NCBI GenBank assembly: GCA_964411565.1
Contig: CAYPLB010000001.1
Location: forward strand, 106,839 to 170,838
Reading direction: 5' to 3'
DNA length: 64,000 nucleotides
Source: Candidatus Woesearchaeota archaeon
GTDB taxonomy: Archaea > Nanobdellota > Nanobdellia > SCGC-AAA011-G17 > GW2011-AR17
Shown here: positions 1 to 64,000 of the stretch, one piece after another
Layout of the letters: every line of letters begins with the position of its first letter
How positions within the stretch are numbered: position 1 is the stretch's first letter
Notes under the pieces: model-generated
Databases searched by the model: none
Seen by the model: only the letters and a program-made list of their open reading frames with translations
Told to the model about the DNA's origin: nothing
Made by a program: the position numbers and the translations under genes

Positions 1-778
1 TGCTTAAAGGATATCCTTCAAACCATTTTATTGTCAAGTATGTTCCAATTAAAACTCCTTCAGCAGTTGCAGCTAAACCAATTGTACCAAATAAATGTAA
101 AGGACTTCTTTGATATGAACCTAAAAAAGTAATTGTACAAAGATCAAGTAAACCTTTGATTAATCTTTCCCAACCATATTTGCTAACTCCATGTACTCTT
201 TCTCTGTGTACAACTTTTATTTCTCCAACTTTGAAACCTTGCCATGAAGCCATAGCTGGGATGTAACGATGCATTTCTCCATAAAGTTTTAATGATTTTG
301 CAACTTCTTTTTTGTAAGCTTTGAAACCACAATTGAAATCGTGAAGATTTACTCTTGTCAAAATTCTTGTTAATTTGTTGAATAATTTTGAAGGAATTCT
401 TTTTCCTAAAGGATCTAATCTATTGTATTTCCAACCTGAAACTAAATCGTAACCTTCGTTAATTTTTTTTATAAAGTTTGGAATCTCTGCAGGGTTGTCT
501 TGTAAGTCAGCATCCATAGTAATGATAATGTCACCAGTAGCTTCTTTGAAACCAGTATTTAGGCCTTCTGCTTTTCCAAAGTTTTTTCTAAAAGAAATGA
601 TTTTTATGTTTTTGTCTTTTATTGATTGGATATTCTTTAATGTAGAATCTGTGCTACCATCATCAATGAAAATAATCTCATAAGAATATTTTTTTGGAAT
701 GTTTGCGATGATCTCTTTATACAAAGGTGAAATATTCTCCTCTTCATTGTATGCGGGTATAACAAAACTTAGTTTCAT
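1..778 (-). CDS. GT2 family glycosyltransferase, dolichyl-phosphate-sugar synthase-like (5' partial, runs off window start)
   Basis: Reverse-strand translation from ATG at 776-778 gives MKLSFVIPAYNEEENISPLY...IFIDDGSTDST...ITMDADLQDNP. This is the classic GT2 (DPM1/GtrB-like) N-terminus with a DxD-type DAD motif. The ORF is missing from the track because it has no stop inside the window. Confidence 0.8.
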   Translation of the reverse strand, partial: MKLSFVIPAYNEEENISPLYKEIIANIPKKYSYEIIFIDDGSTDSTLKNIQSIKDKNIKIISFRKNFGKAEGLNTGFKEATGDIIITMDADLQDNPAEIPNFIKKINEGYDLVSGWKYNRLDPLGKRIPSKLFNKLTRILTRVNLHDFNCGFKAYKKEVAKSLKLYGEMHRYIPAMASWQGFKVGEIKVVHRERVHGVSKYGWERLIKGLLDLCTITFLGSYQRSPLHLFGTIGLAATAEGVLIGTYLTIKWFEGYPLS

Positions 779-860
779 TATTGTGCTTTTTTTATATTGA
801 GCTTATATAGTTTTCGCAGTTTGGGTTTACTAAATATTTTTAAATGAGTTTTATTTTTAT

Positions 861-2357
861 ATGCTGATGAAGGACAAGCTTTGGAAGAATAGACATTTGA
901 TTCTTTTGTTAGTTATTCTAGTATTTGCTTTCTTTGTAAGGTTTGATTTTTTAACAGATTATTCTAATCAAGGATTATGGTATGATGAAGGAGAATATCT
1001 ATTGAGAGCAGAAAGTATAGCTTTTGATGGGTTGGAAGATCCCGAAGGAGTTGCTGAAAGAAGGCCAGTATTAATGCCTGCTCTTTGGAGTATTATTCTT
1101 TTGTTAGGTGGTGGTGAGTATGCCATAAAATTTTCTCAAGTCATACTCTCAGTGTTAGCAGTATTGTTTATTTATTTGTTAGGTAAAGAAGCACATAGTA
1201 AAAATTTAGGTTTGATTATGGCAGCATTGTTAGCAATATCATGGATACATATTTTCTTTTCAATTAGAATTGTGTTGGATCAAGCTGCATTGCTGTTTAG
1301 TATAATGGCTATGTATTTCTTTGTCAGATGTTGTAAAAAAAGTAATTGGAAAGATTCTGTGTTGACTGGAGTTTTTACTGCGTTGGCAGTTATGAGTTTT
1401 TATATTCCATTGTATTTAATTCCATTGTTTTTAGTTTATTTATTCTTCACAAAAAAGTTTAATATGTTTAAAGATAAGAATTTTTGGTATGGAGTTTTAG
1501 CTTTTATTTTAGCTTTAGCACCATGGTTGATTTGGTCTTATGTGGTTTATGGAGATCCTTTATTTGGTTTAAATCAGTATCATGGTACCGGACAAATTGA
1601 AGAAGGTTATGATTTTGGTATTTTAGGATTTTTTAGAGTTTTTCCTGCAGTTGCTTTGACAGGAATGATGATTTTCTTTTTGATAGGTTTAATAAAAAGT
1701 GTAGTTGATTTAGGTTTGTCTTTTGATTTAATTTGGAATAGGAAAACTAAAAAATTAGATCTAGATTTGTTGTTTTTTGGTTGGTTGTTAATTGTACCTA
1801 TAGCTTTAGGAATCGAAATTGTACACGTTGAACAAAGATATATGTTCCCAGCATTTATTGCTATGTTTTATTTTTTAGGTAAAGGTTTACTTTGGTTGAA
1901 GGATGTTATTGATAAAAATGTTGCTGAAAAAGCTAAAGAAGCAAAATATTTGTCTTTGATTTTGATTATATTGTTGTTAGTTTATTTCTCTTTTGTGCAA
2001 TTAGGTTATGCTGATGCTGTAATAGGTGGAAGTAGTTCTTCATTTCAACAACAAAGACAAGCTGGAGAATGGTTAAGTGAAAATATGGAACTAGAAGATA
2101 ATTTTGTTGCATGTAGTTATATTGTTGTGTACCAAGCTTATTCTGAAAGACAAGGTTATGCCTTTGGGACGAATGTTACTTTGATGGACAATGTTATTGA
2201 AAAATATGATCCTAAGTATTTAGTTGCAGATGCGTTTACACCTGATTGTGCATTTGAAGAAATTATTTCAAGAGAAGATCAGTTTGAACAAGTTGCTGTT
2301 TATTATTATGATGAAGCACAAACACAACCAATAGTAGTTATTTATGAAGTTGTTTAG
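861..2357 (+). CDS. polytopic membrane glycosyltransferase, GT-C fold (ArnT/PMT, GT39/83-like)
   Basis: 498 aa with many TM helices. The N-terminal region (RFDFLTDYSNQGLWYDEGEYLLRAESIAF) resembles the first periplasmic loop of ArnT/PMT_2 proteins. It lies divergent from a GT2 Dol-P-sugar synthase-like gene. Confidence 0.55.
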   Translation: MLMKDKLWKNRHLILLLVILVFAFFVRFDFLTDYSNQGLWYDEGEYLLRAESIAFDGLEDPEGVAERRPVLMPALWSIILLLGGGEYAIKFSQVILSVLAVLFIYLLGKEAHSKNLGLIMAALLAISWIHIFFSIRIVLDQAALLFSIMAMYFFVRCCKKSNWKDSVLTGVFTALAVMSFYIPLYLIPLFLVYLFFTKKFNMFKDKNFWYGVLAFILALAPWLIWSYVVYGDPLFGLNQYHGTGQIEEGYDFGILGFFRVFPAVALTGMMIFFLIGLIKSVVDLGLSFDLIWNRKTKKLDLDLLFFGWLLIVPIALGIEIVHVEQRYMFPAFIAMFYFLGKGLLWLKDVIDKNVAEKAKEAKYLSLILIILLLVYFSFVQLGYADAVIGGSSSSFQQQRQAGEWLSENMELEDNFVACSYIVVYQAYSERQGYAFGTNVTLMDNVIEKYDPKYLVADAFTPDCAFEEIISREDQFEQVAVYYYDEAQTQPIVVIYEVV

Positions 2358-3423
2358 TTAAAGCTTCTAAAGTTTTTTTTGCAGAATTTTTCCAAGTATA
2401 CTGTGAAGCATATTCTTTTAATTTAGGGAATTTTATTTTTTTGTCAAGAATGTTTTTCATGTTGAAAATGAATTCTGATTTTGAGTTTGCTAATAATCCA
2501 TTTGTTCTATGTTGAATAGATTCATTTAAACCTGCTGTGTTGAAAGAAACTGCTGGAGTGTTACAAGCGTTTGCCTCGATAACAGTTATTCCCCAACCTT
2601 CAGCACTAGAAGCTGAAGCATAAAGCCAAGATTTAGCATAAAGATTAAATTTTTCTTTCTCTGAAACTTTTCCTAAAACTTTGATTCTATTTTTTAGAGG
2701 AGAAACTTTAACTCTTTTTTTAATTTCTGGTAAGTATCTTCCTCCACCTGCAATTATTAATTCAGATTTAGGATAGTTTAGTTTCTCAAACATTTCAATA
2801 AGTAATTGTACTCTTTTGTATTTTTCAATTCTGCCAAGATAAAGAATTGTAGGATTTTTGAATTTAGTTTTAGGTTTGGCTTTTTTGTGATCAAAGCCAC
2901 AGTAACTTAAAGTAAAATTTTTTGATTTGAATCCAAGTTTTTCAAAACCTTTTTTTGTAGATTTACTTATTGCAACTAAAGGTGTGTTCCTGTATATGAT
3001 CGGCATTAAATAAACTTCAGCAAAGTAAGGCATCCATGCTAGATAAAATGGAAGTTCTTTGAAAACTACATCTTTGTGAACATGTAATAGGAGTAAGGCT
3101 TTTGGTTTGTTTGAAAATAAAGGTGTGAAATATGGAGTTCCATTTTCTACATCTAAAATGTAGTCTGTGTGTTTTTTGAATTTTTTTAAGTACAAGTATG
3201 GAAGAGTTATGTAGTTTGAAAATTTTCCTCCAGATCTGAAAACATGGCATCCATTTATTTTTTCATATTTTTTTGATCCTTTGAATCTTGGACAAAGAAA
3301 AATAACTCTATAACCTTCTTTGATCCAATGTTCTGCTTGGTTGAATGCATAAACAATTGATCCTCCAGCATATGGATGTTTAAGATCTTTCCATAAAAAA
3401 ACTGTGATTGTTTTTTGTTTCAT
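2338..3423 (-). CDS. GT4 family glycosyltransferase
   Basis: 361 aa. The C-terminal EGWGITVIEANACNTPAVSFNTAGLNESIQHRTNGLL matches the GT4 (GT-B) E-x7-E donor-binding motif. Confidence 0.8.
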   Translation of the reverse strand: MKQKTITVFLWKDLKHPYAGGSIVYAFNQAEHWIKEGYRVIFLCPRFKGSKKYEKINGCHVFRSGGKFSNYITLPYLYLKKFKKHTDYILDVENGTPYFTPLFSNKPKALLLLHVHKDVVFKELPFYLAWMPYFAEVYLMPIIYRNTPLVAISKSTKKGFEKLGFKSKNFTLSYCGFDHKKAKPKTKFKNPTILYLGRIEKYKRVQLLIEMFEKLNYPKSELIIAGGGRYLPEIKKRVKVSPLKNRIKVLGKVSEKEKFNLYAKSWLYASASSAEGWGITVIEANACNTPAVSFNTAGLNESIQHRTNGLLANSKSEFIFNMKNILDKKIKFPKLKEYASQYTWKNSAKKTLEALTKQLHK

Positions 3424-3523
3424 TTTTTAGAATTTGAATTTAATGTTTTATTATAATTTATGTTGCATTTTGAAAAACTTTATAAAGGTTATGAATATTA
3501 TATAGGGATAAGAGTGTAGTAGA

Positions 3524-6500
3524 ATGTTTAAAAAAAGAGGAATACATGAATCGTTTTTGATAGTTTTAGTCGTAATTTTTACATTACTTTTTTTGTCCTT
3601 TGTTGTGGCAGAAAGTAATACTGAGTTTAGGATACATTATCTAGGTCCAGATAATGGAAGTTTCTTTGGACCTCAATTTGTAGAGGAACCTGCTTTTACA
3701 TTTAATGTTAATGGAACTAATGCTTCTTATAAAGTTAACTTGATTTTTAATGGTGGTCAAAATAATTCTGGTTTTGTTGATAATGGAACTTTAGGAAATT
3801 TAAGTTTGACTGCAAATATAGCTGACATGGCTGATGGATTTTATGTATATTATTTTAATGCTTCTAATGGTTCTGTTTCTAACTACACCGCTACAAACAG
3901 AACTCTTACTATTGATAATACTGTACCTCAAATTAGTTATGCTGCAATGGAACCTAATGAAGCTTTCATAACTAAGAATTCTTTCCTATTGAATATTTCA
4001 TATACAGAAACAAATCGAGCAAATATAACTTTTAGAATTAGGGATTCAGGAGATAATATTAATACAACAATAATTTCTGATGAAAGTGTTTCACATTTGA
4101 ATTTAACTAGTGTAACTGGTGAATCTGCTTATAGTGATGAAAATCTTACAATTAATGTAACTATATATGATAATGCAACAAACACTAATATTACATCAAA
4201 TAGAGTGGTTATTGTAGATACAACTATACCTCAAATAGAGTCACATACATCGTCAAGTATAATTAATAATAGTAATACTTCAAGTTCTTCAATTTTTGTT
4301 AATATGAGTTTTACTGAACAAAATTTTGGGAATTTAACATTTAAGTTTGCGCCAACTAGTTATGTAGTTATTAATACAACAGTAGTTTCAGAATGGTCTA
4401 CACCTTATTTGAATATAACTAGTGTAATTGGAGGTGCAGGATTAAGTGATGCAAATGTTACAATGAATGTTACAATTACAGATAGAGCAGGTAATACTAA
4501 CATTTCAACTTATGGGATGGTTTTAGATCAAACTCTGCCTACTTTTACATATGCAGGGGCTGTACAGCCTAATGCAACTTTCATAAATAATGATTATATT
4601 TATGTAAATGTGTCTGTTACAGAGGCAAATTTGATTAATTTATCTTTTAGTTTGTTAAATTCTACAGGAGCAATAAATTATTCTTTGTTGTCTGATACAA
4701 TAGGAGATGGTGCTGGATCAGCAATTAATTTTACACAAATGGATTCAAAAGCTGGGGCACTTCCAGAAGGAAACTATACTTTTAATGTAACTGCATCAGA
4801 TATAGCTGAGAATCAGAATACTTCAATAAATCAATTTATTGTTTTAGATAGGACATCTCCAACAACAGATTATCAGGCTGCAACAACAGTTGCTAATAAT
4901 AGTAATGTTTCAACAGATTATGCATTCTTTAACATGACTTTTACTGAACAAAATTTAGGTAACCTAACATTTGCTTTAAGTCCAACTGATTATACAAGTA
5001 CCAATAGTACAGTAGTTTCAGAATGGTCTACACCATATGTTAACTTTACAAGTTTAACTAGTGGTAATGCTTTACCTGATGGAAACTATACTTTTAATGT
5101 TACTATTATAGATAGAGCTTCAAATGTTGCAAATTCGGAGATTAGAACTTTCTTTTATGACCCAACATTACCAGTTGTAATGTATTCACATGGTTCTTCA
5201 GTTGCTGGGGATAGTGGGACAGCAGCTACATATATCTTTGTGAATACAACAATCACTGAAACCAATTTGATTAACTTAACTTTTAATCTGAGAAATGAAT
5301 CAGGTGCAGTTAATGCTACATTAATTTCAGATGCAATTGGTGATAGTAATTTGACATATGTTAACTTTACAAGTATGACTGAAGGTTTGGCATTGCCAGA
5401 AGGAAATTATACTTTTAATGTAACTGGAACAGATAGAATGGGTAATAAGAATACAAGTGTGAATGGAACTATTATCATTGATCAACAGTTCCCAAATCTT
5501 AGTTACCATGCAGATACACCAGCAAATAAAACTAATTTGACAAAGAACTCTATTTATGTAAAAGTTAATGTAACTGAGCAGAATTTAGCTAACATTAGTT
5601 TTGTTTTAGCAAATAGTTCCTTTGTGAATGAAACTTGGGTAACAGATACAAATGTAAGTTTTGTGAACTTCTCAAGATTAGGAGATGGTTACTATAAATT
5701 TAATGTAACAATTACAGATGTATCAAATCAAGTTAACTTTACAGCTACTAGGAATGTAACTGTTGATACAACTGCACCAGATGCAATAACAGTAAGTGCA
5801 TCGCCAAGTTCAGTTAATGGTGGAGAATCTGTAAGTTTATCTTGTGGAGCTACAGATAACTTAGGTGGAGATATTTCATATGTGATTGAAGTTCAGAAAC
5901 CGAGTGGTTCTTATGAAGTACAAACAAGTTCAGCAAGTGTGTCATATACAGATACAGCATCAGTTTCAGGAACTTATAATGTAAGATGTACAGCAACTGA
6001 TGTTTATGGAAATGCTGATGCAAGTAGTACTAGTTTTTCAGTTTCTATTGAAAGTGGAAGTTCAGGTGGTTCAAGTGGAGGAAGTAGTGCAAGTTATGCT
6101 CCAGAAGTAGAAGAAGAAGTTGAAGAAGAGGAAGAAGAAGTTGAAGTAGAGGAAGTTGAAGAAGAGATAACTGCAGCTGTTGTTTTAGAAGAAGAAAGTA
6201 GCTGGGAAGAAACAGGTGTTTTAGAATATGCTTCAGCTGTTGTAGGTGATGTAATTGAAATGACATTTACAACTAATGAAGGTGAAGAAGAAGGACACTC
6301 AGTAACTTTAAGTGAAGTAAATGTAGAAGAGCAGTTTGTAATCTTGGTCTTTGAAAGTGATCCTCAGGAATTAACTCTTTATGTAGGAGAAAGTAGAAAC
6401 TTGGATATAGATACAGATGGAAATGATGACTTCGAAGTAACTCTAAATACAATTAATGAAGATGGTACTGTTGATCTAACCTTTACAAAGCTAGAAGGAT

Positions 6501-6610
6501 GGCTTGAAAATGAAGGAGTAGAGCAAAAGTCTTACTGGTGGGTAGGATTAGTAGTAGCACTAGTAGTTGTAGCAGGAATTGTATGGTTTTTTGTTGCTAA
6601 AAAGAAGTAA
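3524..6610 (+). CDS. large secreted/anchored surface (S-layer-like) protein, extremely rich in N-glycosylation sequons
   Basis: 1028 aa with an N-terminal signal/TM segment. I hand-counted about 65 N-x-S/T sequons in about 750 aa, arranged as alternating repeated modules (FVNMSFTEQNFGNLTF... and FFNMTFTEQNLGNLTF...; YIYVNVSVTEANLINLSF... and YIFVNTTITETNLINLTF...). A Gly/Ser and Glu/Val-rich linker is followed by a C-terminal TM helix and KKK tail. Confidence 0.75.
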   Translation: MFKKRGIHESFLIVLVVIFTLLFLSFVVAESNTEFRIHYLGPDNGSFFGPQFVEEPAFTFNVNGTNASYKVNLIFNGGQNNSGFVDNGTLGNLSLTANIADMADGFYVYYFNASNGSVSNYTATNRTLTIDNTVPQISYAAMEPNEAFITKNSFLLNISYTETNRANITFRIRDSGDNINTTIISDESVSHLNLTSVTGESAYSDENLTINVTIYDNATNTNITSNRVVIVDTTIPQIESHTSSSIINNSNTSSSSIFVNMSFTEQNFGNLTFKFAPTSYVVINTTVVSEWSTPYLNITSVIGGAGLSDANVTMNVTITDRAGNTNISTYGMVLDQTLPTFTYAGAVQPNATFINNDYIYVNVSVTEANLINLSFSLLNSTGAINYSLLSDTIGDGAGSAINFTQMDSKAGALPEGNYTFNVTASDIAENQNTSINQFIVLDRTSPTTDYQAATTVANNSNVSTDYAFFNMTFTEQNLGNLTFALSPTDYTSTNSTVVSEWSTPYVNFTSLTSGNALPDGNYTFNVTIIDRASNVANSEIRTFFYDPTLPVVMYSHGSSVAGDSGTAATYIFVNTTITETNLINLTFNLRNESGAVNATLISDAIGDSNLTYVNFTSMTEGLALPEGNYTFNVTGTDRMGNKNTSVNGTIIIDQQFPNLSYHADTPANKTNLTKNSIYVKVNVTEQNLANISFVLANSSFVNETWVTDTNVSFVNFSRLGDGYYKFNVTITDVSNQVNFTATRNVTVDTTAPDAITVSASPSSVNGGESVSLSCGATDNLGGDISYVIEVQKPSGSYEVQTSSASVSYTDTASVSGTYNVRCTATDVYGNADASSTSFSVSIESGSSGGSSGGSSASYAPEVEEEVEEEEEEVEVEEVEEEITAAVVLEEESSWEETGVLEYASAVVGDVIEMTFTTNEGEEEGHSVTLSEVNVEEQFVILVFESDPQELTLYVGESRNLDIDTDGNDDFEVTLNTINEDGTVDLTFTKLEGWLENEGVEQKSYWWVGLVVALVVVAGIVWFFVAKKK

Positions 6611-6630
6611 TTTCTTTTATTTTTTTAATA
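6611..6630 (+). terminator. oligo-T tract downstream of the surface-protein gene (possible archaeal terminator)
   Basis: tttcttttatttttttaata lies immediately after the TAA stop at 6608-6610. Confidence 0.3.
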
Positions 6631-6648
6631 TTGTTTATTAGCATAATC

Positions 6649-6656
6649 TTTATAAG
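6649..6656 (+). promoter_or_regulatory. TATA-box-like element for the 6681 gene
   Basis: tttataag sits 25-32 nt upstream of ATG 6681, consistent with a leaderless archaeal transcript. Confidence 0.35.
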
Positions 6657-6680
6657 TTAGATTAAATATCTTGGTTTATT

Positions 6681-7346
6681 ATGAGAGGAAAAATTTTATT
6701 ATTAGGCTTGTTATTGTTTAGCTTTACTTTTGTTTTAGCTGGTAATAGTTATGATGTAAGTTTTGAAGATCAAAATTCTCAAGCAATTTATCTTTATGAA
6801 AATGATGAAGTTAGGTTTGAGTTATTAGATGGTGAACATTCTATAATTGTTGAAGAAGTTTCTGAAATTGGAGCTAAATTTGATATTGTACCTTTTATTC
6901 ATGATGGAGTAACTAATGCTTGGCCAGGTATGGCAACTTTAGATACTATTATGAAAGTAGATTTAGATAAAGATGGTTATTATGATATGAATGTAGCTGT
7001 TTATTCTGTAGCTTCTGATGGTCAAGTACATTTAGTTTTGCAAGTTGCTGATAATAGTGATGATGATGATGATGGTAGTAGTATTGTTACAGGTTTAGTT
7101 GTGGATGATGAAGAAGAAGAGAGTGATATTGATTGGAAAAATTATATTTTAGCAGTTTTAGGTATTTTGATAGTTATAATAGTAGCAGTATTTGTTTTGA
7201 GAAGTGCTGATACTGAAGAAGAGAAGGAAGAAGCGAAAGAAGAAGAGAAAGAGGAAGTGAAGGAAGAAGCGAAAGAAGAAGAGAAGGAAGAAAATAGTGA
7301 TGATGATAAAAAAGATGATAGTGAAGAGAAAAAAGAGAAAGAATAA
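6681..7346 (+). CDS. secreted, membrane-anchored acidic protein with KEEEKEE-repeat cytoplasmic tail
   Basis: 221 aa with a signal peptide (MRGKILLLGLLLFSFTFVLAG). It has a DDDDDG/EEEE acidic stretch, one TM helix (ILAVLGILIVIIVAVFVL), and a tail of (E/K)-rich repeats encoded by a roughly 35-bp direct DNA repeat. Confidence 0.6.
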   Translation: MRGKILLLGLLLFSFTFVLAGNSYDVSFEDQNSQAIYLYENDEVRFELLDGEHSIIVEEVSEIGAKFDIVPFIHDGVTNAWPGMATLDTIMKVDLDKDGYYDMNVAVYSVASDGQVHLVLQVADNSDDDDDGSSIVTGLVVDDEEEESDIDWKNYILAVLGILIVIIVAVFVLRSADTEEEKEEAKEEEKEEVKEEAKEEEKEENSDDDKKDDSEEKKEKE

Positions 7347-7378
7347 ACTTTATTAATTCTTTTATATATTATTTATTT

Positions 7379-7702
7379 ATGAAATGGTATGTGTTGCTTG
7401 TTATTGTACTTTTGTCAATTAGTTTTGTAAGTGCTGAGTTAATTATTAGTTGTGAAAGAGATGATACTTGTAATTTGTTTTTAGATGATTCTTGGTGTGA
7501 AGAAGATCTTTGTGTTGTTCCTCAAGTTGAGGAGGATTTAGAAGTGAGAGATGAGTTAAGAGATTATAATGAAGTTGAATGGGGAATGTTAGTTTTGGAA
7601 GAAAAAGAAGAATTTTTTTGTGAGAACTGTTTGAATTTTGCACCTGAGTATACTGGTAATTTATTTTATGATTTTATCTATTGGTTAATTTATGCTAAGT
7701 AA
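7379..7702 (+). CDS. small secreted Cys-rich protein
   Basis: 107 aa with signal peptide MKWYVLLVIVLLSISFVSA. The mature part is acidic and contains seven cysteines. Confidence 0.45.
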   Translation: MKWYVLLVIVLLSISFVSAELIISCERDDTCNLFLDDSWCEEDLCVVPQVEEDLEVRDELRDYNEVEWGMLVLEEKEEFFCENCLNFAPEYTGNLFYDFIYWLIYAK

Positions 7703-9148
7703 ACAAGCTTGACCTGAAATTGTTTTTTCTTGAAAATTACATGTTTGTGTTAAATAGGTGCAATCTTCATTTAGTGCAATTATTTCTAAGACATTTAATT
7801 CATTTAGTCCTTCTTCTAACTTCTCACAGTCTTCTGTAAAACCAATATTTGTAATTAAATCAATGTAATTTTTATCCTTTGACCAGTCAGACCAACCAGA
7901 AGCTGTATTTTTGTTTATTAAAGCTGCATAGGAATAATAAGCTTGTGGATATGAAGTTTCTATGGATTGGGATCCTAAAATTAAAAATTTTTCTTCAATA
8001 TCAGGCATAACTGCTAAGATGTCATATTCTGTTTGTGTGTAGTCTTGGAAGAAAGGAGTTAATAACATATTGTATGAGATTGCTGCAACTGTAGCTAAAG
8101 CTAGAATGATTAAAAGAGAAGTTTTTATTTTGTTTGATATTTTATTGTAATTTAATGATACTAGGAAGAATGATGTGAATAAAATTAAGAAATTAGTCCA
8201 TGGATCAGGATAAATTTCTTTGTATATTGGTATAAAAGTGATTATTCTTGTTAATACTAAGAAAGCTAGAGTTAATGTAGGTAGAAAGAAAAGAAAATCT
8301 TTTTTCTCTTTTTTATAGAAATAAAATAATGTTAATAGGGATATAGTTAAACCTGTTAGAATTAAATTACTAATTAGGAAACTGTTGAAGTCTAAAAGCC
8401 AGAGTCCAAATTCTTGGTCAATTAAATTGAGCTGTGTGTATGCTTGTAAAAATGGGATTAACCAGAATGAGGAAAGTATAATACCTAAGACTAAAGTGGA
8501 AATAATTTTTATGTTTTCTTTGAAATTTTTGGTTAGAATTAAACCTAGTAAGAAAGTTGAACCCAAAACTGTTTCTGGTTGATGAGAAATTATTAAAAAA
8601 GTATATAATGGTGCTAAGAAAAGGATTTTCCAGTCAATAGGATTGTCTTTGTAGTATAAAGCTAGATAGAAGATATATGTGAATACTACGAAAGCAGTTA
8701 GTTCTGGAAGTCTACCTTGTTTTAAAAATCCTCCAATAGCCATAGGGTTTGCAAAAATGAATAGGTATAATGCGGTAGTTTTGATCTTAGAAATTCTAAT
8801 GTGTTTTCCAATTAGATATATTGAAATGAATCCTAAAATGTAAAGTAAGATTATTGATAAGTAAGTAGAAAGCATTATGTTGTTTGTGAGATTTAATATT
8901 GGTAAAGTGAATAAAGCCCAACCTGGGGCAGATGCTTGAAATAGAATAAATCCATTGTACCAATTTGGAACATTGGCAAAAAGACCATATGCATCTAGAA
9001 AACTTAGTTGTGCAACATATGAAGCTAAATCATTTGTGTAGTCTAAAGGGAAATATTTGATTATTTTTGATGTGTCAATTAATCTGTAAATTAAGTTCAA
9101 ACTAAATAATATTATAGGAATAAGGAATATTTTATCTGATTTCTTCAT
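7685..9148 (-). CDS. polytopic membrane protein with C-terminal soluble domain (possible GT-C-type glycosyltransferase or envelope assembly protein)
   Basis: 487 aa with about 10 or more predicted TM helices, then a roughly 130-aa C-terminal hydrophilic Cys-containing domain. It has no WWDYG motif, so it is not called AglB. Confidence 0.5.
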   Translation of the reverse strand: MKKSDKIFLIPIILFSLNLIYRLIDTSKIIKYFPLDYTNDLASYVAQLSFLDAYGLFANVPNWYNGFILFQASAPGWALFTLPILNLTNNIMLSTYLSIILLYILGFISIYLIGKHIRISKIKTTALYLFIFANPMAIGGFLKQGRLPELTAFVVFTYIFYLALYYKDNPIDWKILFLAPLYTFLIISHQPETVLGSTFLLGLILTKNFKENIKIISTLVLGIILSSFWLIPFLQAYTQLNLIDQEFGLWLLDFNSFLISNLILTGLTISLLTLFYFYKKEKKDFLFFLPTLTLAFLVLTRIITFIPIYKEIYPDPWTNFLILFTSFFLVSLNYNKISNKIKTSLLIILALATVAAISYNMLLTPFFQDYTQTEYDILAVMPDIEEKFLILGSQSIETSYPQAYYSYAALINKNTASGWSDWSKDKNYIDLITNIGFTEDCEKLEEGLNELNVLEIIALNEDCTYLTQTCNFQEKTISGQACLLSIN

Positions 9149-9171
9149 CTATTTTTTTAGTTTTTGAAGGT

Positions 9172-9179
9172 TTTATAAG
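9172..9179 (-). promoter_or_regulatory. TATA-like element (tttataag/cttataaa) upstream of the minus-strand gene starting at 9148
   Basis: It lies 24-31 nt from ATG 9148 and is part of the recurrent TATAAGG-TT-TATGAAG motif. Confidence 0.4.
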
Positions 9180-9181
9180 GT

Positions 9182-9895
9182 TTATGAAGATATTTTTTTA
9201 CCAATATAATATACAGAAACTCCCCAAGGTAATGAAATTCTATTTTCAACTAAAAAGTTCTCAACTTTTAATATGTTAAATAATATTTTGTTTACTATTG
9301 GATTTTCTTCCTTTGCTGTGGTTTCTTCTTTTTTTAGGAAATTATTTAATTTTATTATTAAAAATGCTCCTGGAAATATTGTGAAGTCCCAATAAGTAAG
9401 AATTTGAGTTTTTAGTAAACCATTTGTAAGCCCTTTTATTTCTTTTTTTGTGTATCTTTTTTTATGTTGACATAAAACATCATGATGGGACCATAAGAAT
9501 TGGAAGGCTGAAGTATTTATTACAAGTTTTCCATCTTTTTTTAGAAGCTTTGTTAGATTTTTTATTAATTCTTTATCGTTATCAATATGTTCAATAATAT
9601 CTAAAGCTAAAATTAAATCAAATGTGTTTTCTTCAAAAGGGAGTTCTTTTGTAACATCTCCTTGAACAGCTTTTATACCTTGAGCTTTAGCTCTTTCAAC
9701 AGCTTCTTTTGATATGTCAATACCGTATTTTTCTTTAGTTGGAAATTCTTTTAGATTGATACAGGAACTACAACCTACTTCTAGGATTTTTGCATCGGAA
9801 GAAACTTTTATTCTTTTAATTAGATCTCTTTTTCCTTTGAACCACCAGTGTTCTTTTTCTAGCTTGAAATAGTCTTGCTCATAATCTTTGTCCAT
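9182..9895 (-). CDS. class I SAM-dependent methyltransferase
   Basis: 237 aa. Motif I ILEVGCSSC and the acidic post-II/III region DLILALDIIEHI support the call, with a hydrophobic C-terminal segment. Confidence 0.7.
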   Translation of the reverse strand: MDKDYEQDYFKLEKEHWWFKGKRDLIKRIKVSSDAKILEVGCSSCINLKEFPTKEKYGIDISKEAVERAKAQGIKAVQGDVTKELPFEENTFDLILALDIIEHIDNDKELIKNLTKLLKKDGKLVINTSAFQFLWSHHDVLCQHKKRYTKKEIKGLTNGLLKTQILTYWDFTIFPGAFLIIKLNNFLKKEETTAKEENPIVNKILFNILKVENFLVENRISLPWGVSVYYIGKKISS

Positions 9896-9918
9896 AAATA
9901 TAGAATTATTTTGTCTTG

Positions 9919-9926
9919 TTTATAAA
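9919..9926. promoter_or_regulatory. shared (bidirectional) TATA box between divergent genes 9895(-) and 9958(+)
   Basis: tttataaa lies 24 nt from ATG 9895 (minus strand) and 32-39 nt from ATG 9958. It belongs to the motif TATAAAGGTTTATGAAGG. Confidence 0.4.
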
Positions 9927-9957
9927 GGTTTATGAAGGATCTTAATAAAACTTTTAA

Positions 9958-10854
9958 ATGGATATTTTAAAGAAAATAGATATGTTTGTTGTAATTACTA
10001 TTCCTGCATATAATGAAGAGGAAACAATTCCTAGTGTTATAGAAGAAATTAAGTTAGTTATGAATAAAACTAAGTATAAATATAAAATCTTAGTTGTTGA
10101 TGATGGTAGTGTAGATAAAACTAGTGAGGTTTCTAAGAAAGCTGGAGCTATTGTTGTTAGAAAAAGACATAGTGGATTACTTGAAACTTTTAAAAGAGAA
10201 ATGAGTGAATGTTTGAAATTAAAAGCAGATATAATTGTACATACAGATGCTGATGGACAGTATCCTTCAGAATATATTCCACTTCTAATTGAAGAAATTG
10301 AGAAGGGAAATGATTTGGTTTTAGGAAGTAGGTTTAAAGGAGAAATTGAGTCAATGCCTTTTTTGAAATGGTTTGGTAATGTTGCTTTTGCAAAAGTGTT
10401 TACACAAATTTGTAAAACTGAAATTACTGATTCAACAACAGGATTTAGAGCTTTTAGAAGAGAAGTTGCAGAAGCGATAGAATATAATACTGATTTTACG
10501 TACACACAGGAACAATTGATTAAAGCTTCAAGGTTGAAGTTTAGAATAAAAGAAATTCCTATATATGCGAGAAAAACTCGAGAAAGTAGGTTGATGACAG
10601 GAGCATTTGATTATGCATTAAAAGCTTGGATAAATATTTTTAAAATATATAGAGATTATAAGCCTCTGGCATTTTTTGGGAAGATAGGAATTATGTTGTT
10701 GACTTTTGGGATGTTAATTGGTTTATACGTAGTTTATCATATTTTACAGTATGATGGGACTGGAGGGACTCCTAGGGTTGTTTTGTCAGCTTTATTGATA
10801 TTAACTGGTATGCAAATTGTGCTTTTTGGATTTATGGCAGATATGAAAAAATAA
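9958..10854 (+). CDS. GT2 dolichyl-phosphate-sugar synthase-like glycosyltransferase with C-terminal TM anchor
   Basis: 298 aa. It carries VVITIPAYNEEETI, VVDDGSVDKTSEV and HTDADGQY (DxD), plus two C-terminal TM helices. The architecture resembles archaeal AglJ/AglD or bacterial GtrB. Confidence 0.85.
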   Translation: MDILKKIDMFVVITIPAYNEEETIPSVIEEIKLVMNKTKYKYKILVVDDGSVDKTSEVSKKAGAIVVRKRHSGLLETFKREMSECLKLKADIIVHTDADGQYPSEYIPLLIEEIEKGNDLVLGSRFKGEIESMPFLKWFGNVAFAKVFTQICKTEITDSTTGFRAFRREVAEAIEYNTDFTYTQEQLIKASRLKFRIKEIPIYARKTRESRLMTGAFDYALKAWINIFKIYRDYKPLAFFGKIGIMLLTFGMLIGLYVVYHILQYDGTGGTPRVVLSALLILTGMQIVLFGFMADMKK

Positions 10855-10903
10855 TATGTTAATTTTTTTTAACACTTGTTAGACTATTTTAACAAACCAA
10901 AGA

Positions 10904-10911
10904 TTTATAAA
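10904..10911 (+). promoter_or_regulatory. TATA box for the MNT-HEPN operon
   Basis: tttataaa sits 24-31 nt upstream of ATG 10935, followed by gttatg as in the recurrent motif. Confidence 0.4.
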
Positions 10912-10934
10912 GTTATGTTAATTTTATTTTACAT

Positions 10935-11444
10935 ATGTTAGGAATATTTAACAAACTGAAACCTTTTTTTGAAGATAATTATAGAAGAATTAGTGTTAGA
11001 GAATATGCAAGGATTTTGAAAATAAGCCCTCCAAATGCTTCAGTAATTTTGAATAATTTTGTTAAGGAAGGATTATTATTGAAGGAGGAAGATAGAAGAT
11101 ATCATTTTTTTAGTGTAAATAGAAAAAGTAAAATGTTTGTTAAATTGCAACAATTGTATTATCAAGGAAAATTTAAATCTCTTTTTGAAGAAATTGAGAA
11201 AGAATTTGTAAGTCCTGTTATTATTTTATTTGGTTCTTTTGCAAAAACAGAAGTAAGTAAAAATTCAGATATTGATATTGCAGTTTTTTCAGTGAGTAAG
11301 AAAAAAATTAATTTGAAAAAGTATGAAAAAAAATATGGACGGGAAATTCAATTGTTTGTTTTTAAGGATAGAAAGAAATTAGAGAAAAATGAAGATTTGC
11401 TTAATAATATTTTAAATGGATTTATTGTTTCTGGGAGTTGGTAG
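10935..11444 (+). CDS. minimal nucleotidyltransferase (MNT) with N-terminal winged-helix; toxin-antitoxin-like
   Basis: 169 aa. ILFGSFAKTEVSKNSDIDIAVFS is the canonical GS-x9-DxD pol-beta NTase motif. Its stop TAG directly abuts the next ATG. Confidence 0.8.
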   Translation: MLGIFNKLKPFFEDNYRRISVREYARILKISPPNASVILNNFVKEGLLLKEEDRRYHFFSVNRKSKMFVKLQQLYYQGKFKSLFEEIEKEFVSPVIILFGSFAKTEVSKNSDIDIAVFSVSKKKINLKKYEKKYGREIQLFVFKDRKKLEKNEDLLNNILNGFIVSGSW

Positions 11445-11846
11445 ATGGACCTTGAAAATTGTAAAAAGAGAGGATTAGTTAAGGAAGTAAATGTGGATTT
11501 AAATAGAATGAAATCTCTTTTGAAAGTTGCAAAAAATAAAGAAAAAGCTTCTGATATTTTACCTGAAGAGTTTTTGGAATCAAAAATAAGTCTACTTTAT
11601 GATGCATTAAGGATGATTTTGGAATATTTAGCTTTGAAGGAAAATTTTAAAATATATAATCATGAATGTTATGTCTCCTTTTTGAAAGAAGTTTTGAATG
11701 AATCTCGTTTAGGAGATAAATTTGATGATTTTAGGAAAATAAGGAATTCTATAAATTATTATGGGAAAGAGTTGGATAATGATGAGGCTAGAGAAATTCT
11801 TTTGCAAATGAAGGATTTTATTAAGAAAATAAAGATGAGGAAGTGA
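11445..11846 (+). CDS. HEPN-domain protein, partner of MNT
   Basis: 133 aa, all-helical, immediately contiguous with the MNT gene. A C-terminal RKIRNSINYYG region is a degenerate R-x4-6-H-like HEPN motif. Confidence 0.55.
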   Translation: MDLENCKKRGLVKEVNVDLNRMKSLLKVAKNKEKASDILPEEFLESKISLLYDALRMILEYLALKENFKIYNHECYVSFLKEVLNESRLGDKFDDFRKIRNSINYYGKELDNDEAREILLQMKDFIKKIKMRK

Positions 11847-11883
11847 GTAAGTTTTTTAAAGAGTATTTTATTTCTTTTTTAGA

Positions 11884-12564
11884 ATGAGTAGTGAAGATTT
11901 TTATGGGAAAACATATGGAAAGGATTTTGATAAAAGTTTATATGATCTTCCTGAGATAAAGTTTAGAAGAAAGAAAGTTGTTCGTATGGTTGGAAGGAAT
12001 AAAAGAGTTTTAGATTTAGGTTGTTCTTTAGGAAATATCTCAAAAGGTTTGTTAGCAAATAGGAATGAAGTTTATGGGATAGATGTAGCAAAAGAATCTG
12101 TTGATTTCTGTAAGAAATTAGGAATTAAGGCAAAAGTACATAATGTAGAAGAAGGGAAGATGCCTTACAAAGATGATTTTTTTGATGTTGTTGTTTTTAG
12201 TGAAGTTGTTGAACATTTGTTTAACACAGATCATGCTATTAGAGAAATTTATAGAGTTTTGAAGAAAGGTGGATACTTAATTATTACAACTCCAAATATT
12301 GCAGCTCTGAATAGAAGGTTGAAATTATTTTTAGGTTTGAACCCTGGAATTGATTTAGGAATTGAGTCCAGTGGTGATGAGAGAGCAATTGGACATATTA
12401 GGTATTTTACTTTTGATAGTTTGAAGAAATTGTTGAGAAGGAATGGTTTGAGAGTTGTGCATATGTCAAGTGATGTTATTATGTTGAATAGATTGAGAAT
12501 GTATGAAATGGCGAAGATCTTTCCAAGGTTTGGTTATACTATTTATTTGAAAGCTCGGAAATGA
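11884..12564 (+). CDS. class I SAM-dependent methyltransferase
   Basis: 226 aa. Motif I VLDLGCSLGN plus FDVVVFSEVVEHL (motif II/III) support the call. Confidence 0.8.
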   Translation: MSSEDFYGKTYGKDFDKSLYDLPEIKFRRKKVVRMVGRNKRVLDLGCSLGNISKGLLANRNEVYGIDVAKESVDFCKKLGIKAKVHNVEEGKMPYKDDFFDVVVFSEVVEHLFNTDHAIREIYRVLKKGGYLIITTPNIAALNRRLKLFLGLNPGIDLGIESSGDERAIGHIRYFTFDSLKKLLRRNGLRVVHMSSDVIMLNRLRMYEMAKIFPRFGYTIYLKARK

Positions 12565-13612
12565 TCTCTAAGTTTTTGTTTACAAAATTTTTCCAAGTGA
12601 ATTTTTTGGATTGTTTAATTCCTTTTTTTGAAAGTTCTTTGGAATATTTTTTGTCTTTTATTATTTTAGTTATTTCTTTTGAAAGTTTTTTAAAGTCTTT
12701 CTCGTCGATAGTTATTCCTCCATTGCCAATTACTTCTGGTAGAGAAGATTTGTTTGAAGTAATTGTTGGAGTTCCACATGCCATTGATTCTAAAGGAGGT
12801 AATCCGAAACCTGCATAAGAACATAAGTAAATAGAAATGTCTGCAATGTTATAAAGATAGGATAAATCTTGTTCGGGGACATAATTAGTGAAAATAATGT
12901 CTTTTTGGAGGTTTAGTTTTTTAATTATTCTATTTAATTTTTTTCTCATTTCGGGGTAGTTTGACTTTCCTACTTTGATTAATTTTAAATTTGGTATTTC
13001 TCTTTGTGCAAGTTTGAATGCCTTTAGTAAAGTTAATAGATTCATTCTTGGTTCTTCATTTCCAACATAGATTAAATAATTATTTTCTTTAGGAAGATTG
13101 TATTTTTCTCTTATCTTTTTTAGATCTTTTATTGGTTTGTAGATATTATGGTCAACACCAATATGAGCAACTGTGATTTTTTCTTTTGGATATTTTAAAT
13201 GTTTTACAATTTCATCTTTTGTGAATTGTGAGATTGCAATTATATGATCTGCTTTGCACATTCCTCTGTAGGCAAACTTTGCTTTTATTTTTTGAAACTT
13301 TGTTCCATAAGGAAGTACTAAAGGTATAATATCATAACATAAAACAAGGGATTTTTTGAATTTAAAGAAGTTTAAGATATGTGCGTCAGCTTGTGAAAGT
13401 ATGTATGAAATAGAGTTTTTCCTTCTTTTTTTTATTGTGGATAAAGGTGCATCTGTTAGGAAATCAAGGAAATTAAGGATTCTATTTTTTGGTTTGTAAG
13501 AAATTATTCTTTTGTTAATATTCTTAGGAAGACCTTTTAGCAATTCTAACTTACATCTGTTCATACCAAAAATTTCTTTTGTATGTCTACCAAAGTATAA
13601 ATCTAGTTTCAT
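12539..13612 (-). CDS. GT4 family glycosyltransferase
   Basis: 357 aa. AGFGLPPLESMACGTPTITSNKSSLPEVIGNGG matches the GT4 E-x7-E region. Confidence 0.8.
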   Translation of the reverse strand: MKLDLYFGRHTKEIFGMNRCKLELLKGLPKNINKRIISYKPKNRILNFLDFLTDAPLSTIKKRRKNSISYILSQADAHILNFFKFKKSLVLCYDIIPLVLPYGTKFQKIKAKFAYRGMCKADHIIAISQFTKDEIVKHLKYPKEKITVAHIGVDHNIYKPIKDLKKIREKYNLPKENNYLIYVGNEEPRMNLLTLLKAFKLAQREIPNLKLIKVGKSNYPEMRKKLNRIIKKLNLQKDIIFTNYVPEQDLSYLYNIADISIYLCSYAGFGLPPLESMACGTPTITSNKSSLPEVIGNGGITIDEKDFKKLSKEITKIIKDKKYSKELSKKGIKQSKKFTWKNFVNKNLEIISELSNK

Positions 13613-13653
13613 TAGGTTTTTTGAAAAAGGTTTTGTATATAAATGTAGTGGAG

Positions 13654-15489
13654 TTATCCTTGAACCTTTGTTAGTAATAATGGGAAAAATTTTGGATAAG
13701 CTTTGTCTAAAATGTCATAGGCTTGGGAATATAAAACTCTTAATCTTTGTTGTTCTTGTGGATTGATTTTTCCATCAACTGTGTAAGTTCCTGAGCTATG
13801 GTTAATACTTACTTCTGATTGTAAAATTTCATTTTTGAAGTAAACGAAACCAGCTTGATGGTATAGAGAATGAAGAGGATGATGGAAATAACCTTTTAGT
13901 TCTTCATCTTGGTTTAATCTTGCTCTCCATCTGAATATTATTGAAGCAGCTTCATTACTATATCTTAAGGTGCAATTTTCAGTTTCAAGTTCTTTTTCTT
14001 GTTTAAAAATTGTTGTTTCTAATTGAGTTCTATATTCATCGTTTTTTAAGGATGGAGGTTTAAAAGCAGTTCTTCTTTCATGATTAGGATCAAGAATAAA
14101 TAATTTTCTTTCTAGCCTTCCAATTTCTTTTTTTCTTCTTTCATGTTCTTTTGCACCAATTAGTGGCCATCTTAGGAATGGATTTTGAGATTTTAAAATT
14201 ATTCTTTTTGTAGAAGATAATTGGAAAAGTGGATATTGTAAATCTAATATTTTAAATTTAATATCTTTAAGAGTTGGATCTTCTTCTTCAAGAAAAGATA
14301 ACATTTCTTGTTCATATTGTAAATTTCTTTTTCTATGATTAATGATAGGGATACTAGTTATGATTCCAGATGTTAGACATGCTCCAGCTGTTAATAACAT
14401 TCCAGGAATGGAACCTAATAAATATGGCATTGTACTAGCAGCTACAACACCTCCAATTAAAGCTCCAGATATTACAGGTAAGTGAGGGAATTCTTTTGTT
14501 TTTCTTTCTGCTGCTTCAATTATACTTGTTTGTTCAGAAAGTATTTGAGAAATGTCAGTTGTTGTTAATGTCAGTTTTTTGGATTTGTGTTTTGGTATTA
14601 TTGTTTCTACATAAGATTCTAAATCTGATTTTACTTCTCTTACTGTTTGATAATTTTTTGTTAAGTCTACAAGCAATAATTTATCAACAATGTTTTTTAA
14701 TCCTTCTGGGATTCTTTCAGGAAGTTTATATGGACTCACTCCTGTGATTCTGCTCATTAAAATTTCTCTTTTTAGTTCTCCTTCTAAAGCAAAAGCTGCT
14801 GAACAACCAAGAGCATATAAATCACATTTTGTATTACTCTCTCCAATTTCTTGAAGAGGGTGTCTGGTAGTTATAGAACCTACAGAAGTATAAGAAGTTC
14901 CTTCTCCACCTTTTTCTTTTGAAGTGTCCATGTCAATGATTCTAACGAATCCAATATCATCTACAATTAAATGTTCAGGCTTTATATCTCTATGAACAAT
15001 GTCTTGAGAATGTAAATATTCTAATCCTTCGGAAGTGCTAAGTAAGATAGGAGCTAATTCTTTTGCTGTAAGTCTTCCTTTTTCTTCAACCATTTCAGCT
15101 AAGCTTTTTCCTTGTGCTTTTTCTCTAATAGCTAAGAAAAAATCTTCATGTTCGATTACTTCTAATAGTTTTGGGAAGTGAGGATTATCTATGATTCTTG
15201 AGTTATTTAATCCTCTTCTTATTGCATTGAGTAAGGAATCATAGTCTGCATCTGCTAAATTACCAGCAACAAGTTTTGCAACATATTCATTTTCATTATT
15301 ATCTTTTAATTCAAAAACTAATCCTTGTCTACCTATACCTAAAGTATCTGTAATTTGGTATTCTCCAATTGTACCTGTAGGATATAATTCAAAAAAATCA
15401 TCAAATGTTCTTCGAAATCTTCTAATCTCTCTTTTATTCAATTTTTCTTCTAATTTTTGTCTAGGTAATAATTCAATAGCTTGTTGCAT
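13654..15489 (-). CDS. eukaryotic-like Ser/Thr protein kinase, membrane-spanning, with C-terminal domain of unknown function
   Basis: 611 aa. The Gly-rich loop LGIGRQGLV, catalytic loop HRDIKPEHL and a DFG-like IIDMDTS are present. Two TM helices follow around residue 350, then a roughly 220-aa C-terminal domain. Confidence 0.8.
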   Translation of the reverse strand: MQQAIELLPRQKLEEKLNKREIRRFRRTFDDFFELYPTGTIGEYQITDTLGIGRQGLVFELKDNNENEYVAKLVAGNLADADYDSLLNAIRRGLNNSRIIDNPHFPKLLEVIEHEDFFLAIREKAQGKSLAEMVEEKGRLTAKELAPILLSTSEGLEYLHSQDIVHRDIKPEHLIVDDIGFVRIIDMDTSKEKGGEGTSYTSVGSITTRHPLQEIGESNTKCDLYALGCSAAFALEGELKREILMSRITGVSPYKLPERIPEGLKNIVDKLLLVDLTKNYQTVREVKSDLESYVETIIPKHKSKKLTLTTTDISQILSEQTSIIEAAERKTKEFPHLPVISGALIGGVVAASTMPYLLGSIPGMLLTAGACLTSGIITSIPIINHRKRNLQYEQEMLSFLEEEDPTLKDIKFKILDLQYPLFQLSSTKRIILKSQNPFLRWPLIGAKEHERRKKEIGRLERKLFILDPNHERRTAFKPPSLKNDEYRTQLETTIFKQEKELETENCTLRYSNEAASIIFRWRARLNQDEELKGYFHHPLHSLYHQAGFVYFKNEILQSEVSINHSSGTYTVDGKINPQEQQRLRVLYSQAYDILDKAYPKFFPLLLTKVQG

Positions 15490-15569
15490 TAGAAAAGAAA
15501 TTTTATTTTGATTTATAAGAATTGTTAAACTGCGAAAATATTAAATATAGGTTTATTATTAAGGTATTT

Positions 15570-16313
15570 ATGAATATGAAATATTTAGTAGGTTTGGTTC
15601 CTGCTGTTGGGATTATAACTGTTGGGACTATAGATATACATTCTATAGGGGATGATTTTAATGTTAGTGTTAAACAAGAAGGTTTGGAAGCTAAGTTTGA
15701 TATTTCTAATCCTGGATATAGAGATCATTGTTTGAGAAATTATGATATTATGGTTAGAATAGTTCAAGTGGAAGGTATGAAATATGCTGACCATGGAGAT
15801 GGTTATGAATTTGACTATGATTCTGCAGATTTACTATATAGAGCTCCTATTTGGAATGGTGATGGAAGTAGAGCTGCACCAACAGTAGGTGAGTTAATGT
15901 TACAAAGTGGAGTTTTAGTTGAAGATGGAGACAAAATATTGGTCTCTGAAGAATATAAATCAATAGTAAGTGAAGAAGAGGTAGAGAGAAGAAGAAAGGA
16001 AGAAAGTAATGTAATTTTTGTTGATCCAAATGAAGGAGGGCCAATAGGACTTTTTTATACAGTTGTAAGAATGGGTGGTAGATTTTTGAAACAAGTTAAT
16101 GAAGAGGATGATCATTTGCGACTTTATATTGCAAGAGTAGATCTACCTCTGATTGCAAGAGAATTGGAAGAGTCAAGGTTGCAAGTTGTTGAAGAAGAGG
16201 ACAGTTCTTTTGTGTTTAGTTGGCCTTGTTGTATTCCAAGTTTTAGAAGTTCAAAAGCAAAGGAAATGAGAGAAATGTATCCTGATCCAACTTTGGGAAA
16301 GAATTTTTTATAA
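15570..16313 (+). CDS. hypothetical protein (N-terminal hydrophobic segment)
   Basis: The ORF track starts at 15522. The internal ATG at 15570 (MNMKYLVGLVPAVGIITV) is the more plausible start. The protein is acidic with no recognisable motif and is divergent from the kinase gene. Confidence 0.45.
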   Translation: MNMKYLVGLVPAVGIITVGTIDIHSIGDDFNVSVKQEGLEAKFDISNPGYRDHCLRNYDIMVRIVQVEGMKYADHGDGYEFDYDSADLLYRAPIWNGDGSRAAPTVGELMLQSGVLVEDGDKILVSEEYKSIVSEEEVERRRKEESNVIFVDPNEGGPIGLFYTVVRMGGRFLKQVNEEDDHLRLYIARVDLPLIARELEESRLQVVEEEDSSFVFSWPCCIPSFRSSKAKEMREMYPDPTLGKNFL

Positions 16314-16399
16314 AAATTGGTTTTAATTTATTTCTTTTTTGAAAAATTTTCAGATTTTTTATAAATAGATTTATATATTACTTAGTATTACTTTGTATT

Positions 16400-16657
16400 A
16401 TGGAAACAATAAGTTTGAAAATGGAAACTAAATTAATAAAAGATATTGATAGAGCAATGAAGAGACATAGATATTCTACAAGGACTGAATTTATTAGAGA
16501 TGCTATTAGGAATAAACTTGGAGCATTAGGTAAAGAAGAAGCTATTAGAAATTTAGAAAAATATTTTGGTAAAGGGAAGTCTAAGAATAAATTTTCAGAT
16601 CGAGAATGTAGAGAGTTAGCTTGGAAGGAATATGGTAGAAAATATAATTTAGATTAA
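16400..16657 (+). CDS. ribbon-helix-helix (CopG/Arc-like) DNA-binding protein
   Basis: 85 aa. An N-terminal beta-strand then two helices (ISLKMETKLIKDIDRAMKRHRYSTRTEFIRDAIRNKL) is typical of the RHH fold. Confidence 0.5.
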   Translation: METISLKMETKLIKDIDRAMKRHRYSTRTEFIRDAIRNKLGALGKEEAIRNLEKYFGKGKSKNKFSDRECRELAWKEYGRKYNLD

Positions 16658-16748
16658 GTCTTCTGGTTTTTTAATCTCTAAATATCCTTCAAATATAATC
16701 TATTCTAGTATCATAAAGCTTTTAAAATGATGAAATTGGATTTATTTT

Positions 16749-18437
16749 ATGTCTTTAAATAAGGAATTAAAGAAACTTATCTTATTATATTTAGCATTTG
16801 TTTTGGGGAAGGTTGTATTAGGGTTTTTTATTAGTTCTCCGAGTGCCTTAGGTGATGAGTATCTTTATTCAAAAATAGCTAGAAATCTCTTTGAATATAG
16901 TTCTAGCTTGTATCATGGAGATGTTTTAGCTCATAAGTATCTTCCTTTGTATCCTTTGTTTTTATCAATAGGATATCTATTTTCAAACATGGAAGTTGTA
17001 TACTTTGTAATGAAAGTAGTTAATGCATTTCTTTCATCAGCTATTATTTTTCCAGTTTATTATTTAGCAAGAGAATTTTTAGAATCAAGGAAAGCTTTTG
17101 TCGGAGCATTTTTAGTTTCAATATTTGTAGCAAATTTTAATGTATTTGCATATTTAATGTCAGAGAATTTATTCTATCCTTTGTTTATGTTATTTGTATT
17201 TTTAGTTTATTTTGCTTTTAAAACAGATAATAAATGGTTGTTTTTAATCTCTGGAATAGTTTTAGCTTTAGCTTATTGGGTTAGAGTTTTAGCTTTAGTT
17301 CTGATTCCAGTAGTTTTTGTGGTTTGGTTATTTAGAAGGACTAAATTTGTGAACCTAATTTGGCATTATGGCTTTGCTTTGCTCTGTGTGATCCCAATCT
17401 TTTTTAGAAATGTTGGAACTTATGGAGGGTCAGCAATGGCAGTGACTGGAGGTTATGGTGGTCCATTAGCTTTTATGGGTAACTTTATGACAAATCCTTT
17501 AGGATTTTTTAATTGGATTGCTTTATACTTTGCTTATGCATTGATTGCTACAGGATTTATTTTTGGATTTTATTTCTTGCTTGGATTGAAAGTTAAAGAT
17601 AAGGATTTTAAATTATTGTATATGATTACAGGAATTAGTTTTATTGTCAATGTTTTAGTTATTGCAAATCAAGCAAATGGAAGTGATTTATTGTATAATT
17701 CACCTTTCTTTCCTTTGTTTTCAAATAGACCTATAGGTCGATATTTTGATATGACTTTGTCCTTAGTTTTGTTAGTAGGGTATATTTCTTTTGAAAAATT
17801 TGAGTTTAAAGAGAAATTTATTAAATTTGCAATTGGATTTAGTTCATTGATTTTGTTGTTAGGTACACAGCTGACAATTGCAGCTTTATTTCCTTTCAAT
17901 AATATGGCATTATCTTTGTTGGGTGTGTTAGATTTATTTTTAGAATGGTTATTTTATGGTTCAATCTTTTTAGAGTTTACTTGGTTGCCTTTCATTATTA
18001 TTGCTTGTATATTATTTATTATTCCGTATACTCTTTTATTGTTTAGAAAAAATAAGAATTTAGTGTTTTATTTAGGTGCTGGGTTTATTGTTCTTACTAC
18101 AGTAGTTAGTTTCTGTTTGATTTCATTTAATGCTGCACATTATTGGGGAGATTCTGATCAAGCAGAGTTAGGTCATTGGTTCAATGAAAATGTGGAAGGA
18201 AATGTTTTGTTGGATGAAAGATTTGTCTCAGATAAATTGACTAAGTATACTTTGAATGAAGAATTGTTTAATGTAAGGAATGAATGGTCATTGTTTGGGT
18301 TTTGGGTTAATGAAGAAATTAGAGTTGGAAGTCCATATAATATTGAAGGATTTGATTATTTAGTTTCTATGGATGAAAACTTAGGTTATGATATTATAAA
18401 GAAAGAAGGAGACTTTATTTTGTATGAGTTAAAATGA
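16749..18437 (+). CDS. polytopic membrane glycosyltransferase, GT-C fold (ArnT/PMT-like)
   Basis: 562 aa with about 12 or more TM helices. The N-terminal loop YLYSKIARNLFEYSSSLYHGDVLAHKYLPLYPLF resembles the ArnT/PMT_2 family. It is a paralog of the 861 and 44315 genes. Confidence 0.6.
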   Translation: MSLNKELKKLILLYLAFVLGKVVLGFFISSPSALGDEYLYSKIARNLFEYSSSLYHGDVLAHKYLPLYPLFLSIGYLFSNMEVVYFVMKVVNAFLSSAIIFPVYYLAREFLESRKAFVGAFLVSIFVANFNVFAYLMSENLFYPLFMLFVFLVYFAFKTDNKWLFLISGIVLALAYWVRVLALVLIPVVFVVWLFRRTKFVNLIWHYGFALLCVIPIFFRNVGTYGGSAMAVTGGYGGPLAFMGNFMTNPLGFFNWIALYFAYALIATGFIFGFYFLLGLKVKDKDFKLLYMITGISFIVNVLVIANQANGSDLLYNSPFFPLFSNRPIGRYFDMTLSLVLLVGYISFEKFEFKEKFIKFAIGFSSLILLLGTQLTIAALFPFNNMALSLLGVLDLFLEWLFYGSIFLEFTWLPFIIIACILFIIPYTLLLFRKNKNLVFYLGAGFIVLTTVVSFCLISFNAAHYWGDSDQAELGHWFNENVEGNVLLDERFVSDKLTKYTLNEELFNVRNEWSLFGFWVNEEIRVGSPYNIEGFDYLVSMDENLGYDIIKKEGDFILYELK

Positions 18438-19543
18438 AAAAAGTTTTGTTTATTTTAGAAGATTTTTATCCTATGAAAGGAGCTCCTGCAGTAAGGATTA
18501 ATTCTTTTATTAAAAAATTTAAAGATTGTAAAGTTGAAGTTCTTGGTGGTTCAAGCGAAAAGGTTTACAAGAGAGGATGGTATATAATACATAGGCCTTC
18601 AGAAAGTAAGTTGTTTTCATTTATTTGGTTTTTAATAAAAATGAATGTAAAAGCTGTTTATTTAACTTTAATAAAAAGGTATGATCTTGTTGTTGTTTCT
18701 ATTCCTAAATATGAAGTTTTGTTGAGTTTTCCTTTAATTAAATTGTTGAGTAAGAAGACTGTTTTGGATATTAGAGATTCGTTTGAATTTTTGAGATATG
18801 ATTCTTATTTTAAACATTTTTTTCCAAGGGTAGTGGCAGAAGGTTTGGGTGCTTTTGTAAAAAATTATTTTGTGAGAGGATTTTTGAATGTAAGTTTTAA
18901 ATTAGCAGATTTGATTACTGTGGCAAATAGAGGTATTAAAAATTCTCTTTCAGGGTTAGATAATGTTTATGTTGTTTCTAATGGGGTAGATGTAGACTTG
19001 TTTAGGCCTAAAAATAAAATGAAAAAATCAAATTTACAATTAATTTATGTTGGTAATTATTCTGAAAAAGATAGATTTCATTGGATTCTAAATGTAGTCC
19101 CCAAATTTAATGTAACTTTGAATTTAGTTGGGAATGGTAGATGTAAAGGAAAAATTTTGAAAAAATTCAAGGAAAGAGATGTTGATTATGTTGATCATGG
19201 ATTTGTAAAACATGAAGATATGCCTAGAATTTTATCTTCAATGGATCTAGGTTTTATATTTAGAGATGCTGAAATTAATGAATCAATTCCTGTATCTGTT
19301 TATGAGTTTTGTGCAATGAATATTCCTACATTAATAAATGATGTTGGTATTATGTCTAAGTTTGTTAAAGAAAATAATTTAGGATTTGTTTTGAGAAGTC
19401 AAGAAGATTTTCAAGTATTAATGAAGAACTTTGTAATAAATCGAGGTGAATTGAGTAAATTTTCTAATTTACATACTTTAGCTGTTGATAATTTTTCTAG
19501 GAAAAAAGAAGCTGAGAAATTTAGAAATCTAGTTTTAAGTTAG
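18434..19543 (+). CDS. GT4-like glycosyltransferase
   Basis: 369 aa. It overlaps the upstream stop by 4 nt. The C-terminal region ESIPVSVYEFCAMNIPTLINDVG is GT-B/GT4-like. Confidence 0.6.
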   Translation: MKKVLFILEDFYPMKGAPAVRINSFIKKFKDCKVEVLGGSSEKVYKRGWYIIHRPSESKLFSFIWFLIKMNVKAVYLTLIKRYDLVVVSIPKYEVLLSFPLIKLLSKKTVLDIRDSFEFLRYDSYFKHFFPRVVAEGLGAFVKNYFVRGFLNVSFKLADLITVANRGIKNSLSGLDNVYVVSNGVDVDLFRPKNKMKKSNLQLIYVGNYSEKDRFHWILNVVPKFNVTLNLVGNGRCKGKILKKFKERDVDYVDHGFVKHEDMPRILSSMDLGFIFRDAEINESIPVSVYEFCAMNIPTLINDVGIMSKFVKENNLGFVLRSQEDFQVLMKNFVINRGELSKFSNLHTLAVDNFSRKKEAEKFRNLVLS

Positions 19544-20573
19544 GAAGTCTTGTTACTTCGTAGATTCTCAAGGATAATGTATTTGGATCTGATGTTCTTT
19601 CAGTTAATAATTTGGTTTTTGAATTTAAGTTTCTTCTGAATTGTTTTTCTAATGCTGTTTTAAACATCTTTGATGGTTTATTGAAGTGTTCTTTGAATGT
19701 GTAAATAAAAAATGCAGTTTCAATTCCTGAAGGATTGTAAGCAAAACCATACTTGCTTTTTTCTGCGATTTTTAAGTGTTCTTTACTTAAAGCATATTGA
19801 GTTAGCTTTTTGAATTTTTTTGATCTCCAAAATGAATGGGAAGGAAATTTTTGTTTTAACATTGCTAGAGCATAAAGATTGAATGCATGGTAAGCAGCTT
19901 CTTTTTTGTAAAGATATCTTTTTGAAGTTTTGTTCTTTAAAAAATTTAATGGAGTAATTATTTGAGGATAAATGAAATGTCTTATTAATCCATTTTTGTG
20001 AATATGTAAGTTATTTTCAAGCTCGTCCATGAATTTGTTAACCTCTTTTCCAATACTGTCTTTTTTGGAATTAGAAATTAAAGAAGAACAAGCAGCAAAC
20101 CAAAGTTGGTGATTAAATGTTAAATCTAGGAATAATTCTCTTCCATTTATTTCTCTTTTTTTCCAATAGGATAGAAAATTGTGGTAGTTTATGTAGTGGA
20201 AAGTCTGTTTTGCTAAGTTTTTATATTTTATCTCTTTAGTGTTTTCATAAGCAATCATTAAAGCTTCTATTGACCAGGCTTGTCCAATTAAACCATTACA
20301 TTTGTCTTTACCTTTTTTGTTTCTATAATAAAAAGTATAATTGTGTGGTCTAGCTTCTTTTAAGAAAAGAAAATTTATGTGTTTTATAGCAGCTTTTTTG
20401 TATTTTATCTTTTTTGTAATTTTATAAGCTTTGAAGAATAAAATAGAAAGGTGTGCATGAGTTCTAACCATTGTTTCGGGATCTTTGTAAGGACCATTGT
20501 GACCTGATTTGGTTTTACTTTTAAGAAAATAATCTGCATTTTTTATTATTATAGTATTAAGGTCTGTTTTCAT
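19521..20573 (-). CDS. hypothetical protein, possibly (alpha/alpha)-toroid fold sugar-modifying enzyme
   Basis: 350 aa, all-helical and K-rich, with a weak GQAWSIEAL signal. It has no firm family assignment. Confidence 0.4.
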   Translation of the reverse strand: MKTDLNTIIIKNADYFLKSKTKSGHNGPYKDPETMVRTHAHLSILFFKAYKITKKIKYKKAAIKHINFLFLKEARPHNYTFYYRNKKGKDKCNGLIGQAWSIEALMIAYENTKEIKYKNLAKQTFHYINYHNFLSYWKKREINGRELFLDLTFNHQLWFAACSSLISNSKKDSIGKEVNKFMDELENNLHIHKNGLIRHFIYPQIITPLNFLKNKTSKRYLYKKEAAYHAFNLYALAMLKQKFPSHSFWRSKKFKKLTQYALSKEHLKIAEKSKYGFAYNPSGIETAFFIYTFKEHFNKPSKMFKTALEKQFRRNLNSKTKLLTERTSDPNTLSLRIYEVTRLPNLKLDF

Positions 20574-21972
20574 TTTTTAGATGTTTTTTGGCTTTGTAAG
20601 TCATTACACTAACCATAGCAATGTCAAATAATCCTCCATATAATGTGAAGAAAATCATGTAATATTCTAAAATACCAAAAATGCTAAAAAGAATTATACT
20701 GTGACATAAGAAAAAATCGTTTAACATAAATTCTTTTAGCCATCCTCTTTTCTTTCTCTCTTTTTTTACTTCATCCATTCCGAAGTTAAACATTACTCTA
20801 AAGTTATATTGAACTATTACAGAGAATTCTAATACTGCAAAAGCTGTGAATGTCCAAATCCAAACATATACTGAAGGATTATTTAAGTAAATACCCCAGG
20901 CTATTGCAAAGAATAAAATAGGGTTCATTATCCTATCAGCTATTTTATCGTACCAACCACCTAATGGAGAACACATGTCTTTTTGTCTTGCTAAATTTCC
21001 ATCTACAGTGTCGAAAACGAATGATAAATAGTAAAGTAAAGAAGCTATTAAAACATAAACATAAATTCCTGTTGAGTAGAAATATGATGCTACTATAAGT
21101 AATAACATGCTAAAAAAAGTTACTTGGTTTGGTGTAATTTTTGTATCTTTTATTGCATGAACAATGAAGTATGTAAGTGTAACATGAGGAATTCTTAAAA
21201 TATCTGTGTAAAGTCCTTCTTTGATATGTTTGCCTTCTCTAATTTCTTTTAATGAAAGTTTTTTCTTTTTTGTTTTTGTAGTTTGTTTATTGAATTTGTA
21301 AATTCTTAATCTTGTTTCAGGGAATTTGTTTAATTCACAACCCTCTTCAAACATGTTGTTATGTTTTATGATATCAAAACCTATACTCTTGAAGAAATTT
21401 ATGTATTGTTCTGGAGTTCTGTAAGTTGCACTGTAATAAGTTTGTAGAGCTTCTGAAAATCTTCTATTAATCTCATATCTGCCTTTGATACCTGTTCCAT
21501 CTCTTAAAATTATTTTTGTATTCTCATGTGAATATTGTCTAATCTTTTCTCCTAATTTTATTAAATCAGTATCATTTAAGTAAATTAAAAGTCTTGAGAT
21601 AAAAATTATGTCATATTTTGTTTGACTATCATATTCTTGAGCTGAAGCTTGGAAATATTTTATGTTGTTTATTCCTTGTTCTTTACATTTCTTTTTCCCT
21701 AAAGCAATTAAATCGAAACAATAATCTACTATATGAACTTCTTTAGCTTTTTTTGCAAATCTGAATGCCCATCTACCATAGCCACCAGCTAAATCTAGAA
21801 TGGTTTTATTATGTAAATTTGGAAGAAATTCGTCAACTCTTTTTTCTTCTAAGTCTGTTTTTAATTTTCTTAACCTATTATCATCTTCAAGATTAGTAAT
21901 GCCTTTGTTGTCACTATGTTGTTCTGCTCTCTTTTCCCAAAAGTCTTTTACTTCCTTTAAGTTGATTGCCAT
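20557..21972 (-). CDS. fusion protein: N-terminal class I SAM methyltransferase + C-terminal CDP-alcohol phosphatidyltransferase
   Basis: 471 aa. The N-terminus has ILDLAGGYGRWAF (motif I). The C-terminus has DTVDGNLARQKDMCSPLGGWYDKIADR, an exact D-G-x2-A-R-x8-G-x3-D-x3-D signature, within a multi-TM region. Confidence 0.75.
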   Translation of the reverse strand: MAINLKEVKDFWEKRAEQHSDNKGITNLEDDNRLRKLKTDLEEKRVDEFLPNLHNKTILDLAGGYGRWAFRFAKKAKEVHIVDYCFDLIALGKKKCKEQGINNIKYFQASAQEYDSQTKYDIIFISRLLIYLNDTDLIKLGEKIRQYSHENTKIILRDGTGIKGRYEINRRFSEALQTYYSATYRTPEQYINFFKSIGFDIIKHNNMFEEGCELNKFPETRLRIYKFNKQTTKTKKKKLSLKEIREGKHIKEGLYTDILRIPHVTLTYFIVHAIKDTKITPNQVTFFSMLLLIVASYFYSTGIYVYVLIASLLYYLSFVFDTVDGNLARQKDMCSPLGGWYDKIADRIMNPILFFAIAWGIYLNNPSVYVWIWTFTAFAVLEFSVIVQYNFRVMFNFGMDEVKKERKKRGWLKEFMLNDFFLCHSIILFSIFGILEYYMIFFTLYGGLFDIAMVSVMTYKAKKHLKNENRP

Positions 21973-23216
21973 TTTAAGTATGATAATTTTGTATTTGTTA
22001 ATAATTTGTTTGATAAACTTAAATTTTTAGGTTTTTTGATTCTTGTATTAAATAAGAAATCCATGTTAAAGGTTGTGAATTCGTTTTCTTGCTTTGTTGG
22101 GATAGGTAATACTCGAATGCCTAATGGTTTGTCTAATGTTGATGATAAAGATGCTATATCTAAGATAATAGAGTTTAGCTCTTCTTCAAAAATGTCACCA
22201 GGTAAAGGAACCATGTCTAGACCACATCCGCAAACAGCTGAGTATGATATTAATGAGTCAATTGAAAATAATTTGTTGTTATTTCTTAAACCTAATTGTT
22301 CATCTTCTAATAAAGAAAACATAACTCCATTGAATCCTGTAGTTGGGATGTTATTTCTTTTCTGAATTTCTTTTAAGATGTCAGTTAAATAGGAAGTTAA
22401 GAATAAAGTTCCATTGCTACCAAGTTGTTCTAAACCTAAGAGTTCTATTAATTCTGCTACACTACTACCTTTCTCTGGATAAGGTGCAAGAGAAAAATCT
22501 ATTCCATGATATTTAATAAAATGTTTATTTGTTAAAACTGTTAACATTTTATTTATTTGATTTATTTTTGGAGATATTTTTGTTATTATTTCTTCCCTTA
22601 ATGAAATTAAATCTTTGTTTTCAGAAGAGTTGATTATTTGTATGAACTCTTTTGGAAGTTCTAAACCTGCTGAAATACCTAGTTCTTCTGAACTGTATGT
22701 GTATGGAAAGAAAGGTGTGTTTGCTTTTATGTTACAAGAAATACCTACTCTGAAATTATTATAACCAGAGTTATCTAATTTTGATACGTCTTTGATGAAT
22801 TTACTTGCAATAGGTATTGAATTGTAAGAAATGTTTTTGTTTTTTGCAACAATTAAATTTGAAAAAGTTTTTGAGTATCTTTTTAAGATTGTTAAGGCTA
22901 ATTTGGATAATTCTTTTGGATTCTCGGTTAAATCAAAAGGTATGTTTATCCATCTAATGTTTAATCTGTCTGCAAAGCTTGAAAAAGTTTCTATTTTTCC
23001 TATTATTTTTTGTGAATTTAAATCTGAATTTTTGTTTGTGATTGGAGTTAAGTTTATTCTAAATGTTCTAACATTGATGTTTTCCATAGCTAAAGCTATT
23101 GTTGTTTCTTCAAGAAAATTTTTTAGTTTTGATTCTAGATGTAATAAAGTATCAGATTCTATGTCAATAGGAATCCCAATTGTTATTGTTCTAAGATCCA
23201 TTTTTTGTTTTCTCAA
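21957..23216 (-). CDS. hypothetical protein
   Basis: 419 aa, soluble, with no recognisable motif. It is operonic with flanking genes (16-nt and 26-nt overlaps). Confidence 0.45.
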   Translation of the reverse strand: MRKQKMDLRTITIGIPIDIESDTLLHLESKLKNFLEETTIALAMENINVRTFRINLTPITNKNSDLNSQKIIGKIETFSSFADRLNIRWINIPFDLTENPKELSKLALTILKRYSKTFSNLIVAKNKNISYNSIPIASKFIKDVSKLDNSGYNNFRVGISCNIKANTPFFPYTYSSEELGISAGLELPKEFIQIINSSENKDLISLREEIITKISPKINQINKMLTVLTNKHFIKYHGIDFSLAPYPEKGSSVAELIELLGLEQLGSNGTLFLTSYLTDILKEIQKRNNIPTTGFNGVMFSLLEDEQLGLRNNNKLFSIDSLISYSAVCGCGLDMVPLPGDIFEEELNSIILDIASLSSTLDKPLGIRVLPIPTKQENEFTTFNMDFLFNTRIKKPKNLSLSNKLLTNTKLSYLKWQST

Positions 23217-25011
23217 TTAAATTAATGTAATCTAAAGGGGTATTTATCTCATGGAAGAATATATCTTTTATGTCAATAATGTTTATTTCAAAATTTTCTA
23301 AAGGTAAATTGATTCCAGCAAAAACATTTTTGTTGTTTAAACATCTTTTTTTCCATTCTCTTAAAATATCTGGATTTGAAATTTTGAATATTCCTGTTGT
23401 TTCAGGTTCATTTGAAAAATCTTCTCCAAAAAACATATCTTTTATTATTCCTTCTTCAGATTTACATCTTACTGTGTTATAACCTTTGTTTTCTGATTGA
23501 AATACAAATACTGAGTTATCTGGTGAAGATTCTATTAAATTTAACATTTCTTCGTCGAAAATTAAGTCTGATGATGTGACTATTGTAGGTCGGTCATCTA
23601 AAGCTAAACTTAAACTATAGCTATTTCCTGTGATTCTCCATTGGTCATTGTAAACATAATTTAAATGAGGATATTCTTGCATAACATGTAAAGCTTTGTG
23701 GCCTAAAACTACTGTGATTTCATAATCTTTGAAAAGCCTAGAATATTTTTCTATTAAAGTTTCTTGATTTTTCGGATCTTTTATGAAAAGTTTGTTTAAA
23801 CCATGAACTTTGAAACCTTGGCCTGCAGCTAGGATAATTAATCTTTTAGATTTATTTTCCTTTTCTATTAGAATCTCTCCTTTTAAGTTTTCTAATGGAA
23901 TATAACATTCACTAATTACTCTGGGAAAATTGTGTTTGACAGTTTTGTAAGGATATATGTCTCCTTGGTTTGCCCTTGCTATTACTGTAGGAATATCAAC
24001 ATATTCTTCTTTTCTTAAAGTCCAAACTTTTACATCTTCATAATTAAAACCTTGTGTAGGTATTTTTTTAATCCCCATTCTTATTGCAGCTTGTAATCTA
24101 TGTTGGCCGTCAAGAACTAAGTTGTGATTTTTTTCAATATAAATTGGTTTTAACCATGCACCATCTTTTTCAATTTTTTCTACTAAAATATTAACTCTTT
24201 CTTCATCAAAATTTTCTATATGTTTAAGTTTTTCAGTTTCTATGAAATTAATTTCTTTTTCTTTTGGTTGTTCTTCATCAAATTCTAACTCTACAGCTTT
24301 GTAGTAATCCTCTGGAGAATTGAAAGTTGAAAATTTATATTGGCTAGCATTTCCTTCAATACATGGTAAGTGATTTAAGTTTTCAATCCATGGTATTAAG
24401 AAATATTGTTTGAAAGTTTTTTCTGCATAAATGTTAACAAGTTTTTTGAATAAGTCAATTTCATTTGGACCCACTCTCATTAAACCTGTTAGTTTTGTAT
24501 GGTTTTTGTATTCTTCTCTGTATTCTGGAACTATTCTAATATCATTTATGTTACCTAACTCATCTGATCTTAAAATACCACCATATTGAGTATCATTAAA
24601 TTTTCCTTTTGTAAGCCAAGTTGATTTCCCTTCAAAGTCAGAACCAGCTAAATATTGTAATAATGAATCTTCAGCAATCATATCAGCTTCAACAATAATA
24701 AAAGGATTTTCTATATGATCTAAAGCAAGTTTCATAGAATAAATGTTAGTATCTTCAAAATATCTAGGATTTTCTACAATTTGTATTTCAATATCTGCTA
24801 TATTTTTTGTTTCTTCAATAATTTTATCTTTTGCAAAGCCCACAACAATTATAATTTTTTCAATATTAGCTTTTTTTAATTGATTGATAACTCTAGATAA
24901 GATAGTTTGATCTTTGTATTTCAATAAAGACTTGTGTTTTCCCTCACAAAGCAATCCCATTCTTCGGCTAGATCCTGCAGCTAGAATTATAGCCTCTTTA
25001 ATCTCGTTCAC
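23191..25011 (-). CDS. tri-domain protein: nucleotidyltransferase - ParB/sulfiredoxin-like domain - nucleotidyltransferase
   Basis: 606 aa. The N-terminus has AIILAAGSSRRMG (sugar/alcohol-phosphate NTase G-x-G-x-R loop). The middle has LVLDGQHRLQAAIRMG (ParB/Srx-type DGxHR). The C-terminus has a second LIILAAGQGFKV NTase-like domain. Confidence 0.6.
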   Translation of the reverse strand: MNEIKEAIILAAGSSRRMGLLCEGKHKSLLKYKDQTILSRVINQLKKANIEKIIIVVGFAKDKIIEETKNIADIEIQIVENPRYFEDTNIYSMKLALDHIENPFIIVEADMIAEDSLLQYLAGSDFEGKSTWLTKGKFNDTQYGGILRSDELGNINDIRIVPEYREEYKNHTKLTGLMRVGPNEIDLFKKLVNIYAEKTFKQYFLIPWIENLNHLPCIEGNASQYKFSTFNSPEDYYKAVELEFDEEQPKEKEINFIETEKLKHIENFDEERVNILVEKIEKDGAWLKPIYIEKNHNLVLDGQHRLQAAIRMGIKKIPTQGFNYEDVKVWTLRKEEYVDIPTVIARANQGDIYPYKTVKHNFPRVISECYIPLENLKGEILIEKENKSKRLIILAAGQGFKVHGLNKLFIKDPKNQETLIEKYSRLFKDYEITVVLGHKALHVMQEYPHLNYVYNDQWRITGNSYSLSLALDDRPTIVTSSDLIFDEEMLNLIESSPDNSVFVFQSENKGYNTVRCKSEEGIIKDMFFGEDFSNEPETTGIFKISNPDILREWKKRCLNNKNVFAGINLPLENFEINIIDIKDIFFHEINTPLDYINLIEKTKNGS

Positions 25012-25116
25012 GAGAGAAATCTATTCTATTTGCTTTTTAAGTTTTATGGAGTTCTTATATGTTATTTAGAGAATATTTACATAAGGCTTATATAGGATTT
25101 ATTTATTTTTTTAATT

Positions 25117-25764
25117 ATGGTAAGCACATTATTAAAATATTTTGAGGATATACCTCAGATTGGTTTTTTGTTAAAAGATAATTTTCCTTTGGCTAAAGCA
25201 ACTGGTGTTCCACAAGCTTTTGAAGGAGAAGAACCTAATTGGGATATGTTAAGAGAACAATTTGGAGATGCAATTTATATTAATAGAGGGACAAAGAATG
25301 AGTGGAGAGAAGTTTCTGTAGCAACACCTTATAATTTAGACAAAAGAATGATTCCTTCAGGAAGATTATTGAGAGTTCCAGGACAGAAAATAGATTCTTT
25401 TTCGGTACAAGCTCATAGAAGAGGTGCTTTAGAAGATTTTTCTTGGATGGAGACTGGACAATATTGTTTTGCTTTAACTCCAGATGGAAATAATATTATT
25501 GTTGGTACTAGGGGTGGATCAGAAAGTGTTGGAGAAGTGATAGCTTTGCCTGTAGGTAGTGTTGAATATAATCAAATTTCTGATGGTCGAGATTTAGCTT
25601 TAGAAGCAACTATTAAAGAAGGATATGAAGAAGGAGTAATTCAAGAACATGAATGGGATTTTATTAGACCTTTAGGAATTTATAGACAAGAACCTGGAAG
25701 TACAGCACCTTCAAATATTTTTATGTATCTAGGACAATTGAATATTCCTTTTGAAGAAGTTTAG
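25117..25764 (+). CDS. hypothetical protein
   Basis: 215 aa and soluble. It is richer in G/E/R than its neighbours and has no motif. Confidence 0.45.
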   Translation: MVSTLLKYFEDIPQIGFLLKDNFPLAKATGVPQAFEGEEPNWDMLREQFGDAIYINRGTKNEWREVSVATPYNLDKRMIPSGRLLRVPGQKIDSFSVQAHRRGALEDFSWMETGQYCFALTPDGNNIIVGTRGGSESVGEVIALPVGSVEYNQISDGRDLALEATIKEGYEEGVIQEHEWDFIRPLGIYRQEPGSTAPSNIFMYLGQLNIPFEEV

Positions 25765-25773
25765 AAGAGGCAT

Positions 25774-26121
25774 TTGAGATCAATGTTATTGTATATGAAT
25801 GCAAGAGCTGAAGGAGCTTTTGAGTCCAGTGCTGATGAATCTGAAGTAGAATCTTTTGCTAGAAGAACTTTAGATAGAAAAGCAAAAGAAAATCCTGGAA
25901 TGTATGCAAGAGATGCTTGGGAGAATCAACATTTAGGTTTAATACCTGCTGATCCCGAAGAGTTAGTTAGTTTATTGAAAAAAACTGATGAAACTTTAAA
26001 ACATGGGATGTTTGGAGCAATGGCTTTATACATTAAGCATGTTGGAGGAGATAAAGTTTATGGTCAATTTATGGATGTTTCTTCAGTTAAAAAACAATTA
26101 ATTGAAGGAAGAAATTATTAA
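25774..26121 (+). CDS. hypothetical protein
   Basis: 115 aa. It sits 9 nt downstream of the previous gene and is probably co-transcribed. Confidence 0.45.
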   Translation: MRSMLLYMNARAEGAFESSADESEVESFARRTLDRKAKENPGMYARDAWENQHLGLIPADPEELVSLLKKTDETLKHGMFGAMALYIKHVGGDKVYGQFMDVSSVKKQLIEGRNY

Positions 26122-26126
26122 TTTTT

Positions 26127-26375
26127 TTATTTGTATATATTTTTTCTATGTCCAATTTCAATTACAATTATCGTTAACTTACCATTGTTAATGTCAAGTA
26201 TAGCTCTATATTTTCCTATTCTTAATCTAAAATAAGGAGAAGAAATTAATTTTTTTACATGAGCATGAGGCCTAACTCTTGATCTTTCCAAAACTGAGAT
26301 TATTCTAATTTTTTCTTCTTTATTGAGCTTTTTAAGAAATTTTTTAGCTTCATTTGTAAAGAATAATTCAAACAT
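26127..26375 (-). CDS. RelE/ParE family toxin (type II TA)
   Basis: 82 aa. FRLRIGKYRAILDINNGKLTIIVIEIGHRKNIY is the typical RelE/ParE core. Its start codon overlaps the antitoxin stop (TAATG). Confidence 0.75.
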   Translation of the reverse strand: MFELFFTNEAKKFLKKLNKEEKIRIISVLERSRVRPHAHVKKLISSPYFRLRIGKYRAILDINNGKLTIIVIEIGHRKNIYK

Positions 26376-26596
26376 TAGAGATCAATCTCCTTTTTAACTT
26401 CGTCAAGAGAATAAATTCTTCCAGCTTTTATATCAGCTTCAGCTAGTTTGATTCTTTTTTTTGTCTCTTTTGATAATTCCATTGAATCTTCAAGAGCATC
26501 CCAAATTATTTCTTCGTATGATTCTTTGTCATAAAGCTTTCTTTCTTTTAACTTTGTAAGTAATTCCTGACTAATTTGAATAGTTGTTGTCGCCAT
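26375..26596 (-). CDS. antitoxin partner of RelE/ParE toxin
   Basis: The ORF track gives 26375..26641. The likely start is the internal Met at 26596 (MATTTIQISQELLTKL...). It is helical with a 1-nt stop/start overlap with the toxin, and directly repeated gactata motifs lie upstream. Confidence 0.55.
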   Translation of the reverse strand: MATTTIQISQELLTKLKERKLYDKESYEEIIWDALEDSMELSKETKKRIKLAEADIKAGRIYSLDEVKKEIDL

Positions 26597-26637
26597 AATG
26601 ACTATATAAGTGACTATAGTATATAAACCTTTTGTTT

Positions 26638-27861
26638 TCACATTCCTTTGTAATTATATTTATAGAATTTCTTGTAAAATTTAGGTAAAGATTTTATTCT
26701 TAATTTATTCTTTTTTTTGTCTTTGAACCATAATGTAGATTTGTCTGGATAGTCTTCTTCAAATGTTGCTTTTGCTAAAATTACTTCCATATCTTCAGGC
26801 CAGAAGGAATAATCTGGAGTTAGATCAACACCCATCCATTTTTTTATTGTTTTATCCCAAATTTCTCTAGATATTGTGCCAAACCAATAGTTTAATTTTT
26901 TCTCAAAAGGAGCATTTAGATATTTTTCTTTCTTTGTGAAAGTTCTTCCAAATCTTCCCCATTCTAAAATTGGGAAACCTCTTAATCTTAATTTTGAATC
27001 TAATCTTTTTTCATATCTTTCTAAATTTCTTATTAATTTTTGTTTGTCCATTAAATTTTCTTTTAAGAATTTTTTTATTGTTTTACCTTTTGTAATTCCA
27101 TTTTCATATAAGTACATTGCTTGGACTGCTTTTCCATAGTTTTTTGGGAATGTAGGTGTATCAACATGTAACATGCCTCTTACAGGATCGTACATCGAAG
27201 GTCTGCCTCTTTCTAATTCTCCAGGATGTTTTTTACCATCCCAGAAAATGTGACCTATATGGTTATCGTAATGGTAAATATTTTCTAGGCCTAAACGACC
27301 TATAATGATTAAAGACATAACTCCATGAATAGATAATCTGTGTGGTAAAAATGCTAAAACATTGAAATCAAAGAATCTTTTTTTCTTTGCAGCTTTAGAG
27401 TTAATAATGAAAAACATATCATCAAAGTGGCCAGTTGGACAATCATGTCTGTACCTAGAAAATCCTAAACCTCGCATAGCAAATTCTTTTTTGTTTTTTT
27501 TCATTTCTTTAATAATTTTCAAAACTTGATCTTCTTTTAATGGCCAGGCATCAGTGTGTAAGTGCATAACATAATCTGCTCCTGCTTTTATTGCACCAGT
27601 ACAAGATTTTTTTATACAGTCAGCAACTCTGCATCTCATGTTAATACTGTTTCGCATCCAAGGCATATCTTTTGTAACATTAATATCATCGCCTCTTGTG
27701 AAAACATCAATGTCTAAATTTTTTATATGTGGTTTAGGACTTGGATGGTTACTACAAACAGAAATAATATAGTCACCTTTCCAATTCTTTCTAATAATAT
27801 CTATTAAAATAGCTAATTCTTCAAATTTGTCATATAAACTGATAGCAATTCCTATTTTCAT
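26638..27861 (-). CDS. hypothetical protein, possible GT-A-like nucleotide-sugar transferase
   Basis: 407 aa. MKIGIAISLYDKFEELAILIDII resembles the first beta-alpha unit of GT-A enzymes and HLHTDAW is a possible DxD-like site. The assignment is weak. Confidence 0.35.
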   Translation of the reverse strand: MKIGIAISLYDKFEELAILIDIIRKNWKGDYIISVCSNHPSPKPHIKNLDIDVFTRGDDINVTKDMPWMRNSINMRCRVADCIKKSCTGAIKAGADYVMHLHTDAWPLKEDQVLKIIKEMKKNKKEFAMRGLGFSRYRHDCPTGHFDDMFFIINSKAAKKKRFFDFNVLAFLPHRLSIHGVMSLIIIGRLGLENIYHYDNHIGHIFWDGKKHPGELERGRPSMYDPVRGMLHVDTPTFPKNYGKAVQAMYLYENGITKGKTIKKFLKENLMDKQKLIRNLERYEKRLDSKLRLRGFPILEWGRFGRTFTKKEKYLNAPFEKKLNYWFGTISREIWDKTIKKWMGVDLTPDYSFWPEDMEVILAKATFEEDYPDKSTLWFKDKKKNKLRIKSLPKFYKKFYKYNYKGM

Positions 27862-27903
27862 TGTAAAGAAAAATTAAAAATGTATTAATAAGTTTTTGGA
27901 AGA

Positions 27904-28836
27904 TCAAGCTTCTAAAACTTTTAATACTGTATCAACAAGGTTGTCTTTGTCAAGTCCATACTTTTTGTATAAGTCGTTTGGATTTCCACTCTCACCAAAG
28001 AAATCTTTTGGTAAACCAATCTTTGTTAAAGCAGCTCTTCCATCATTCTCAACAATTGCTGAAGCAACCATATCACCAAGTCCACCAATAACTCTGTGAT
28101 CCTCTATAGTTACTATTTGGTCATATTCTCTTGCAACTTTACCAACTGAAGCACCATCAAAAGGATGTATAGAAGGTACATTGATTACTTTTGTTGAAAT
28201 CTTATGTTTTTCTTCAAGTTCTTTAGCAGCTTCTAATGCAGTAGCAATTGTTCCTCCCTGTGCATATACTGCAATATCGTTACCTTGTCTAAGAGTTACT
28301 GTTCTACCTGGAATAAATCTATAATTCTCTTTATTTACTTCTAACATTGGTTGTCTACATAATCTTAAGTAAGCTGGGCTATTGCTTGTAGCAAGATGTT
28401 CCATAATTGCTTTTGTTTCTATTTCATCAGCAGGTTGGTATATTTCTAAACCTTGCATTGCTCGCATAATTGCTAAATCTCTTGTACCCATTTGAGTTGC
28501 ACCGTCTTTACCAATTGCTAAACCTGCATGAGTTCCAACTAAAACTACTGGAGCTCTGTTATAACAAATTGAATTTGCTATTTGGTTTGTTGCAACTTCC
28601 ATGAATGCACCAAAAGTACTGAAGAAAGGTCTGTAACCTGAAAGAGCTAAACCAGATGCAATACTAACAGCATTTGATTCTGCAATTCCACATTCAAAAA
28701 ATCTTTCTGGATATTGTTTGCCAAAAGCTTTTGTTTTTGTAGCACCACATAAGTCTGCACTTACTACTAAAATATTTTCATATCTTGAACCTAAATCTAA
28801 TAAAGATTCACCAAATGATTCTCTTGTTGATTTCAT
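27904..28836 (-). CDS. transketolase, C-terminal subunit (split transketolase)
   Basis: 310 aa. It has pyrimidine-binding and C-terminal domains (FFECGIAESNAVSIASGLALSG...THAGLAIGKDGATQ). It overlaps the N-terminal subunit gene by 4 nt. Confidence 0.9.
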   Translation of the reverse strand: MKSTRESFGESLLDLGSRYENILVVSADLCGATKTKAFGKQYPERFFECGIAESNAVSIASGLALSGYRPFFSTFGAFMEVATNQIANSICYNRAPVVLVGTHAGLAIGKDGATQMGTRDLAIMRAMQGLEIYQPADEIETKAIMEHLATSNSPAYLRLCRQPMLEVNKENYRFIPGRTVTLRQGNDIAVYAQGGTIATALEAAKELEEKHKISTKVINVPSIHPFDGASVGKVAREYDQIVTIEDHRVIGGLGDMVASAIVENDGRAALTKIGLPKDFFGESGNPNDLYKKYGLDKDNLVDTVLKVLEA

Positions 28837-29723
28837 TGATAACCTCCTAATTCAGTCATTGCTTTTTTGTAATCTGTATCTCCAATTTTTTTTGCGTGCC
28901 AGGACATTGTGTTTTCCATGAAAGAAACACCTTTGCCTTTAACAGTGTCAGCAATAATCATTGTTGGTTTGTCAGTAACTTCTCTTGCAATTTTGTAAGC
29001 ATCTAATAAGTCTCTATAATTATGGCCATCAGCTTCAATTACATTCCAACCAAAGGCTTCCCACATTTTGGGAAGTTGTTCTCTTGGAAGTAATCTTGTA
29101 GAAGCTCCATCATTTTGAAATTGGTTATAATCAGTTATTGCAAGTAAGTGACCTAGTTTACCTTCTCTTGCGAATGTTGAAGCAGACATAGCAGCTTCCC
29201 AAACTTGACCTTCTTGACTTTCACCATCACCAATAATTACATAAGTTCTTCTGTCTAAACCTTGAAGTTTTGCAGCTAAAGAATAACCAATAGCTCCACT
29301 TAATCCTTGGCCTAATGAACCTGTTGAAAAGTCAATGTATTCAGGTAAAGCAGTTCTAACTGGATGACCTTCAAGTCTACTGTCAACTTCTCTTAAAGTA
29401 TCAACAAGTTCTTTTTCAGGAATAAAATCACCAACTGCTAAAGCTGCGTATAATGCTGGAGCAGCATGACCTTTTGAAAGAATAAAAATATCTCTTTCAG
29501 TTGGAGCTGGTTCGAAGGTTGGTCTCTCTCCTGTTTTTGAGTGTCTTATTACATTTTTTGTTGGTACACCAAAATTCATCTCCTCAAAAAATAAACTAGT
29601 TACTAAATCAGTAACAGATAAAGATGGACCTGGATGACCTGATTGAGTTTTGTAAAGGGATTCTATGATTAATCTCCTTGCATGTAAACTCTTTTCTTCT
29701 AAATTTTTAATTTTATCTTTCAT
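28833..29723 (-). CDS. transketolase, N-terminal subunit (TPP-binding)
   Basis: 296 aa. QSGHPGPSLSVTDLV, GHAAPALYAALAV and GSLGQGLSGAIG...IGDGESQEG match the TPP/PP domain. Confidence 0.9.
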   Translation of the reverse strand: MKDKIKNLEEKSLHARRLIIESLYKTQSGHPGPSLSVTDLVTSLFFEEMNFGVPTKNVIRHSKTGERPTFEPAPTERDIFILSKGHAAPALYAALAVGDFIPEKELVDTLREVDSRLEGHPVRTALPEYIDFSTGSLGQGLSGAIGYSLAAKLQGLDRRTYVIIGDGESQEGQVWEAAMSASTFAREGKLGHLLAITDYNQFQNDGASTRLLPREQLPKMWEAFGWNVIEADGHNYRDLLDAYKIAREVTDKPTMIIADTVKGKGVSFMENTMSWHAKKIGDTDYKKAMTELGGYQ

Positions 29724-29724
29724 T

Positions 29725-30381
29725 TTATATCCTTAAATATTGATCAGCTACTTTACCTTTTAATATTCCAATCATTGCATGAAGAACATGTAATGATAAA
29801 TCTTCATATGTTAAATTAAAATCATTTCCACCAGTTTGGCCAGGGAATAATGAACCTTCACCAGGAATGATTATACAATGATCTGCTAAGTCTTTTGCAG
29901 TTCCACCATCTTTTCTTGCTCCAACAATTGCAATTGATTTTGCTCCATATTCTTTTGCAACTTCAAAAGCATTAATTACATTTCTAGAAGTTCCACTTCC
30001 AGTTAAACCAATAACTAGATCTCCTTCATCAATTTCATAGTTTCTTAATTGTTGTGCAAAAATTTGATCATAACCAAGATCATTTGCTAAGCCTGTTAAC
30101 ATTGCACCACTTGCGCCTAAATCTACAGTTCTTAGTCCTTGAATTCCTTTAGGTAAAGGTCTACTTTTATCTTCACTAACAAAGGGATGTGTGCTAAGAT
30201 CCATTAAAGCATGAGAAATTGTTCCAGCTGGACCACCATTTGCACATCCATAAACAGTTCCATTATCAAAATAAGTTTGAATTAATGTTTCTGAAGCCCT
30301 TCCTATTTCTTCACGAGGTAGACTCATTAAAGATTGTGCCGTTTCTGTTTGATATTGTCTTAGTAGTGTTTCGATTTTCAT
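29725..30381 (-). CDS. SIS-domain sugar-phosphate isomerase (GmhA/sedoheptulose-7-phosphate isomerase-like)
   Basis: The ORF track starts at 30402. An internal ATG at 30379-30381 is preceded by a strong SD (ctGGAGGaaaaaaATG) and aligns with GmhA N-termini (MKIETLLRQYQ...). The motifs GCANGGPAG...LTGSGTSRN support the family. Confidence 0.8.
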   Translation of the reverse strand: MKIETLLRQYQTETAQSLMSLPREEIGRASETLIQTYFDNGTVYGCANGGPAGTISHALMDLSTHPFVSEDKSRPLPKGIQGLRTVDLGASGAMLTGLANDLGYDQIFAQQLRNYEIDEGDLVIGLTGSGTSRNVINAFEVAKEYGAKSIAIVGARKDGGTAKDLADHCIIIPGEGSLFPGQTGGNDFNLTYEDLSLHVLHAMIGILKGKVADQYLRI

Positions 30382-31972
30382 TTTTTTCCTCCAGTAGTTC
30401 AAAAAGCATTAGTTTTCCTAAGTAGTATAGGAAAATGTTGTAAGGTGTATGATGTAATGGTGCAATATTTGGGAAATGTAGAGCACCAAGCACCTTAACT
30501 TTGTAGAGATCGTAATTATTGGCTTTAATAAAGTTGTGAAAGATTTTTCTGAATCTTAGAAGGTTTCCTTTGGCTAAATAATTGAAATTTATTTGGTTCC
30601 CTTTTTTCTTTACAAAGAATTCGTTTCTTCTAATTATTTCTCCATTGATAATTAATGCATGTTCTAATTTTGCAAAATCATAGTAAATATCTCCAAATTC
30701 TAAAATACCTCCAAAGTCGTGTCTCCAGTCAATTAAAACAGAATCTCCATTGTTTTTCATAATAATATTTTCAGGTTGGAAATCTCCATGAAATAATACT
30801 GGAACACCTTCACAGAATCTGTCCCAATCAATTCTTTCTAATAAAGAAGCCATTGTTGGAACTCTTACACCATTTATAGTTTCTTCTTCATCTTGAATTC
30901 CAGTTCTTAAGTAAAAATCTTTTATTCTACTCTTTGTCTTTCCTTCAATGAAATTTTTACATGCTTCTTTGAATTTAATTTTTTGTTCGTCAGTTAATTC
31001 TTTCTCTTTCCATAAAGTTTCTTTTTGTTTTTTTAGAAGATTTTTGAAATTTTCTTGATCAAAAGTTTCTGAAAGCATTTTTCCTTCAATCATTTCGTAT
31101 GCATAAAAATGAGGTTTACTTAATGTAATCTCAGGAACAATTCCTTTTAGTAAATTTGCTCTATCTACTCTGTCTTTTGCAGATTTTGGATTTGCAAAAT
31201 ATTTTATTACTTTGTTGTTTTCAAAATATATGAATTCGTTTAATTTTGGTAAGACTTTATTTTTACTGAAATTAATACAAGTAATTTCATAAGAGTTTTG
31301 ATCTCCTGTGTTATACCATGTGAAAGGAATTGCTTCTAGTTTATGTTCAATTAGAGTGTTTAACCCATTTGAAACCTGAAGTTCATTTTTTATTAATTCA
31401 CTTTTACTTTCTTCTAAACCTTCCCAGAATTCTTTGTAGTTTTTTACTCCAGCCATTCCAATGAAAGCATTGTCTAAGATTGTTTTGTAGTCTAAACAAA
31501 CTTGTAATAGTATCTCTGTTTCAAATTTGTCAAAGAATTTTATAACTCTATCATTAACAACTTCTGAAATACAAAAGTTTTGTGAGTTTTTTACAGGTGC
31601 AACTCCTATCCAATTCCTTGTAGGTTTGGGAATGTCTTCTGCAACTAATGTATCACATGAAGTAAAAATAAATGGACAATTTAGGTGTGGTTTACAAGAT
31701 AATAAAGAAAGTCCTGGACCTGAGCCTGGGCCGTCCCAATTTTCTACTTCTACAAAAGTAATTAATCTGTCTGGATGAGTTATAGCTAAGTAATCTTTTA
31801 CTTGTTGTGCTTTATATCCAAGAGGTATTACTATTTCAACATCCTTAGGAAATTTTTCAATAATTCTTGATATAGCTGATTTATGGCCAACTGGAAGTAG
31901 AGCATTATTAACTAGTTCTGAATATTTTACTCTGTTATTTTTTCCTGCAGCTAAAATACAAACTTTATACAT
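30311..31972 (-). CDS. bifunctional nucleotidyltransferase / APH-choline-kinase-like kinase
   Basis: 553 aa. The N-terminus has MYKVCILAAGKNNR...FPKDVEIVI...GSGPG (sugar/alcohol-phosphate NTase). The C-terminus has HGDFQPENIIM...LIDWRHDFGG (Brenner HGD-x4-N plus D-x-x motifs of the APH/choline-kinase fold). Its 3' end overlaps the SIS gene start by about 71 nt. Confidence 0.75.
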   Translation of the reverse strand: MYKVCILAAGKNNRVKYSELVNNALLPVGHKSAISRIIEKFPKDVEIVIPLGYKAQQVKDYLAITHPDRLITFVEVENWDGPGSGPGLSLLSCKPHLNCPFIFTSCDTLVAEDIPKPTRNWIGVAPVKNSQNFCISEVVNDRVIKFFDKFETEILLQVCLDYKTILDNAFIGMAGVKNYKEFWEGLEESKSELIKNELQVSNGLNTLIEHKLEAIPFTWYNTGDQNSYEITCINFSKNKVLPKLNEFIYFENNKVIKYFANPKSAKDRVDRANLLKGIVPEITLSKPHFYAYEMIEGKMLSETFDQENFKNLLKKQKETLWKEKELTDEQKIKFKEACKNFIEGKTKSRIKDFYLRTGIQDEEETINGVRVPTMASLLERIDWDRFCEGVPVLFHGDFQPENIIMKNNGDSVLIDWRHDFGGILEFGDIYYDFAKLEHALIINGEIIRRNEFFVKKKGNQINFNYLAKGNLLRFRKIFHNFIKANNYDLYKVKVLGALHFPNIAPLHHTPYNIFLYYLGKLMLFELLEEKNENRNTTKTISNRNGTIFNESTS

Positions 31973-33227
31973 TCACTCCTCCTCCAAGGTGTTCAGAAAC
32001 AATTCTCCCTGATTGTCTTCCAGAATCATCACTGATCCTTTCAACATCATCAAGTTCTGGAGTTGATGTTTCGTAAGCTACATAATCTGTAACTGAAATA
32101 ACTCTGTGAACAATACCTTTTCTTGATGTCCAAAATTGTCCAGGTTTTCTTCTTTCTTTGTAATCATTTAAATTTAAAGATAAAACCTCTTTGTTGGTTT
32201 CTTCTCTTGGTTTTGTTAAATCAATTTCAATTCCATCAATAACATCTGCTTCACCTTCTGTTAAATAATTTGTTTCAAGCTTGTTTAAGTGGTATTGTAA
32301 ACTACATTGATTTCCAGCTGTCATCCAAATTTGTTTTAATACATGAAGGTTTGTCCAAGAAATCCAAAGTTCTCCACCCCAAGGTTTGTTAACTTTTTTT
32401 GGATCCTTTATTATTTTGAATGTTGTTAAAGGTCTTTCTATTTGGGTTTGTCCGTCGTCGATAATTTCTTTTATTAAAAACCCTTGAGGGACTTCAGAAT
32501 GTGTTGAAAACGCTAAGAAATCTTTGCTAATTTCTTTTAGTTGATATTCTTCATTTGGAATTGTAATAAAACCTTGGCCTTCTCTAAGTAAAACTTTTTC
32601 TGAAGTGAAAGAATTTTTTATCTCTAATATAGCTTGACCTTTGTGAATGTAAGTTGTCCTTAAATTTTTTGATTTGAAAGTTTCAGTTTCACTTTTGTTG
32701 TTATATAACCATTTTTCAAAGGTGTATCTTGGTGTTTTATCAATAAGTTCTATTTTTATTGAACTTTTATCTTCACTAAAAAATCTTTTATTTATTTCAA
32801 TACAAGCATCGCAAACAGCACCTTCAGCTGAATTAGATTCTGTTACAAAGTCTGCTGACATTTTAGCTTCTCTTCTTGCATTTTGAGGAGCTATTCCAAA
32901 TGCACATGCTTTTAAAATTGGAGCATCATGAATACTGTCACCAATAAATATAGTTTCATTTAAATTAAAGTTTTTTTTCATGTAATCAGATCTGCTTTCT
33001 TCTGAAACTAGTTCTAAATCATAACCCATATCATCTTGGATTCTTTTTTTTGTAATGAGAAAACCTCTCTTGTCTGCTGTTATAAATTTTATTTTTATTT
33101 TGTCTTTAATTAATTTTAGTCCATCTGAATCATGTGGTCCAAATATTTTGTAAATTTTGCCTTTTTCAGAATATAAAAATTGTCCTGTGGTCATAACACC
33201 ATCTACATCTAGTATAAAGTTTTTCAT
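31965..33227 (-). CDS. fusion: HAD-IIIA (KdsC-like) phosphatase + type II phosphomannose-isomerase-like cupin
   Basis: 420 aa. The N-terminus has LDVDGVMTTGQ...GDSIHDAPILKACAFGIA (KdsC/YrbI-type HAD). The C-terminus has KPWGGELWI and SLQYHLNKLETNYLTEGEADV, which are PMI type II cupin motifs. Confidence 0.7.
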   Translation of the reverse strand: MKNFILDVDGVMTTGQFLYSEKGKIYKIFGPHDSDGLKLIKDKIKIKFITADKRGFLITKKRIQDDMGYDLELVSEESRSDYMKKNFNLNETIFIGDSIHDAPILKACAFGIAPQNARREAKMSADFVTESNSAEGAVCDACIEINKRFFSEDKSSIKIELIDKTPRYTFEKWLYNNKSETETFKSKNLRTTYIHKGQAILEIKNSFTSEKVLLREGQGFITIPNEEYQLKEISKDFLAFSTHSEVPQGFLIKEIIDDGQTQIERPLTTFKIIKDPKKVNKPWGGELWISWTNLHVLKQIWMTAGNQCSLQYHLNKLETNYLTEGEADVIDGIEIDLTKPREETNKEVLSLNLNDYKERRKPGQFWTSRKGIVHRVISVTDYVAYETSTPELDDVERISDDSGRQSGRIVSEHLGGGVNV

Positions 33228-34037
33228 TTATTTTCCTCCCAGTAAATTAATTACTGCTCTTTGCATTTCTTCAACAGGTGCATCTTGTCCTGTATATAAT
33301 TTAAATTGTGCTGCAGCCTGACCAACACACATAACATAACCAGGAATAACAGTTAAATCTAATTCTTTTGCTTCTCTTATTATTCTTGATTCAATAGGTG
33401 AAGTAACAACATCATAAACAACTTCAAAATTGTTTAGATTCATTTGAGGATAAGGAGTTTCATCAGAATTCATACCTATTGAAGTAGCATTAATTAGTAA
33501 ATATCCATTTTCATTTCTTCTTTCTTCCCAATCAATAACTTTTGCTTCTAAAGTTGATGCAAGTTGTTCAGCTTTTCCTCTTGATCTGTTACTTATGTAT
33601 AAGTCTCCACCTTTTTCAATTACAGCAAGACCAATTGCTTTTGCTACACCACCAGCACCTAGCATTAAAATTTTTTTTCCGTTAATTTCTGGAAGAGCAT
33701 CTTTTGCACCTGAATAATCTGTATTGTATCCAATAAGTCTGCCATTATCATTTAGAATTGTGTTTACTGCACCAATAGTTGAAACTTTTGGATCAATTAA
33801 ATCTAAAAAAGGAATTACTAATGGTTTAAATGGCATTGATACACTACAACCTCTAATGCCAGTTGCTCTAACTGTTTGTAATAATTCTGGAAGTTTTGTT
33901 TCGTCTTCTAAACCTAAAGGCTGATAATGGAAATTTAATCCTAAAGCATTATATCCAACATTGTGAACTGTAAAACCAAATTTACCAGGGTATTTTGCTA
34001 AAGAAATACATAGTGTAGGTGGGGTATTTTTTTTCAT
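33228..34037 (-). CDS. shikimate/quinate 5-dehydrogenase family oxidoreductase
   Basis: 269 aa. SVSMPFK, GYNTDYSGA and GAGGVAKAIG (Rossmann) are hallmarks of AroE-family enzymes. Confidence 0.8.
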   Translation of the reverse strand: MKKNTPPTLCISLAKYPGKFGFTVHNVGYNALGLNFHYQPLGLEDETKLPELLQTVRATGIRGCSVSMPFKPLVIPFLDLIDPKVSTIGAVNTILNDNGRLIGYNTDYSGAKDALPEINGKKILMLGAGGVAKAIGLAVIEKGGDLYISNRSRGKAEQLASTLEAKVIDWEERRNENGYLLINATSIGMNSDETPYPQMNLNNFEVVYDVVTSPIESRIIREAKELDLTVIPGYVMCVGQAAAQFKLYTGQDAPVEEMQRAVINLLGGK

Positions 34038-34074
34038 GTTTTTGATCCTATTTTATCCTCTTTATAAATTTTAT

Positions 34075-34791
34075 TTATTTAAGATAGTCAATAGTTTTTT
34101 GAGTACTATCTGGGGAGTAATCGTCAATAAAAAGTATTTCTCCTTCTTTTAATTCTCTACCAATTTCTCTTTGAGTTGCTTCAATTAATGCATCTTCTGG
34201 AAGAGTTCTTGTTAAAGCAATATTTTTTCTTACTCCTGCTGTTATTGAACCAGCTAATCCTAAAGGAGAATCTTCCCAAACTGCACAATACTTTGGTGGT
34301 ACTCTTAACATTCCTGCAGCATAAACAAATACATCTGGTTCTGGTTTGTGTCTTAAATCCAGTTCTGAAGTTAAACAAATATTTCCATCGAATAATGCAC
34401 TTGTTCCTCTAATCTTATCTGAAATATAAAATTGATCTGAGCCTGATGCAACTGCCACTGGTGTATTAGGAAATGCTTCTCTTATTTTTTGATAATGTTC
34501 TAAGAAACCTGGAACATGAGAAGCAACTTCTGCATACCATGCATGAATCATTGGCATTCTAACTTTTGAAAGCTCTTGAGCTGTTACTTTTCCTTTTAAT
34601 CCATGAACATCAATTAATACTTCTAAACCTGGGATTTCAGGTTTTCCAGAAAAATGTCTTCTTAAGTCTGGATCAAATTTTACATTATATGGTTTTAAAA
34701 TTTCTGTGTTCATGTTAACTAATGCTTGTTCTATGTCAATTACTATTCCGTCATGATCAAATAAGAATCCTTTTATGTTAGTGTCTACCAT
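34075..34791 (-). CDS. HAD-superfamily hydrolase (beta-phosphoglucomutase/phosphatase-like)
   Basis: 238 aa. FLFDHDGIVID is HAD motif I (DxD). Confidence 0.7.
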   Translation of the reverse strand: MVDTNIKGFLFDHDGIVIDIEQALVNMNTEILKPYNVKFDPDLRRHFSGKPEIPGLEVLIDVHGLKGKVTAQELSKVRMPMIHAWYAEVASHVPGFLEHYQKIREAFPNTPVAVASGSDQFYISDKIRGTSALFDGNICLTSELDLRHKPEPDVFVYAAGMLRVPPKYCAVWEDSPLGLAGSITAGVRKNIALTRTLPEDALIEATQREIGRELKEGEILFIDDYSPDSTQKTIDYLK

Positions 34792-34823
34792 TTGGCAACA
34801 ACAATGATTTCGTTTTAAAAGTT

Positions 34824-35687
34824 TTATGAAGAAATAGTAGATTCTCTTAGTGCTAAAACTGCACCGAAAAGACCTGCATTGTCGCCTAAAGAAGAAGGTT
34901 TTATTATAGGCTGCATTTTGAAGTTTTCTAGAATTTTGTTTGTTTCATTTATTAGTTTTGGATGACTTGCGCCTCCACCAATTACAATTGAATCTGGATC
35001 AAATGTTCTAATAGCATTATGACAAAAAATTGCTAAAATTTTTGCAGTTTCTTTTAATGTTTTTTCTGTCATTTCATTATTAGTATACCAAATCTCACTA
35101 GTTCTCTCTAGATTGCCTCCTCTTTTATTGTGTCTATTTAGAATGCTTTTACCTTTTAGGATACTATCCCAAGTTCCACTTTTTGCTCCAAAAATAATTG
35201 AATCCGATTCTATATCAAAAATTGTGTTACTAATCTCTCCAGCTTTTCCGTTTGATCCATTGTAAAGATTTTTGTTAATAATAATTCCTGCACCAACTCC
35301 AGTACCTAAAGTAAAACCAATCATATTTTGTGTATTTCTGCCAGCACCAATTCTGTTTTCAGCTAATGTGAAACAATTTCCATCATTTTCTAAAACTAGA
35401 GGAATGTTAATGTTTAGTTCTTTTTTTAAGTCAACTCCATTTAATATTGGTACATTTGGTGTATCAATAATGGTTGTTTCTTTGAATAAACCTGGAACTG
35501 CAAAGCCTATTCCTGATATAGAAAATTCATTTGAGAACTCTTTTAATTGTTCTTTTATTTGGTTAATCATAAAATCTTTTCCTTTATGAATTGCAGTTTC
35601 TAGAATAGTTTTTTTAATTAAATTATTATTTTCGTCAATTAAAGCAAATGCTATTTTTGTTCCACCTAAGTCAATCCCTATTTCCAT
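34824..35687 (-). CDS. ROK/glucokinase-like sugar kinase (actin-like ATPase fold)
   Basis: 287 aa. MEIGIDLGGTKIAFALID is the phosphate-1 motif and GFTLGTGVGAGII is the phosphate-2/adenosine motif. No Zn CxC motif is seen. Confidence 0.7.
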   Translation of the reverse strand: MEIGIDLGGTKIAFALIDENNNLIKKTILETAIHKGKDFMINQIKEQLKEFSNEFSISGIGFAVPGLFKETTIIDTPNVPILNGVDLKKELNINIPLVLENDGNCFTLAENRIGAGRNTQNMIGFTLGTGVGAGIIINKNLYNGSNGKAGEISNTIFDIESDSIIFGAKSGTWDSILKGKSILNRHNKRGGNLERTSEIWYTNNEMTEKTLKETAKILAIFCHNAIRTFDPDSIVIGGGASHPKLINETNKILENFKMQPIIKPSSLGDNAGLFGAVLALRESTISS

Positions 35688-35778
35688 CTTTAATCAGAAA
35701 GTATAAGATTTATTTATAAAATTTTGGTATTAATACTTTACCAATAATTTTATAAGTTTGGTCAAATAAAGGAGGAAA

Positions 35779-37146
35779 ATGGAAAATGTGGTGTTTATTG
35801 ATCCTTCACATAAAGGATCTACTGAGGAATTTAATTGTGGATTACTAACAATTGGAACTTATTTAGATTCTAAAGGTTATAAAGTTAATTTGATTTTTTC
35901 TTCAAATGATTATAGTGTGTTTGATCAATATATTAATGATGAAACTGTTTATGTAGGTATTTCTGCAATGACTACACAAATTCCAGAAGCATTGAAAGTT
36001 TTGAAATATGTAAAAGAAAAATGGCCTAAAGTAACAATTGTTTTTGGAGGTTATCATTCGATTTTGTATCCTGAACAAACTTTAGAACATAAAGATATAG
36101 ATTTTATTTGTTTAGGAGATGGTGTTGAACTTTGTGAAGAATTAATTTTAGCTTTGAAAGGAAAAAAAGAATTTAAGGATATTAAGGGTTTAGGTTATAA
36201 AGAAAATGGTAATTTGAAGTTTAATGAGAAATGTGCTCATACAGATCTTTCTATTATTCCAAGGATGAATTATGGTTTAGTTCATGATTTTAAGCCAATT
36301 GAAAGAAAATTACATTTTAATAAAGGTGAAAAAGTTAAAACAGGAATTGTTTTCTCAGGGAATGGCTGTCCCTTTTCTTGTACTTTTTGTATTAATTCTG
36401 CTATGCAAAGGAAATGGCAAGGAAGAGATATAGAATTAGTCTTAGATGAAATTGAATGGTTTATTAATGAACATGAAGTTAATGATATTTATTTGATAGA
36501 TGAATTATTTTTTGTAAAGAAAGAAAGGTTCTTTCAATTTTTAGATGGGATTGAAAAAAGAAATTTGAATTTTACTTGGAACTCTCAATGTAGAGCAGAA
36601 TATTTTGGAGATCATTATTTATCTGTAGATGTTTTGAAGAGAATGAGAAAATTGGGAGCTAGTGGAATTTTGTTAGGAGTTGAATCTGGCTCACAGAGAA
36701 TGTTAAATAAAATGAGGAAAGGAATTAAAGTTAGTAGTGTCATCAAAGCAGTTGAAATGATGGGGGAAGCTGGAATTGTTCCAAGAGCTAGTTTTATTAT
36801 TGGAATGCCTGGTGAAACTCGAGACGATATGTTGAGAACTTTTAAGTTGATCATAGAATTGTATAAAATAAATTCGAATCTGTATTTACATGGACCAAGT
36901 ATTTATAGACCTTATCCAGGTGGTTTAATGTATGATGAATTGTTGGAATCAGGACATTATAGTCATCCAAAAAAATTGGAGAAGTGGGATTTAGTAGATT
37001 CTTCTTGGAATGATAGATATCTTCTAAAAGATTCAGATTGGATTGAAGAAAAAGATTTAATTTTAGATATTAAGGATACTTTAAATGTTTTTAAGAAATT
37101 TAAGAAAAGAAAAATGTTTGATGTTGCTAGATTCTTTTTGAAGTAA
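35779..37146 (+). CDS. B12-binding radical SAM enzyme (class B rSAM, likely methyltransferase)
   Basis: 455 aa. An N-terminal cobalamin-binding-like domain is followed by GNGCPFSCTFC (C-x3-C-x2-C). Confidence 0.8.
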   Translation: MENVVFIDPSHKGSTEEFNCGLLTIGTYLDSKGYKVNLIFSSNDYSVFDQYINDETVYVGISAMTTQIPEALKVLKYVKEKWPKVTIVFGGYHSILYPEQTLEHKDIDFICLGDGVELCEELILALKGKKEFKDIKGLGYKENGNLKFNEKCAHTDLSIIPRMNYGLVHDFKPIERKLHFNKGEKVKTGIVFSGNGCPFSCTFCINSAMQRKWQGRDIELVLDEIEWFINEHEVNDIYLIDELFFVKKERFFQFLDGIEKRNLNFTWNSQCRAEYFGDHYLSVDVLKRMRKLGASGILLGVESGSQRMLNKMRKGIKVSSVIKAVEMMGEAGIVPRASFIIGMPGETRDDMLRTFKLIIELYKINSNLYLHGPSIYRPYPGGLMYDELLESGHYSHPKKLEKWDLVDSSWNDRYLLKDSDWIEEKDLILDIKDTLNVFKKFKKRKMFDVARFFLK

Positions 37147-37361
37147 GTATATTATCAAGAAAAGCTGATGGAATTTTTACTTAAGAAATTACCTTATATG
37201 GATCCAAGTGCTAAAACTTTATTTAGACCTGATTTGGATAGATCATATATGAATCTTTTGAGAATGACAGATGAAATTGATGTTTTAGATGCAGAAAAAG
37301 TTATGGTTGAAGCAAAGTAAGTATCCATAAGCTTTAAAAGTAGTTTTTTTAACAAAATCTT

Positions 37362-38324
37362 ATGAAAAATTTTTATCTTAGAATATTGCATGTATTTATT
37401 TTATTGAGTTTACTTTTTGCAGTTTTTTGGAAAGTTGGTGTTGATAGTATTATTGAAGTTTTTGTAAATCTTAATCCAATATGGTTGATTCCTTTTGTTG
37501 TAATCTATTTATCAACAAAGTTGATGGCAACTTTGAATCTTGCACTTCTGTTTAAAGCAATAAAGAAAAAAGTTTCTTATTTGATGTTGTTGAAATTTTT
37601 GTTATTGACAAATGCTGTAACTTTATTTTTTCCTAGTAGAACCGGAGAATTGAGTTTGCCAATATTATTGAAGAAACATAAAAATTTTGATTATGGAGAA
37701 GTTTTGTCTGTACAATTAATAGATAAATTGATTACTTTTGTTTTTTTTGGTGGATTAGCTTTATTTGGTTTAATATTTTTGTTTGATTTATCTAATAACT
37801 ATTTGTATATTTTGATCTTTACCTTAGTTTTACTTGTTTGTGTTGGATTTGCTGCATGGTCGGATAAATTTAGATTTTATGTGAAAAAATATGTATTAAG
37901 GAAATATTCTAAATATTTTAGGAATTTTTCTTCAAGTTTTAAGTATGCTTTTAGGAATAGGAAAAAATATTTGATAGTTAATTTTTTTGTAACCTTATCT
38001 CTTTTAATTGTTACTTTTATGGGAGGAGTATTTTTATTCTTAACTTTTGGACAGGAAGTTTCTTTGTTGCATGTTGCAATGATACAAGCTGTTGTAACAA
38101 TGATAACTTTACTTCCTATTCCTTTTTCAGGTCTAGGTTTGAAAGAAATTTCTGGAATTTATATGTATGGAATTATTGGAGTTCCGTATGCTGTTTCAGT
38201 TAATTATTTTTTGTTTAACTTTTTGTTTAAGTATATATTTGGATCTGTTGTTTATGGGATATTTAATAAAGAATTCTTAGGGAAGAAAAGAAATCATGTT
38301 GTTTCCAGTGTTGAGGATAGTTGA
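37362..38324 (+). CDS. integral membrane protein, flippase-like (UPF0104/LPG-synthase TM-like)
   Basis: 320 aa with about 8 TM helices. Proteins of this type often accompany GT2 genes. Confidence 0.4.
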   Translation: MKNFYLRILHVFILLSLLFAVFWKVGVDSIIEVFVNLNPIWLIPFVVIYLSTKLMATLNLALLFKAIKKKVSYLMLLKFLLLTNAVTLFFPSRTGELSLPILLKKHKNFDYGEVLSVQLIDKLITFVFFGGLALFGLIFLFDLSNNYLYILIFTLVLLVCVGFAAWSDKFRFYVKKYVLRKYSKYFRNFSSSFKYAFRNRKKYLIVNFFVTLSLLIVTFMGGVFLFLTFGQEVSLLHVAMIQAVVTMITLLPIPFSGLGLKEISGIYMYGIIGVPYAVSVNYFLFNFLFKYIFGSVVYGIFNKEFLGKKRNHVVSSVEDS

Positions 38325-39137
38325 ACCTTTTTCTTGTAAAAATTTTAATCCTCTTTCAAAATCTTCTTTATTTTCAAAATAGTAAATATTTTTATCTTTT
38401 AGTTTGAATAAAAAGGAAGTTATATTTTTTTCAATTGTTGTTTCATCAATTTGTTTCTTTGCAAAATATTCTTCTGTTTCTTTGAAAGTTTTGATTGTTC
38501 CTGTGTCAAGCCAAGTGAAAACAACACCTTTTAGTTCTTTTTCAAGTAAAGCATTTGAACCATTTGAAACTTGAATCTCATCTTTTATTAGAGTCTTATT
38601 ATTTGTTAATGCACTCCAGAAAGTTTCATAGTCCTTTATTCCTAAAGCTCCAATATAAGCATGTTTGTTGTCACATTTTACTTTGTCATCAAGTCTTATT
38701 ATAATATTTTTTTCATCCATTTTTACAGAACAAAATCTTTCAACATCATCGATCTTAGAAATTCCCATCCAATTTATAATTGGTTTTGGTATTTCTTCTA
38801 ATACAATAGTATCAGCTGCTAAGTGAATAAATGGACATTGAAGGTGATTTTTACACATTAACATAGAGTAACCAGGACCTGAACCTATACCTTCAAATTT
38901 TTCAATATTAACAAAAGTGATTTTATGATCTGGATGTGCAAATTTAATGTATTCAATAAGTTTTTCTTTGAGATATCCTACAGCAATTACAATCTCAACA
39001 TCTTTTGGAAATTTTTCTATTAAATAAGATATTACTCCCTTGTTATTTATAGGAAGCATAGCTTTGTTCATTGTTGCAGCTAATTTTCCCATCCTAGTTC
39101 CTTTACCTGCTGCTAAGATACAAACTTTGTATTCCAT
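38277..39137 (-). CDS. nucleotidyltransferase, paralog of the N-terminal domain of the 30311..31972 protein
   Basis: 286 aa. MEYKVCILAAGKGTRMG...FPKDVEIVIAVGY...GSGPGYS is about 45% identical by eye to the other NTase over its full length. Confidence 0.75.
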   Translation of the reverse strand: MEYKVCILAAGKGTRMGKLAATMNKAMLPINNKGVISYLIEKFPKDVEIVIAVGYLKEKLIEYIKFAHPDHKITFVNIEKFEGIGSGPGYSMLMCKNHLQCPFIHLAADTIVLEEIPKPIINWMGISKIDDVERFCSVKMDEKNIIIRLDDKVKCDNKHAYIGALGIKDYETFWSALTNNKTLIKDEIQVSNGSNALLEKELKGVVFTWLDTGTIKTFKETEEYFAKKQIDETTIEKNITSFLFKLKDKNIYYFENKEDFERGLKFLQEKGSTILNTGNNMISFLP

Positions 39138-39210
39138 AAATCTCTAAAAATTGTGATCTATTTAAAATTTTTATGATTCTAAAGTTTTTTAAATAAATCT
39201 TTTTATCTTT

Positions 39211-40698
39211 TTGATAATGTCTAAAAGTTCACTAGATTGGATTGTAAGAGGAGCATTTTTTGTGTTTATAGGTTTGTTTTTCTCTAAATTGCTAAATTTT
39301 GCATTTAGAACTATTGTTGCAAGATGGTTAGGTCCAGTAGATTATGGTGTTTTGAGTTTAGGTATTGCTGTGTTTAGTATTGTTGGAATGGTTGCTTCTT
39401 TAGGTTTGGAACATGGTGTTGAAAGATACTTAGGATACTTTTATGGAAAGAAAAAAGAAATGAAGAATGTAATCTTTTCAGGTTTGAAGATAGCTTTTGT
39501 TTCAAGTATTATTTTTGCTGTGTTATTATTTGTATTTTCTAGTAATTTATCAAGTTTGATTAGTTCAAATGGTACATTAAGAAGTTTCTTACTAATATTA
39601 GCTTTGGTTTTACCTTTCTGGGTTATTACTGAGTTGTTTATGGCTGTGTTTAGAGGAACAAAGAAAATTGAAAACTATATTACTGTTAGGCAAATTGTTG
39701 AGCCAGGAGTAAAAGTTTTGTTGGCTGTAGCATTTTTATATTTTGGATATTCATTGTTTGGAGTTATGTGGGCTTATGTTTTGAGTTATTTTGTTAGTTT
39801 TTTTGTAGGAATGTTTTTTGTTTGGAAATTGATTTCAAAGTATAAAGATAAAAATTTAGGAAAATCTTTTGGAAAGAAATTGTTGACATTTTCTTGGCCA
39901 TTGTTGTTTATGGGGGCTTTGTTTACTTGTATGACTTGGATTGATACATTGATGATTGGATATTTTTTAACTGAAGATTTAGTAGGTGTATATAATGTTG
40001 CTATACCTTTAGCTGCTTTGTTAGTTATACCTATTAATTTGTTTAAGGGATTGTTTATTCCTGTAGTTAGTAAATTATATGCTGAGAAAAAGTTTAAGGA
40101 AATTAAAAAAGTATATAAGAAATTGTTGTGTTGGTTTGTAAGTTTAACTTTCCCACTGTTTATGTTTATGTTTTACTATACTGAAGAATTAATTGTATTT
40201 TTATTTGGTATGGATTATGTTGGAGCTTTGTGGCCAATGAGAATTTTGTTGTTAGGAACTATGATTGTTACTTTCTTTGGGGTTTTAGGATTATTGTATA
40301 ATAGTTTTGCTATGACCAAAATGAAATTATTAATTAGTTTTGTTGCTACAGTTATAGGTGTAGTGTTGAATATTGTTTTTATTCAAATTTATGGGATTAC
40401 AGGTGCAGCATTAGCAACTGCTTTGTCTTTGTTAGTGTTTAATATTTTGTTGTTTGTGCCTCTGTTTAGAAGATTTAGAATATCTCTTTTAGATTTTGAT
40501 TTGATAAAACAATATTTTAGAGTTTTAATTGTTGGAGTTTTGAGTTTCTTTGCTTTAGTTTGGATTTTTGGTAATGTAGAGAGATATATTCTTATTTTAT
40601 TTGCTTTAGTTTATGGTTTTGTTTATTTATTGTTCTTGTTTATTTTTGGTGGAATAAATAAAGAAGATGTGAAAAGTTTTAAAAGTTTTAGAAATTAA
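39211..40698 (+). CDS. MOP-superfamily polysaccharide/oligosaccharide flippase (Wzx-like)
   Basis: 495 aa with about 14 TM helices, typical of the polysaccharide biosynthesis protein family. Confidence 0.7.
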   Translation: MIMSKSSLDWIVRGAFFVFIGLFFSKLLNFAFRTIVARWLGPVDYGVLSLGIAVFSIVGMVASLGLEHGVERYLGYFYGKKKEMKNVIFSGLKIAFVSSIIFAVLLFVFSSNLSSLISSNGTLRSFLLILALVLPFWVITELFMAVFRGTKKIENYITVRQIVEPGVKVLLAVAFLYFGYSLFGVMWAYVLSYFVSFFVGMFFVWKLISKYKDKNLGKSFGKKLLTFSWPLLFMGALFTCMTWIDTLMIGYFLTEDLVGVYNVAIPLAALLVIPINLFKGLFIPVVSKLYAEKKFKEIKKVYKKLLCWFVSLTFPLFMFMFYYTEELIVFLFGMDYVGALWPMRILLLGTMIVTFFGVLGLLYNSFAMTKMKLLISFVATVIGVVLNIVFIQIYGITGAALATALSLLVFNILLFVPLFRRFRISLLDFDLIKQYFRVLIVGVLSFFALVWIFGNVERYILILFALVYGFVYLLFLFIFGGINKEDVKSFKSFRN

Positions 40699-41411
40699 GT
40701 TAAAAATACTTGTTTTGATATGTCTTCTTTTTTTAGGAATACATGTATTGTTTTTGCAATCCAGTATATATTGTAAGAGAATGCATAGAATAAAATGTAG
40801 TACTCTGGAATTCCAATTAATATAGAGATAAATAACATTTCAATTGAATAATCGATAAGCATTATTTTTCTTGATATTGAGTAAATATTGTGTAGTTTTC
40901 CTTGTTTTTTTGGTTTATCATCAGTAATTTTCTTTTGGTAAATGAACATCTCTTTTAATGGGATTAATTCTTTCATGATAAATCCAATTAGGAAAAAACT
41001 CATAGCTATAATTATCCAAGTTTTACCTGTGTTTAGAAAATATGAAATAGCTAAGAAAGTTTGTGGTAAAATTGCCATGGACCATGATCCAATGAAATCT
41101 ATAATTGCTCCTTTCTTACTGAATTGTTTTTTGTATCTAGCTAATGAACCATCTACCATGTCTAATTGTAAACAAAGTAAAATAATTGCACTTGCGATTA
41201 TGTGTACTGAAAAGTTGTAGATCAAGAAAAAAGGTGATGTAATTAAAACTAGTAAAACCCAAAACATTGTTAATTGGTTTGGAGTTATTTTAGTGTGAAG
41301 TAAAGTCCAAAGAAAATAAGGAGAGAAAATTCTAAGATGAGTTTCTGTTTTTCTGTTTTTGAATTTCCAAGCGAACTTATTTAATTCTTTTATTGATGGA
41401 ACTTTTTTCAT
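40695..41411 (-). CDS. CDP-alcohol phosphatidyltransferase family protein
   Basis: 238 aa and multi-TM. DMVDGSLARYKKQFSKKGAIIDFIG is the D-G-x2-A-R-x8-G-x3-D signature (the last Asp position is degenerate). Confidence 0.7.
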   Translation of the reverse strand: MKKVPSIKELNKFAWKFKNRKTETHLRIFSPYFLWTLLHTKITPNQLTMFWVLLVLITSPFFLIYNFSVHIIASAIILLCLQLDMVDGSLARYKKQFSKKGAIIDFIGSWSMAILPQTFLAISYFLNTGKTWIIIAMSFFLIGFIMKELIPLKEMFIYQKKITDDKPKKQGKLHNIYSISRKIMLIDYSIEMLFISILIGIPEYYILFYAFSYNIYWIAKTIHVFLKKEDISKQVFLT

Positions 41412-42136
41412 TTTTTTCTTGCTATGAATACAAACTCTTGAGGAGTGATTGGTGGATATCTTTCGAATTCTCTGATTAATGCCATTGCTATTGGGTCTAA
41501 GTTTAAGTAATATAATCTTGAAGCATTTACTTGCAAATTGTAGTGATTGATAACTGTGTCAACTTCAATTATTTCAAAACCAGCTTCCTCTAATTCTTGA
41601 ATGAATTCTTTTTCTTTTATTTTATAATCTACAACATCAATCTTTTCGTTACTTTGTTTTATTGATCTATCTATGAAATTTTTGTTTGCCATGTCTGTAA
41701 TGAAAATTGAATTGTCATTTAAGTGAGAATGTACATTTGCTAAAAGCTTTTTTCTGTCTTCTTTGTCAAAATGTCTGAAAAATCTGAATGAATAAATTAA
41801 ATCATATTTATTCTTTAACTTTAAATTAAATGCATCACCTTGAATAAATTTCCAGTTTTTGCCTTTTAGTCTTTTTTTTGCAACATTTAACATATTTTTT
41901 GCATTGTCAAAAGCAGTTCCATTTTTTGCATTAATATCCACAGTTAATCTTGCTGGTCCACAAGCCAAATCTAAAACATTTTCTGCATTGTATTTTTTAA
42001 TATAAGAATTTACTATAGAAGTTTCTCTTTCATGTAAAAATCTGCCTAATGGTTTTGAGAATCTGTTTTTAACATAACCTTTGATTAAGCCTTCTGAATC
42101 ATAATGATCTTTTATATCATTCTTTTCTTTTAACAT
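41408..42136 (-). CDS. class I SAM-dependent methyltransferase
   Basis: 242 aa with VLDLACGPARLT (motif I). It overlaps the downstream gene by 4 nt. Confidence 0.75.
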   Translation of the reverse strand: MLKEKNDIKDHYDSEGLIKGYVKNRFSKPLGRFLHERETSIVNSYIKKYNAENVLDLACGPARLTVDINAKNGTAFDNAKNMLNVAKKRLKGKNWKFIQGDAFNLKLKNKYDLIYSFRFFRHFDKEDRKKLLANVHSHLNDNSIFITDMANKNFIDRSIKQSNEKIDVVDYKIKEKEFIQELEEAGFEIIEVDTVINHYNLQVNASRLYYLNLDPIAMALIREFERYPPITPQEFVFIARKK

Positions 42137-42184
42137 TTAGACTATTTTCTTAAAGATTATTTATAAATTTTTGGGATCTATAGT

Positions 42185-42487
42185 TTAAAAAGTTCTAATC
42201 TCAATTTTGTGAGAAAAAGTTTTTTCGTAATTATCTGCAAACCTTTCTAGTTGAGGAATAATGTCTTTATCTAATACTTTTATTATTAAACCTTCTTGTG
42301 GTACTATTGAGGGGGACCTCATTTCATCATCTTTACTTGGAAAATGTAATGTTGCTTGATATTTTTCTCTGTCTGTGCTAATAACATGAGAATAACAGTC
42401 AGGTAAAGTTCCATGAATATCATCACAATATGGGTGAGTATAATGTATTAATTCTTCATTTTCAAGTAATTTATTTATTGTTGACAT
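42185..42487 (-). CDS. small hypothetical protein (100 aa)
   Basis: It has no motif and is His/Cys-containing (HYTHPYCDDIHGTLPDCYSH). It is the first gene of the minus-strand MTase/CDP-OH transferase transcription unit. Confidence 0.4.
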   Translation of the reverse strand: MSTINKLLENEELIHYTHPYCDDIHGTLPDCYSHVISTDREKYQATLHFPSKDDEMRSPSIVPQEGLIIKVLDKDIIPQLERFADNYEKTFSHKIEIRTF

Positions 42488-42594
42488 AATAATGTTTTTT
42501 TTGAGGTTTTTATAAACCTTTTGGATTTTTTTTTATAAATATAATTGAAGAATAATAAAATTTATATAGATCTAATTAAGGAATTTAGAAGGTT

Positions 42595-43896
42595 ATGAAG
42601 ATAAGTTTAGTGTTTGCAAGGATGAAATATAAAACTGGAGATCCTCCAGGAGGTTTGGCATTACTAGCAGCACAATTAAGAAATAATGGTTATTCTGTTG
42701 ATTTGGTAGATTCTACTTTTAATCCTACAATGGAATTTATTAAGAAAAGAATTGATGATTTTGATGCAGATTATGTTGCAGTATATTGTGATTCATTAAT
42801 GTTGAATGATGTTAAAGAAATTGCAAAATATTCAAAGTCTAAAGGGAAAAAAGTTATTATTGGTGGGCCACAAGCTACACTTAGACCTGAGACTTTAACA
42901 GAATTTTCTGATTATGTTGTAAAGGGTGAAGCTGAATTAGCTATGTTGGATATTTTGAAAGGCAAAGCTAAAGAAAAAATTTTAGAAGGAGAAAAAGCAG
43001 ATTTAGAAAATTTGCCTATTATGGCTTATGATCTTTTAGATATGGAAGAATATATCAAACTTTGGCATGTTTTTGATAGTATTGATCCAACTGTTAGAGG
43101 AACAAATATGTTTTCTTCAAGAGGATGTCCTTTTAGATGTACATTTTGTCAGCCTGTTCTTGAAAAGATTTTTGGTAAAGGAGTAAGAACAAGGACTGTT
43201 GATAGTGTAATTGAAGAAATGAAATATTTGAAGAATAATTTTGGTATTAATGCAATATGGTTCAATGATGATACTTTTACAGTTAGGAAAGAATGGATAA
43301 AAGAATTTTGTGAAAGAATTGTTGATGAAGAGTTAGAAATGCAGTGGGGAATTAATTCTAGAATAGGTTTATTAAATGAAGATGAAATGAGAATGATGTA
43401 TGCTGCTGGTTTGAGAATAATGCATGTTGGTGTAGAAACTGGATGTCAAAGAGTTGCTGATGAAATTTATAATAAGGATATTGATCTTTCTAAAGTTCAT
43501 GGGGATGTAGCTATGGCTGAGAAAGTTGGAATAAGATGTCTTTGTTATTTTATGCTTGGAGCTCCAGGAGAAACTAAAGAAGAAATTTTACAGACAATTA
43601 AATTTGCTAAGTCTTTAGATGCTACAGAAATTACTGCTACAATAACAACCCCATTACCTGAAACTCATATGTATGAAAGAATGAAAGATAAGTATAAGTT
43701 GACAGAAGATTATGATTATTATAAAAATAGAATTTTTGAAGATGATAGTATCTCATTTTCAGAATTGAAATTTTTACAAAAAAGGTTGTTATTTGAATTT
43801 TATACGCATCCTAAGAGATGGAATTATGTTGCAAAACATTTAACTTCTGTTCAAGGATTGCATAAAATGTATTTGAAAGTTATGAGGTTTATGTAA
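42595..43896 (+). CDS. B12-binding radical SAM enzyme (class B rSAM)
   Basis: 433 aa. An N-terminal B12-binding-like domain is followed by SRGCPFRCTFC. It is a paralog of 35779..37146. Confidence 0.8.
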   Translation: MKISLVFARMKYKTGDPPGGLALLAAQLRNNGYSVDLVDSTFNPTMEFIKKRIDDFDADYVAVYCDSLMLNDVKEIAKYSKSKGKKVIIGGPQATLRPETLTEFSDYVVKGEAELAMLDILKGKAKEKILEGEKADLENLPIMAYDLLDMEEYIKLWHVFDSIDPTVRGTNMFSSRGCPFRCTFCQPVLEKIFGKGVRTRTVDSVIEEMKYLKNNFGINAIWFNDDTFTVRKEWIKEFCERIVDEELEMQWGINSRIGLLNEDEMRMMYAAGLRIMHVGVETGCQRVADEIYNKDIDLSKVHGDVAMAEKVGIRCLCYFMLGAPGETKEEILQTIKFAKSLDATEITATITTPLPETHMYERMKDKYKLTEDYDYYKNRIFEDDSISFSELKFLQKRLLFEFYTHPKRWNYVAKHLTSVQGLHKMYLKVMRFM

Positions 43897-43897
43897 A

Positions 43898-44275
43898 ATG
43901 GTAAAAATATATGTAGCACATTCAAAGAAGTTGAATTTTTTTGAGGAATTATATATTCCTTTAAGACATAGTGTATTAAATCTTGAGCATGATATAACTC
44001 TACCACATGAAAAAAGTGATGCTCTTTATAGTTCAAAAGATTTTTTTAGAAATGATTGTGATCTATTGGTTGTTGAAGCTTCATATCCTACAATTGGTGC
44101 TGGTATTGAAGCAGGATGGGCTGATGCTTATGATGTTCCAATTATTGTTATGCATAAAGAAGGAATGAAGTTATCAAAATCTATTGCTTCAATGGGGGAT
44201 GTAATAAAATATAATTCTTTGGATGATATGATCTCAAAACTTTCTGAAGCTGTGAATGAGAAAATTAGTTCTTAG
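43898..44275 (+). CDS. small protein, nucleoside 2-deoxyribosyltransferase-like fold (tentative)
   Basis: 125 aa. The pattern LLVVEASYPTIGAGIEAGWADAYDVPIIV resembles NDT/YtoQ-like Rossmann proteins. It starts 2 nt after the rSAM stop. Confidence 0.4.
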   Translation: MVKIYVAHSKKLNFFEELYIPLRHSVLNLEHDITLPHEKSDALYSSKDFFRNDCDLLVVEASYPTIGAGIEAGWADAYDVPIIVMHKEGMKLSKSIASMGDVIKYNSLDDMISKLSEAVNEKISS

Positions 44276-44314
44276 ATCATAAATCTTAAAAAAGGATTAT
44301 ATTATTTCTGGATT

Positions 44315-45886
44315 ATGAAATTTATTAAAGATAATCTTAGTTTGATTTTAATATTATTATTAGGTTTCTTTTTAAGATTATTTTTAATGTTTACAATTGG
44401 GTATAGAGATATGGCTTCTGATGCTTTGGGTTATGTAATGATAGCTAAAGCTTTATTTCAAGAAGGATTTTTGATAGAACAAGCTTTATTTTTCCCACCA
44501 GGATATCCATTGTTTATTGGAGTTTTTAATTGGTTTATTGAAGATGCTTTGATTGCAGCAAGATTTGTGTCAGTAGTTTTTGGAACTTTGACAGTGTTTG
44601 TTTCTTATAAAATTGGAAAAGAAATGTCAAATAAATCTGGTGGATTGTTTGCAGCTTTAGCAATGGCTATTTATCCCGGAATTGTTCAAGCTGGTGCTCT
44701 TGCAATGAGTGAAGCATTGTTTATTTTCTTTATGTTTTTGGCAGTTTATTCTTCAATAAAAATTTTGAGAGATATTAGTTGGTTATATATTGTAATGTTA
44801 GGTGCTTCAATTGCTTTTACATATTTGATTAGACCTGAAGGAATATTTTTGTTTCCTTTACCTTGCTTTGTAATATTTTGGAATTGTAAAAATTTTATGT
44901 TTAAGAATGCAAGTAAAGTTCTTGTTGTGTTTTTAGTTTTTGTTTTGATTACAAGTCCTTATTTTTATTATGTTTTTTTGGAGACTGGAGACTTTTCTAT
45001 TAGTGGGAAAGGTGGATGGAATTTGTTAAAGGGAGAGATTGTAACAGGTCCTGAAGAAGAATGGAGAATTGAATATCTTTCTTTGAATGAAGATAAAACT
45101 TTAACTTTGCTTGAAGAAATTTCTTTTGAAATATCGACATTAGATTATATTCTTGAAAATCCAGGAGATATGTTTGATCGGTATGTAATACAGTTTATTG
45201 AAGTAGTAAGGTTATTATTTTATTTGATAGTACCTGTGTTATTTGCTTTGATCTTTTTCTTTTTGAATAAGTATAAAGATGTAGGTTTGATGTATATGCT
45301 TTTAGCTTATGTTATTATGTTGATTTTTATTTATCCTCTTTATACAATTCATCCTAGATATTTGTTTATTTTAGCAGCTCCTTTAGTTTTGGTGTCAAGT
45401 TTAGGTTTTGCTAAAGCTAGGAGAACTGTGAAAAAGTATTATGATAAATATGATTTGGCTAATAATATTAAAAGCATTTTAGTTTTTATTTTAATTTTAT
45501 TTTCATTCTTGTATCTTGTTTCTTTAGCTTATGATTTACCTTATTATGTTTCTTATGGTCAAGGAGATGTGCCTGAAGTTTATTCTGATGCTGCTGATGT
45601 GATTCTTTCTTATGAGGAAACTGAAAGATTGAATATCATGGCTGCAACTTCTTATATTAGTTACTTTTCTGATTCTAATATGGTTAATTTTCCGTATGCA
45701 AATGTTGAAGACTTTTTGGAGTATGCAGAGAATAGAGAAGTTGATTATATTGTTATTGAAGAAAGTTCACAAGGTAATTGGGATGTATATGAAGATTATA
45801 CAAATCTAGATGATTATGATTATATAGAATTAATATTTGAAGATGATTCAACAGGAAGTCTAATTCAAGTCTTTAAGGTTGATTGA
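44315..45886 (+). CDS. polytopic membrane glycosyltransferase, GT-C fold (ArnT/PMT-like)
   Basis: 523 aa. FFLRLFLMFTIGYRDMASDALGYVMIAKAL is the typical N-terminal region of ArnT/GT83/GT39 proteins, followed by multiple TM helices and a C-terminal soluble domain. Confidence 0.65.
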   Translation: MKFIKDNLSLILILLLGFFLRLFLMFTIGYRDMASDALGYVMIAKALFQEGFLIEQALFFPPGYPLFIGVFNWFIEDALIAARFVSVVFGTLTVFVSYKIGKEMSNKSGGLFAALAMAIYPGIVQAGALAMSEALFIFFMFLAVYSSIKILRDISWLYIVMLGASIAFTYLIRPEGIFLFPLPCFVIFWNCKNFMFKNASKVLVVFLVFVLITSPYFYYVFLETGDFSISGKGGWNLLKGEIVTGPEEEWRIEYLSLNEDKTLTLLEEISFEISTLDYILENPGDMFDRYVIQFIEVVRLLFYLIVPVLFALIFFFLNKYKDVGLMYMLLAYVIMLIFIYPLYTIHPRYLFILAAPLVLVSSLGFAKARRTVKKYYDKYDLANNIKSILVFILILFSFLYLVSLAYDLPYYVSYGQGDVPEVYSDAADVILSYEETERLNIMAATSYISYFSDSNMVNFPYANVEDFLEYAENREVDYIVIEESSQGNWDVYEDYTNLDDYDYIELIFEDDSTGSLIQVFKVD

Positions 45887-46598
45887 CTTTATATTTTCCT
45901 AGAAAATTATTGTATCTAACTTTTAGTAATTCTTTGAACATGCTATAACCATCTTTTATTGGATGTAATGTACTTCCTTCTTGGTCAACCCATTGTACAG
46001 GAACTTCTTTTATTTTATATCTCATTTTTTTTGCTAAGAATAAAAGTTCTACATCAAAACCAAAACGATCTATTGTTTGGTGTTTTATGATGTTTTGAAT
46101 AACATCAGTTTTGAACAATTTGAAACCACATTGTGTGTCACTAATTCCTCTAACTGCAATAACTCGTACCATTAAAGGAAAAGTTTTTCCCATGATCTGT
46201 CTGTAGAAAGGTTGATTAACAATTATTTCTGAATCTTCTAAAGTTCTTGATGCAATTACAATATCATTATCATTTATGTTTTCAAGTAAAATATCCAGTT
46301 CATCAATTGGAGTTGCTAAGTCACTGTCAGTGAAAAGAACATAGTCATATTTTGCATTCATAATTCCATTTTTTACAGAGAAACCTTTTCCTCTGTTAAT
46401 TTTGTTTTCTATGACTCTTAAATTTGTTTTATCTTTGAATTGATTTGCAACTTCTGTAGTTTTATCTTTTGATCCATCATTAACTACAATGATTTCATAG
46501 TTTAAATTTAAGGAATCTAAATAAGGTATAATCTTCTCTAGTGACCCTCCAAGTCTTTTCTCCTCATTGTATGCAGGAATTACAATAGATAAATCCAT
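45873..46598 (-). CDS. GT2 dolichyl-phosphate-sugar synthase-like glycosyltransferase (DPM1-like, soluble form)
   Basis: 241 aa. LSIVIPAYNEEKRL, VVNDGSKDKT and TDSDLATP (DxD) support the call. Confidence 0.85.
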   Translation of the reverse strand: MDLSIVIPAYNEEKRLGGSLEKIIPYLDSLNLNYEIIVVNDGSKDKTTEVANQFKDKTNLRVIENKINRGKGFSVKNGIMNAKYDYVLFTDSDLATPIDELDILLENINDNDIVIASRTLEDSEIIVNQPFYRQIMGKTFPLMVRVIAVRGISDTQCGFKLFKTDVIQNIIKHQTIDRFGFDVELLFLAKKMRYKIKEVPVQWVDQEGSTLHPIKDGYSMFKELLKVRYNNFLGKYKVNQP

Positions 46599-46666
46599 TA
46601 AATTTGGTTAAAAAAACTGGGTTTATAAGGATTTTGTAATAAAAGTAAAGCTTTTTAAGTTGATAT

Positions 46667-46990
46667 TTGTTTAATTTTTTGATGGTAGAAGAAGTTCAAG
46701 GAAGTTTTGATAAGTATAAGGATTGTGAGTTAGATGGTAAAGGATATTTTTTGATAAAGATTTATTCTGATGAAGATAAAATTGGGATTAGGTTTTGTGA
46801 AATGGAAACAAATAAACCTGTTATTGATATTTTTGGAAAAATTCCTCAAGAGTTATATACTGAAGCTATTAAAAGAGATTTAATATCTAGTTTGGAACAT
46901 GCAGCTTATTTAGGTAAAGAATTAATGAAAGCTTATGTTTGTTTGAAATTAAAAAGAGAATATATCCAAGATGAGGATAATTTTCTTTAG
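46667..46990 (+). CDS. small hypothetical protein (107 aa)
   Basis: No motif found. Confidence 0.4.
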   Translation: MFNFLMVEEVQGSFDKYKDCELDGKGYFLIKIYSDEDKIGIRFCEMETNKPVIDIFGKIPQELYTEAIKRDLISSLEHAAYLGKELMKAYVCLKLKREYIQDEDNFL

Positions 46991-47025
46991 AAAGTTTTAT
47001 AAGTTTCTTTTATATGATTTAGTTT

Positions 47026-47979
47026 ATGCAAGAAATAAAGAGGTATTTAAGGTTAGCTTTCTCAGATGAAAGATATGAAGTAGGCTTGTTAAAAAGAGAA
47101 GTAAATGTTTTGAAAAAACTACAAGCATCAGTAGAGTCTGGTGGAGTAAGAGATGTTAAAGGATCTATTTTACAATTACAATCCTTTTTTATTGCATTAT
47201 CAAGGACTAATGAAAAATTTTTGAATCATTTATTAGTATTAGAAGAATCGTTTCCAAAAGATGAAAGAATTTCTCAAGTAGAGAATGAAGTTAAAGCTAA
47301 GTTTTTAAGAATTTCTGAGTTGTTGAGTCCTAGTTCTGAGATTATGAGTTTTGTTGTTGATGGAAGAAGAGACGATGTAAGTTCTTTAGTTCCTTTATTA
47401 AGAGAATTAAGGAATTCTATATTAGATCTTTTAGCTACTATGAAAGAAGCTGATGAAGATTTTAAGGATATCAGGAAAAATTATAGGAAGTTGTACAAAA
47501 AAATTATTACTTCTCCTCAAGAAAAAATTGTTGATCTTTTAGCTGGAAAAGGAAAATATAAAGATGTTGATTTGTTGAAGAGAAATGAAATATGGAAGAG
47601 ATGGAAAGGTATGACTAGAGTTAGAGTTTTGAAAGGTAAAAAGAAAAAACCTTTGAAATTATCTGGTTTAGAACTTGCAGGATTTGATTTTAGAGAATTT
47701 AAGTTTGAAAATGTAGATTTTTCAAAATCTACTTTTACTAAACATGGAGTTATATTTGGAAGACTTGGTTGCGGAACTTCTGTAGGAGTCCCTTTGAATG
47801 CTGAATTTATTTTAAGAGTTAATATGAGTAATGCAACTTTTTGTGCTAAACGTGATGGACAAAAATTAGGAGCTTCTGCTAAAGGCCTGAAAGGATTAAA
47901 CTTTGATCAAGTAAATTTTGAAGGAATGGATAATAGAAGTCTAAGATTAATAAGATCAGGAAGAACAAGTATTGATTAA
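47026..47979 (+). CDS. helical N-domain protein with C-terminal pentapeptide-repeat-like region
   Basis: 317 aa. The C-terminal region (LSGLELAGFDFREFKFENVDFSKSTFTKHGVIFGRLG...NMSNATFCAKRDGQKLGASAKGLKGLNFDQVNFEGMD) has 5-residue periodicity typical of pentapeptide repeats. Confidence 0.45.
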   Translation: MQEIKRYLRLAFSDERYEVGLLKREVNVLKKLQASVESGGVRDVKGSILQLQSFFIALSRTNEKFLNHLLVLEESFPKDERISQVENEVKAKFLRISELLSPSSEIMSFVVDGRRDDVSSLVPLLRELRNSILDLLATMKEADEDFKDIRKNYRKLYKKIITSPQEKIVDLLAGKGKYKDVDLLKRNEIWKRWKGMTRVRVLKGKKKKPLKLSGLELAGFDFREFKFENVDFSKSTFTKHGVIFGRLGCGTSVGVPLNAEFILRVNMSNATFCAKRDGQKLGASAKGLKGLNFDQVNFEGMDNRSLRLIRSGRTSID

Positions 47980-48044
47980 TTATCTTTTTTAATTATTTTT
48001 TATTGTAATTTTCTTTAATAAAGTTTTTAAAGAGTTTATATTAT

Positions 48045-48767
48045 TTGTTTGCTATGAAATTTGTTTTAGCTTTACCAACATACAATGAAAAAGAAAATTT
48101 GAAGATTTTACTTCCTAAGCTTTTTGAAATTATAAAGAATATTGAAAATTGGGAAGGAGAGATTGTTGTTGTTGATGATAGTAGTCCAGATGGTACTTCT
48201 GAGTTTGTTGAAGATATGATGAAGAAATATTCTAATTTACATTTAGTAAAAAGGAAAGCTAAGTCTGGTTTAGGTAGCGCATATATTGCAGGGTTTAAGT
48301 ATGGGATTAATGTTTTAGGAGCAGATAATGTTTTTAGTATGGATTCAGATCAAAGTCATGATCCAAATTTAATTCCTAAATTTTTAGAGTATGCTAGTAC
48401 TAATGATATTGTTATTGGAAGTAGATATATCAAAGGTGGAGATTTTAAGAATTGGCCTTGGATTAGAAAAGCAATTAGTAGAGGTGCTAATATTTATGGA
48501 CAATTGATTTTAGGTTTGAAAGTAAATGATATCTCTTCAGGATATAGATGTTATAATACTTTGTTGTGGAAGAAAATAGGGTTTGATAACGTGAAAACAA
48601 ATGGTTATTGTACTCTTGAAGAAATTCTATATTTGGCTAAGAAAAAAAATGCTAGAGTTAGAGAAATACCTTTAGTTTTTGTGGATAGGACTATTGGAGA
48701 AACAAAGCTAACATATAAAGAAATGATTAAGTTTTTTACTACAATTATTAAGTTGAGATTCTCTTAG
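48045..48767 (+). CDS. GT2 dolichyl-phosphate-sugar synthase-like glycosyltransferase (DPM1-like)
   Basis: 240 aa. LALPTYNEKENL, VVDDSSPDGTSE and SMDSDQSHDP (DxD) support the call. Confidence 0.85.
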   Translation: MFAMKFVLALPTYNEKENLKILLPKLFEIIKNIENWEGEIVVVDDSSPDGTSEFVEDMMKKYSNLHLVKRKAKSGLGSAYIAGFKYGINVLGADNVFSMDSDQSHDPNLIPKFLEYASTNDIVIGSRYIKGGDFKNWPWIRKAISRGANIYGQLILGLKVNDISSGYRCYNTLLWKKIGFDNVKTNGYCTLEEILYLAKKKNARVREIPLVFVDRTIGETKLTYKEMIKFFTTIIKLRFS

Positions 48768-50085
48768 AAATACATAGTTCTTCATAACATTTTTCTAGAA
48801 TAAATTCTTCTGGAACTGGATCATCTTTGTGAGAGATCCATAAATTTGCATGTTTTACTCTATCATCTTGTGCAATTAATAAGTTTCCTTGTATCTCTAA
48901 AATTTTGTCATAATAATATGTAGGAGATGCTTGTAATGATAAAGTTGAAAAATACTCCGAATCTTCTGTAAAAGCGTAATATTCTTCTGGTAAGAAATAA
49001 GATCCTTCCCAAAGATATACCGCAACTGTTGGATGTAAGATTGCTCCGTCTATATTGTAGTCATTTTGTATTTGTTCTAAATCTGATGGATAAGATGCTT
49101 CAACTGGTGAGTAAAATGGAACTATAAAGATTAAAGTTAAGATTATAGAAATAATTATGTGTAAGTAAACCATTTTTTTGGTTAATACTTTTGAAAGTAA
49201 ATAGAAAATAATTGCAGATGGAATTAAAATGTATTTTATGTATGATCCAGTTACTAAGAAAAATGCAGTAACTGTAATTATGAAAAAAAGTTCATTTTTG
49301 TATTTTTTGAAGTTTGTTTTGTAAAGCATGAAAAGTAAAGGAGAAATTAAGAATATGAAATAAACCGTTTCAAAAATTAATAAACCTGCAATCATTCCTG
49401 CATCTCCAGTTGCACCTAAACCTAAAGCATTTTTTAAGTTTGCTCCAAAAAATCTAATCTCTGAATAAAAAGGTAGACCTGTTAGTTTATAGTCGAGAAT
49501 AATTCTTGGTAAGTAAAATAATCCAACTAGTATTGAAAATGGAATTAGTTTTTTTATTGTCAGTTTTCTCATGAAAGCAATTAAGAACATTAAAGTTACA
49601 AAGAACATTGGAGTATAAATTGCCATGGAAAGGCCTAAAGAAATTGCTGTGATCCAAAGATGTTTGTTTTTGTTATTATTTTGCCATTTTTTTATTTGAA
49701 AATAAGATAATGTTGTTAAGAAAGCTGCAGGCATGACTGGTGTTAGTTCAGGAGCAGCTATCCAAACCATTGGTGAAAATAAAAAAAGTAAATATGCTTT
49801 CTTGTTTGTATATTTTCTGATTAAAATTGCAATCGGAATTAGCCATAGTACATTTAGAATTTGAATTGTTTTTATTGAAGGAATAAATTCTACAAAGAAT
49901 GCTAAAATGTATGTGTATAACATTGAGTGAGTACTATGTGCTTTGATTATTTGAAAACCAGCAAAATCTTTTATTAAATTAAAATATTCTATAGAATCAT
50001 GAAAAATTATTTGTTTTGATGTGTATACTAAGATTAATAAGAGTATTGTGAAAATTCCTAAAAGTAGCCAGTCTTTTTTGTTCAT
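48748..50085 (-). CDS. polytopic membrane protein (possible GT-C-type glycosyltransferase)
   Basis: 445 aa with about 11 TM helices and a C-terminal soluble domain. It has no WWDYG motif. It is convergent with and overlaps the GT2 gene by 20 nt. Confidence 0.5.
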   Translation of the reverse strand: MNKKDWLLLGIFTILLLILVYTSKQIIFHDSIEYFNLIKDFAGFQIIKAHSTHSMLYTYILAFFVEFIPSIKTIQILNVLWLIPIAILIRKYTNKKAYLLFLFSPMVWIAAPELTPVMPAAFLTTLSYFQIKKWQNNNKNKHLWITAISLGLSMAIYTPMFFVTLMFLIAFMRKLTIKKLIPFSILVGLFYLPRIILDYKLTGLPFYSEIRFFGANLKNALGLGATGDAGMIAGLLIFETVYFIFLISPLLFMLYKTNFKKYKNELFFIITVTAFFLVTGSYIKYILIPSAIIFYLLSKVLTKKMVYLHIIISIILTLIFIVPFYSPVEASYPSDLEQIQNDYNIDGAILHPTVAVYLWEGSYFLPEEYYAFTEDSEYFSTLSLQASPTYYYDKILEIQGNLLIAQDDRVKHANLWISHKDDPVPEEFILEKCYEELCISKRIST

Positions 50086-50188
50086 TAGATGTTTTTTCTT
50101 TAAACCCTTTTTATAGTTTATTATGTTAAAATTAATAATTGTTTTTTCTTTCGGAAAATTTATAAAGAGGGGTTTTATTTTTTATTTT

Positions 50189-50527
50189 ATGGTATGGGAA
50201 GAAATTTTAAATCAATATGGAAAAAGAGATAAAAGAAATATAGGAGTTGCTTATAATTTTGATGGATTTAAAATACTAGGTATTTATCATCAACCTTTAA
50301 AAGAAGATCCTTCAGCTAGTTTAGAGCTTTTAAGTCTTTTAGAAGAAGATCAGAGTAGAGGAACTCTAGCTTCATATAATCTTGATGGAAGTGGAGAATC
50401 TGTTAGATTAGAAAATTTTAGAGGAATTGAAAGTCAACTTAGAGAACTTAGAAGGCATCCTGATTATGGTAGATTATTTGGATCTGTAGTTGATGAAATT
50501 TTTGAAGAGTTAAATATTAAACAATAA
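50189..50527 (+). CDS. small hypothetical protein
   Basis: The ORF track starts at 50123. A TATA (tttataaa, 50160-50167) 22-29 nt upstream of the internal ATG at 50189 favours the shorter 112-aa product. Confidence 0.4.
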   Translation: MVWEEILNQYGKRDKRNIGVAYNFDGFKILGIYHQPLKEDPSASLELLSLLEEDQSRGTLASYNLDGSGESVRLENFRGIESQLRELRRHPDYGRLFGSVVDEIFEELNIKQ

Positions 50528-50593
50528 TAACGGTTTCTCCTTCAGAAAACTTATAAATGGAAATTTTGTTAGGTTGAGAATTGGAGGGTTAAA

Positions 50594-51640
50594 ATGAAAA
50601 AAGCTTTAATTACAGGAATTACAGGACAAGATGGTTCTTATTTGGCAGAATTTTTATTAGAAAAAGGGTATGAGGTTCATGGTATTGTTAGGAGAGCTGC
50701 TTTGGAAGATTCTAAAGCTAGAATGAGTCGAATACATCACCTAAAAGGAAGGATAGTTTTGCATCCAGGAGATATTGCAAGTTATGCTTCTGTGTTAGAT
50801 ATTATTGATAAAATAAAACCTGATGAATGCTATCATTTAGCAGCGCAAAGTTTTGTGCATGAATCTTTTCATGATCCATTTTCAACATTTAAAACTAATG
50901 TAGATGGTACAATGCATATTTTACATGCAATAAAAGAAAGAGCTCAAAATTGTAGATTATATTTTGCAGCAACTTCTGAAATGTTTGGAGATGTTGTTGA
51001 AGTTCCTCAAAAAGAAACAACTAGGTTTCACCCAAGGTCACCATATGGTGTAAGTAAAGTTACTGGTTTTGATATAATTAGAAATTATAGAGAAAGTTAT
51101 GATTTATTTGGATGCTCTGGAATTTTGTTTAATCATGAGTCTCCAAGAAGAGGATTTGAGTTTGTAACAAGAAAAATTACACAGAATGTTGCAAAAATGA
51201 AAACTGGAAAAGAAAATGTTTTAGTCCTAGGAAATTTAGAAGCTAGAAGAGATTGGGGCTATGCTGGAGATTATGTTAAAGCAATGTGGTTAATGTTGCA
51301 ACAAGAAAAACCAGAGGATTATGTTGTAGGAACAGGAGTGAATCATTCTGTAAAAGACTTTGTTGATGCAGCATTTTTAGCAGCTGGATTAAGTTATGAA
51401 TTAGTTGATTTGCATATGATGAGTCCAGAAATGGCAGATATGAAAATTGAAGAACTAAGAAAGGATAAAAGTAGGTTATTTGTTGTACAACATCCAAAAT
51501 TCTTTAGACCTGCAGAAGTACATAACTTATTAGGAGATCCGACAAAGGCTAAAATGAACCTAGGTTGGCAACCAGAAGTTTCTTTTCAAGAGTTAGTTAA
51601 GATGATGGTTGAAGAAGATATCAGACAAATGAGTGGTTAA
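50594..51640 (+). CDS. gmd: GDP-mannose 4,6-dehydratase
   Basis: 348 aa. KKALITGITGQDGSYLAEFLLEKGYEVHGI, the YGVSK catalytic dyad and LFNHESPRRG are canonical GMD motifs. SD ggaggg precedes the ATG. Confidence 0.9.
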   Translation: MKKALITGITGQDGSYLAEFLLEKGYEVHGIVRRAALEDSKARMSRIHHLKGRIVLHPGDIASYASVLDIIDKIKPDECYHLAAQSFVHESFHDPFSTFKTNVDGTMHILHAIKERAQNCRLYFAATSEMFGDVVEVPQKETTRFHPRSPYGVSKVTGFDIIRNYRESYDLFGCSGILFNHESPRRGFEFVTRKITQNVAKMKTGKENVLVLGNLEARRDWGYAGDYVKAMWLMLQQEKPEDYVVGTGVNHSVKDFVDAAFLAAGLSYELVDLHMMSPEMADMKIEELRKDKSRLFVVQHPKFFRPAEVHNLLGDPTKAKMNLGWQPEVSFQELVKMMVEEDIRQMSG

Positions 51641-51950
51641 AATGAGGAAATTACTCTCTTCTTATGGTTTAACTAATAAAAGGGAAGGTGTCGATGAAAT
51701 TTACAGAGGGGAGTATGTTAATGGGTATGATTTTGAGTTTGGTGAAAAAGAAAGATTAGGTTTGGTAGTAAAGAGATTTGTAGGTTATGGTACTTATGGT
51801 GCTGTAGGTTATATTTGTAATGATTTGGATGATCTAAGAACTATTGTTGAAAAAGAAGAAAAACTGGATTATCAATATTTTGAGTTTAGAATTTATAGAG
51901 TAGGTGAGAATATTGACTTTTGGTATTCTGCATCTTCAGAAAGTTTATAA
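51633..51950 (+). CDS. small hypothetical protein (105 aa)
   Basis: It overlaps the gmd stop by 8 nt and is likely co-transcribed. No motif found. Confidence 0.4.
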   Translation: MVKMRKLLSSYGLTNKREGVDEIYRGEYVNGYDFEFGEKERLGLVVKRFVGYGTYGAVGYICNDLDDLRTIVEKEEKLDYQYFEFRIYRVGENIDFWYSASSESL

Positions 51951-51973
51951 ATTTCTTTATTTTTTTAATATTT

Positions 51974-52462
51974 ATGGCAACTTGTGAAATGTGTGGATAT
52001 ATGGGTGAGTTGAAAAGAGCAATAGTAGAAGGAAGTATGATAGGTGTCTGTCAGAAATGTTTAAAGTATGGAGATGCCATCGAAATTAAAAGTCCACCAA
52101 AAGAAGTTGTTGAAAAAAGATTAGCTTTCAAGGCTAGAAGAAGTTTTGCTGATAGACATAGGATTGAAGATGAAAATATAGTTTCTGGTTATGGTAATAA
52201 AATTAGAAAAGCAAGAGAAAAAATGGGTAAGACACAAGAAGATATTGCAAAAGCTATAGCAGAAAAAGTTTCAGTTGTACAAAAAGTAGAATCTGGTGGT
52301 TTAGAGCCTCCTTTGAAATTAGCTAGGAAGTTTGAACAATTTTTTAAGATTAATTTAGTAAAGAAAAGTGAAAAGATTGGTGAAGAGACAATAAAAGAGT
52401 TTAATATTAAAAGTACTGACTTAACAATAGGTGATATGATTAAGTTCAAAAAGAAAAGTTAA
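51974..52462 (+). CDS. archaeal multiprotein bridging factor 1 (MBF1): zinc ribbon + XRE-type HTH
   Basis: The ORF track starts at 51920. A TATA (tttataaa, 51946-51953) 21-28 nt upstream of ATG 51974 indicates MATCEMCGY... as the start. The protein has C-x2-C...C-x2-C followed by the HTH GKTQEDIAKAIAEKVSVVQKVESG. Confidence 0.8.
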   Translation: MATCEMCGYMGELKRAIVEGSMIGVCQKCLKYGDAIEIKSPPKEVVEKRLAFKARRSFADRHRIEDENIVSGYGNKIRKAREKMGKTQEDIAKAIAEKVSVVQKVESGGLEPPLKLARKFEQFFKINLVKKSEKIGEETIKEFNIKSTDLTIGDMIKFKKKS

Positions 52463-52489
52463 ATAAATGAATGTTCTTATTTAATATGT

Positions 52490-53107
52490 ATGAATAAAAA
52501 AGAGTTGGAAATTATTTTGTCTAAATTGAAAGGATTTCATAAACCAAAAGTTAAGTTAGAGCAATATTTAACTGATTCTACAATTGCAGCAGATGCTGTT
52601 TGGAATGCTTATCATAATAAACATTTAACTAAAAAAACAATAGCTGATTTGGGTTGTGGGCCAGGAATCTTTGGCTTTGGAGCTTTAGCATTAGGTGCAA
52701 AGAAAGTATATTTTGTTGATATGGATAAAGAAGCTTTGATAGTGGCTAAAGAAAATAAAAAAATTATGGAAAAATTATTAGGAAAAAAATTAAATTGTGA
52801 TTTTAGAAATGTTAATGTTAAAGATTTTTCTGAGAAAGTTAATATTGTAATACAAAATCCTCCCTTTGGGGTAAAACAAACACATCATGATAAATTGTTT
52901 TTAGTTAAAGCAATGGAATTATGTGGAATTATTTATTCTTTCCATAAGTTATCTACAAAAGATTTTGTGAATAAATTTGTTAGAGATAATGGATTTAGAA
53001 TTAAACATTTCTATACATATAAATTTCCTATCAAACAGACTTATTGGTTTCATATTTCTAGAGTTAAAGACATAGATGTTGGTTGTTGGTGTATAACTAA
53101 AAGATAA
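52490..53107 (+). CDS. small N6-adenine-type (NPPF) SAM methyltransferase, METTL5/HemK-like
   Basis: 205 aa. IADLGCGPGIFG (motif I) and IVIQNPPFG (motif IV of amino-methyltransferases) support the call. Confidence 0.7.
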   Translation: MNKKELEIILSKLKGFHKPKVKLEQYLTDSTIAADAVWNAYHNKHLTKKTIADLGCGPGIFGFGALALGAKKVYFVDMDKEALIVAKENKKIMEKLLGKKLNCDFRNVNVKDFSEKVNIVIQNPPFGVKQTHHDKLFLVKAMELCGIIYSFHKLSTKDFVNKFVRDNGFRIKHFYTYKFPIKQTYWFHISRVKDIDVGCWCITKR

Positions 53108-53142
53108 AAACTTTAATAAAAGCCAGAGACTAAAGAAATATT

Positions 53143-56100
53143 ATGCCTTTTAATGTAATTGTAGGAAGAAATGAATCTGATAAAAAGAAGTTTGGTGATA
53201 AAGGGTCTATTCTATTAGGTAGAACTTATGTAAAAATGGGTCAAACTGTTTCTTTGTCTAATTATATTTATATGGATGTTATTAGGTCTCATATTGTTTT
53301 TGTCGTCGGTAAGAGAGGAGGGGGAAAGTGTCTTACAGGAGATTCTCTAGTATGTCTTGATGATGGTTCTTGTTTACCTATTAAAGAATTAGAAGATAAT
53401 AATCAAAAAATATTAAGTTTGAACAAAGGTTTGAAAATTAATCCTAGAGAAAAAGATGATTTTTTTAAGAGAAAAGTTGATAAAATTGTAAATTTAAAAC
53501 TTCGTAGTGGAAGGAATATTAAACTTACACCAGAACATCCATTATTAACAATCAAAGGTTGGAAAGCTGTAAAAGATTTAAATTTTGGAAGTAGAATTGC
53601 TGTACCTAGAAAGATTGAAGTTTTTGGTAATGAGGAAATGTCTGATTTTAAGATTAAATTATTGGCTTATTTGATTGCTGAAGGTCATACAAGGAATAGT
53701 TGGGTTTTGTTTAGTAATAAGGATAAAATTATTTTTGAGGATTTTGAAGATTCTGTTAAAAAGTTTGATGATAATTTACAAGTTTTAGAACATAGTAAAC
53801 CTGGTTGTTATAGAGTAAGTAATAAAAATAATAGATATGGTGGGAAAAAGAATTCAATAAAGGAATGGTTAATTGGTTATGAGCTTTATGGTAAATATGC
53901 TACTGAAAAATGGATACCTCAAGATATTTTTAGATTACCTAGAAAATCATTAGCTTTGTTTCTAAATAGATTATTTAGTTGTGATGGGAGTGTTTATTAT
54001 AGTAATTCAACAAAATCATGGGAAATATGTTATTCATCATCTTCCGAGAGATTAATTAGAGATGTTCAACATTTGTTGTTGAGATTTGGAGTTTTGTCTA
54101 AATTAAGAGAAAAAAATATAAAATATAATGGAGAATATGTCAAATCTTATGAGTTGGTTGTAAATAGGGAAAATTGTATAAAATATATTGAAGAAATTGG
54201 TTTTTTAGGAAATAAAAAAGAAATTTCTAAGAAATGTTATAATGAAATTATTAATGTTGTAAAAAATCCTAATGTTGATACAATCCCTAAGGAGATATGG
54301 GATATTTATAGACCTGAAAATTGGGCAGCTCTTGGGAGGGCAGTTGGATATAAACATCCTAAAGCTATGAGAGAAAGAATTAGATATTCTCCTTCAAGGC
54401 AAACAATGTTACAAATAGGTTTAGTAGAAGAGAATCTTAGTTTGATGGCTATTGCTAGATCAGATATATTTTGGGATGAAATAGTTTCAATGGAAGTTTT
54501 GGATGGAGAATTTGAAGTATTTGATATTTCTATTCCTAAAAGTCATAACTTTGTTGCAAATGATGTTATTGTTCATAATTCTTACAGTGCGTCTGTAATT
54601 GCAGAAGGAATGGTAGATTTGCCTGATGAAGTTTCAAAAAATCTTTCAGTAATTATGATTGATACTATGGGAGTTTTTTGGTCAATGAAATATCCTAATG
54701 AAAAGGATTTAGATTTATTGGAACAATGGGATTTAAAACCTAAAGGTTTGAAAAAAATTACTGTATTTGTACCAATTGGAAAGTTTGAAGATGCAAAAAA
54801 AAATGGAGTTCCTGTTGATGAACCATTTTCTCTGAAAGCAAGTGAATTAACTGGAGAAGATTGGAGGTTAGCTTTTGAATTGGATTATTCACATCCTGTG
54901 GCAATTTTAATGGAAAAAATTTTAGGGGATATGTTGGAAGAAAAAATTTATGAATATGATATTGATGATATTATTGAAAGGATTGAAAAAGAAAGTACTT
55001 TTCCACAATTAGTTCGAAATGAAGGAATTAATAGAATGAAAGCTTCAAAGAGATGGGGTTTGTTTTCTAAGGAAGGTACTAAAATTAATACTTTGATTAG
55101 AGGTGGACAAGTTAGTGTTTTAGATACCTCAGCTTATCTTACTGGAGAAGGAGGACAAGCTGTTAGATCATTAGTAGTAGGTTTAGTTGCAAGAAGAGTT
55201 TTTGTTGAAAGGATGATCTCTAGACAGTTAGAAGAAGTTGAAGCAATTAAAACAGGTTATTCTTATTTTAAAATGGAAGAAGAAGCTGATAATAAAGAAA
55301 AGAAACCTTTAGTTTGGTTTATTATCGATGAATGTGTGCCTAAGGGAACAAAAGTTCATACTCATAATGGACATACTTCTATTGAAGAAGTAATTGAAAG
55401 ATTTAATTCTGGAAAAGAAGTTAAAGTTATGTCTTATGATGCATTAAGGAATGAATATGGTTTTAGAAAAGTAACAAAAGTTTATGAAAATGGTGTGAAG
55501 GACTTGATAGAGTTAAGAACAGAAACTGGAAAAATTTTGAAATGTACTCCTGATCATAAATTATTAGGAGTTTTAGGTTTTAGAAAAGCAAATGAAGTTA
55601 CAGAGATTGGGGCACCTTTAAATTATCATCATGACAAAAGAGAAAAGTTAATTATTGCAAGATTATTTGGAAATATTGTTGGGGATGGTTATTTGTCATC
55701 TAATGGGACAATTGTAGGATTTTCTGGGAAAGGTTGTAAAGAAGATTTGTTGAGAATTAAAGATGATTTGGGAGATTTGAATTTTAGTTCTGGGGAAATT
55801 TATAGTAGAAAAACAGAGTCTCAAATTGTATCGGAAGATGGAAAAATTGTAAAAGTAAAAGGTATTAGTCAGGAACTAAGATCTAGTACAAAATGTTTTA
55901 ATTATTTTAGTAAATTAGAGGCACCAATTGGAGAAAAAATTCTAAGTGATTTTAGAATACCTAAATGGTTGAAAGAAGCAAGTTTTGAAGAAAAGACTGA
56001 GTTTTTGGCAGGATTAATGGGGGCTGATGGAAATTTACCTAGTGTAAATAAAAATTGCGGAAGTGATCCAAATCCAATAAGATTGTCTTTTAATTTTTTG

Positions 56101-57075
56101 AAAGAAAATAAAGAAAAAGCATTAGCTTATGCAGAAGATTTGAAAAAATTGTTTGAAGATGTTGAAGTTCAAATAAGTTCTATATTAATTAGAAAAGGTA
56201 ATATAAGAAAAGATGGAAAACTAACTTCAAAATGTGTTTTAACATTAGCAAAAAATCATGATAATATTATTTGGTTTTTGGATAAGGTTGGATATAGGTA
56301 TTGTGAAAATAAAGAAAAAGCTGGAAGAAGATGGTTACTTTATTTGAAATCAAAGAAATTTGAAGGTTATATGCAAAATTTATTGAAGAAAAAAGCAATA
56401 CAAATACATGCTGAAAAAGGTTTAGGTAAAATAAAAATAGCTAAAATTTTGGGAGTTAAACCTTATCAAGTTAGGGATTGGATATATTTTTCACATTTTG
56501 GGACAAGAGCTCCAAATTCTTTTCCTAATTTTAATGAATGGATTAAAGAAAGAGAAATAGATAATGTAGTATTTGAGAATGTTATACTAAAAAAGTTTTC
56601 TCCAGCACAAGAAGTTTTTGATTTGACTGTAGAAGGGACTCATAACTTTGTAGCAAATGATTTTATTATACATAATTGTCATAATTTTTTACCATTTGAA
56701 GGAAAGACAGCTGCAACTGATGCTTTAGTTACAATTTTGAGAGAAGGTAGACAACCTGGTTTGTCTTTGTTATTAATTACACAACAACCAGGAAAAGTTC
56801 ATACTGATGTATTAACACAATCTGATATTGTTCTTTCTCATAGATTAACTGCAAAGAGAGATGTTAGTGCTTTGAACTCTATGATGCAGACTTATTTAGG
56901 AGAAACTTTAACTGGATATTTGAATATGTTGCCATCTGAGAAAGGTGCAGCAATTATTTTAGATGATAATTCTGAAAGGTTATATCCTATGAAAGTTAGG
57001 CCTAAATTTTCTTGGCATGGTGGAGAAGCACCAACAGCATTAAAGTATAAGAGATCAATGAACTTGGGGATTTAA
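53143..57075 (+). CDS. HerA/FtsK-like (DUF87-type) P-loop ATPase interrupted by two inteins
   Basis: 1310 aa. The exteins splice to ...VVGKRGGGK|SYSASVIAEG (Walker A), ...VWFIIDE|CHNFLPF (DEAH-type Walker B) and LLLITQQPGKVHTDVLTQSDIVLSHRL (HerA-like TQxP region). The total extein length is about 445 aa. Confidence 0.85.
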   Translation: MPFNVIVGRNESDKKKFGDKGSILLGRTYVKMGQTVSLSNYIYMDVIRSHIVFVVGKRGGGKCLTGDSLVCLDDGSCLPIKELEDNNQKILSLNKGLKINPREKDDFFKRKVDKIVNLKLRSGRNIKLTPEHPLLTIKGWKAVKDLNFGSRIAVPRKIEVFGNEEMSDFKIKLLAYLIAEGHTRNSWVLFSNKDKIIFEDFEDSVKKFDDNLQVLEHSKPGCYRVSNKNNRYGGKKNSIKEWLIGYELYGKYATEKWIPQDIFRLPRKSLALFLNRLFSCDGSVYYSNSTKSWEICYSSSSERLIRDVQHLLLRFGVLSKLREKNIKYNGEYVKSYELVVNRENCIKYIEEIGFLGNKKEISKKCYNEIINVVKNPNVDTIPKEIWDIYRPENWAALGRAVGYKHPKAMRERIRYSPSRQTMLQIGLVEENLSLMAIARSDIFWDEIVSMEVLDGEFEVFDISIPKSHNFVANDVIVHNSYSASVIAEGMVDLPDEVSKNLSVIMIDTMGVFWSMKYPNEKDLDLLEQWDLKPKGLKKITVFVPIGKFEDAKKNGVPVDEPFSLKASELTGEDWRLAFELDYSHPVAILMEKILGDMLEEKIYEYDIDDIIERIEKESTFPQLVRNEGINRMKASKRWGLFSKEGTKINTLIRGGQVSVLDTSAYLTGEGGQAVRSLVVGLVARRVFVERMISRQLEEVEAIKTGYSYFKMEEEADNKEKKPLVWFIIDECVPKGTKVHTHNGHTSIEEVIERFNSGKEVKVMSYDALRNEYGFRKVTKVYENGVKDLIELRTETGKILKCTPDHKLLGVLGFRKANEVTEIGAPLNYHHDKREKLIIARLFGNIVGDGYLSSNGTIVGFSGKGCKEDLLRIKDDLGDLNFSSGEIYSRKTESQIVSEDGKIVKVKGISQELRSSTKCFNYFSKLEAPIGEKILSDFRIPKWLKEASFEEKTEFLAGLMGADGNLPSVNKNCGSDPNPIRLSFNFLKENKEKALAYAEDLKKLFEDVEVQISSILIRKGNIRKDGKLTSKCVLTLAKNHDNIIWFLDKVGYRYCENKEKAGRRWLLYLKSKKFEGYMQNLLKKKAIQIHAEKGLGKIKIAKILGVKPYQVRDWIYFSHFGTRAPNSFPNFNEWIKEREIDNVVFENVILKKFSPAQEVFDLTVEGTHNFVANDFIIHNCHNFLPFEGKTAATDALVTILREGRQPGLSLLLITQQPGKVHTDVLTQSDIVLSHRLTAKRDVSALNSMMQTYLGETLTGYLNMLPSEKGAAIILDDNSERLYPMKVRPKFSWHGGEAPTALKYKRSMNLGI
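53329..54579 (+). mobile_element. intein 1 (417 aa) with LAGLIDADG homing-endonuclease domain, inserted in the P-loop
   Basis: It starts with Cys1 (CLTGDSLVCLDDG) and ends ...VIVHN followed by the +1 residue Ser. The LAGLIDADG-type blocks are LAYLIAEGH and FLNRLFSCDGSV. Confidence 0.85.
55333..56676 (+). mobile_element. intein 2 (448 aa) with LAGLIDADG homing-endonuclease domain, inserted after the Walker B IIDE
   Basis: It starts CVPKGTKVHTHNGH and ends ...FIIHN followed by the +1 residue Cys. The LAGLIDADG-type blocks are LFGNIVGDGY and EFLAGLMGADGN. Confidence 0.85.
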
Positions 57076-57627
57076 ATGTACGAGAGAAGAGATAAGTTTT
57101 ATGAAAAAGCTAAGAAAGCAGGATATAGAGCTAGGTCTTCATACAAATTAATAGAAATTCAAAAAAAATATAATCTAATTAAAAAAAATGATGATGTGTT
57201 AGATATTGGTTGTGCTCCAGGTTCTTGGTTACAAGTTGTGAAAAAATATACCAAAGGAAAGATTGTTGGAGTTGATATTGTTCCAATGAAAAAAGTTTCT
57301 GGAGTTAAATTTATTAAAGAAGATGTTAGAGAAATTAAATTTAGTGAGAAATTTGATGTTGTTATTTCTGATATTGCTCCAAAAACAACAGGAAGTAGAG
57401 AAGAAGATCAATTTTTGTCTTATGAACTATCAAGAGAAAGTTTTTTGGTCGCTAAAAAGAATTTGAAGAAGAAAGGAAATTTTTTAGTGAAAACATTTCA
57501 ATCTCAAGATACAGAAGAATTAGTAAAAGAAATGAAACCTTTTTTTGGTTTTTTAAAGAGATATGTGCCAAAGAGTACAAGACAAAGTTCTAAGGAATTG
57601 TATATTATAGGGTTAGGATTTAAATAA
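57076..57627 (+). CDS. rlmE: rRNA (uridine-2'-O)-methyltransferase RlmE/FtsJ
   Basis: 183 aa. GYRARSSYKLIEIQKKY and DIGCAPGSW are FtsJ hallmarks. Its ATG directly follows the stop of the ATPase gene. Confidence 0.85.
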   Translation: MYERRDKFYEKAKKAGYRARSSYKLIEIQKKYNLIKKNDDVLDIGCAPGSWLQVVKKYTKGKIVGVDIVPMKKVSGVKFIKEDVREIKFSEKFDVVISDIAPKTTGSREEDQFLSYELSRESFLVAKKNLKKKGNFLVKTFQSQDTEELVKEMKPFFGFLKRYVPKSTRQSSKELYIIGLGFK

Positions 57628-57629
57628 AT

Positions 57630-57637
57630 TTTATAAA
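57630..57637 (+). promoter_or_regulatory. TATA box for the 57660 gene
   Basis: tttataaa sits 23-30 nt upstream of ATG 57660. Confidence 0.35.
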
Positions 57638-57659
57638 TAGATAATTTTTCTTTGTGTAG

Positions 57660-58019
57660 ATGAAAGTTGAAAATTTAAATTTAGGACAAGAAGTAAGGAT
57701 AAAACATATTGAAGAGAATGAATATCAAAAAGCAAGATATGTAGGTTTATTTGGACAACAAGACCAATTGGCTACTTTTATTTGGAATAGTGAAAGGAAA
57801 GATTTTATTGATGGAGTAAGAGCCTATATGGATCAAAATTTTAAAATTCATAAAGAAAATGATGCTGTTTTTGTTGAATATGGAAAAACCAGTAATTGGG
57901 AAGGAGTTAGTAGAACTTTAGGTACAGTTTATTATTTCTCAGATTTTTTACAAGGGGAAATTAGGAATTTGGAAAAATTCGCAGAGAGAGAGTATAATTC
58001 ATTATTAGCTTTTTTGTAA
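57660..58019 (+). CDS. small hypothetical protein (119 aa)
   Basis: No motif found. Confidence 0.4.
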   Translation: MKVENLNLGQEVRIKHIEENEYQKARYVGLFGQQDQLATFIWNSERKDFIDGVRAYMDQNFKIHKENDAVFVEYGKTSNWEGVSRTLGTVYYFSDFLQGEIRNLEKFAEREYNSLLAFL

Positions 58020-58150
58020 ATCTTTTGATTTTTCTGAAAATCTTTCAGTTTTTTCTTGTAAAGTTTTTTTAAATTGTTTTTGTTATTATAGTTTGAGAGT
58101 TTTTTTGCTGTTTTTGTTGATATAGCGAGAGCTTTCTTAGGAGGTGTAAG

Positions 58151-58684
58151 ATGAGTTTAGAATCTGAGATTATTAAGGAAATTGAAAATAAAGGATGGGA
58201 TATAAGTTATAATGGTGAAACTGTTGAAAATATTTATGGACAAGAATTTGAAGTTAATTTTGAGAAATCTGATGGTTTTTTTAGTTTAGGTGGCTATATT
58301 GATCCATTAGGAAAGAAGATTGTTATAAAAGATCCTGATCCACAATATGTTGCTTTGACACAAGCAGATTCAAGAGGAGATTTGATGGCGCAAACTTTAG
58401 CACATGAATTAGGACATGCAGATTCATATTGGGTTTCATATGGATTGAGTGCTTTGATTATAACATTAGGTGTGCAACAAGCAGTTAGTAATAAATCAGT
58501 AAAACCATTAGCTTATGCAGGAGTTACATTTGTAGGTTGTAGATTGCTAGTTGATGAAGTTATTGCTGAAGCTTTTGCTTGTGCTTTTCATGATGTGCCA
58601 TTTTTTAGAAGCGCATATTTAGGTCTACCAAGTATAGCAGGGTCTGCATCAGAAGTTTGGAATGGAATCCAGGGACTTTTTTAG
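58151..58684 (+). CDS. HEXXH zinc-metallopeptidase-like protein
   Basis: 177 aa with LAHELGHADSYW. Strong SD ggaggtg lies 7 nt upstream. A hydrophobic stretch follows the HEXXH. Confidence 0.45.
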   Translation: MSLESEIIKEIENKGWDISYNGETVENIYGQEFEVNFEKSDGFFSLGGYIDPLGKKIVIKDPDPQYVALTQADSRGDLMAQTLAHELGHADSYWVSYGLSALIITLGVQQAVSNKSVKPLAYAGVTFVGCRLLVDEVIAEAFACAFHDVPFFRSAYLGLPSIAGSASEVWNGIQGLF

Positions 58685-59007
58685 TTTCTTTTAGGAAGAA
58701 TTAAATTTAAGTTGAAGGTTTTTATTAGACTTTCAACAAATTGTTCACCTTTTTGAGTAATATAATACTCAACCCTTAAAGGTTGTTCAATTAAAATCTT
58801 TCTCCCAATTAAACCAATTTCTTCTAAATGTTTTAATTTGTTTGATAGAACCTTTGGAGTTATTTTATTTACTCTTTTATTAAGTTGGTAGAAGTTTATA
58901 GATCCATATGCATAAATTAATAATAAAAGTAATACAATCCATTTTCCAAAGATAGTATCTAGATGGATTACCTTCTTAATTATTTGTGATATATTGGCCT
59001 CTAACAT
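58681..59007 (-). CDS. winged-helix transcriptional regulator (HxlR/MarR-like) with N-terminal hydrophobic segment
   Basis: 108 aa. KITPKVLSNKLKHLEEIGLIGRKILIEQPLRVEYYITQKGEQFVE resembles the HxlR-type wing-helix. Confidence 0.5.
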   Translation of the reverse strand: MLEANISQIIKKVIHLDTIFGKWIVLLLLLIYAYGSINFYQLNKRVNKITPKVLSNKLKHLEEIGLIGRKILIEQPLRVEYYITQKGEQFVESLIKTFNLNLILPKRN

Positions 59008-59079
59008 AGAGTATTTTATGGGTTTTTTATTATATAAAAGTATGTTATCACTAAGAAGTTTAAGGGTTTAAAAAGGAAA

Positions 59080-59997
59080 TTATAGGATTTTTATGTCTAA
59101 GCAAACTCTAAGCTTTCCTGGACCATATTGACCACATTTTGCAACTTCTAAAACTTTAAACCTTTTTATGTGTTGTTTTATTGTCTCAATAGATCTTTTT
59201 GGAATATCTTTTTCACTTAGAAAATCGTAAAAGTGGATTGTTCCATTCTTTTTTAGTAATTTTTTTGCATTGTCTAAAAAGTCTTCAGCAGACTTTGGTA
59301 AAGGCATTAATATTCTGTCAAATTTTTCTTTGTGAGAGAAAGTTTTTGCATCTTCATTGTATAATTCTATATTAGGATATTTTTTGCAATTCTCAATAGC
59401 ATATTTGTGACCAATAGGATTTTTTTCTACAGCAACAATTAGTTTAGGGTTTGAATGTTTTGCAATTACTAAAGGATATGGAGCTACTCCAGAAAATAAT
59501 ACTAATACTTTTTCATTATCTTTGACTTGTTTTGCTACTCTTAATCTTTCAGTGCTTAATCTTGGAGAAAAGTAAACTTTTTCAGGGTTTAATTTCATTT
59601 GTATTCCATTTTCTCTGTGAATTGTTTCTTTTCTTTTCTCGCCAGCTATATGTTCTAGTTTTAATGTTCTGAACTCTCCAGAATAATTTCCTTTTCTTCT
59701 TAATACAACTTTAATATTTGATCTTTTTAATATTTCTTTAGCATCAGATTTTTTTGCTTCTTGAGATAAAATAACTATGTCACCAACTAAGTCATAAGAA
59801 CTAGATTCAATATTTGATCTTTCAATTTTTTCACATTTTTTTTGTACAATATTTAAACCTTTGATTTCTTTTGTAAGAGGGAAATATATGAACTGTTTGG
59901 TAACTAAAGCTTTGTAATCTCTTGAAAGAACCTTAGCTTTGATTAGTTTTTGTTTTAATTTTTCTGCATCTTTCTTCAGCGTTTTAGCGCATTTCAT
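59080..59997 (-). CDS. tRNA methyltransferase of the Trm5/Taw2 (Met-10+) family
   Basis: 305 aa. VLVLFSGVAPYPLVIAK (motif I of Trm5/Taw2) is present and the C-terminal class I MTase fold is intact. Confidence 0.7.
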   Translation of the reverse strand: MKCAKTLKKDAEKLKQKLIKAKVLSRDYKALVTKQFIYFPLTKEIKGLNIVQKKCEKIERSNIESSSYDLVGDIVILSQEAKKSDAKEILKRSNIKVVLRRKGNYSGEFRTLKLEHIAGEKRKETIHRENGIQMKLNPEKVYFSPRLSTERLRVAKQVKDNEKVLVLFSGVAPYPLVIAKHSNPKLIVAVEKNPIGHKYAIENCKKYPNIELYNEDAKTFSHKEKFDRILMPLPKSAEDFLDNAKKLLKKNGTIHFYDFLSEKDIPKRSIETIKQHIKRFKVLEVAKCGQYGPGKLRVCLDIKIL

Positions 59998-60079
59998 AGT
60001 ATTATATAAGAAAATGAGAGTTTAAAAGCCTTTTTGGATTATGAGGTAGAAAACTGAAATCTTTAAATATTAGGTCTTT

Positions 60080-60583
60080 TTGAAGTTTTTTATGAATCCA
60101 TTATTATTATTACCATTTGTTAGCATGGCTGAAGCATATGATCCTAAAGATATTAGTGCTATTGTTATTGATGAAGCTTTTAAAGATGGAACTTATGAAG
60201 ATAGTTTAGATTCTAGAGAATATAGGATCGATAAATTTTCTGAACAAAATATGCAATATTTTGGGTGGTTTAAAATTCCTGTATATTTAGATGAAATTGT
60301 TTATACTGATAAAGAGAATAATGGATTGTCTGAAGGAGATAAATTAAGTTATAATTTTAGATTTGTTGTAGGAGGAAGGAATATGTATTTTTCATTTGAA
60401 GACCATTTTCATAGCTCTGAAGGATTGTATGCAACTTGTGTTTATACTGATTTACCAGAAAGTAAATGTGTTACTGTTGCAGATTTTAATCAGTTTGGAG
60501 AAACTTCTTCTTTGATTTATCAGACTACAGAGCTATATAGAGAAAAGGTTGGAAGTCTATTTGAAAAATTATCTTCTCCTTAA
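60080..60583 (+). CDS. secreted hypothetical protein
   Basis: 167 aa with signal peptide MKFFMNPLLLLPFVSMAEA. It is convergent with and overlaps the next gene. Confidence 0.4.
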   Translation: MKFFMNPLLLLPFVSMAEAYDPKDISAIVIDEAFKDGTYEDSLDSREYRIDKFSEQNMQYFGWFKIPVYLDEIVYTDKENNGLSEGDKLSYNFRFVVGGRNMYFSFEDHFHSSEGLYATCVYTDLPESKCVTVADFNQFGETSSLIYQTTELYREKVGSLFEKLSSP

Positions 60584-61687
60584 TGGATATATTACATTTG
60601 CACTTTGTCTAGGTGGCCTTTGTGCTTGGAATGTTTCTAAATCTTCTTCTAACCAAGAACTGGATTCTTCACTCCAATGAGGTGGAGCATTACTTTTACC
60701 ATTAATTTCATTATGGAAATATTCGTTGTTATAGTACATCCAAATGTCTACAGTAGGATAATCATGATATTTGAAATAATAATAAGGGATACTTGAGGAA
60801 TCTACTTCCATGTAACCAGTTTCATCGTAATAGTTTCCAGCAGTTGCTTCAACATCAAACCATCTTCCATCTTCATATACTTGTACCCATGCATGACCAC
60901 CAACAGTCCCATCAAAATTTACAGTTCCAAGGACAACTCGAATATTTTCTGTATCATAACCATCTGCAATTAATACTGAAACTAATGTATTAGCTTGTTC
61001 TTCACAGTCACTTGCAGTTAAACCTAAAGGATTGGTGTCCAAACTTGCTGTAATTGTTAAAAAGTTTTCAGGGAATAACCATTTTTCTTCTTCACCAAAT
61101 AACATAGAATCTGACATCCAAACCCAATCTAAGGATTCAGCATATATTTCTTCTATTCCATCAAGTTCATCAGCTAATTCTTGAACTGCATCAGAGTCTG
61201 GAGTAATGTAAAGTTGGTATGGAGATATTATGCCACCAGGCCAGTCAATTTCTGGATTTTCTTCTTCAAGTAATCTCTGTAATTCCTCTCTGTCAATAAT
61301 GTCTCTTTGTATAACTGTTCTATCTAAATTTAAGTTTTTAATTTTTTCATCTCTTGCTGAATTTAAATCTTGTTTTAAGTCACTAATCATTGTTTTAATA
61401 TTATGGCCTTTAGCAAGTTCTAATACACAAGAATTTGAACTTAAGTATTCATAGTCAGAATCTGTTCCATCTGAGCCAATAATAATAAATTCATCATTTT
61501 CAATAGTAATTTTAACTTCACCTGGTACTAATGATTCCCATTCACAACTTTTGTCAAATTTTATTACAATTGGTTCTGTTGTATTATAAAAAGTTAAATA
61601 TAAAGATGTAGCTAGTGCTAGTAATAATATAATAGTGATTGTAAAAATTATAGTTTTTCTTAAAGCTCTTTTAGTGGCCTTTTTCAT
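60569..61687 (-). CDS. membrane-anchored transglutaminase-like (papain-fold Cys-His-Asp) domain protein
   Basis: 372 aa with an N-terminal TM anchor. The core DCEEQANTLVSVLIADG...GGHAWVQVYEDGRWFDVEAT matches the transglutaminase-like Cys/His/Asp arrangement. Confidence 0.7.
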   Translation of the reverse strand: MKKATKRALRKTIIFTITIILLLALATSLYLTFYNTTEPIVIKFDKSCEWESLVPGEVKITIENDEFIIIGSDGTDSDYEYLSSNSCVLELAKGHNIKTMISDLKQDLNSARDEKIKNLNLDRTVIQRDIIDREELQRLLEEENPEIDWPGGIISPYQLYITPDSDAVQELADELDGIEEIYAESLDWVWMSDSMLFGEEEKWLFPENFLTITASLDTNPLGLTASDCEEQANTLVSVLIADGYDTENIRVVLGTVNFDGTVGGHAWVQVYEDGRWFDVEATAGNYYDETGYMEVDSSSIPYYYFKYHDYPTVDIWMYYNNEYFHNEINGKSNAPPHWSEESSSWLEEDLETFQAQRPPRQSANVIYPLRRR

Positions 61688-61711
61688 TGGTAGAAAATAT
61701 TTATTTTGAAT

Positions 61712-62290
61712 TTATAAAGTTTTAGAAAGATGTTCTGTGCAGTTAAAAAGCTCCATTTGTTTGTTGTTGATTATTGTTAAGGAAGTGTTATCGGTTAAAT
61801 ATTCTCTGTATTCTTCTATAGGTATGTTGAGTAAATGAAGGATTGAACATATTATTGAACCTCCATGCCCAACAATTAAAATGTTTTTATCTGGTAGTTC
61901 TTTGTAAAATTGTGAAATTTTTGGTAGACAATCTAAGTAATTTTCTCCACCTTCAGGTCTAAAGTAACAATAAAGTATATTTTGTTTGTTTAATTCTTTG
62001 TAGAAATGTTTACGTTTCATACCTTCATATTTGCCTTTTGACATCTCTCTTAGTTCCTTTTTTTGATTTAATTTAATATTTGGATGAAATTTTAAGATCT
62101 CTTTAGCAGTTCTTGAAGCTCTTTGTAAATCACTAGAAAAAGCTAAATCAAATTTTAGATCTTTTAGTCTGTTTGCAATTGCTTTTGCTTGTTCTATACC
62201 TTTTTCAGTTAAAGGAGAATCTAGTTGACCTTGTGTGATGTCATTTTTATTAGCTTCAGATTGTCCATGTCTTACCAAGAAAAGTCTCAT
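61712..62290 (-). CDS. histidine phosphatase (phosphoglycerate-mutase family)
   Basis: 192 aa. LVRHGQSEAN is the RHG catalytic motif, with HGG near the C-terminus. Confidence 0.8.
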   Translation of the reverse strand: MRLFLVRHGQSEANKNDITQGQLDSPLTEKGIEQAKAIANRLKDLKFDLAFSSDLQRASRTAKEILKFHPNIKLNQKKELREMSKGKYEGMKRKHFYKELNKQNILYCYFRPEGGENYLDCLPKISQFYKELPDKNILIVGHGGSIICSILHLLNIPIEEYREYLTDNTSLTIINNKQMELFNCTEHLSKTL

Positions 62291-62342
62291 AATATTTTGA
62301 AAAGTAGTAATATTTTTAAAGATTTGTTGCTTTTAGATAAGG

Positions 62343-62669
62343 ATGGTAGATGAAATTGTTACAAAAAATATTGAATTTCTTAGAAAAAATTTAAGTAAAT
62401 TTGTAAGATCTTCAGCAATGACAGGTCAAATGTATAAAGGATATAATATAATGAGCTATACTGTTTTTTATGATGAGAATGGTAGTTTTAAAAATAATAT
62501 TACTGAAGGAAAGAATAGTGTTTCTATGAAAATAGCTTTAAGTGATGTGAGCCCAAAGGCAAAATTATATCTTTTTGATTTCAAAGTTCCATTTTTTCCT
62601 TGGAAAGTAGGAAGAAAAGTTAAGGAAAGTTTGAATTTATATAATCAATTAGATGGTTTTAAACCCTAA
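62343..62669 (+). CDS. small hypothetical protein (108 aa)
   Basis: No motif found. It is convergent with the FEN-1 gene. Confidence 0.35.
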   Translation: MVDEIVTKNIEFLRKNLSKFVRSSAMTGQMYKGYNIMSYTVFYDENGSFKNNITEGKNSVSMKIALSDVSPKAKLYLFDFKVPFFPWKVGRKVKESLNLYNQLDGFKP

Positions 62670-63664
62670 AACCATTTTTTTAGTGTAGAATTTTCTTTTT
62701 CATTTATTTTTGAAAGAGTTTTATCAACTCTCTCTTCTGAAAAATCATGTCTCTCAATTAAAATCTCTTTTATTTTCTCAGGATCATATTTTTGTTCTTT
62801 AGGTTTTTCATCTTCAACAGGTATATTTTTGAAAATGTTTAATATCTCTTCCCAATCAAAGTCTGTTTCAAGTTCGTCAAATATTCTTTCAAACTTTTTT
62901 CCAGATTGTAATAATTTCAAAGCTTTCTTTGGACCAATTCCTTTGATCCCTTTTGGATTGAAATCTGTACCAACCATAATTCCTAAGACAATTAATTCTT
63001 CTTGGTTTAATTCTAATTTTTCTAATAATTCATTTAGTTCAATTAATTGAGGAAATACTGGGATAGATCTTCCTTGGAATCTTCTTGTTTTTGCTAGAGT
63101 TAAGTTTTGAATTAATCTTGGTGATCCGAAAAGTAAAGTGTCAAAATCTTGAGAAGCAGTTGCCCAAACTATTTTCTTTTTACACATGTGTGAACATTGT
63201 GCTTCTGCCTCTGAAGGAGCTTGTACTGTAGGTAAACCTAAGGCATTAAGTAATTCCTTTGATTCTTCAATCATATCTTCGTTCAAGGCAGAAAGCTGTC
63301 TAGAATATTTGTGCATTTGTTCGAAGTCTTCTTCTTCTTTTGCATGAATATATTTCTCTTTTGCTTTTGCTTTAGCCTTTCTTCTAATAACCCTGACATT
63401 TTCCTTTAATTCTGGAGCTTCACCATCAAATACAAATATTGGAGTAATTCCTTTTTGCATTAAATTAGGTACTCTGGAAAATAAACCTAGTAAATGTGAA
63501 GTAACATTGCCATCATCGTCAGTTAAAGGTGCACCATCTTGTTGTCTTATTGAACTAAGAAATTGAAAAATTACATTTTGAGCATCAACTGCAAGTTTTT
63601 TTCCATTTAATTGATCCCATTTTAATGGTTTTTTTTCAACTAAATCTGTAAGTTTGATTCCCAT
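62666..63664 (-). CDS. fen: flap endonuclease 1 (FEN-1), archaeal type
   Basis: 332 aa. MGIKLTDLV...AVDAQNVIFQFLSSIRQ...GITPIFVFDGEAPELK is the N-domain, followed by the I-domain acidic residues and a helix-hairpin-helix region. Confidence 0.9.
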   Translation of the reverse strand: MGIKLTDLVEKKPLKWDQLNGKKLAVDAQNVIFQFLSSIRQQDGAPLTDDDGNVTSHLLGLFSRVPNLMQKGITPIFVFDGEAPELKENVRVIRRKAKAKAKEKYIHAKEEEDFEQMHKYSRQLSALNEDMIEESKELLNALGLPTVQAPSEAEAQCSHMCKKKIVWATASQDFDTLLFGSPRLIQNLTLAKTRRFQGRSIPVFPQLIELNELLEKLELNQEELIVLGIMVGTDFNPKGIKGIGPKKALKLLQSGKKFERIFDELETDFDWEEILNIFKNIPVEDEKPKEQKYDPEKIKEILIERHDFSEERVDKTLSKINEKENSTLKKWF

Positions 63665-63718
63665 GTAGGTTTTCTAGAGTTAAGGGTATAAAAAGTTTTT
63701 GTGTTTAGATTGATAAGT

Positions 63719-63726
63719 TTTATAAA
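63719..63726 (+). promoter_or_regulatory. TATA box for the partial gene at 63750
   Basis: tttataaa sits 24-31 nt upstream of ATG 63750. A mirror TATA (63687-63694) serves FEN-1 on the other strand. Confidence 0.35.
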
Positions 63727-63749
63727 TTCAGTAAGTCATAATATAAATC

Positions 63750-64000
63750 ATGGATAAATTAACTCTTATATTTAGTGATATTGAAGCTGGTGGTGGAACT
63801 ACAACTGATGATTTAGTAGAAGAAGATCTTTTGTGTCAAGTTATTAGAAATAATTTTTCTTATGCTAAGGAATATCCTACAGATCTTGTTTTGAATGGAG
63901 ATATTTTTGATTTTATGAAAAGTCCATATAAGAAAGAGTATCCTAGACATATTACCGAAAATATTTCTTTGTGGAAATTAGAAAGAATTGCTAAAGCACA
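63750..64000 (+). CDS. hypothetical protein, 5' partial view (runs off window end); weak calcineurin-like phosphoesterase resemblance
   Basis: MDKLTLIFSDIEAGGG...LVLNGDIFDF resembles metallophosphoesterase motifs I and II (D-x-H-x-G ... GD-x-x-D), but Glu replaces the His. Confidence 0.35.
   Translation, partial: MDKLTLIFSDIEAGGGTTTDDLVEEDLLCQVIRNNFSYAKEYPTDLVLNGDIFDFMKSPYKKEYPRHITENISLWKLERIAKA

What the first reader, a model, noticed from the sequence alone, without database searches (positions are those of the whole stretch)
3524..6610. Giant surface protein with about 65 N-glycosylation sequons in alternating repeat modules, next to the glycosylation machinery
About 65 N-x-S/T sequons (hand count) sit in about 750 residues. 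They are organised as at least two families of roughly 100-aa repeats (FxNMxFTEQNxGNLTF... and YIxVNxxxTExNLINLxF...), each ending in an NYTFNVT-type block. An acidic E/V-rich linker and a C-terminal TM anchor follow. This looks like the principal glycosylated envelope protein that the surrounding GT2/GT4/GT-C genes decorate. The repeat families are not obviously related to known S-layer domains.
Basis: seen in the sequence. Interest (0 to 1): 0.6.

Follow-up and report, generated by a model that had tools for sequence, protein, structure and literature searches.

The report
Sequon-packed Ig-rod surface protein, DPANN archaeon
This gene encodes a membrane-anchored rod of eight antibody-like domains from a tiny marine archaeon, carrying 66 conserved sugar-attachment motifs; it is a real and unusually dense example of a surface-protein class already described in these archaea.

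Summary
ORF 3524-6610 (+, 1028 aa) has 66 N-x-S/T sequons, all within residues 44-746. Shuffling predicts 24±4 (z≈10), and no other ORF in the window is enriched. The two "repeat families" are alternating subtypes of one ~105-aa domain present in seven copies. This domain matches Pfam Big_13, and its closest solved fold is the Ig-like repeat of the Salmonella adhesin SiiE. So the claim that the repeats resemble nothing known is wrong. The enrichment is not compositional: it is directional, it excludes proline, and about eight sites per domain stay at fixed positions in distant homologues. Sequons are also kept preferentially between orthologues (85% against 62-66% overall identity). Most lie inside β-strands. 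A sequon-free PKD-like domain follows, then an acidic linker, a small β-sandwich module, a transmembrane helix and KKK. That module occurs in over 5,000 protein clusters and has no Pfam model. The glycosyltransferase neighbourhood is real, but it is shared only with the close orthologue, and no AglB is encoded in the window. Most likely this is a heavily N-glycosylated envelope rod of a marine DPANN archaeon. Whether it is the principal envelope protein cannot be told. It is a new member of a known kind.

The parts
3524..3610 (+). Predicted N-terminal signal peptide, aa 1-29: MFKKRG..., a hydrophobic core, then VVA|ES
   Evidence: The sequence shows a basic n-region, an 18-residue hydrophobic stretch and a small-residue V-V-A site. 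No dedicated signal-peptide predictor was available, so the cleavage site is inferred.
3614..3925 (+). Unit 1, aa 31-134: the most divergent Ig-like unit, with 10 sequons
   Evidence: It is 16-20% identical to the other units, but chunk-BLAST E-values reach 1e-17.
3926..5776 (+). Units 2-7, aa 135-751: six Big_13-type Ig-like domains with 8-12 sequons each. U3/U5 are the A subtype and U4/U6 the B subtype.
   Evidence: Pfam Big_13 scores 81 bits in 7 stretches. The AF2 model of aa 446-656 has pLDDT 80.5 and shows two β-sandwich domains. The best solved fold is SiiE. Sequon positions are conserved across 56 units from distant homologues.
5777..6058 (+). Unit 8, aa 752-845: a PKD-like Ig domain with two Cys (774, 822) and no sequons
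   Evidence: It gives a weak Pfam PKD hit at aa 755-835 and is 19-22% identical to units 2-7. It has 0 sequons. The same Cys-containing domain precedes the linker in many family members.
6059..6196 (+). Gly/Ser linker followed by an E/V-rich acidic linker, aa 846-891
   Evidence: Read directly from the sequence. The DNA shows GAA-rich tandem repeats at 6103-6166.
6197..6517 (+). Membrane-proximal β-sandwich module, aa 892-998, with a conserved His and the motifs PQExTLxVGE and DxDxDGxxD
   Evidence: Alignment A2. The AF2 model has pLDDT 78 and 8 strands. A profile search finds 5367 cluster representatives at E<=1e-3. No Pfam family covers it. There is a weak fold match to the Methanosarcina S-layer DUF1608 domain (E 0.02, TM 0.54).
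6533..6607 (+). C-terminal transmembrane helix (aa ~1004-1025) and KKK tail
   Evidence: A hydropathy scan places a hydrophobic segment starting near aa 1002. The same TM-plus-basic-tail ending occurs in 40 of 40 sampled proteins that carry the module.
6681..7346 (+). Co-directional small paralogue: signal peptide, the same β-sandwich module, an acidic linker, a TM helix and an EK-rich tail
   Evidence: Pairwise BLASTP gives E 2e-4 and an iterated profile gives E 2e-10. A gene sits at the same position next to the 67% orthologue.
7379..7702 (+). Co-directional small secreted acidic protein, 107 aa, function unknown
   Evidence: It has an N-terminal hydrophobic segment and no Pfam hit. A 107-aa gene sits at the same position in the orthologue locus.
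861..2357 (+). GT-C glycosyltransferase of PMT_2 type with about 10 TM helices
   Evidence: Pfam PMT_2 E 4e-19 and PMT E 9e-8. TM count.
2338..3423 (-). GT4 glycosyltransferase, transcribed divergently from the surface-protein gene
   Evidence: Pfam Glycos_transf_1 E 2.8e-30.
7685..9148 (-). Polytopic membrane protein of the PTPS_related family, GT-C-like
   Evidence: Pfam PF10131 E 2.9e-19. It has at least 6 hydrophobic segments.
9958..10854 (+). GT2 with two C-terminal TM helices, the architecture of a polyprenyl-phosphate sugar synthase
   Evidence: Pfam Glycos_transf_2 E 8.8e-21. TM segments start at aa 236 and 271. The functional assignment is an inference from the architecture.
12539..13612 (-). 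Second GT4 glycosyltransferase
   Evidence: Pfam Glycos_transf_1 E 3.1e-38.
16749..19543 (+). A second PMT_2-type GT-C (16749-18437) and a third GT4 (18434-19543)
39211..51640 (.). Distal part of the glycan island: Wzx-like flippase 39211-40698, third PMT_2 GT-C 44315-45886, GT2 45873-46598 (-), GT2 48045-48767, GDP-mannose 4,6-dehydratase 50594-51640

Best explanation
The gene encodes a type I membrane-anchored surface glycoprotein of a marine DPANN archaeon. The closest genome-collection relatives are MAGs from Saanich Inlet and from the Black Sea at 150 m. The proposed mechanism has five steps. (1) Sec export and removal of a 29-residue signal peptide; this is inferred. (2) The ectodomain is a string of eight Ig-like β-sandwich domains. 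It would be roughly 25-35 nm long if extended like the homologous SiiE rod; the length is inferred. (3) The seven distal domains each carry 8-12 N-x-S/T sequons at conserved positions in most of the predicted β-strands. The Asn and Ser/Thr would point outward and a mostly hydrophobic middle residue inward. The positions are shown; the side-chain orientation is inferred from strand geometry. (4) An AglB-type oligosaccharyltransferase encoded elsewhere in the genome would load these sites before the domains fold. This would sheathe the rod in glycan whose mass could equal or exceed that of the 108-kDa polypeptide; this step is inferred. The glycan would be built by the surrounding ~50-kb island of GT2, GT4, GT-C, flippase and sugar-nucleotide genes. 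(5) The sequon-free PKD-like domain, the acidic linker and a widely shared β-sandwich module form the membrane-proximal stalk, and a C-terminal TM helix with a KKK tail holds it in the membrane. The likely role is a glycan-coated envelope (glycocalyx-type) component that spaces and shields the cell surface.
For: Sequon excess: 66 observed against 24±4 expected, unique within the window. Family-wide sequon grammar typical of oligosaccharyltransferase recognition: NxS/T 2068, [ST]xN 817, N[ST] 707, NxxS/T 671. Pro at X is 16 against 63 expected, and Pro at +3 is 6 against 62 expected, with no Pro depletion in the reverse motif. 53% of all Asn lie in sequons. Positional conservation: eight HMM columns hold a sequon Asn in 55-95% of 56 units from distant homologues. 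Purifying selection on the sequon: at 62-66% identity, 85-86% of sequons persist. Sequon Asn is kept at 0.90-0.91 against 0.58-0.68 for other Asn, sequon S/T at 0.91-0.92 against 0.60-0.76, and the X residue only at 0.54-0.62. Structure: AF2 pLDDT 80.5 with two Ig-like domains; 15 of 18 sequons lie in strands, and X is hydrophobic in 68% against a 40% background. Fold and sequence homology to SiiE Ig-like rods and to Pfam Big_13. Topology: an N-terminal hydrophobic signal and a C-terminal TM helix with a basic tail, the latter shared by 40 of 40 sampled proteins carrying the module. Archaeal context: TFIIB and ribosomal protein S8e upstream, and homologues labelled as DPANN. Glycan island, syntenic in the 67% orthologue. 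Literature: AglB is almost universal in Archaea (PMC11407970). Cultivated DPANN have putative surface proteins with Ig-like folds, 13-52 N-glycosylation sites and a C-terminal TM helix (bioRxiv 10.1101/2023.10.27.564410).
Against: There is no direct evidence of glycosylation, surface location or expression. No AglB/STT3 gene and no WWDxG motif occur in the 64-kb window or in the flanking loci I hold, so the transferase is assumed. Linkage to glycosyltransferases is absent around distant family members, so the island may serve general glycan synthesis. Signal-peptide cleavage was not predicted with a dedicated tool. Pro depletion could partly reflect the location of sequons in β-strands, although the reverse motif shows no such depletion.
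Confidence: 0.7

Rival explanations
1. It is the principal lattice-forming S-layer protein of the cell: the Ig domains tile into a 2-D paracrystalline array anchored by the C-terminal helix.
For: Archaeal S-layer proteins are commonly chains of Ig-like domains, N-glycosylated and C-terminally anchored (PMC10903991; bioRxiv 10.1101/2023.10.27.564410). The C-terminal module has a weak fold match to the Methanosarcina S-layer DUF1608 domain. The protein is acidic (pI 4.05). No second sequon-rich protein is present in this window.
Against: No curated S-layer family matches. In SlaA, lattice contacts run through unglycosylated surfaces, whereas here sequons sit on most predicted strands of each distal domain, which leaves little bare surface. 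The closest solved fold is an extended adhesin rod. The same repeat serves as a stalk under lectin-like or β-helix domains in paralogous proteins, and one strain lacks a whole domain pair, which is easier to tolerate in a spacer than in a lattice. No abundance data exist.
Confidence: 0.2
2. It is an adhesin or host-contact fibre of an episymbiotic DPANN cell: the glycan-coated rod projects from the surface to bind a host cell or particles, like bacterial Ig-repeat adhesins.
For: The fold and sequence are homologous to SiiE and to the extender of a large adhesion protein. Family members carry ConA/LamG-like or β-helix domains on the same stalk. Surface proteins of DPANN are thought to mediate symbiosis.
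Against: This protein has no distinct ligand-binding head; its N-terminal unit is only a divergent, equally sequon-laden Ig domain. It has no RTX or type I secretion features. A dense glycan coat would mask protein-protein binding surfaces, although the glycans themselves could be the ligand.
Confidence: 0.2
3. The N-x-S/T pattern is a structural or compositional by-product (polar Asn/Thr ladders on β-strands in an AT-rich genome) and the protein is largely unglycosylated.
For: The genome is 27-31% GC and the protein is rich in Asn (10.6%), Thr and Ser. The sequons lie in β-strands, where alternating polar and apolar residues are expected.
Against: Shuffling controls for composition and still gives z≈10. 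The structurally equivalent reverse motif [ST]-x-N is not enriched and shows no Pro exclusion. Other Asn-rich ORFs in the window show no excess. The homologous eighth domain has none. Selection acts on the Asn and Ser/Thr but not on X.
Confidence: 0.05
4. The main modification is made by the adjacent PMT_2-type GT-C enzymes. They would either O-glycosylate the abundant Ser/Thr or attach glycans to Asn independently of AglB.
For: Three PMT_2 GT-C genes and one PTPS_related GT-C-like gene lie in the island, one of them next but one upstream of the gene, beyond the GT4. That arrangement is kept in the orthologue. The protein is 23% Ser+Thr. An AglB-independent N-glycosylation route exists in Haloferax volcanii (PMC11407970). 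No AglB is in the window.
Against: The selected unit is the full directional sequon with Asn, which points to an STT3-type enzyme. Ser/Thr outside sequons are not preferentially conserved. From my own knowledge, PMT-like GT-C enzymes in archaeal N-glycosylation, such as AglS in Haloferax, extend glycans already on the protein rather than starting them.
Confidence: 0.08

Closest known systems
[quoted passage not shown] MJ1_0299, MJ1_0309, MJ1_0707, MJ1_0076; bioRxiv 10.1101/2023.10.27.564410)
   Same: They are DPANN proteins of about 1000 aa with a signal peptide, 4-8 predicted Ig-like folds, many predicted N-glycosylation sites (13-52) and a C-terminal TM helix, and they have no homology to classical S-layer families.
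   Different: The sequon count here is higher (66), the source is a marine water-column lineage rather than a thermoacidophile, and the per-domain positional conservation of about 8 sequons is not described there.
Sulfolobus acidocaldarius S-layer proteins SlaA and SlaB (PMC10903991)
   Same: They are archaeal envelope proteins built of β-sandwich domains and heavily N-glycosylated, with glycan shields modelled. SlaB has a C-terminal TM anchor.
   Different: SlaA has 31 sequons in 1424 aa (about 2.2 per 100 aa), against 6.4 per 100 aa overall here and about 9 per 100 aa in the repeats. I detected no sequence homology. SlaA leaves bare surfaces for lattice contacts, whereas here most predicted strands carry a sequon.
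Bacterial giant Ig-repeat adhesins: Salmonella SiiE (PDB 2yn3/2yn5) and the extender region of a large adhesion protein (6xi3); Pfam Big_13
   Same: They have the same domain fold and detectable sequence homology (Foldseek E 2e-10 at 21-22% identity, phmmer E 3.5e-5, Big_13 81 bits). The tandem domains form a rod and share conserved Asp residues at the domain ends.
   Different: Those are bacterial, secreted by type I systems and not N-glycosylated. This protein is archaeal, has a Sec-type signal and a C-terminal TM anchor, and its domains carry 8-12 conserved sequons each.
Haloferax volcanii S-layer glycoprotein (csg) and other PGF-CTERM/archaeosortase substrates
   Same: It is a chain of Ig-like domains, N-glycosylated through AglB, with a C-terminal hydrophobic segment and a basic tail (my own knowledge of the family).
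   Different: There is no PGF motif before the helix (sequence ...EQKSYWWVGLVV...) and no NCBIfam PGF-CTERM hit, so lipid anchoring by an archaeosortase is not indicated.
Methanosarcina acetivorans S-layer protein MA0829, DUF1608 domain (PDB 3u2g)
   Same: It is the best solved-structure match of the membrane-proximal β-sandwich module.
   Different: The match is weak (E 0.02, TM 0.54, 16% identity) and covers only part of DUF1608. No Pfam DUF1608 hit was obtained.

Membership tests
Pfam Big_13 (PF19077) bacterial Ig-like domain | Whole-protein score above the curated gathering threshold of 27 bits | tested here: met
   81.2 bits, E 8.8e-23, 7 matched stretches.
Pfam Big_13 (PF19077) bacterial Ig-like domain | Ig-like β-sandwich fold arranged in tandem | tested here: met
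   The AF2 di-domain model has pLDDT 80.5 and is all-β. The top solved-structure matches are SiiE Ig-like domains.
AglB-dependent archaeal N-glycoprotein | N-x-S/T sequons (x not Pro) on an exported polypeptide | tested here: met
   There are 66 sequons, with directional enrichment, Pro exclusion and preferential conservation. N-terminal signal-like and C-terminal TM segments are present.
AglB-dependent archaeal N-glycoprotein | An AglB/STT3 oligosaccharyltransferase in the same genome | tested here: inconclusive
   No STT3 Pfam hit came from the ORFs scanned, which include all those long enough to be AglB. No WWDxG motif occurs in any frame of the window or of loci L001-L008. The rest of the genome (contig up to 395 kb) could not be read.
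AglB-dependent archaeal N-glycoprotein | Glycan covalently attached to the sequon Asn | not testable with these tools
   This requires glycoproteomics.
Archaeal S-layer protein (functional class) | Forms a 2-D paracrystalline lattice and is among the most abundant proteins of the cell | not testable with these tools
   No expression, proteome or imaging data are available for this uncultivated lineage.
Archaeal S-layer protein (functional class) | Homology to a curated S-layer family (e.g. S_layer_N/C, DUF1608, halobacterial csg) | tested here: not met
   No such family appears in Pfam or NCBIfam at E<=1. The only link is a weak fold match of the C-terminal module to DUF1608.
PGF-CTERM / archaeosortase-processed surface protein | A PGF tripeptide immediately before the C-terminal helix and basic tail, with a TIGR04126-type match | tested here: not met
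   The C-terminus reads EQKSYWWVGLVVALVVVAGIVWFFVAKKK with no PGF, and there is no NCBIfam hit.
Type I-secreted giant RTX/Ig-repeat adhesins (SiiE/LapA type) | Tandem Ig-like domains forming the bulk of the protein | tested here: met
Type I-secreted giant RTX/Ig-repeat adhesins (SiiE/LapA type) | C-terminal T1SS signal or RTX repeats, no N-terminal Sec signal, bacterial host | tested here: not met
   The context is archaeal. The protein has an N-terminal signal-like segment and a C-terminal TM anchor. There is no significant RTX or Ca_tandemer match (NF033510 at E 0.35).
DPANN Ig-fold, sequon-rich, C-terminally anchored surface proteins (descriptive class, Nanobdella preprint) | Signal peptide, multiple Ig-like folds, many sequons, a C-terminal TM helix, DPANN origin | tested here: met
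   Direct homology to the Nanobdella proteins was not tested.

The most novel reading that the evidence does not exclude
In DPANN archaea the Big_13 Ig-like domain may have become a dedicated glycan-display scaffold. Its best-conserved residues are about eight N-glycosylation sites per 100-aa domain, spread over most of the predicted β-strands. If so, the functional outer surface of these marine nano-sized cells would be a dense N-glycan brush held on protein rods, not a protein lattice. The rods would be anchored through a very widespread (>5000 clusters) and uncurated membrane-proximal module. Some of the glycan load might be installed by the co-located PMT_2-type GT-C enzymes rather than by AglB alone.
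Probability: 0.25. Interest if true: 0.6.

Novelty: new member of a known kind. Interest (0 to 1): 0.38.

Why it matters
DPANN archaea are tiny, mostly uncultivated and often live attached to other cells, so their surface molecules are central to how they survive and find hosts. This protein and its family show that a large share of their surface proteome consists of Ig-like rods in which the glycosylation motif itself is the conserved feature. The sequon density is about three times that of the 'highly glycosylated' Sulfolobus SlaA. The closest relatives come from marine water columns (Saanich Inlet, Black Sea), which does not fit the idea that dense S-layer glycosylation is mainly a thermophile trait. 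The family offers a defined target for glycoproteomics in enrichment cultures, and a compact, repetitive substrate for studying archaeal oligosaccharyltransferase site selection. The uncurated C-terminal anchor module could serve as a marker for finding DPANN surface proteins in metagenomes. None of this changes current concepts: it extends a class already described from a cultivated DPANN archaeon.

Tried and rejected
1. Whole-protein self-BLAST returned only the identity hit, so I switched to chunked BLAST.
2. TRF found no DNA-level tandem repeat for the Ig units. It found only GAA-rich linkers, so the domain duplications are old.
3. tRNA and Rfam scans of the window were empty.
4. A word-indexed search with the C-terminal module alone found nothing. 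I replaced it with a local jackhmmer run and the exhaustive profile search.
5. The last word-indexed search, using the di-domain profile, returned only 12 short fragments and added little on taxonomic range.
7. A search for AglB through Pfam STT3 and the WWDxG motif was negative in the window and in all held loci.
8. I rejected a composition artefact.
9. I rejected a PGF-CTERM/archaeosortase anchor, because there is no motif and no NCBIfam hit.
10. I considered a class III (pilin-like) signal because of the KRG motif at residues 4-6. I did not pursue it, because the hydrophobic segment ends in a typical V-V-A site and no predictor was available.
11. I considered that the two repeat types are unrelated families and rejected it (31-51% identity, one HMM).


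Full report

ORF 3524..6610 (+) encodes 1028 aa. It contains 66 N-[^P]-[ST] sequons, all between residues 44 and 746. Shuffling the same residues gives 24.3±4.1, with a maximum of 40 in 5000 trials. The reversed motif occurs 23 times. I ran the same test on all 62 ORFs of at least 100 aa in the window. Only this one stands out: 6.4 sequons per 100 aa at z≈10, while every other ORF has |z|<=2, including ORFs with comparable Asn content. The identical protein is encoded on 19 contigs from several JGI and ENA samples, so it is not an assembly artefact.

**2. Repeat anatomy**

Chunked BLAST and a D-x-T-x-P junction motif delimit seven ~105-aa units at aa 31-134, 135-235, 236-338, 339-445, 446-549, 550-656 and 657-751. 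They carry 8-12 sequons each. An eighth, more distant unit (aa 752-845) carries none.

U3/U5 are 51% identical and U4/U6 47%, forming an A/B super-repeat.
- All of U2-U7 nonetheless belong to one family (31-51% identity, one HMM).
- One orthologue (P0003) lacks exactly aa 239-448, which is one A/B pair. Copy number therefore varies in two-domain steps.
- No DNA-level tandem repeat remains for these units, so the duplications are old.

**3. What the repeats are**

In fact they score 81 bits on Pfam Big_13 (cut-off 27) in seven stretches. They also hit the Ig-like domains of the Salmonella adhesin SiiE by sequence (E 3.5e-5).

An AlphaFold2 model of U5-U6 was built on an alignment of 32 di-domains from the family. 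It has mean pLDDT 80.5 and shows two all-β Ig-like domains. Its best solved-structure matches are SiiE (E 2e-10, 21-22% identity) and the extender of another large adhesion protein, followed by FN3 tandems. The eighth unit is a weak PKD match with two Cys.

**4. Why the sequons are not a composition effect**

- *Sequon grammar.* Across 27 non-redundant family proteins, NxS/T occurs 2068 times. [ST]xN occurs 817 times, N[ST] 707 and NxxS/T 671. Pro at the X position is 16 against 63 expected, and Pro at +3 is 6 against 62 expected. The reverse motif shows no Pro depletion. 53% of all Asn lie in sequons.
- *Positional conservation.* In 56 full-length units from homologues other than the two close orthologues, eight HMM columns hold a sequon Asn in 55-95% of units. 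These columns, with a few Asp, Tyr and Arg positions, are the most conserved in the domain.
- *Selection between orthologues.* At 62-66% identity, 85-86% of sequons persist. Sequon Asn is kept at 0.90-0.91 against 0.58-0.68 for other Asn. Sequon Ser/Thr stays Ser/Thr at 0.91-0.92 against 0.60-0.76 for the rest. The X residue is kept only at the background level of 0.54-0.62.
- *Placement on the fold.* In the model, 15 of 18 sequons lie in β-strands. X is hydrophobic in 68% of cases against a 40% background. This fits Asn and Ser/Thr on the solvent face and X in the core, with most of the predicted strands carrying a site. The orientation is inferred, because model coordinates could not be inspected.

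**5. The rest of the protein**

The N-terminus reads MFKKRG, then an 18-residue hydrophobic core, then VVA|ES, which looks like a Sec signal peptide; the cleavage site is inferred. After the eighth domain come a Gly/Ser linker and an E/V-rich linker (aa 846-891). A ~107-aa module follows (aa 892-998), then a hydrophobic helix (aa ~1004-1025) and KKK. The last 277 residues carry no sequon.

The module folds as an 8-strand β-sandwich (pLDDT 78), and no Pfam model covers it. Its only notable solved-structure match is weak: the Methanosarcina S-layer DUF1608 domain (E 0.02, TM 0.54).

A profile of the module finds 5367 cluster representatives at E<=1e-3, of which 2672 are at E<=1e-10. In 40 of 40 sampled proteins it is followed by a C-terminal TM helix, and in 39 of 40 by a basic tail. 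Most of these proteins are sequon-enriched as well (median 5.2 per 100 aa, median z 5.5). Where sources give names, they say 'archaeon', Aenigmarchaeota, Nanoarchaeota, Pacearchaeota or Woesearchaeota.

The next gene downstream, 6681-7346, encodes a signal peptide, the same module, an acidic linker, a TM helix and an EK-rich tail. It is a stalk-only paralogue.

**6. Organism and neighbourhood**

Upstream genes encode ribosomal protein S8e and TFIIB. The closest genome-collection relatives are a Saanich Inlet MAG and a Black Sea 150 m 'Nanoarchaeota' MAG. This points to a DPANN archaeon of anoxic marine water columns.

The window is a large glycan island. It holds:

- three PMT_2-type GT-C genes and a PTPS_related GT-C-like protein;
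- three GT4 genes and three GT2 genes (a fourth GT2 lies just upstream of the window), one GT2 having C-terminal TM helices like polyprenyl-phosphate sugar synthases;
- a Wzx-like flippase, a GDP-mannose 4,6-dehydratase, nucleotidyltransferases, methyltransferases and B12-binding radical SAM enzymes.

The local gene order is kept around the 67% orthologue. Two distant family members, however, sit among housekeeping genes. The linkage is therefore a feature of this lineage and not of the family. No STT3/AglB hit and no WWDxG motif is present in the window or in any locus I hold. The transferase must be encoded elsewhere, which is plausible because AglB is almost universal in Archaea (PMC11407970).

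**7. Most likely mechanism**

The protein is exported through Sec and retained by its C-terminal helix. Its seven distal Ig-like domains would be N-glycosylated at most of their 66 sites before folding. The result would be a glycan-sheathed rod standing on a sequon-free stalk (PKD-like domain, acidic linker and β-sandwich module).

- *Shown:* domain architecture, fold family, sequon statistics, conservation and gene context.
- *Inferred:* actual glycosylation, the enzyme responsible, the rod length (about 25-35 nm, by analogy with SiiE) and the biological role.

I rate the general model at 0.7. Two narrower readings remain open at about 0.2 each: the principal lattice-forming S-layer protein, and a host-contact adhesin. 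Several points argue against a classical lattice. Sequons cover most predicted strands, whereas SlaA uses unglycosylated surfaces for lattice contacts (PMC10903991). The same repeat serves as a stalk under other domains in paralogues. A whole domain pair is dispensable in one strain. The lack of any distinct head domain argues against a specific adhesin.

**8. Comparison with what is known, and novelty**

A preprint on the cultivated DPANN Nanobdella aerobiophila describes putative surface proteins with 4-8 Ig-like folds, 13-52 predicted N-glycosylation sites and a C-terminal TM helix (10.1101/2023.10.27.564410). Glycosylated S-layer proteins are also reported for Micrarchaeota. So the kind is known.

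Three things are added here. First, the sequon load is extreme: 6.4 per 100 aa overall and about 9 per 100 aa in the repeats, against about 2.2 per 100 aa for SlaA. Second, about eight sites per Big_13 domain are positionally conserved across the family and are under selection. Third, the C-terminal anchor module is very widespread and has no curated model.

The protein itself carries no name in public sources. I class it as a new member of a known kind, of moderate interest.

Noticed in passing
window 6681-7346 (+): A 221-aa protein made of a signal peptide, the same β-sandwich module as aa 892-998 of the big protein, an acidic linker, a TM helix and an EK-rich tail. The tail is encoded by a 36-nt DNA tandem repeat at 7215-7292. 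It is a 'stalk-only' paralogue, and a gene sits at the same position next to the 67% orthologue.
   Followed up: partly
window 6197-6517 (+) and proteins P0031-P0175: The membrane-proximal module defines a very large family with no Pfam model: 5367 cluster representatives at E<=1e-3. It almost always lies just before a C-terminal TM helix and a basic tail, in sequon-rich archaeal proteins of 150-1600 aa.
   Followed up: partly
window 7379-7702 (+): A small (107 aa) secreted, acidic, Cys-containing protein with no family match. It is co-directional with the two surface-protein genes, and a 107-aa gene sits at the same position in the orthologue locus.
   Followed up: no
window 53143-57075 (+): A 1310-aa ORF containing an intein with a LAGLIDADG homing endonuclease (Intein_splicing E 5e-45). 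The host protein was not identified.
   Followed up: no
window 10935-11846 (+): A nucleotidyltransferase (Polbeta/NTP_transf_2 with an HTH) and a 133-aa partner, resembling a toxin-antitoxin pair, sit inside the glycosyltransferase cluster. In the orthologue locus this position holds two small ORFs on the opposite strand instead.
   Followed up: no
window 13654-15489 (-): A 611-aa Ser/Thr protein kinase with one TM segment lies inside the glycan island. It is absent from the corresponding place in the orthologue locus, where the GT4 is followed directly by the PMT_2 gene.
   Followed up: no
window 20557-21972 (-), 35779-37146 (+), 42595-43896 (+), 37362-38324 (+): Unusual lipid or glycan-modification genes in the island: a methyltransferase fused to a CDP-alcohol phosphatidyltransferase, two B12-binding radical SAM enzymes, and an LPG_synthase_TM protein.
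   Followed up: no
window 3479-3486: A TATA-like TTTATAAA lies about 40 nt upstream of the ATG, in the 100-nt divergent intergenic region shared with the GT4 gene. It is a candidate archaeal promoter. The orthologue's over-extended gene call suggests that this region is conserved.
   Followed up: no
protein P0003 / locus L008 (Black Sea MAG): This orthologue lacks exactly one A/B pair of Ig-like domains (aa 239-448 of the window protein), which shows strain-level length variation of the rod in two-domain steps.
   Followed up: partly
window 9954-10505 (-): A 183-aa GTG-start ORF lies entirely antisense to the GT2 gene 9958-10854. It is most likely spurious.
   Followed up: no

Follow-up and report, generated by a model that had tools for sequence, protein, structure and literature searches.

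A methyltransferase fused to a CDP-alcohol phosphotransferase in a woesearchaeotal glycan island, and the putative head-group decoration module to which it points

Zwitterionic head groups such as phosphocholine, when displayed on microbial surfaces, shape interactions with hosts and partners. The prokaryotic routes listed for obtaining them depend on choline taken up from outside (Lic-1, Pcs, acylation) or on methylation of an already completed lipid (PmtA) (PMC10434233), and phosphobase methylation has been described as a trait restricted to plants, nematodes and protozoa (PMC4805780). Among the CDP-alcohol phosphotransferases, AF2299/DIPPS-like enzymes use hydrophilic CDP-alcohol donors and process no lipids, and in IPCT/DIPPS the N-terminal domain carries out the preceding step of the pathway, whereas CPT/EPT possess three to four extra C-terminal TM helices that accommodate the lipid acceptor (PMC4634129). 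For the AF2299 clade the structure is known and the substrates are not.

What might an enzyme do that joins a methyltransferase resembling those of phosphobases to a transferase resembling this clade? Such a protein is encoded in the window analysed here, the whole 64,000-nucleotide stretch of a contig from a marine Candidatus Woesearchaeota genome (CAYPLB010000001.1, positions 106,839 to 170,838), whose first 51 kb form a glycan island with three PMT_2 proteins, GT1, GT2 and GT4 glycosyltransferases, a Wzx-like flippase and a GDP-mannose dehydratase.

The two halves of the fusion protein

The fusion ORF comprises the following parts (window positions):

20557..21972, minus strand: fusion ORF of 471 aa, from ATG to stop, made up of methyltransferase, linker and CDP-alcohol phosphotransferase
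21289..21972, minus strand: class I SAM methyltransferase (MTase) domain, aa 1-228, from Pfam; a small family, PEAMT-like by profile
21772..21801, minus strand: SAM-binding motif I, ILDLAGGYGR, aa 58-67, from the translation
21592..21594, minus strand: codon 127, AGA (Arg), at a nearly invariant Gly; GGA or GGT in both sister genomes
21193..21288, minus strand: Lys-rich linker, aa 229-260, modelled with low confidence (pLDDT 50-61)
20557..21192, minus strand: CDP-alcohol phosphotransferase domain, aa 261-471, with six TM helices behind a juxtamembrane helix; AF2299-like clade
20935..21012, minus strand: catalytic signature D321-x2-D324-G-x2-A-R-x8-G338-x3-D342-x3-D346, from the translation

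The N-terminal half is matched by Pfam Methyltransf_25 at aa 58-145 (5.6e-12, 46.6 bits against a cutoff of 27), as well as by Methyltransf_31 and Methyltransf_11, and its model displays a Rossmann core with seven strands. In the alignment of its family (A1), LDLGxG is nearly invariant and F11, W12, E42, G64, Y180, Y184 and R185 are invariant. When searched against the PDB, the A1 profile retrieves the plant and nematode PEAMTs 5wp5 (4e-28), 5wp4 (3e-27) and 4krg (8e-21); the best non-PEAMT, ToxA (3e-16), stands 12 orders of magnitude behind the PEAMT MT1 domains, and DhpI, a phosphonate O-methyltransferase, is found at 1.3e-12. The MTase sequence taken singly also finds PEAMTs (1e-7 to 1e-6), which are then only marginally ahead of ToxA (1.3e-7 versus 2.9e-6), and Foldseek with the model does not discriminate, since DhpI, ToxA and NTMT1 score about the same as PEAMT. 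Judged by profile, PEAMTs are probably the nearest characterised relatives of the family. An earlier note on this DNA had drawn an analogy with phosphoethanolamine N-methylation, which the profile supports, and the domain groups with small-molecule enzymes rather than with rRNA or tRNA methylases.

Of the four residues that form the phosphobase pocket of HcPMT1 (Trp14, Met26, Met27 and Trp123; PMC10269165), the MTase family keeps one, Trp14, as its invariant W12. Opposite Met26 and Met27 it has N and L, and opposite Trp123 a Gly that hardly varies; the pocket may be wider. In the window copy this Gly is replaced by Arg, and G127R could weaken or alter the MTase. In other genomes the family also occurs as a free soluble protein.

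The C-terminal half is matched by Pfam CDP-OH_P_transf (PF01066) at aa 279-388 (2e-13, 51.4 bits against a cutoff of 22). The perfect D-G-x2-A-R-x8-G-x3-D-x3-D motif reported by the earlier note is intact at aa 321-346 (DTVDGNLARQKDMCSPLGGWYDKIAD), where the full superfamily pattern, D-x2-D-G-x2-A-R-x7,8-G-x3-D-x3-D, can be read; in the transferase alignment (A2), its D, DG, AR, G and D columns vary little or not at all. Hydropathy peaks and the model both support a 6-TM core with the signature on TM2-TM3 (model helices 281-301, 304-330, 336-364, 368-394, 419-431 and 435-467, preceded by the juxtamembrane helix 262-274).

Against the PDB, the A2 profile gives AF2299 (5e-39), DIPPS (1e-21) and PIPS (1e-14), and more weakly CEPT1/CPT1 (5e-9 or weaker, to 1e-7) and PgsA and PssA (about 2e-5); the single transferase sequence finds AF2299 at 5.3e-17. 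On these matches the half is AF2299/DIPPS-like and not cholinephosphotransferase-like. The earlier suggestion of cholinephosphotransferase-type transfer is thus not supported, either by the profile values or by the number of TM helices; an identity as CPT, EPT or CEPT was rejected, as TM6 is the last helix before the C-terminus (aa 471) and the three to four additional helices are missing. Archaetidylinositol-phosphate synthase is the best NCBIfam match of this half (3.5e-16), followed by PIP synthase; as an assignment it was rejected, the score for NF040950 (59.6 bits) being far under the equivalog cutoff of 180. Members of the transferase subfamily adjoin cytidylyl- or nucleotidyltransferases within glycan clusters.

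The operon and its relatives in other genomes

The fusion ORF is part of an operon of overlapping genes, which encode, in order, a 606-aa protein, a DUF711 protein, the fusion and a 350-aa protein. These neighbours, and a second MTase/transferase pair in the window, are:

24292..25011, minus strand: LicC-like nucleotidyl(cytidylyl)transferase domain, aa 1-240 of the 606-aa protein (NTP_transf_3, 1.7e-23)
23857..24285, minus strand: ParB/Srx-fold free-serine-kinase-like domain, aa 243-385 of the 606-aa protein, motif LVLDGQHR (SerK 5x0b, 6.6e-7)
23191..23850, minus strand: second nucleotidyltransferase domain (NTase2), aa 388-606 of the 606-aa protein (second NTP_transf_3 stretch)
21957..23216, minus strand: DUF711/UPF0210 protein, 419 aa (Pfam, 1.7e-68), overlapping the fusion ORF by 16 nt
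19521..20573, minus strand: conserved all-helical protein, 350 aa, overlapping the end of the fusion ORF by 17 nt
40695..42136, minus strand: unfused pair, from Pfam, of an MTase (242 aa, 41408..42136) and a transferase (238 aa, 40695..41411)

The first domain of the 606-aa protein has LicC (1jyk, 3.1e-8) as its best PDB match and is orthologous to genes of about 370 aa immediately upstream of the MTase at other loci (L002-L009, L018). The domain that follows it also matches SbnI (0.019) and, at 1.7e-8 but far under its cutoff, the NCBIfam SerK model; ParB_N is annotated, weakly, on the L018 orthologue of the protein as well. SerK and SbnI, which PMC12704722 lists as the small-molecule kinases with the ParB fold, both phosphorylate free serine (PMC5120207, PMC12704722). 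With LicC and SerK/SbnI as its best solved relatives, the 606-aa protein would suit a role in donor supply, and its union of a CTP:phospho-alcohol cytidylyltransferase of the LicC type with a free-serine-kinase-like domain speaks for the reading of the earlier note. NTase2, which by itself has no PDB or NCBIfam match, is orthologous to separate genes of 217-221 aa (47.6% in L005, 51.8% in L018).

The DUF711 protein matches 2ha9 (2.9e-19), and its fold is an RNR/PFL-like barrel to which no function has been assigned (PMC4390871). The 350-aa protein is conserved 3' of the transferase in L001, L004, L011, L012 and the contig of P0030; it has no Pfam or PDB match, and its single-sequence AF2 model was unusable (pLDDT 48.9). 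The operon contains no recognisable decarboxylase and no genes for inositol-phosphate or polyol synthesis, and Pfam finds neither LicD nor choline kinase in the window's 50 largest ORFs, out of the 66 that reach 100 aa.

Does the pairing of MTase and transferase recur, as had been claimed from the window's second pair? An MTase stands repeatedly beside members of this transferase subfamily, but the second pair is no duplicate of the fusion. Its genes, which overlap by 4 nt, encode proteins only 24% (MTase) and 32% (transferase) identical to the respective halves; the MTase fits A1 in the Rossmann core only, and the transferase signature ends in ...GAIIDFIGS, its last Asp gone. They are distant paralogues.

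The operon has relatives elsewhere. In L005, orthologues of the NTase/SerK-like protein (47%), NTase2 (48%), DUF711 (50%) and the MTase (53%) adjoin two LicD genes, LicD being there in place of the CDP-alcohol transferase; L002, L003 and L006-L009 combine NTase/ParB, MTase and LicD. All components are unfused in L018, which has a CDP-alcohol transferase, NTase/ParB (58%), NTase2 (52%), MTase and DUF711 (51%). Orthologous modules about 50% identical thus end in LicD and not in a CDP-alcohol transferase: the terminal transferase is exchangeable. Since the L018 MTase belongs to a different family than that of the fusion, the methylation chemistry may differ between modules. Further fusions join DUF711 to the MTase (P0002, P0003, P0025, P0043), the NTase to the MTase (P0175) and the MTase to a PLP-dependent Orn/DAP-type decarboxylase (P0095, P0120), and together with the two fusions of the window (NTase/SerK-like with NTase2, MTase with CDP-alcohol transferase) they tie together all five activities of the module.

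Function, rival readings and the age of the fusion

We lean, with a confidence somewhat above even, towards a bifunctional enzyme catalysing the final two reactions of a putative module that decorates a surface glycoconjugate with a head group. The serine-kinase-like domain of the 606-aa protein would phosphorylate a small hydroxy-amine, at best guess free serine, and the LicC-like domain would turn the phospho-alcohol and CTP into the CDP-alcohol donor; DUF711 would take an intermediate step, a decarboxylation to a phosphoethanolamine-type compound being a guess. The PEAMT-like domain of the fusion would methylate, on N rather than O, the soluble phospho-base or its CDP derivative with SAM, and the 6-TM AF2299-type domain would then, at the cytoplasmic membrane face, transfer the methylated, presumably choline-like phospho-head group from CDP to an acceptor hydroxyl, releasing CMP. 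The likeliest acceptor would be a lipid-linked glycan from the surrounding glycosyltransferase island. Against this reading speak the Foldseek tie, the narrow lead of PEAMT over ToxA for the single sequence, the change of three of the four pocket residues, G127R, the lack of a recognisable decarboxylase in the operon and the different MTase family of L018. A glycan-lipid acceptor would also be without precedent, because 6-TM CDP-alcohol transferases have been described with soluble acceptors (PMC4634129). Of the two products left open by the earlier note, lipid or glycan, the lipid is less likely, because the transferase has six TM helices and is AF2299-like and because the orthologous modules end in LicD, which favours a glycoconjugate.

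The decoration module suggests a further prokaryotic route, in which the phospho-base is made and methylated in soluble form, ahead of its transfer; it would suit symbiotic DPANN archaea, which rely on the cell surface for attachment. Could the operon and its relatives even encode a complete de novo route from free serine to a phosphocholine-type head group? We regard this as a rather speculative extension. The ParB-fold kinase would provide phosphoserine, and DUF711, as a new decarboxylase or converting enzyme, phosphoethanolamine or its CDP form; PEAMT-like phosphobase methylation, LicC-like CTP activation and attachment by LicD or an AF2299-type enzyme would complete the route. If true, phosphobase methylation would extend beyond plants, nematodes and protozoa, DUF711/UPF0210 would acquire its first function, and the AF2299 clade would gain a physiological role as the alternative to LicD in glycoconjugate decoration.

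The same setting might instead serve a different chemistry, which we consider unlikely but worth keeping in mind: the group transferred would be a phospho-alcohol lacking an amine (glycerol phosphate or ribitol phosphate as in teichoic acids, with CDP-glycerol or CDP-ribitol as donor), a phosphoramidate or a phosphonate, and the MTase would O-methylate a phosphate, a phosphonate or a sugar hydroxyl. CDP-glycerol is bound by AF2299 (PMC4634129), and a CDP-alcohol transferase beside a glycerol-3-phosphate cytidylyltransferase has been predicted to be TagF-like (PMC11032452). A CTP_transf_like gene lies near the transferase in L016, DhpI is among the top structural matches of the MTase, and a PEP mutase adjoins the module in L006. 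L002 moreover carries genes whose Pfam families fit the MeOPN pathway of C. jejuni. The A1 profile, however, places PEAMT far ahead of DhpI, PEP mutase and MeOPN-type genes are absent from the 50 largest window ORFs, and the serine-kinase-like domain together with the MTase-PLP-decarboxylase fusions points to an amine derived from an amino acid.

Less probable still is a synthase of membrane-lipid head groups, which would join CDP-archaeol (or CDP-diacylglycerol) to a polar alcohol (serine, ethanolamine, inositol phosphate), its tethered MTase then methylating the lipid head group in PmtA-like fashion to an archaetidylcholine-like lipid. The two top NCBIfam matches of the C-terminal half are of this kind, a fused membrane domain would put the MTase at the bilayer, and archaetidylcholine is known from some archaea, occurring in Methanopyrus. 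Those NCBIfam scores nevertheless remain far under cutoff, the MTase resembles soluble phosphobase MTases and is a free soluble protein elsewhere, the operon brings a soluble cytidylyltransferase of the LicC type, and in orthologous modules the last enzyme is the glycan-directed LicD. To our knowledge, DPANN archaea generally lack lipid synthesis. The A2 profile, too, favours the non-lipid AF2299 and DIPPS over PIPS, PgsA and PssA (PMC4634129).

A soluble phosphodiester synthase resembling IPCT/DIPPS, with a soluble donor as well as a soluble acceptor and with an osmolyte of the cytoplasm as product, for instance a glycerophospho-(methyl)amino-alcohol, is very improbable. The closest characterised relatives of the transferase, DIPPS and AF2299, do use soluble substrates (PMC4634129), the 6-TM architecture is typical for soluble acceptors, and IPCT/DIPPS likewise has a soluble enzyme of its pathway fused N-terminally to the TM transferase; yet at the loci examined the module always lies within glycosyltransferase, flippase and oligosaccharyltransferase clusters, the transferase is interchangeable with LicD, and the operon lacks inositol-phosphate or polyol synthesis genes.

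Is the fusion itself real? The earlier note had described a single 471-aa ORF and proposed looking for it elsewhere, and the 1416-nt ORF indeed recurs, at about 87% nucleotide identity to the window, in a MAG from the Black Sea (L001/L010), in one from Saanich Inlet (L011) and in L012, whose copy of the fusion ORF equals that of L011. The description holds: both Pfam domains are found, the junction is in frame, and no frameshift or stop splits the ORF. Between pairs of fusion ORFs dS is 0.39-0.66, and pairwise dN/dS is 0.10-0.16 for the MTase half and 0.04-0.05 for the transferase half; both are under purifying selection, and dN/dS of the linker exceeds that of either domain. The AF2 model of the fusion protein has a pLDDT of 81.9. 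A comparison of the junction between the window, L004 and L001 places the linker where split relatives have a stop/start overlap, the frame being kept and the start codon of the second half replaced by a Leu codon (CTT). With three diverged assemblies keeping the ORF and purifying selection acting on either half, the fusion is genuine. The notion that an indel in the A-rich junction joined two adjacent genes during sequencing or assembly, suggested by the A-runs (aaaaacaaaaaagaaaaaac) and by close relatives with two overlapping genes, can safely be set aside, as three diverged assemblies from different sites keep the frame with differing linker codons and the second half lacks its own start codon.

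The fusion is also recent and restricted to one small clade: a relative with 66% identity has both halves as separate, overlapping genes, and no second protein matching both halves is present among the best 150 matches (1.84 billion representatives searched). Being recent and lineage-restricted, it is of value mainly as a pointer to the putative module, whose last two enzymes it joins in one chain. The chain of fusions yields testable hypotheses for DUF711/UPF0210, the NTase-ParB/SerK-like proteins, the prokaryotic PEAMT-like family and the AF2299 clade.

Comparison with known systems

AF2299 of Archaeoglobus fulgidus (4o6m) and IPCT/DIPP synthase (4mnd), to which the C-terminal half is closest in sequence, share with it the 6-TM core, the full signature and a soluble cytoplasmic domain fused N-terminally, which in them is a cytidylyltransferase(-like) domain. 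In the fusion, by contrast, the N-terminal partner is a SAM MTase and the cytidylyltransferase a separate upstream gene, and whereas IPCT/DIPPS serves osmolyte synthesis, the fusion sits in a glycan island. With CPT1/CEPT1 (8gyw, 8ero) it has the superfamily and the signature in common and, as proposed here, a soluble CDP-amino-alcohol donor, but the profile match to them is far weaker than that to AF2299 and the TM helices that hold diacylglycerol are absent. As regards the PEAMTs (AtPMT1/2, 5wp4/5wp5; HcPMT1, 4krg, MT1), the N-terminal lid FW, the Rossmann core and the YR motif align; the MTase differs in being prokaryotic and single- rather than two-domain, with about 17-18% identity in Foldseek alignments.

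As a pathway, the module resembles Lic-1 (LicA, LicC, LicD), in which a kinase acts first and a CTP-dependent cytidylyltransferase second, before a surface glycan receives the phospho-head group. Unlike Lic-1, it has a ParB-fold serine-kinase-like domain where a LicA-type choline kinase would be, an MTase and DUF711 are added, and in the fusion lineage a CDP-alcohol phosphotransferase replaces LicD. The added MTase and DUF711 suggest de novo synthesis of the head group and not scavenging of choline.

An independent fusion of MTase and CDP-alcohol phosphotransferase is found in a bacterium, Campylobacter iguaniorum (P0228, 430 aa, annotated 'SAM-dependent methyltransferase'). Its transferase belongs to the same broad subfamily and it, too, lies in a glycan locus, of the nonulosonic acid/flagellin glycosylation type, with NeuB, DegT, ATP-grasp and CMP-sugar synthetase-like neighbours; the order of its domains is reversed (transferase aa 43-189, MTase aa 257-404), and its MTase is absent from the best 150 matches of the full-length fusion query.

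The fused frame, its age and its distribution

20557..21972 (-): fusion ORF, 471 aa, with an N-terminal SAM methyltransferase, a linker and a C-terminal CDP-alcohol phosphotransferase

The description of this ORF in the earlier note, a single 471-aa frame with a complete CDP-alcohol transferase motif, is borne out by the ORF, by Pfam and by the signature. The frame runs uninterrupted from ATG to stop, Methyltransf_25 (class I SAM methyltransferase) covers aa 58-145 (5.6e-12), PF01066 (CDP-alcohol phosphotransferase) covers aa 279-388 (2e-13; 51.4 bits, cutoff 22), and the full signature of the latter family, DTVDGNLARQKDMCSPLGGWYDKIAD, lies at aa 321-346; ILDLAGGYGR is SAM motif I. According to hydropathy and an AlphaFold2 model (mean pLDDT 81.9, pTM 0.59), a Rossmann domain is followed by a Lys-rich linker of low confidence (aa ~229-260), then by a juxtamembrane helix and finally by six TM helices. 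The protein is already in databases as 'CDP-alcohol phosphatidyltransferase family protein'.

Could the fusion be an error of sequencing or assembly? This can be ruled out, since the junction (...AAA TTC AAT AAA CAA ACT ACA AAA ACA AAA AAG AAA AAA CTT TCA TTA AAA GAA...) is in frame, the former first residue of the second gene is Leu (CTT), which is unable to start translation, and the same frame is kept in three diverged assemblies. ORFs of identical length (1416 nt) are found in a Black Sea MAG (Nanoarchaeota archaeon BS150m-G60; L001/L010), in the Saanich Inlet MAG SI037S2_bin4 (L011) and in a JGI contig (L012, which equals L011 in sequence across the ORF), each with ~87% nucleotide identity to the window. 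Pairwise dS across assemblies is 0.39-0.66; pairwise dN/dS lies between 0.10 and 0.16 in the methyltransferase half and between 0.04 and 0.05 in the transferase half. By these figures both halves are functional, and the frame has been kept through substantial divergence.

The fusion is nonetheless recent and limited to one clade. The closest unfused relatives of its transferase half (P0029 and P0030; 66-68% identity) are stand-alone proteins of 239-242 aa, each gene preceded by a separate methyltransferase gene; the two genes overlap by 32 nt in a 127-kb contig and by ATGA in L004, and the genes downstream of both split loci are those of the window. No protein matching both halves occurred among the best 150 HMMER hits from 1.84 billion representative proteins, and the transferase domain, scanned against genomes and metagenomes, found matches in the same clade only. 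The sole further fusion found, in Campylobacter iguaniorum (CP009043.1; L014 10001..11293), is independent, has the domains in reverse order and is annotated just as 'SAM-dependent methyltransferase'; its methyltransferase is absent from the best 150 HMMER hits of the fusion query. Its neighbours are NeuB, DegT, two ATP-grasp enzymes and a CMP-sugar-synthetase-like gene.

Affinities of the two domains

The methyltransferase half belongs to a tight family (A1) of 43 relatives of ~230 aa each, in which F11, W12, E42, G64, Y180, Y184 and R185 are invariant. When the A1 profile is compared with all PDB sequences, plant phosphoethanolamine N-methyltransferases (PEAMTs) come first (4e-28 and 3e-27), followed by the nematode enzyme HcPMT1 (8e-21), the best non-PEAMT (3e-16) and DhpI (1.3e-12); by profile the family is PEAMT-like. 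Foldseek of the fusion model against the PDB returns generic small-molecule methyltransferases, with PEAMTs among many at similar scores, and the PEAMT link consequently rests on sequence profiles rather than on fold. The alignment with HcPMT1 spans the N-terminal 'FW' to the common 'YR'. Four residues are named as belonging to the phosphobase pocket of HcPMT1, Trp14, Met26, Met27 and Trp123 (PMC10269165); W12 of A1 aligns with Trp14, Met26, Met27 and Trp123 are not conserved, and the Trp123 column is a nearly invariant Gly (at least 90% of the family). At this position, codon 127 of the fusion (21592..21594 (-)) encodes Arg (AGA) in the window alone and Gly (GGA/GGT) in both sister genomes. 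The Arg could be a real change of specificity, a disabling mutation or a base error.

A profile of the transferase subfamily (A2) matches AF2299 across almost the whole domain (5e-39) and, more weakly, DIPP synthase (1e-21), PIP synthases (1e-14), CEPT1/CPT1 (5e-9 to 1e-7) and PgsA and PssA (about 2e-5). Neither AF2299 nor DIPP synthase acts on lipids, and each has a cytosolic domain at its N-terminus; the donor pocket of AF2299 is small and hydrophilic and is occupied by the glycerol of CDP-glycerol (PMC4634129). Soluble acceptors go with a six-TM layout, whereas the CPT/EPT enzymes, which use lipid acceptors, have 3-4 additional helices (PMC4634129), none of which is present in the fusion protein. 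Other A2 members adjoin cytidylyl- or nucleotidyltransferases in glycan clusters (L016, with YfhO and GT4; L017, with STT3/AglB).

Does the pairing recur within the window, as the earlier note proposed for a second methyltransferase and transferase?

40695..42136 (-): second pair
40695..41411 (-): its CDP-alcohol transferase
35779..37146 (+) and 42595..43896 (+): B12-binding radical SAM enzymes flanking the pair

The pair is real, but it is no copy of the fusion: its methyltransferase has only the Rossmann core in common with A1, and its transferase is 32% identical, with a signature that ends ...GAIIDFIGS and lacks the fourth and last Asp. This Asp is also replaced (by G, S or C) in several A2 members, so that either it may be dispensable in the clade or the members without it may not be catalytic in the usual way. 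A methyltransferase lies within about 3 kb of the transferase in six of the seven subfamily contexts inspected (the exception is L016); this is a small sample, and glycan clusters often contain methyltransferases. Between the two radical SAM genes lie an LPG_synthase_TM protein, a 286-aa nucleotidyltransferase and a Wzx-like flippase; a B12-binding radical SAM gene is also found at one edge of the L006 locus described below.

The operon and its counterparts elsewhere

The fusion ORF occupies third place in a series of four minus-strand genes that overlap. The first encodes a 606-aa protein that is itself a three-domain fusion: a nucleotidyltransferase with LicC, the CTP:phosphocholine cytidylyltransferase, as its nearest relative of known structure (3.1e-8), a ParB-fold domain closest to SerK (6.6e-7) and SbnI, and a second nucleotidyltransferase, for which no informative solved relatives were found. 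SerK and SbnI are small-molecule kinases named for the ParB fold (PMC12704722); free serine is the substrate that SerK phosphorylates, and SbnI has been called a serine-kinase homologue (PMC5120207). The second gene belongs to DUF711/UPF0210 (Pfam, 1.7e-68), of which the solved relative 2ha9 is an RNR/PFL-like ten-stranded barrel without the radical glycine and without an assigned function (PMC4390871). The fourth encodes U350, a conserved helical protein of 350 aa with only marginal matches, none significant, in Pfam, PHROG or the PDB. A likeness of U350 to C5-epimerase-like (alpha/alpha)6 proteins (pairwise BLASTP 4e-5 over 64 aa) is not supported, the hhalign probability being only 9%, and its single-sequence AF2 model (pLDDT 48.9) was too poor for a structure search. 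A promoter and terminator scan did no better than on shuffled sequence.

Residues 1-377 of the 606-aa protein have their orthologue in a gene of ~370 aa (NTase/ParB, a LicC-like nucleotidyltransferase plus ParB-fold domain; 36-58% identity in tblastn), which immediately precedes an A1 methyltransferase gene in L002, L003 and L005-L007 and, in L018, a methyltransferase gene of another family. The operon is one version of a recurrent module, in which the terminal transferase is exchanged between LicD and a CDP-alcohol transferase.

Gene order of the module in comparison loci (NTase2, second nucleotidyltransferase)
L005: LicD, Asp/Glu-racemase-like, NTase/ParB, NTase2, DUF711-methyltransferase fusion (6905..8794), LicD; four products 47-53% identical to their window counterparts
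L018: CDP-alcohol transferase, NTase/ParB (58%), NTase2 (52%), methyltransferase of another family, DUF711 (51%); all unfused, adjoining a flippase and a PMT_2 glycosyltransferase
L002, L006-L009: NTase/ParB, methyltransferase, LicD; a second A1 paralogue additionally in L006-L009
L008/L009: three small ORFs between the NTase/ParB gene and the A1 methyltransferase

The modules of L008 and L009 are surrounded by many tiny ORFs (40-110 aa), none with a Pfam match, a setting reminiscent of a viral or mobile-element genome with a glycan-decoration cassette. A1 methyltransferases have further fusion partners: DUF711 (in the metagenomic proteins P0002, P0003, P0025 and P0043, besides L005) and a PLP Orn/DAP-type decarboxylase, an Asp/Glu-racemase-superfamily domain or a nucleotidyltransferase (P0095, P0120, P0136, P0147 and P0175). 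Three versions of the module keep DUF711 at ~50% identity, and its fusions and conservation together provide a concrete lead to its function.

Positions 1-51 kb of the window form one large glycan island.

25079..26124 (+): ~1 kb separating the head-group operon from the sugar operon upstream of it, with ORFs 25117..25764 and 25774..26121 (215 and 115 aa; no Pfam or PHROG match)
26638..34037 (-): upstream operon with a shikimate-dehydrogenase-like protein, a 420-aa KdsC-like HAD phosphatase, a 553-aa NTase+APH-kinase fusion, a GmhA-like sedoheptulose-7-P isomerase, a split transketolase and an uncharacterised 407-aa protein
53143..57075 (+): 1310-aa ORF with intein splicing domains (two stretches) and a LAGLIDADG homing-endonuclease domain

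BLAST finds no counterpart of the first of these stretches in L010 and L011, which are collinear elsewhere, and the stretch is therefore an insertion specific to the window genome. The upstream operon looks like an unusual NDP-heptose-type sugar route with kinase and nucleotidyltransferase fused; the 553-aa protein yielded no informative solved relatives. Scans for tRNA and Rfam families found none in the window.

A candidate head-group pathway and its alternatives

How might these activities work together? The 606-aa protein would phosphorylate a small hydroxy-amine, most likely serine, and activate the phospho-alcohol with CTP; DUF711 would convert an intermediate, possibly by decarboxylation; the methyltransferase domain would N-methylate the soluble phospho-base or its CDP form, giving a choline-like product; and the AF2299-type domain would pass the methylated phospho-head group on from CDP to a hydroxyl of the acceptor, on the cytoplasmic side of the membrane, with release of CMP. 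Because of the LicD exchange and the glycan-island setting, we infer a lipid-linked glycan, and not a membrane lipid, as the acceptor. Taken whole, this scheme of donor supply, DUF711, N-methylation and AF2299-type transfer seems moderately probable. That the module encodes a pathway from serine to phosphocholine is doubtful; if true, it would give first functions to DUF711 and to the AF2299 clade.

An unlikely alternative, though the best of those considered, is teichoic-acid-like, phosphonate or phosphoramidate chemistry with O-methylation. DhpI is among the structural matches, and genes near two of the modules would suit such chemistry. Just downstream of the module in L002 (11511..15642), genes for an APS-kinase-like protein, a 721-aa PEP-utilising enzyme, a class I glutamine amidotransferase-like protein and a nucleotidyltransferase belong to Pfam families that presumably fit the O-methyl-phosphoramidate (MeOPN) pathway of C. 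jejuni; near the L006 module (15234..16855), a cytidylyltransferase-PEP mutase fusion and a TPP enzyme suggest phosphonate synthesis. The A1 profile, however, favours PEAMT over DhpI by 16 orders of magnitude, and in the window, of whose 66 ORFs with 100 aa or more the 50 largest were scanned, neither MeOPN-like nor phosphonate genes turned up; PEP mutase, LicD and choline kinase were all absent from this set. A phosphonate (AEP) route in the window was rejected on this ground, and a MeOPN-type route because the matching set of Pfam families was found in L002 alone. Less probable still is a lipid head-group synthase with PmtA-like methylation, a reading weakened by the affinity of the transferase to AF2299 and DIPP synthase, by the soluble LicC-like partner and by the LicD exchange. 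A soluble osmolyte synthase would fit the enzyme class but not the genomic setting, and is very improbable.

How does the preferred scheme of N-methylation and transfer to a glycan compare with known systems? A literature search found no paper on a prokaryotic route combining phosphoserine decarboxylase and PEAMT, and phosphobase methylation is not included among the bacterial choline routes in PMC10434233; another account describes it as limited to plants, nematodes and protozoa (PMC4805780). Both fusion domains come from known superfamilies. What is new is the joining of a PEAMT-like methyltransferase to an AF2299-type transferase, the conserved module of five activities to which they belong and, apparently, the exchange of LicD and a CDP-alcohol transferase.

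Follow-up and report, generated by a model that had tools for sequence, protein, structure and literature searches.

An archaeal three-domain protein as the probable fusion of a ParB/Srx-fold kinase and two nucleotidyltransferase-like modules of a conserved surface-decoration operon

We suggest that a three-domain protein encoded in a 64,000-nucleotide stretch of DNA from a Candidatus Woesearchaeota archaeon (the window) represents the first three genes of a surface-decoration operon, conserved in bacteria and archaea, joined into one. The middle domain (D2) would act as a kinase and the N-terminal nucleotidyltransferase (NTase) domain (D1) as a cytidylyltransferase, together yielding CDP-X, from which phospho-X would be transferred to a surface acceptor; on the basis of sequence comparisons and structural models, we consider this combined reading reasonably probable. 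The product of the operon is probably a CDP-activated phospho-amino compound for cell-surface decoration, and the general idea of an earlier note on this DNA, that the protein serves the formation of a nucleotide-linked alcohol, is supported.

Table 1. Features of the fusion gene and its neighbours (positions in the window; functional assignments are predictions)
Feature	Coordinates	Strand	Basis
Whole fusion ORF, D1-D2-D3	23191..25011	minus	ORF listing: 606 aa, GTG start
D1, residues 1-245, predicted LicC-type phospho-alcohol cytidylyltransferase	24277..25011	minus	Pfam, PDB, alignment
D2, residues 249-385, putative ParB/Srx-fold small-molecule kinase, SerK/SbnI type	23857..24267	minus	NCBIfam, PDB, AF2, Foldseek
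D3, residues 389-606, D1 paralogue, degenerate loop AAGQGF-K	23194..23847	minus	homologues, hhalign, AF2, Foldseek
DUF711/UPF0210 gene	21957..23216	minus	Pfam DUF711 1.7e-68; PDB 2ha9 2.9e-19
MTase-CDP-alcohol phosphotransferase fusion	20557..21972	minus	Pfam Methyltransf_25 + CDP-OH_P_transf
PMT-like SAM-MTase part of that fusion	about 21268..21972	minus	PDB PMTs
Membrane CDP-alcohol phosphotransferase part of that fusion	about 20557..21207	minus	Pfam, NCBIfam
Further ORF	19521..20573	minus	ORF listing; 17-nt overlap with next gene

The layout proposed in the earlier note, an NTase domain on either side of a middle segment, is borne out by the translation, in which all three of the motifs quoted there were located: AAGSSRRMG at residues 11 to 19, LVLDGQHRLQAAIRMG at residues 298 to 313, and AAGQGFKV at residues 395 to 402. 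Pfam NTP_transf_3 matched two stretches of the 606-aa protein (E 1.7e-23). An identical protein is recorded (P0001, with 13 member sequences), tri-domain homologues of 56 to 59% identity have the same layout (P0002 to P0004), and two orthologues of 90 to 91% identity (L007 and L008) share the three-part arrangement. dN/dS against these orthologues was 0.05 to 0.10 over all three parts and 0.08 to 0.09 for the whole ORF; the shared layout and these low ratios argue that the gene is real and under selection rather than an assembly chimera. The gene lies in a glycan or head-group island, surrounded by genes for GT4 enzymes, a GT-C enzyme, a flippase, and CDP-OH transferases. D2 and the C-terminal NTase domain (D3) were modelled separately by AF2, one domain per model. 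Joint alignments of tri-domain, two-domain, and D3-only proteins were unusable, as MAFFT superposed the paralogous NTase domains and identity fell to about 22% in two-domain rows and 18 to 44% in D3-only rows.

D2 has the ParB/Srx fold with a DGxHR motif, as the earlier note had recognized; within that superfamily, both sequence and model point to a SerK/SbnI-type kinase acting on small molecules, an activity that we infer from these matches. The sequence matched SerK in NCBIfam (1.7e-8) and in the PDB (5x0b, 4.8e-5; also 1vk1), and its score against the SerK equivalog NF053625 (33.9 bits; cut-off, 380) marks it as a distant SerK relative, not an equivalog. The best nine Foldseek matches of the AF2 model (pLDDT 92.9) were all SerK or SbnI (E 2e-9 to 7e-8; TM 0.73 to 0.82), and the match to SerK 5x0b extended across the whole domain (query-normalised TM 0.82; rmsd 2.6 A); sulfiredoxin reached a TM of about 0.4. 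E266 of D2 falls on SerK E30, the residue changed in the E30A/E30Q mutant structures 5x0e, 5x0g, 5x0j, and 5x0k, and is invariant in sets of 28 and 118 sequences. D301-G302-Q303-H304-R305 aligns with SerK D69-G-H-H-R73, and D301, G302, H304, R305, K356, and H360 are invariant in both sets, as is the K356-T-V-K-H360 motif; the SerK alignment of the second stretch, which holds this KTxxH motif, was not significant alone. Counterparts of D2 in SerK are confined to residues 14 to 117 and about 208 to 240. D2, at about 130 aa (stand-alone homologues, 125 to 175 aa; the Pantoea protein, 129 aa), has no equivalent of SerK residues 118 to 207, about 90 residues of a full length of about 240 aa; this, together with a score so far below the cut-off, means that the substrate identity of SerK is not transferable. 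D2 resembles SerK (Thermococcus kodakarensis TK0378; 5x0b) and SbnI (Staphylococcus; 5uje, 6nr6), its best structural, NCBIfam, and PDB matches, in the predicted use of the ParB/Srx fold as a kinase, with the Glu30 equivalent and DGxHR in common. It differs in its setting, which is not cysteine or siderophore metabolism but an operon for surface decoration, and it is often fused to a cytidylyltransferase.

By its alignments, D1 is assigned to the LicC-type cytidylyltransferases, and its signature is intact. It exceeds the Pfam NTP_transf_3 cut-off widely (84 bits versus 27), its best PDB relative is LicC (1jyk, 3e-8), and IPCT is among its NCBIfam matches. The AAGSSRRMG...HK signature of D1 aligns with AAGLGTRLR...PK of LicC, such that R17 and K27 fall on the signature arginine and lysine, and G13, R16, R17, K27, D110, and N231 are invariant in an alignment of 28 sequences. 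E108-A-D110, likewise invariant, falls on the D-A-D motif of LicC, the acidic metal-site residue. The nucleotide of D1 is predicted to be CTP solely from the partner families CDP-OH_P_transf, LicD, and Glyphos_transf.

The DUF711 gene, whose product carries an invariant CGCGxD motif, shares 26 nt with the 3' end of the fusion gene and is itself overlapped by 16 nt by the gene joining a methyltransferase (MTase) to a CDP-alcohol phosphotransferase. Phosphoethanolamine N-methyltransferase (PMT) structures matched the MTase at 1e-8 from the single sequence and headed the PDB list at 7e-23 from the family profile. The C-terminal half of the same protein contains four hydrophobic segments; NCBIfam matched this ORF to archaetidylinositol-phosphate synthase (3.5e-16), and IPCT was among the NCBIfam matches of the CDP-OH_P_transf neighbour. 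The further ORF, in which neither a Pfam match nor a TM-like segment was found, may belong to the operon, to judge from its overlap. We compared 63 D2-bearing loci from bacteria and archaea, in which the conserved genes run in the sequence D1, D2, D3, DUF711, PMT-like MTase, and Asp-racemase-like enzyme. DUF711 (adjoining D2 throughout) and D1 were each found in 59 loci, D3 in 48, the MTase in 37, and the racemase, whose closest relatives in a profile search are Asp racemases (7e-21), in 34; the window itself has no Asp-racemase-like gene. The modules are separate in 36 loci, D1 and D2 are fused in 23, and all three are fused in 4, all archaeal. The triple fusion is thus rare, in line with the earlier note, but only the fused state is unusual: in the 59 other loci, these modules occur side by side as adjacent genes.

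The partner transferase belonged to CDP-OH_P_transf in 9 of the loci and to LicD in 8, and it was TagF-like in 26; none was recognized in about 20 of the 63. The TagF-like assignment derives from Pfam Glyphos_transf, which matched 9 of 14 members, and from a match of the family profile to TarL (8va1, 8e-4); a single-sequence PDB search with the Pantoea protein matched only its GT25 part, TarL being reached via the family profile. In Pseudomonas mangrovi, the cassette is part of a flagellar locus. No choline transporter accompanied the cassette, and no decarboxylase, of a PLP-dependent or a pyruvoyl family, was recognized in it. A literature search on DUF711/UPF0210, CDP-2-glycerol/Gtp3, CDP-serine, and ParB-like proteins with cytidylyltransferases returned no description of the cassette, nor was it mentioned in the Enterobacterales flagellar-locus literature examined. 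The pneumococcal CDP-2-glycerol genes gtp1-3 were considered as an identity for the cassette and set aside, there being no link in the literature examined.

In the pathway that we favor, D2 would phosphorylate X-OH, a small amino compound resembling serine, on its hydroxyl, and D1 would join phospho-X to CTP, releasing pyrophosphate. At some stage, the PMT-like enzyme would N-methylate the amino group, the Asp-racemase-like enzyme, where present, would invert the alpha-carbon, and DUF711 would perform a further obligatory step; the order of these events is conjectural. A CDP-alcohol-dependent transferase would finally place phospho-X on a membrane-bound or glycan acceptor, this being the CDP-OH_P_transf enzyme fused to the MTase in the window and a LicD or TagF/TarL-like enzyme elsewhere, and the fusion would channel phospho-X from kinase to transferase. 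DUF711, the tightest partner, and D3 have no role in a plain scheme of kinase, cytidylyltransferase, and transferase, which argues for at least one more step in the real pathway. X is probably serine-like and N-methylated, and our preferred guess is the N-methylated O-phosphoserine or O-phosphothreonine type.

The same succession of kinase, cytidylyltransferase, and CDP-alcohol transfer to a glycan is found in Lic-1 (the choline kinase LicA, the CTP:phosphocholine cytidylyltransferase LicC, and the transferase LicD), and fused LicCA enzymes exist within this type of system. LicA, however, has a protein-kinase-like fold where D2 has the ParB/SerK fold, and the cassette goes beyond Lic-1 in possessing DUF711, the PMT-like MTase, the racemase, and a second NTase-like subunit. 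The archaeal IPCT-DIPPS fusions of Archaeoglobus and Thermococcales (4mnd, 2xme) also channel a CDP-alcohol, but they join a cytidylyltransferase to a CDP-alcohol phosphotransferase and draw their inositol-1-phosphate from a synthase, not a kinase; in the window, an NTase is joined to a kinase and a paralogue, and a CDP-OH transferase to an MTase. In Clostridium difficile, CD0240-CD0244 decorate a glycan with an N-methylated hydroxy-amino acid in phosphodiester linkage, by a proposed route that involves a CDP-amino acid formed by a LicC-like NTase, an N-methyltransferase, and a TagF-like phosphotransferase (PMC4441256, PMC10714395); this phospho-linked N-methyl amino acid belongs to the Type A flagellin glycan and is a precedent for the product that we propose (PMC10714395), and the pathway is located in a flagellar locus, as is the cassette in P. 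mangrovi. There, phosphothreonine comes from a proposed ThrH-like HAD-family phosphotransferase and not from a ParB-fold kinase, and DUF711, a second NTase, and a racemase are absent. More tentatively, the cassette might make an undescribed CDP-linked amino-acid donor, such as L- or D-configured CDP-(N-methyl)-O-phosphoserine, with the ParB-fold kinase catalyzing the committed step and DUF711/UPF0210 an obligatory reaction.

The genes could instead encode de novo synthesis of phosphocholine or phosphoethanolamine, a prokaryotic counterpart of the serine-decarboxylase/PMT route of plants and Plasmodium. D2 would then phosphorylate serine or ethanolamine, the carboxylate being lost through DUF711 or before phosphorylation, the PMT-like enzyme would form phosphocholine, D1 would convert it to CDP-choline, and LicD or CDP-OH_P_transf would attach it to a glycan or lipid, which would amount to a Kennedy-type head-group pathway in a DPANN archaeon. 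The nearest solved relatives of the MTase are indeed PMTs, D1 and D3 are structurally closest to the phosphocholine enzyme LicC, the fusion of CDP-OH_P_transf and MTase has the enzyme make-up of the eukaryotic choline/ethanolamine phosphotransferase steps, and phospho-base methylation is a role left unfilled by the four known bacterial phosphocholine routes (PMC10434233). We nevertheless judge this route unlikely: it lacks a recognizable decarboxylase, a decarboxylating DUF711 is pure conjecture, an Asp-racemase-type enzyme in 34 of the 63 loci makes no sense for an achiral product, and the LicD partners that speak for it, like TagF-like enzymes, transfer other phospho-alcohols too. The racemase was considered as the missing decarboxylase and rejected, since true aspartate racemases are its closest relatives and since decarboxylases of the Asp-racemase superfamily require a malonate-type activation that is absent from phosphoserine.

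D3 usually has a gene of its own, of about 217 aa (stand-alone homologues P0121 to P0172), and barely exceeds the NTP_transf_3 cut-off when searched alone (28.2 bits versus 27), but its kinship with D1 is evident from profile comparison (hhalign probability, 98.2%; E 3.5e-14) and from an AF2 model (pLDDT 92.1) whose best Foldseek matches are LicC, IPCT, and PntC (TM 0.73 to 0.82). With regard to the catalytic residues on which the earlier note had made its proposal depend, D1 keeps them and D3 of the fusion protein is missing the conserved signature arginine, with K401 in its loop. Among 22 D3 homologues, the position of D1 R16 is occupied by Phe in 19 and otherwise by Leu or Tyr, and that of R17 by Lys in about 11, Gln in 8, Arg in 2, and Glu in 1. 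Both NTase domains might still be active, supplying two donors or two successive nucleotidyl transfers, with K401 of D3 in place of arginine; D3 keeps the canonical lysine (K19, D3 numbering), the aspartate (D94), and, in common with D1, the C-terminal N/D motif, has the full LicC/IPCT/PntC-like fold, is under purifying selection as strong as that on D1 (dN/dS 0.09 to 0.10 versus L007/L008), and has Lys at the arginine position in the window and in about half of the homologues. This we find quite improbable, in that Gln or Glu stands there in about 10 of the 22, the preceding residue is an invariant-type Phe against an invariant Arg in D1, and 15 of the 63 loci lack D3 while retaining D1, D2, and DUF711, so that the core chemistry can do without it. 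Most likely, D3 would accompany D1 as a partner subunit that is either non-catalytic or specialised. GMPPB with GMPPA, and the small and large subunits of ADP-glucose pyrophosphorylase, are pairs of an intact NTase and a conserved paralogue with a degenerate loop. D1 and D3 resemble the GMPPB/GMPPA type in this respect, but D3 is missing in a quarter of loci.

The earlier note had cast D2 as a ParB-type CTP-binding or CTPase switch gating the two flanking NTase domains, a role that we regard as very improbable. CTP-dependent DNA clamps (ParB, Noc, and KorB) do share the superfamily fold and the phosphate-motif Gly and Arg with D2, and all three were recovered by Foldseek at a probability of about 1.0; the Box II GxxR that the note had proposed to look for by structure prediction is kept (G302 and R305 in LDGQHR, invariant or nearly so in 28 and 118 homologues), yet it does not discriminate because it is common to SerK and Srx. 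Against this, CTP-bound ParB and Noc rank 10th or lower (E of at least 3.8e-4; TM 0.40 to 0.47), SerK and SbnI being better by about five orders of magnitude with about twice the TM-score, and the catalytic Glu of SerK is invariant in D2. ParB_N at residues 251 to 319 stayed below the Pfam threshold (18 bits for the whole protein, 21 for the isolated domain; cut-off, 26.3), no HTH family was detected by Pfam in either, no dimerisation domain is present, and no Box III (ENxxR) was found by eye in the D2 alignment. The context is a biosynthetic operon, in which D2 stands alone as a gene of about 130 aa in 36 of the 63 loci, and this fits an enzyme better than an intramolecular switch. A 2025 ParB-fold survey (PMC12704722) reports that a SerK-like archaeal protein binds CTP instead of ATP and that nucleotide specificity is not reliably predicted by sequence or AF3; its supplements carry no NTase or DUF711 Pfam accession, and the fusion is not mentioned in its main text.

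If the kinase-to-cytidylyltransferase reading is correct, D2 would represent a third role of the ParB/Srx fold as a metabolic kinase, here feeding a nucleotide-activation pathway, and ParB/Srx domains should not be taken as CTP switches by default. The series from three genes to two to one would be a clean Rosetta-stone case. DUF711/UPF0210, for which a structure but no function is known, would for the first time be placed in a strong functional context. The conserved cassette of five or six genes, spread over at least a dozen bacterial phyla and archaea, would probably add a charged, N-methylated phospho-substituent to flagellin glycans, cell-wall polymers, or lipids; phosphocholine and phospho-N-methylthreonine substituents affect motility, immune recognition, and colonisation. 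Should the product be a CDP-linked amino-acid donor, a first function for DUF711 would follow, together with a widespread zwitterionic decoration extending from the flagellin glycans of Proteobacteria to gut Firmicutes. DPANN archaea are thought to depend on host lipids, and with such a donor their fused form of the enzyme, acting with the MTase-CDP-OH transferase, could re-head scavenged lipids in a Kennedy-like manner.

The fusion gene, which encodes 606 aa, lies exactly where the earlier note had placed it, and all three motifs quoted there are present in its translation: AAGSSRRMG at residues 11-19, LVLDGQHRLQAAIRMG at 298-313 and AAGQGFKV at 395-402. We refer to residues 1-245 and 389-606, both nucleotidyltransferase (NTase)-type domains, as D1 and D3 and to the middle domain (249-385) as D2. 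Pfam family NTP_transf_3 matched two stretches of the protein (1.7e-23), and ParB_N gave a weak, sub-threshold match to residues 251-319 (18 bits against a cut-off of 26.3). A protein search returned one identical database entry (P0001) and three other tri-domain homologues at 56-59% identity; genome-resolved orthologues with 90-91% identity were present in 'archaeon SI037S2_bin4' and 'Nanoarchaeota archaeon BS150m-G60'. These relatives place the window in a DPANN-type archaeon, with a G+C content of approximately 28-30%. Against the two orthologues, dN/dS was 0.05-0.10 for each of the three domains; strong purifying selection acts on all parts of the protein, and the fusion is no assembly artefact.

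D2 resembles free serine kinases that share the ParB/Srx fold. The NCBIfam model for SerK, the archaeal ADP-dependent L-serine kinase, matched residues 250-341 at 1.7e-8, and the PDB sequence matches were SerK (5x0b; 4.8e-5), a Pyrococcus homologue (1vk1) and, weakly, the serine kinase SbnI. In the alignment, E266 falls on SerK Glu30, the residue probed in that enzyme according to the PDB titles of 5x0e/g/j/k (E30A and E30Q mutants), and D301-G-Q-H-R305 falls on D69-G-H-H-R73; a second aligned stretch, P354-Y-K-T-V-K-H360 against S219-P-K-T-T-R-H225, is non-significant alone. E266, D301, G302, H304, R305, K356, T357, K359 and H360 were invariant in 28 diverse homologues and again in 118. An AlphaFold2 model of residues 245-385 (pLDDT 92.9; pTM 0.85) was searched against the PDB with Foldseek, and the nine top matches were all SerK or SbnI (E 2.3e-9 to 6.8e-8; query-normalised TM 0.73-0.82), whereas the CTP/CDP-bound DNA clamps ParB, Noc and KorB appeared from E 3.8e-4 with TM 0.40-0.47; sulfiredoxin reached a TM of about 0.4. 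On the basis of the sequence matches, the aligned invariant residues and this structural ranking, D2 is predicted to belong to the enzyme (kinase) branch of the ParB fold and not to the switch branch; the superfamily call of the earlier note thus stands, but its choice of sub-type does not. D2 is compacted, with no counterpart of SerK residues ~118-207, and scores 33.9 bits against the SerK equivalog cut-off of 380; it would be a relative of SerK rather than an orthologue, and serine cannot simply be assumed to be the substrate.

The best solved relative of D1 is the CTP:phosphocholine cytidylyltransferase LicC (1jyk; 3.1e-8), with which its signature loop aligns residue for residue; G13, R16, R17, K27, E108, D110 and N231 were invariant in the 28 diverse homologues. 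D3 rises barely above the NTP_transf_3 threshold (28.2 against 27), yet its hhalign comparison with D1 (98.2% probability; E 3.5e-14; 203 columns) identifies it as a full-length paralogue of that domain. The top structural matches of its model (pLDDT 92.1) were LicC, the inositol-1-phosphate cytidylyltransferase IPCT and the phosphonate cytidylyltransferase PntC (TM 0.73-0.82). Lys, Asp and C-terminal Asn/Asp/Tyr positions are common to the two domains, and D3 is under constraint equal to that on D1, as judged by dN/dS. Because the signature loop of D3 departs from that of D1, with Phe at the position of invariant R16 and a variable residue at the canonical Arg position, R17 in D1 (approximately 11 Lys, 8 Gln, 2 Arg and 1 Glu in 22 sequences), a canonical NTP-using transferase role is unlikely across the D3 family, and we infer that D3 serves as a partner subunit, either specialised or without catalytic activity.

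Few proteins have the tri-domain form: four of the 120 best matches, from a total of 266, are 606-622 aa long. Two-domain D1-D2 proteins of about 380 aa abound across many phyla (45-63% identity), and D3 usually occurs by itself, as a protein of about 217 aa (38-66% identity). An exhaustive search with D2 alone yielded 776 clusters at 50% identity, nearly all of them stand-alone proteins of 125-175 aa or NTase fusions of 355-390 aa. Rare architectures were also retrieved, in which the SerK-like mini-domain matched seven stretches of a 3365-aa protein (P0311) and two of a 649-aa protein (P0267), or was located C-terminally (P0316; 595 aa) or N-terminally (P0304; 389 aa).

We took a census of loci with one genome per species, comprising 62 loci from a genome scan, further loci retrieved separately and the window, and annotated them by our own ORF calling and with phmmer seeds derived from the window. 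A gene order was conserved: D1, D2, D3, DUF711, a methyltransferase (MTase) resembling phosphoethanolamine N-methyltransferase (PMT) and an Asp/Glu-racemase-family gene. DUF711 adjoins D2 in 59 of the 63 D2-bearing loci, and three of the four exceptions (L014, L031 and L062) reach a contig end; D1 was found in 59 of them, D3 in 48, an MTase gene in 37 and a racemase gene in 34. Every gene stands alone in 36 loci (Pantoea, Pseudomonas, Xanthomonas, Agrobacterium, Castellaniella, Cedecea, Roseovarius, Acidobacteriota and others), D1 and D2 are fused in 23 (Anaerolineales, Scalinduaceae, Myxococcota, Verrucomicrobiota, a Methanosarcinales archaeon, gut Firmicutes, Bacteroidales, Coriobacteriia and Patescibacteria), and all three domains are fused in four, all archaeal and including the window, where gene overlaps of 26, 16 and 17 nt are those expected of one transcription unit. 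D3 tracks the MTase, which occurs in 36 of the 48 loci with D3 against 1 of the 15 without, and LicD is found mainly where D3 is missing (7 of those 15 loci against 1 of the 48). Some loci depart from this pattern. In a Castellaniella sp. MAG (L056, 10376-13825), the D1 ORF is shortened to 128 aa, and the DUF711 and MTase genes are each split into three or four short ORFs, reflecting either a decaying cassette or frameshift errors in a long-read assembly; in a Myxococcaceae MAG (L046, 16224-16847), D2 lies ~5 kb away on the opposite strand, outside the D1/D3 interval. At a second locus of Xanthomonas sp. XNM01 (L066, 9713-10381) there is an additional, orphan D2-like gene (222-aa ORF), and the window-derived seeds detected no other cassette genes there.

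The partners of the cassette bear on its chemistry. Three unrelated transferase families accompany it, with counts that are lower bounds: CDP-OH_P_transf in at least 9 loci, among them the window with its MTase fusion; LicD in at least 8; and a TagF/TarL-like domain in at least 26. The last assignment is marginal on single sequences but stands at the level of the family: Pfam Glyphos_transf matched 9 of 14 members, and the family profile matches the ribitol-phosphate polymerase TarL at 8e-4. CDP-activated alcohols are the established donors of each of these three families, and it is mainly for this reason that we think D1 makes a CDP-linked product. The closest solved relatives of the window MTase are phosphoethanolamine N-methyltransferases (1e-8; collinear from residue 2), which the family profile matched at 7e-23, 3e-22 and 2e-16, against ~1e-10 for generic SAM-MTases. 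The nearest relatives of the racemase-family partner are true aspartate racemases and McyF (7e-21 to 4e-11). O-phosphoserine is similar to aspartate in shape and charge, which argues for a product that retains its alpha-carboxylate and stereocentre. DUF711 is closest to SP0239, a structural-genomics protein (2ha9), and its cassette-linked members have an invariant CGCGxD motif; ECOD places DUF711 among RNR/PFL-like ten-stranded barrels with no function attached (PMC4390871).

We suggest that D2 phosphorylates a small serine-like amino-hydroxy compound, that D1 would convert the phospho-compound and CTP to a CDP-linked compound (CDP-X), that the MTase would N-methylate it and, in loci having one, the racemase would invert it, with DUF711 contributing one further obligatory step, and that phospho-X would be passed to a lipid or lipid-linked glycan by the membrane CDP-OH_P_transf domain fused to the MTase. 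The general scheme of kinase, cytidylyltransferase, CDP-X and transfer, built on predicted activities, is probably correct; that the product retains an amino acid, being of the N-methyl-phosphoserine or phosphothreonine type, is a more tentative proposal. There is a precedent in Clostridioides difficile, whose Type A flagellin glycan is GlcNAc with phosphodiester-linked N-methyl-L-threonine (PMC10714395; PMC4441256), with a proposed route through CDP-L-threonine involving a LicC-like NTase, an N-methyltransferase and a TagF-like transferase (PMC10714395). In that organism a ThrH-like phosphotransferase is the proposed source of the phospho-amino acid (PMC10714395), whereas in the cassette a ParB-fold kinase would take that role. 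Phosphoethanolamine or phosphocholine as the product would fit the MTase, LicC and LicD signals but is unlikely, since it requires a decarboxylase, none of which was seen in the cassette, and would leave the racemase pointless. A CTP switch in D2, as modelled in the earlier note, has the shared fold in its favour and is, given the Foldseek ranking, highly improbable.

The cassette of Pseudomonas mangrovi has FlgE/FlgJ/FlgK/flagellin-family genes on one side and, on the other, an MTase protein whose TagF-like (Glyphos_transf) match is weak and below threshold, an acetyltransferase, a DegT aminotransferase and a large GT2/GT61 protein; this locus is a flagellin-glycosylation island. In five loci, flagellin or FlgK genes are found no more than 10 kb from the cassette. 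The operon in the window neighbours GT4 and GT-C glycosyltransferases, a Polysacc_synt flippase, an LPG_synthase_TM protein and a second NTase/CDP-OH_P_transf/MTase set, whose genes are unfused. This second head-group set and the genes that flank it span window 35779-43896, and the archaeon may therefore make two different CDP-activated decorations.

Fusion gene and second head-group set in the window
Feature	Position	Strand	Remarks
Fusion gene ORF	23191..25011	minus	606 aa, GTG start
Unfused NTase, second set	38277..39137	minus	
CDP-OH_P_transf, second set	40695..41411	minus	
SAM-MTase, second set	41408..42136	minus	
LPG_synthase_TM protein	37362..38324		flanks second set
Polysacc_synt/MatE flippase	39211..40698		flanks second set
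B12-binding radical-SAM enzyme	35779..37146		flanks second set
B12-binding radical-SAM enzyme	42595..43896		flanks second set

Other features of the region were recorded. A 350-aa soluble ORF (19521-20573) shares 17 nt with the 3' end of the MTase-CDP-OH_P_transf gene; Pfam gave no match for it, it contains no hydrophobic segments, and it may be a fourth, uncharacterised operon member. Two plus-strand ORFs of 215 and 115 aa with zero Pfam matches (25117-26121) diverge from the promoter region of the operon. Between these divergent neighbours and a 407-aa ORF without a family match are two short minus-strand ORFs (82 and 88 aa; 26127-26641) that overlap each other and, by eye, look like a RelE/ParE-type toxin and antitoxin. 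A minus-strand run at 27904-35687 encodes a transketolase split into N and C halves (27904..29723), a SIS-domain protein, an APH-like phosphotransferase of 553 aa, hydrolases of the HAD family, a shikimate-dehydrogenase-like protein and a ROK kinase, and looks like a sugar- or polyol-phosphate pathway beside the glycan genes. At 13654-15489, a 611-aa protein with a eukaryote-type Ser/Thr kinase domain (Pkinase 1.2e-25) lies beside glycosyltransferases in this DPANN-type genome. Elsewhere, an archaeal metagenome contig (L001, 5898-12247; tri-domain protein P0003) carries the fused gene and DUF711, then two inositol-monophosphatase-family genes, a Polysacc_synt flippase, a separate CDP-OH_P_transf gene and a HAD phosphatase; the PMT-like MTase is absent from the locus annotation, and by analogy with the DIPP and PIP synthase pathways the arrangement suggests that a phosphorylated intermediate may later be dephosphorylated. 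In Butyrivibrio fibrisolvens (L003, 4190-5485), a CTP_transf_like-PEP_mutase fusion of the phosphonate pathway and two LicD genes lie directly upstream of the racemase, D1-D2 and DUF711 genes, and both phosphonate and phospho-amino decorations may be encoded there.

Public database labels for these proteins were assigned automatically and disagree with one another ('NTP transferase domain-containing protein', 'choline kinase', 'L-serine kinase (ADP)'). An NTase fusion is unmentioned in the text and accessible supplements of a 2025 survey of ParB-CTPase-fold fusions (PMC12704722), and none of the four routes in a review of bacterial phosphocholine involves a ParB-fold kinase or methylation of a phospho-base (PMC10434233). 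We found no description of the cassette in the open-access literature; a prior account may exist elsewhere. We regard the cassette as a probable pathway of CDP-alcohol activation in which the kinase is unusual and which also includes an additional paralogous subunit and a DUF711 step, and for which the fused gene of the window serves as a Rosetta stone.
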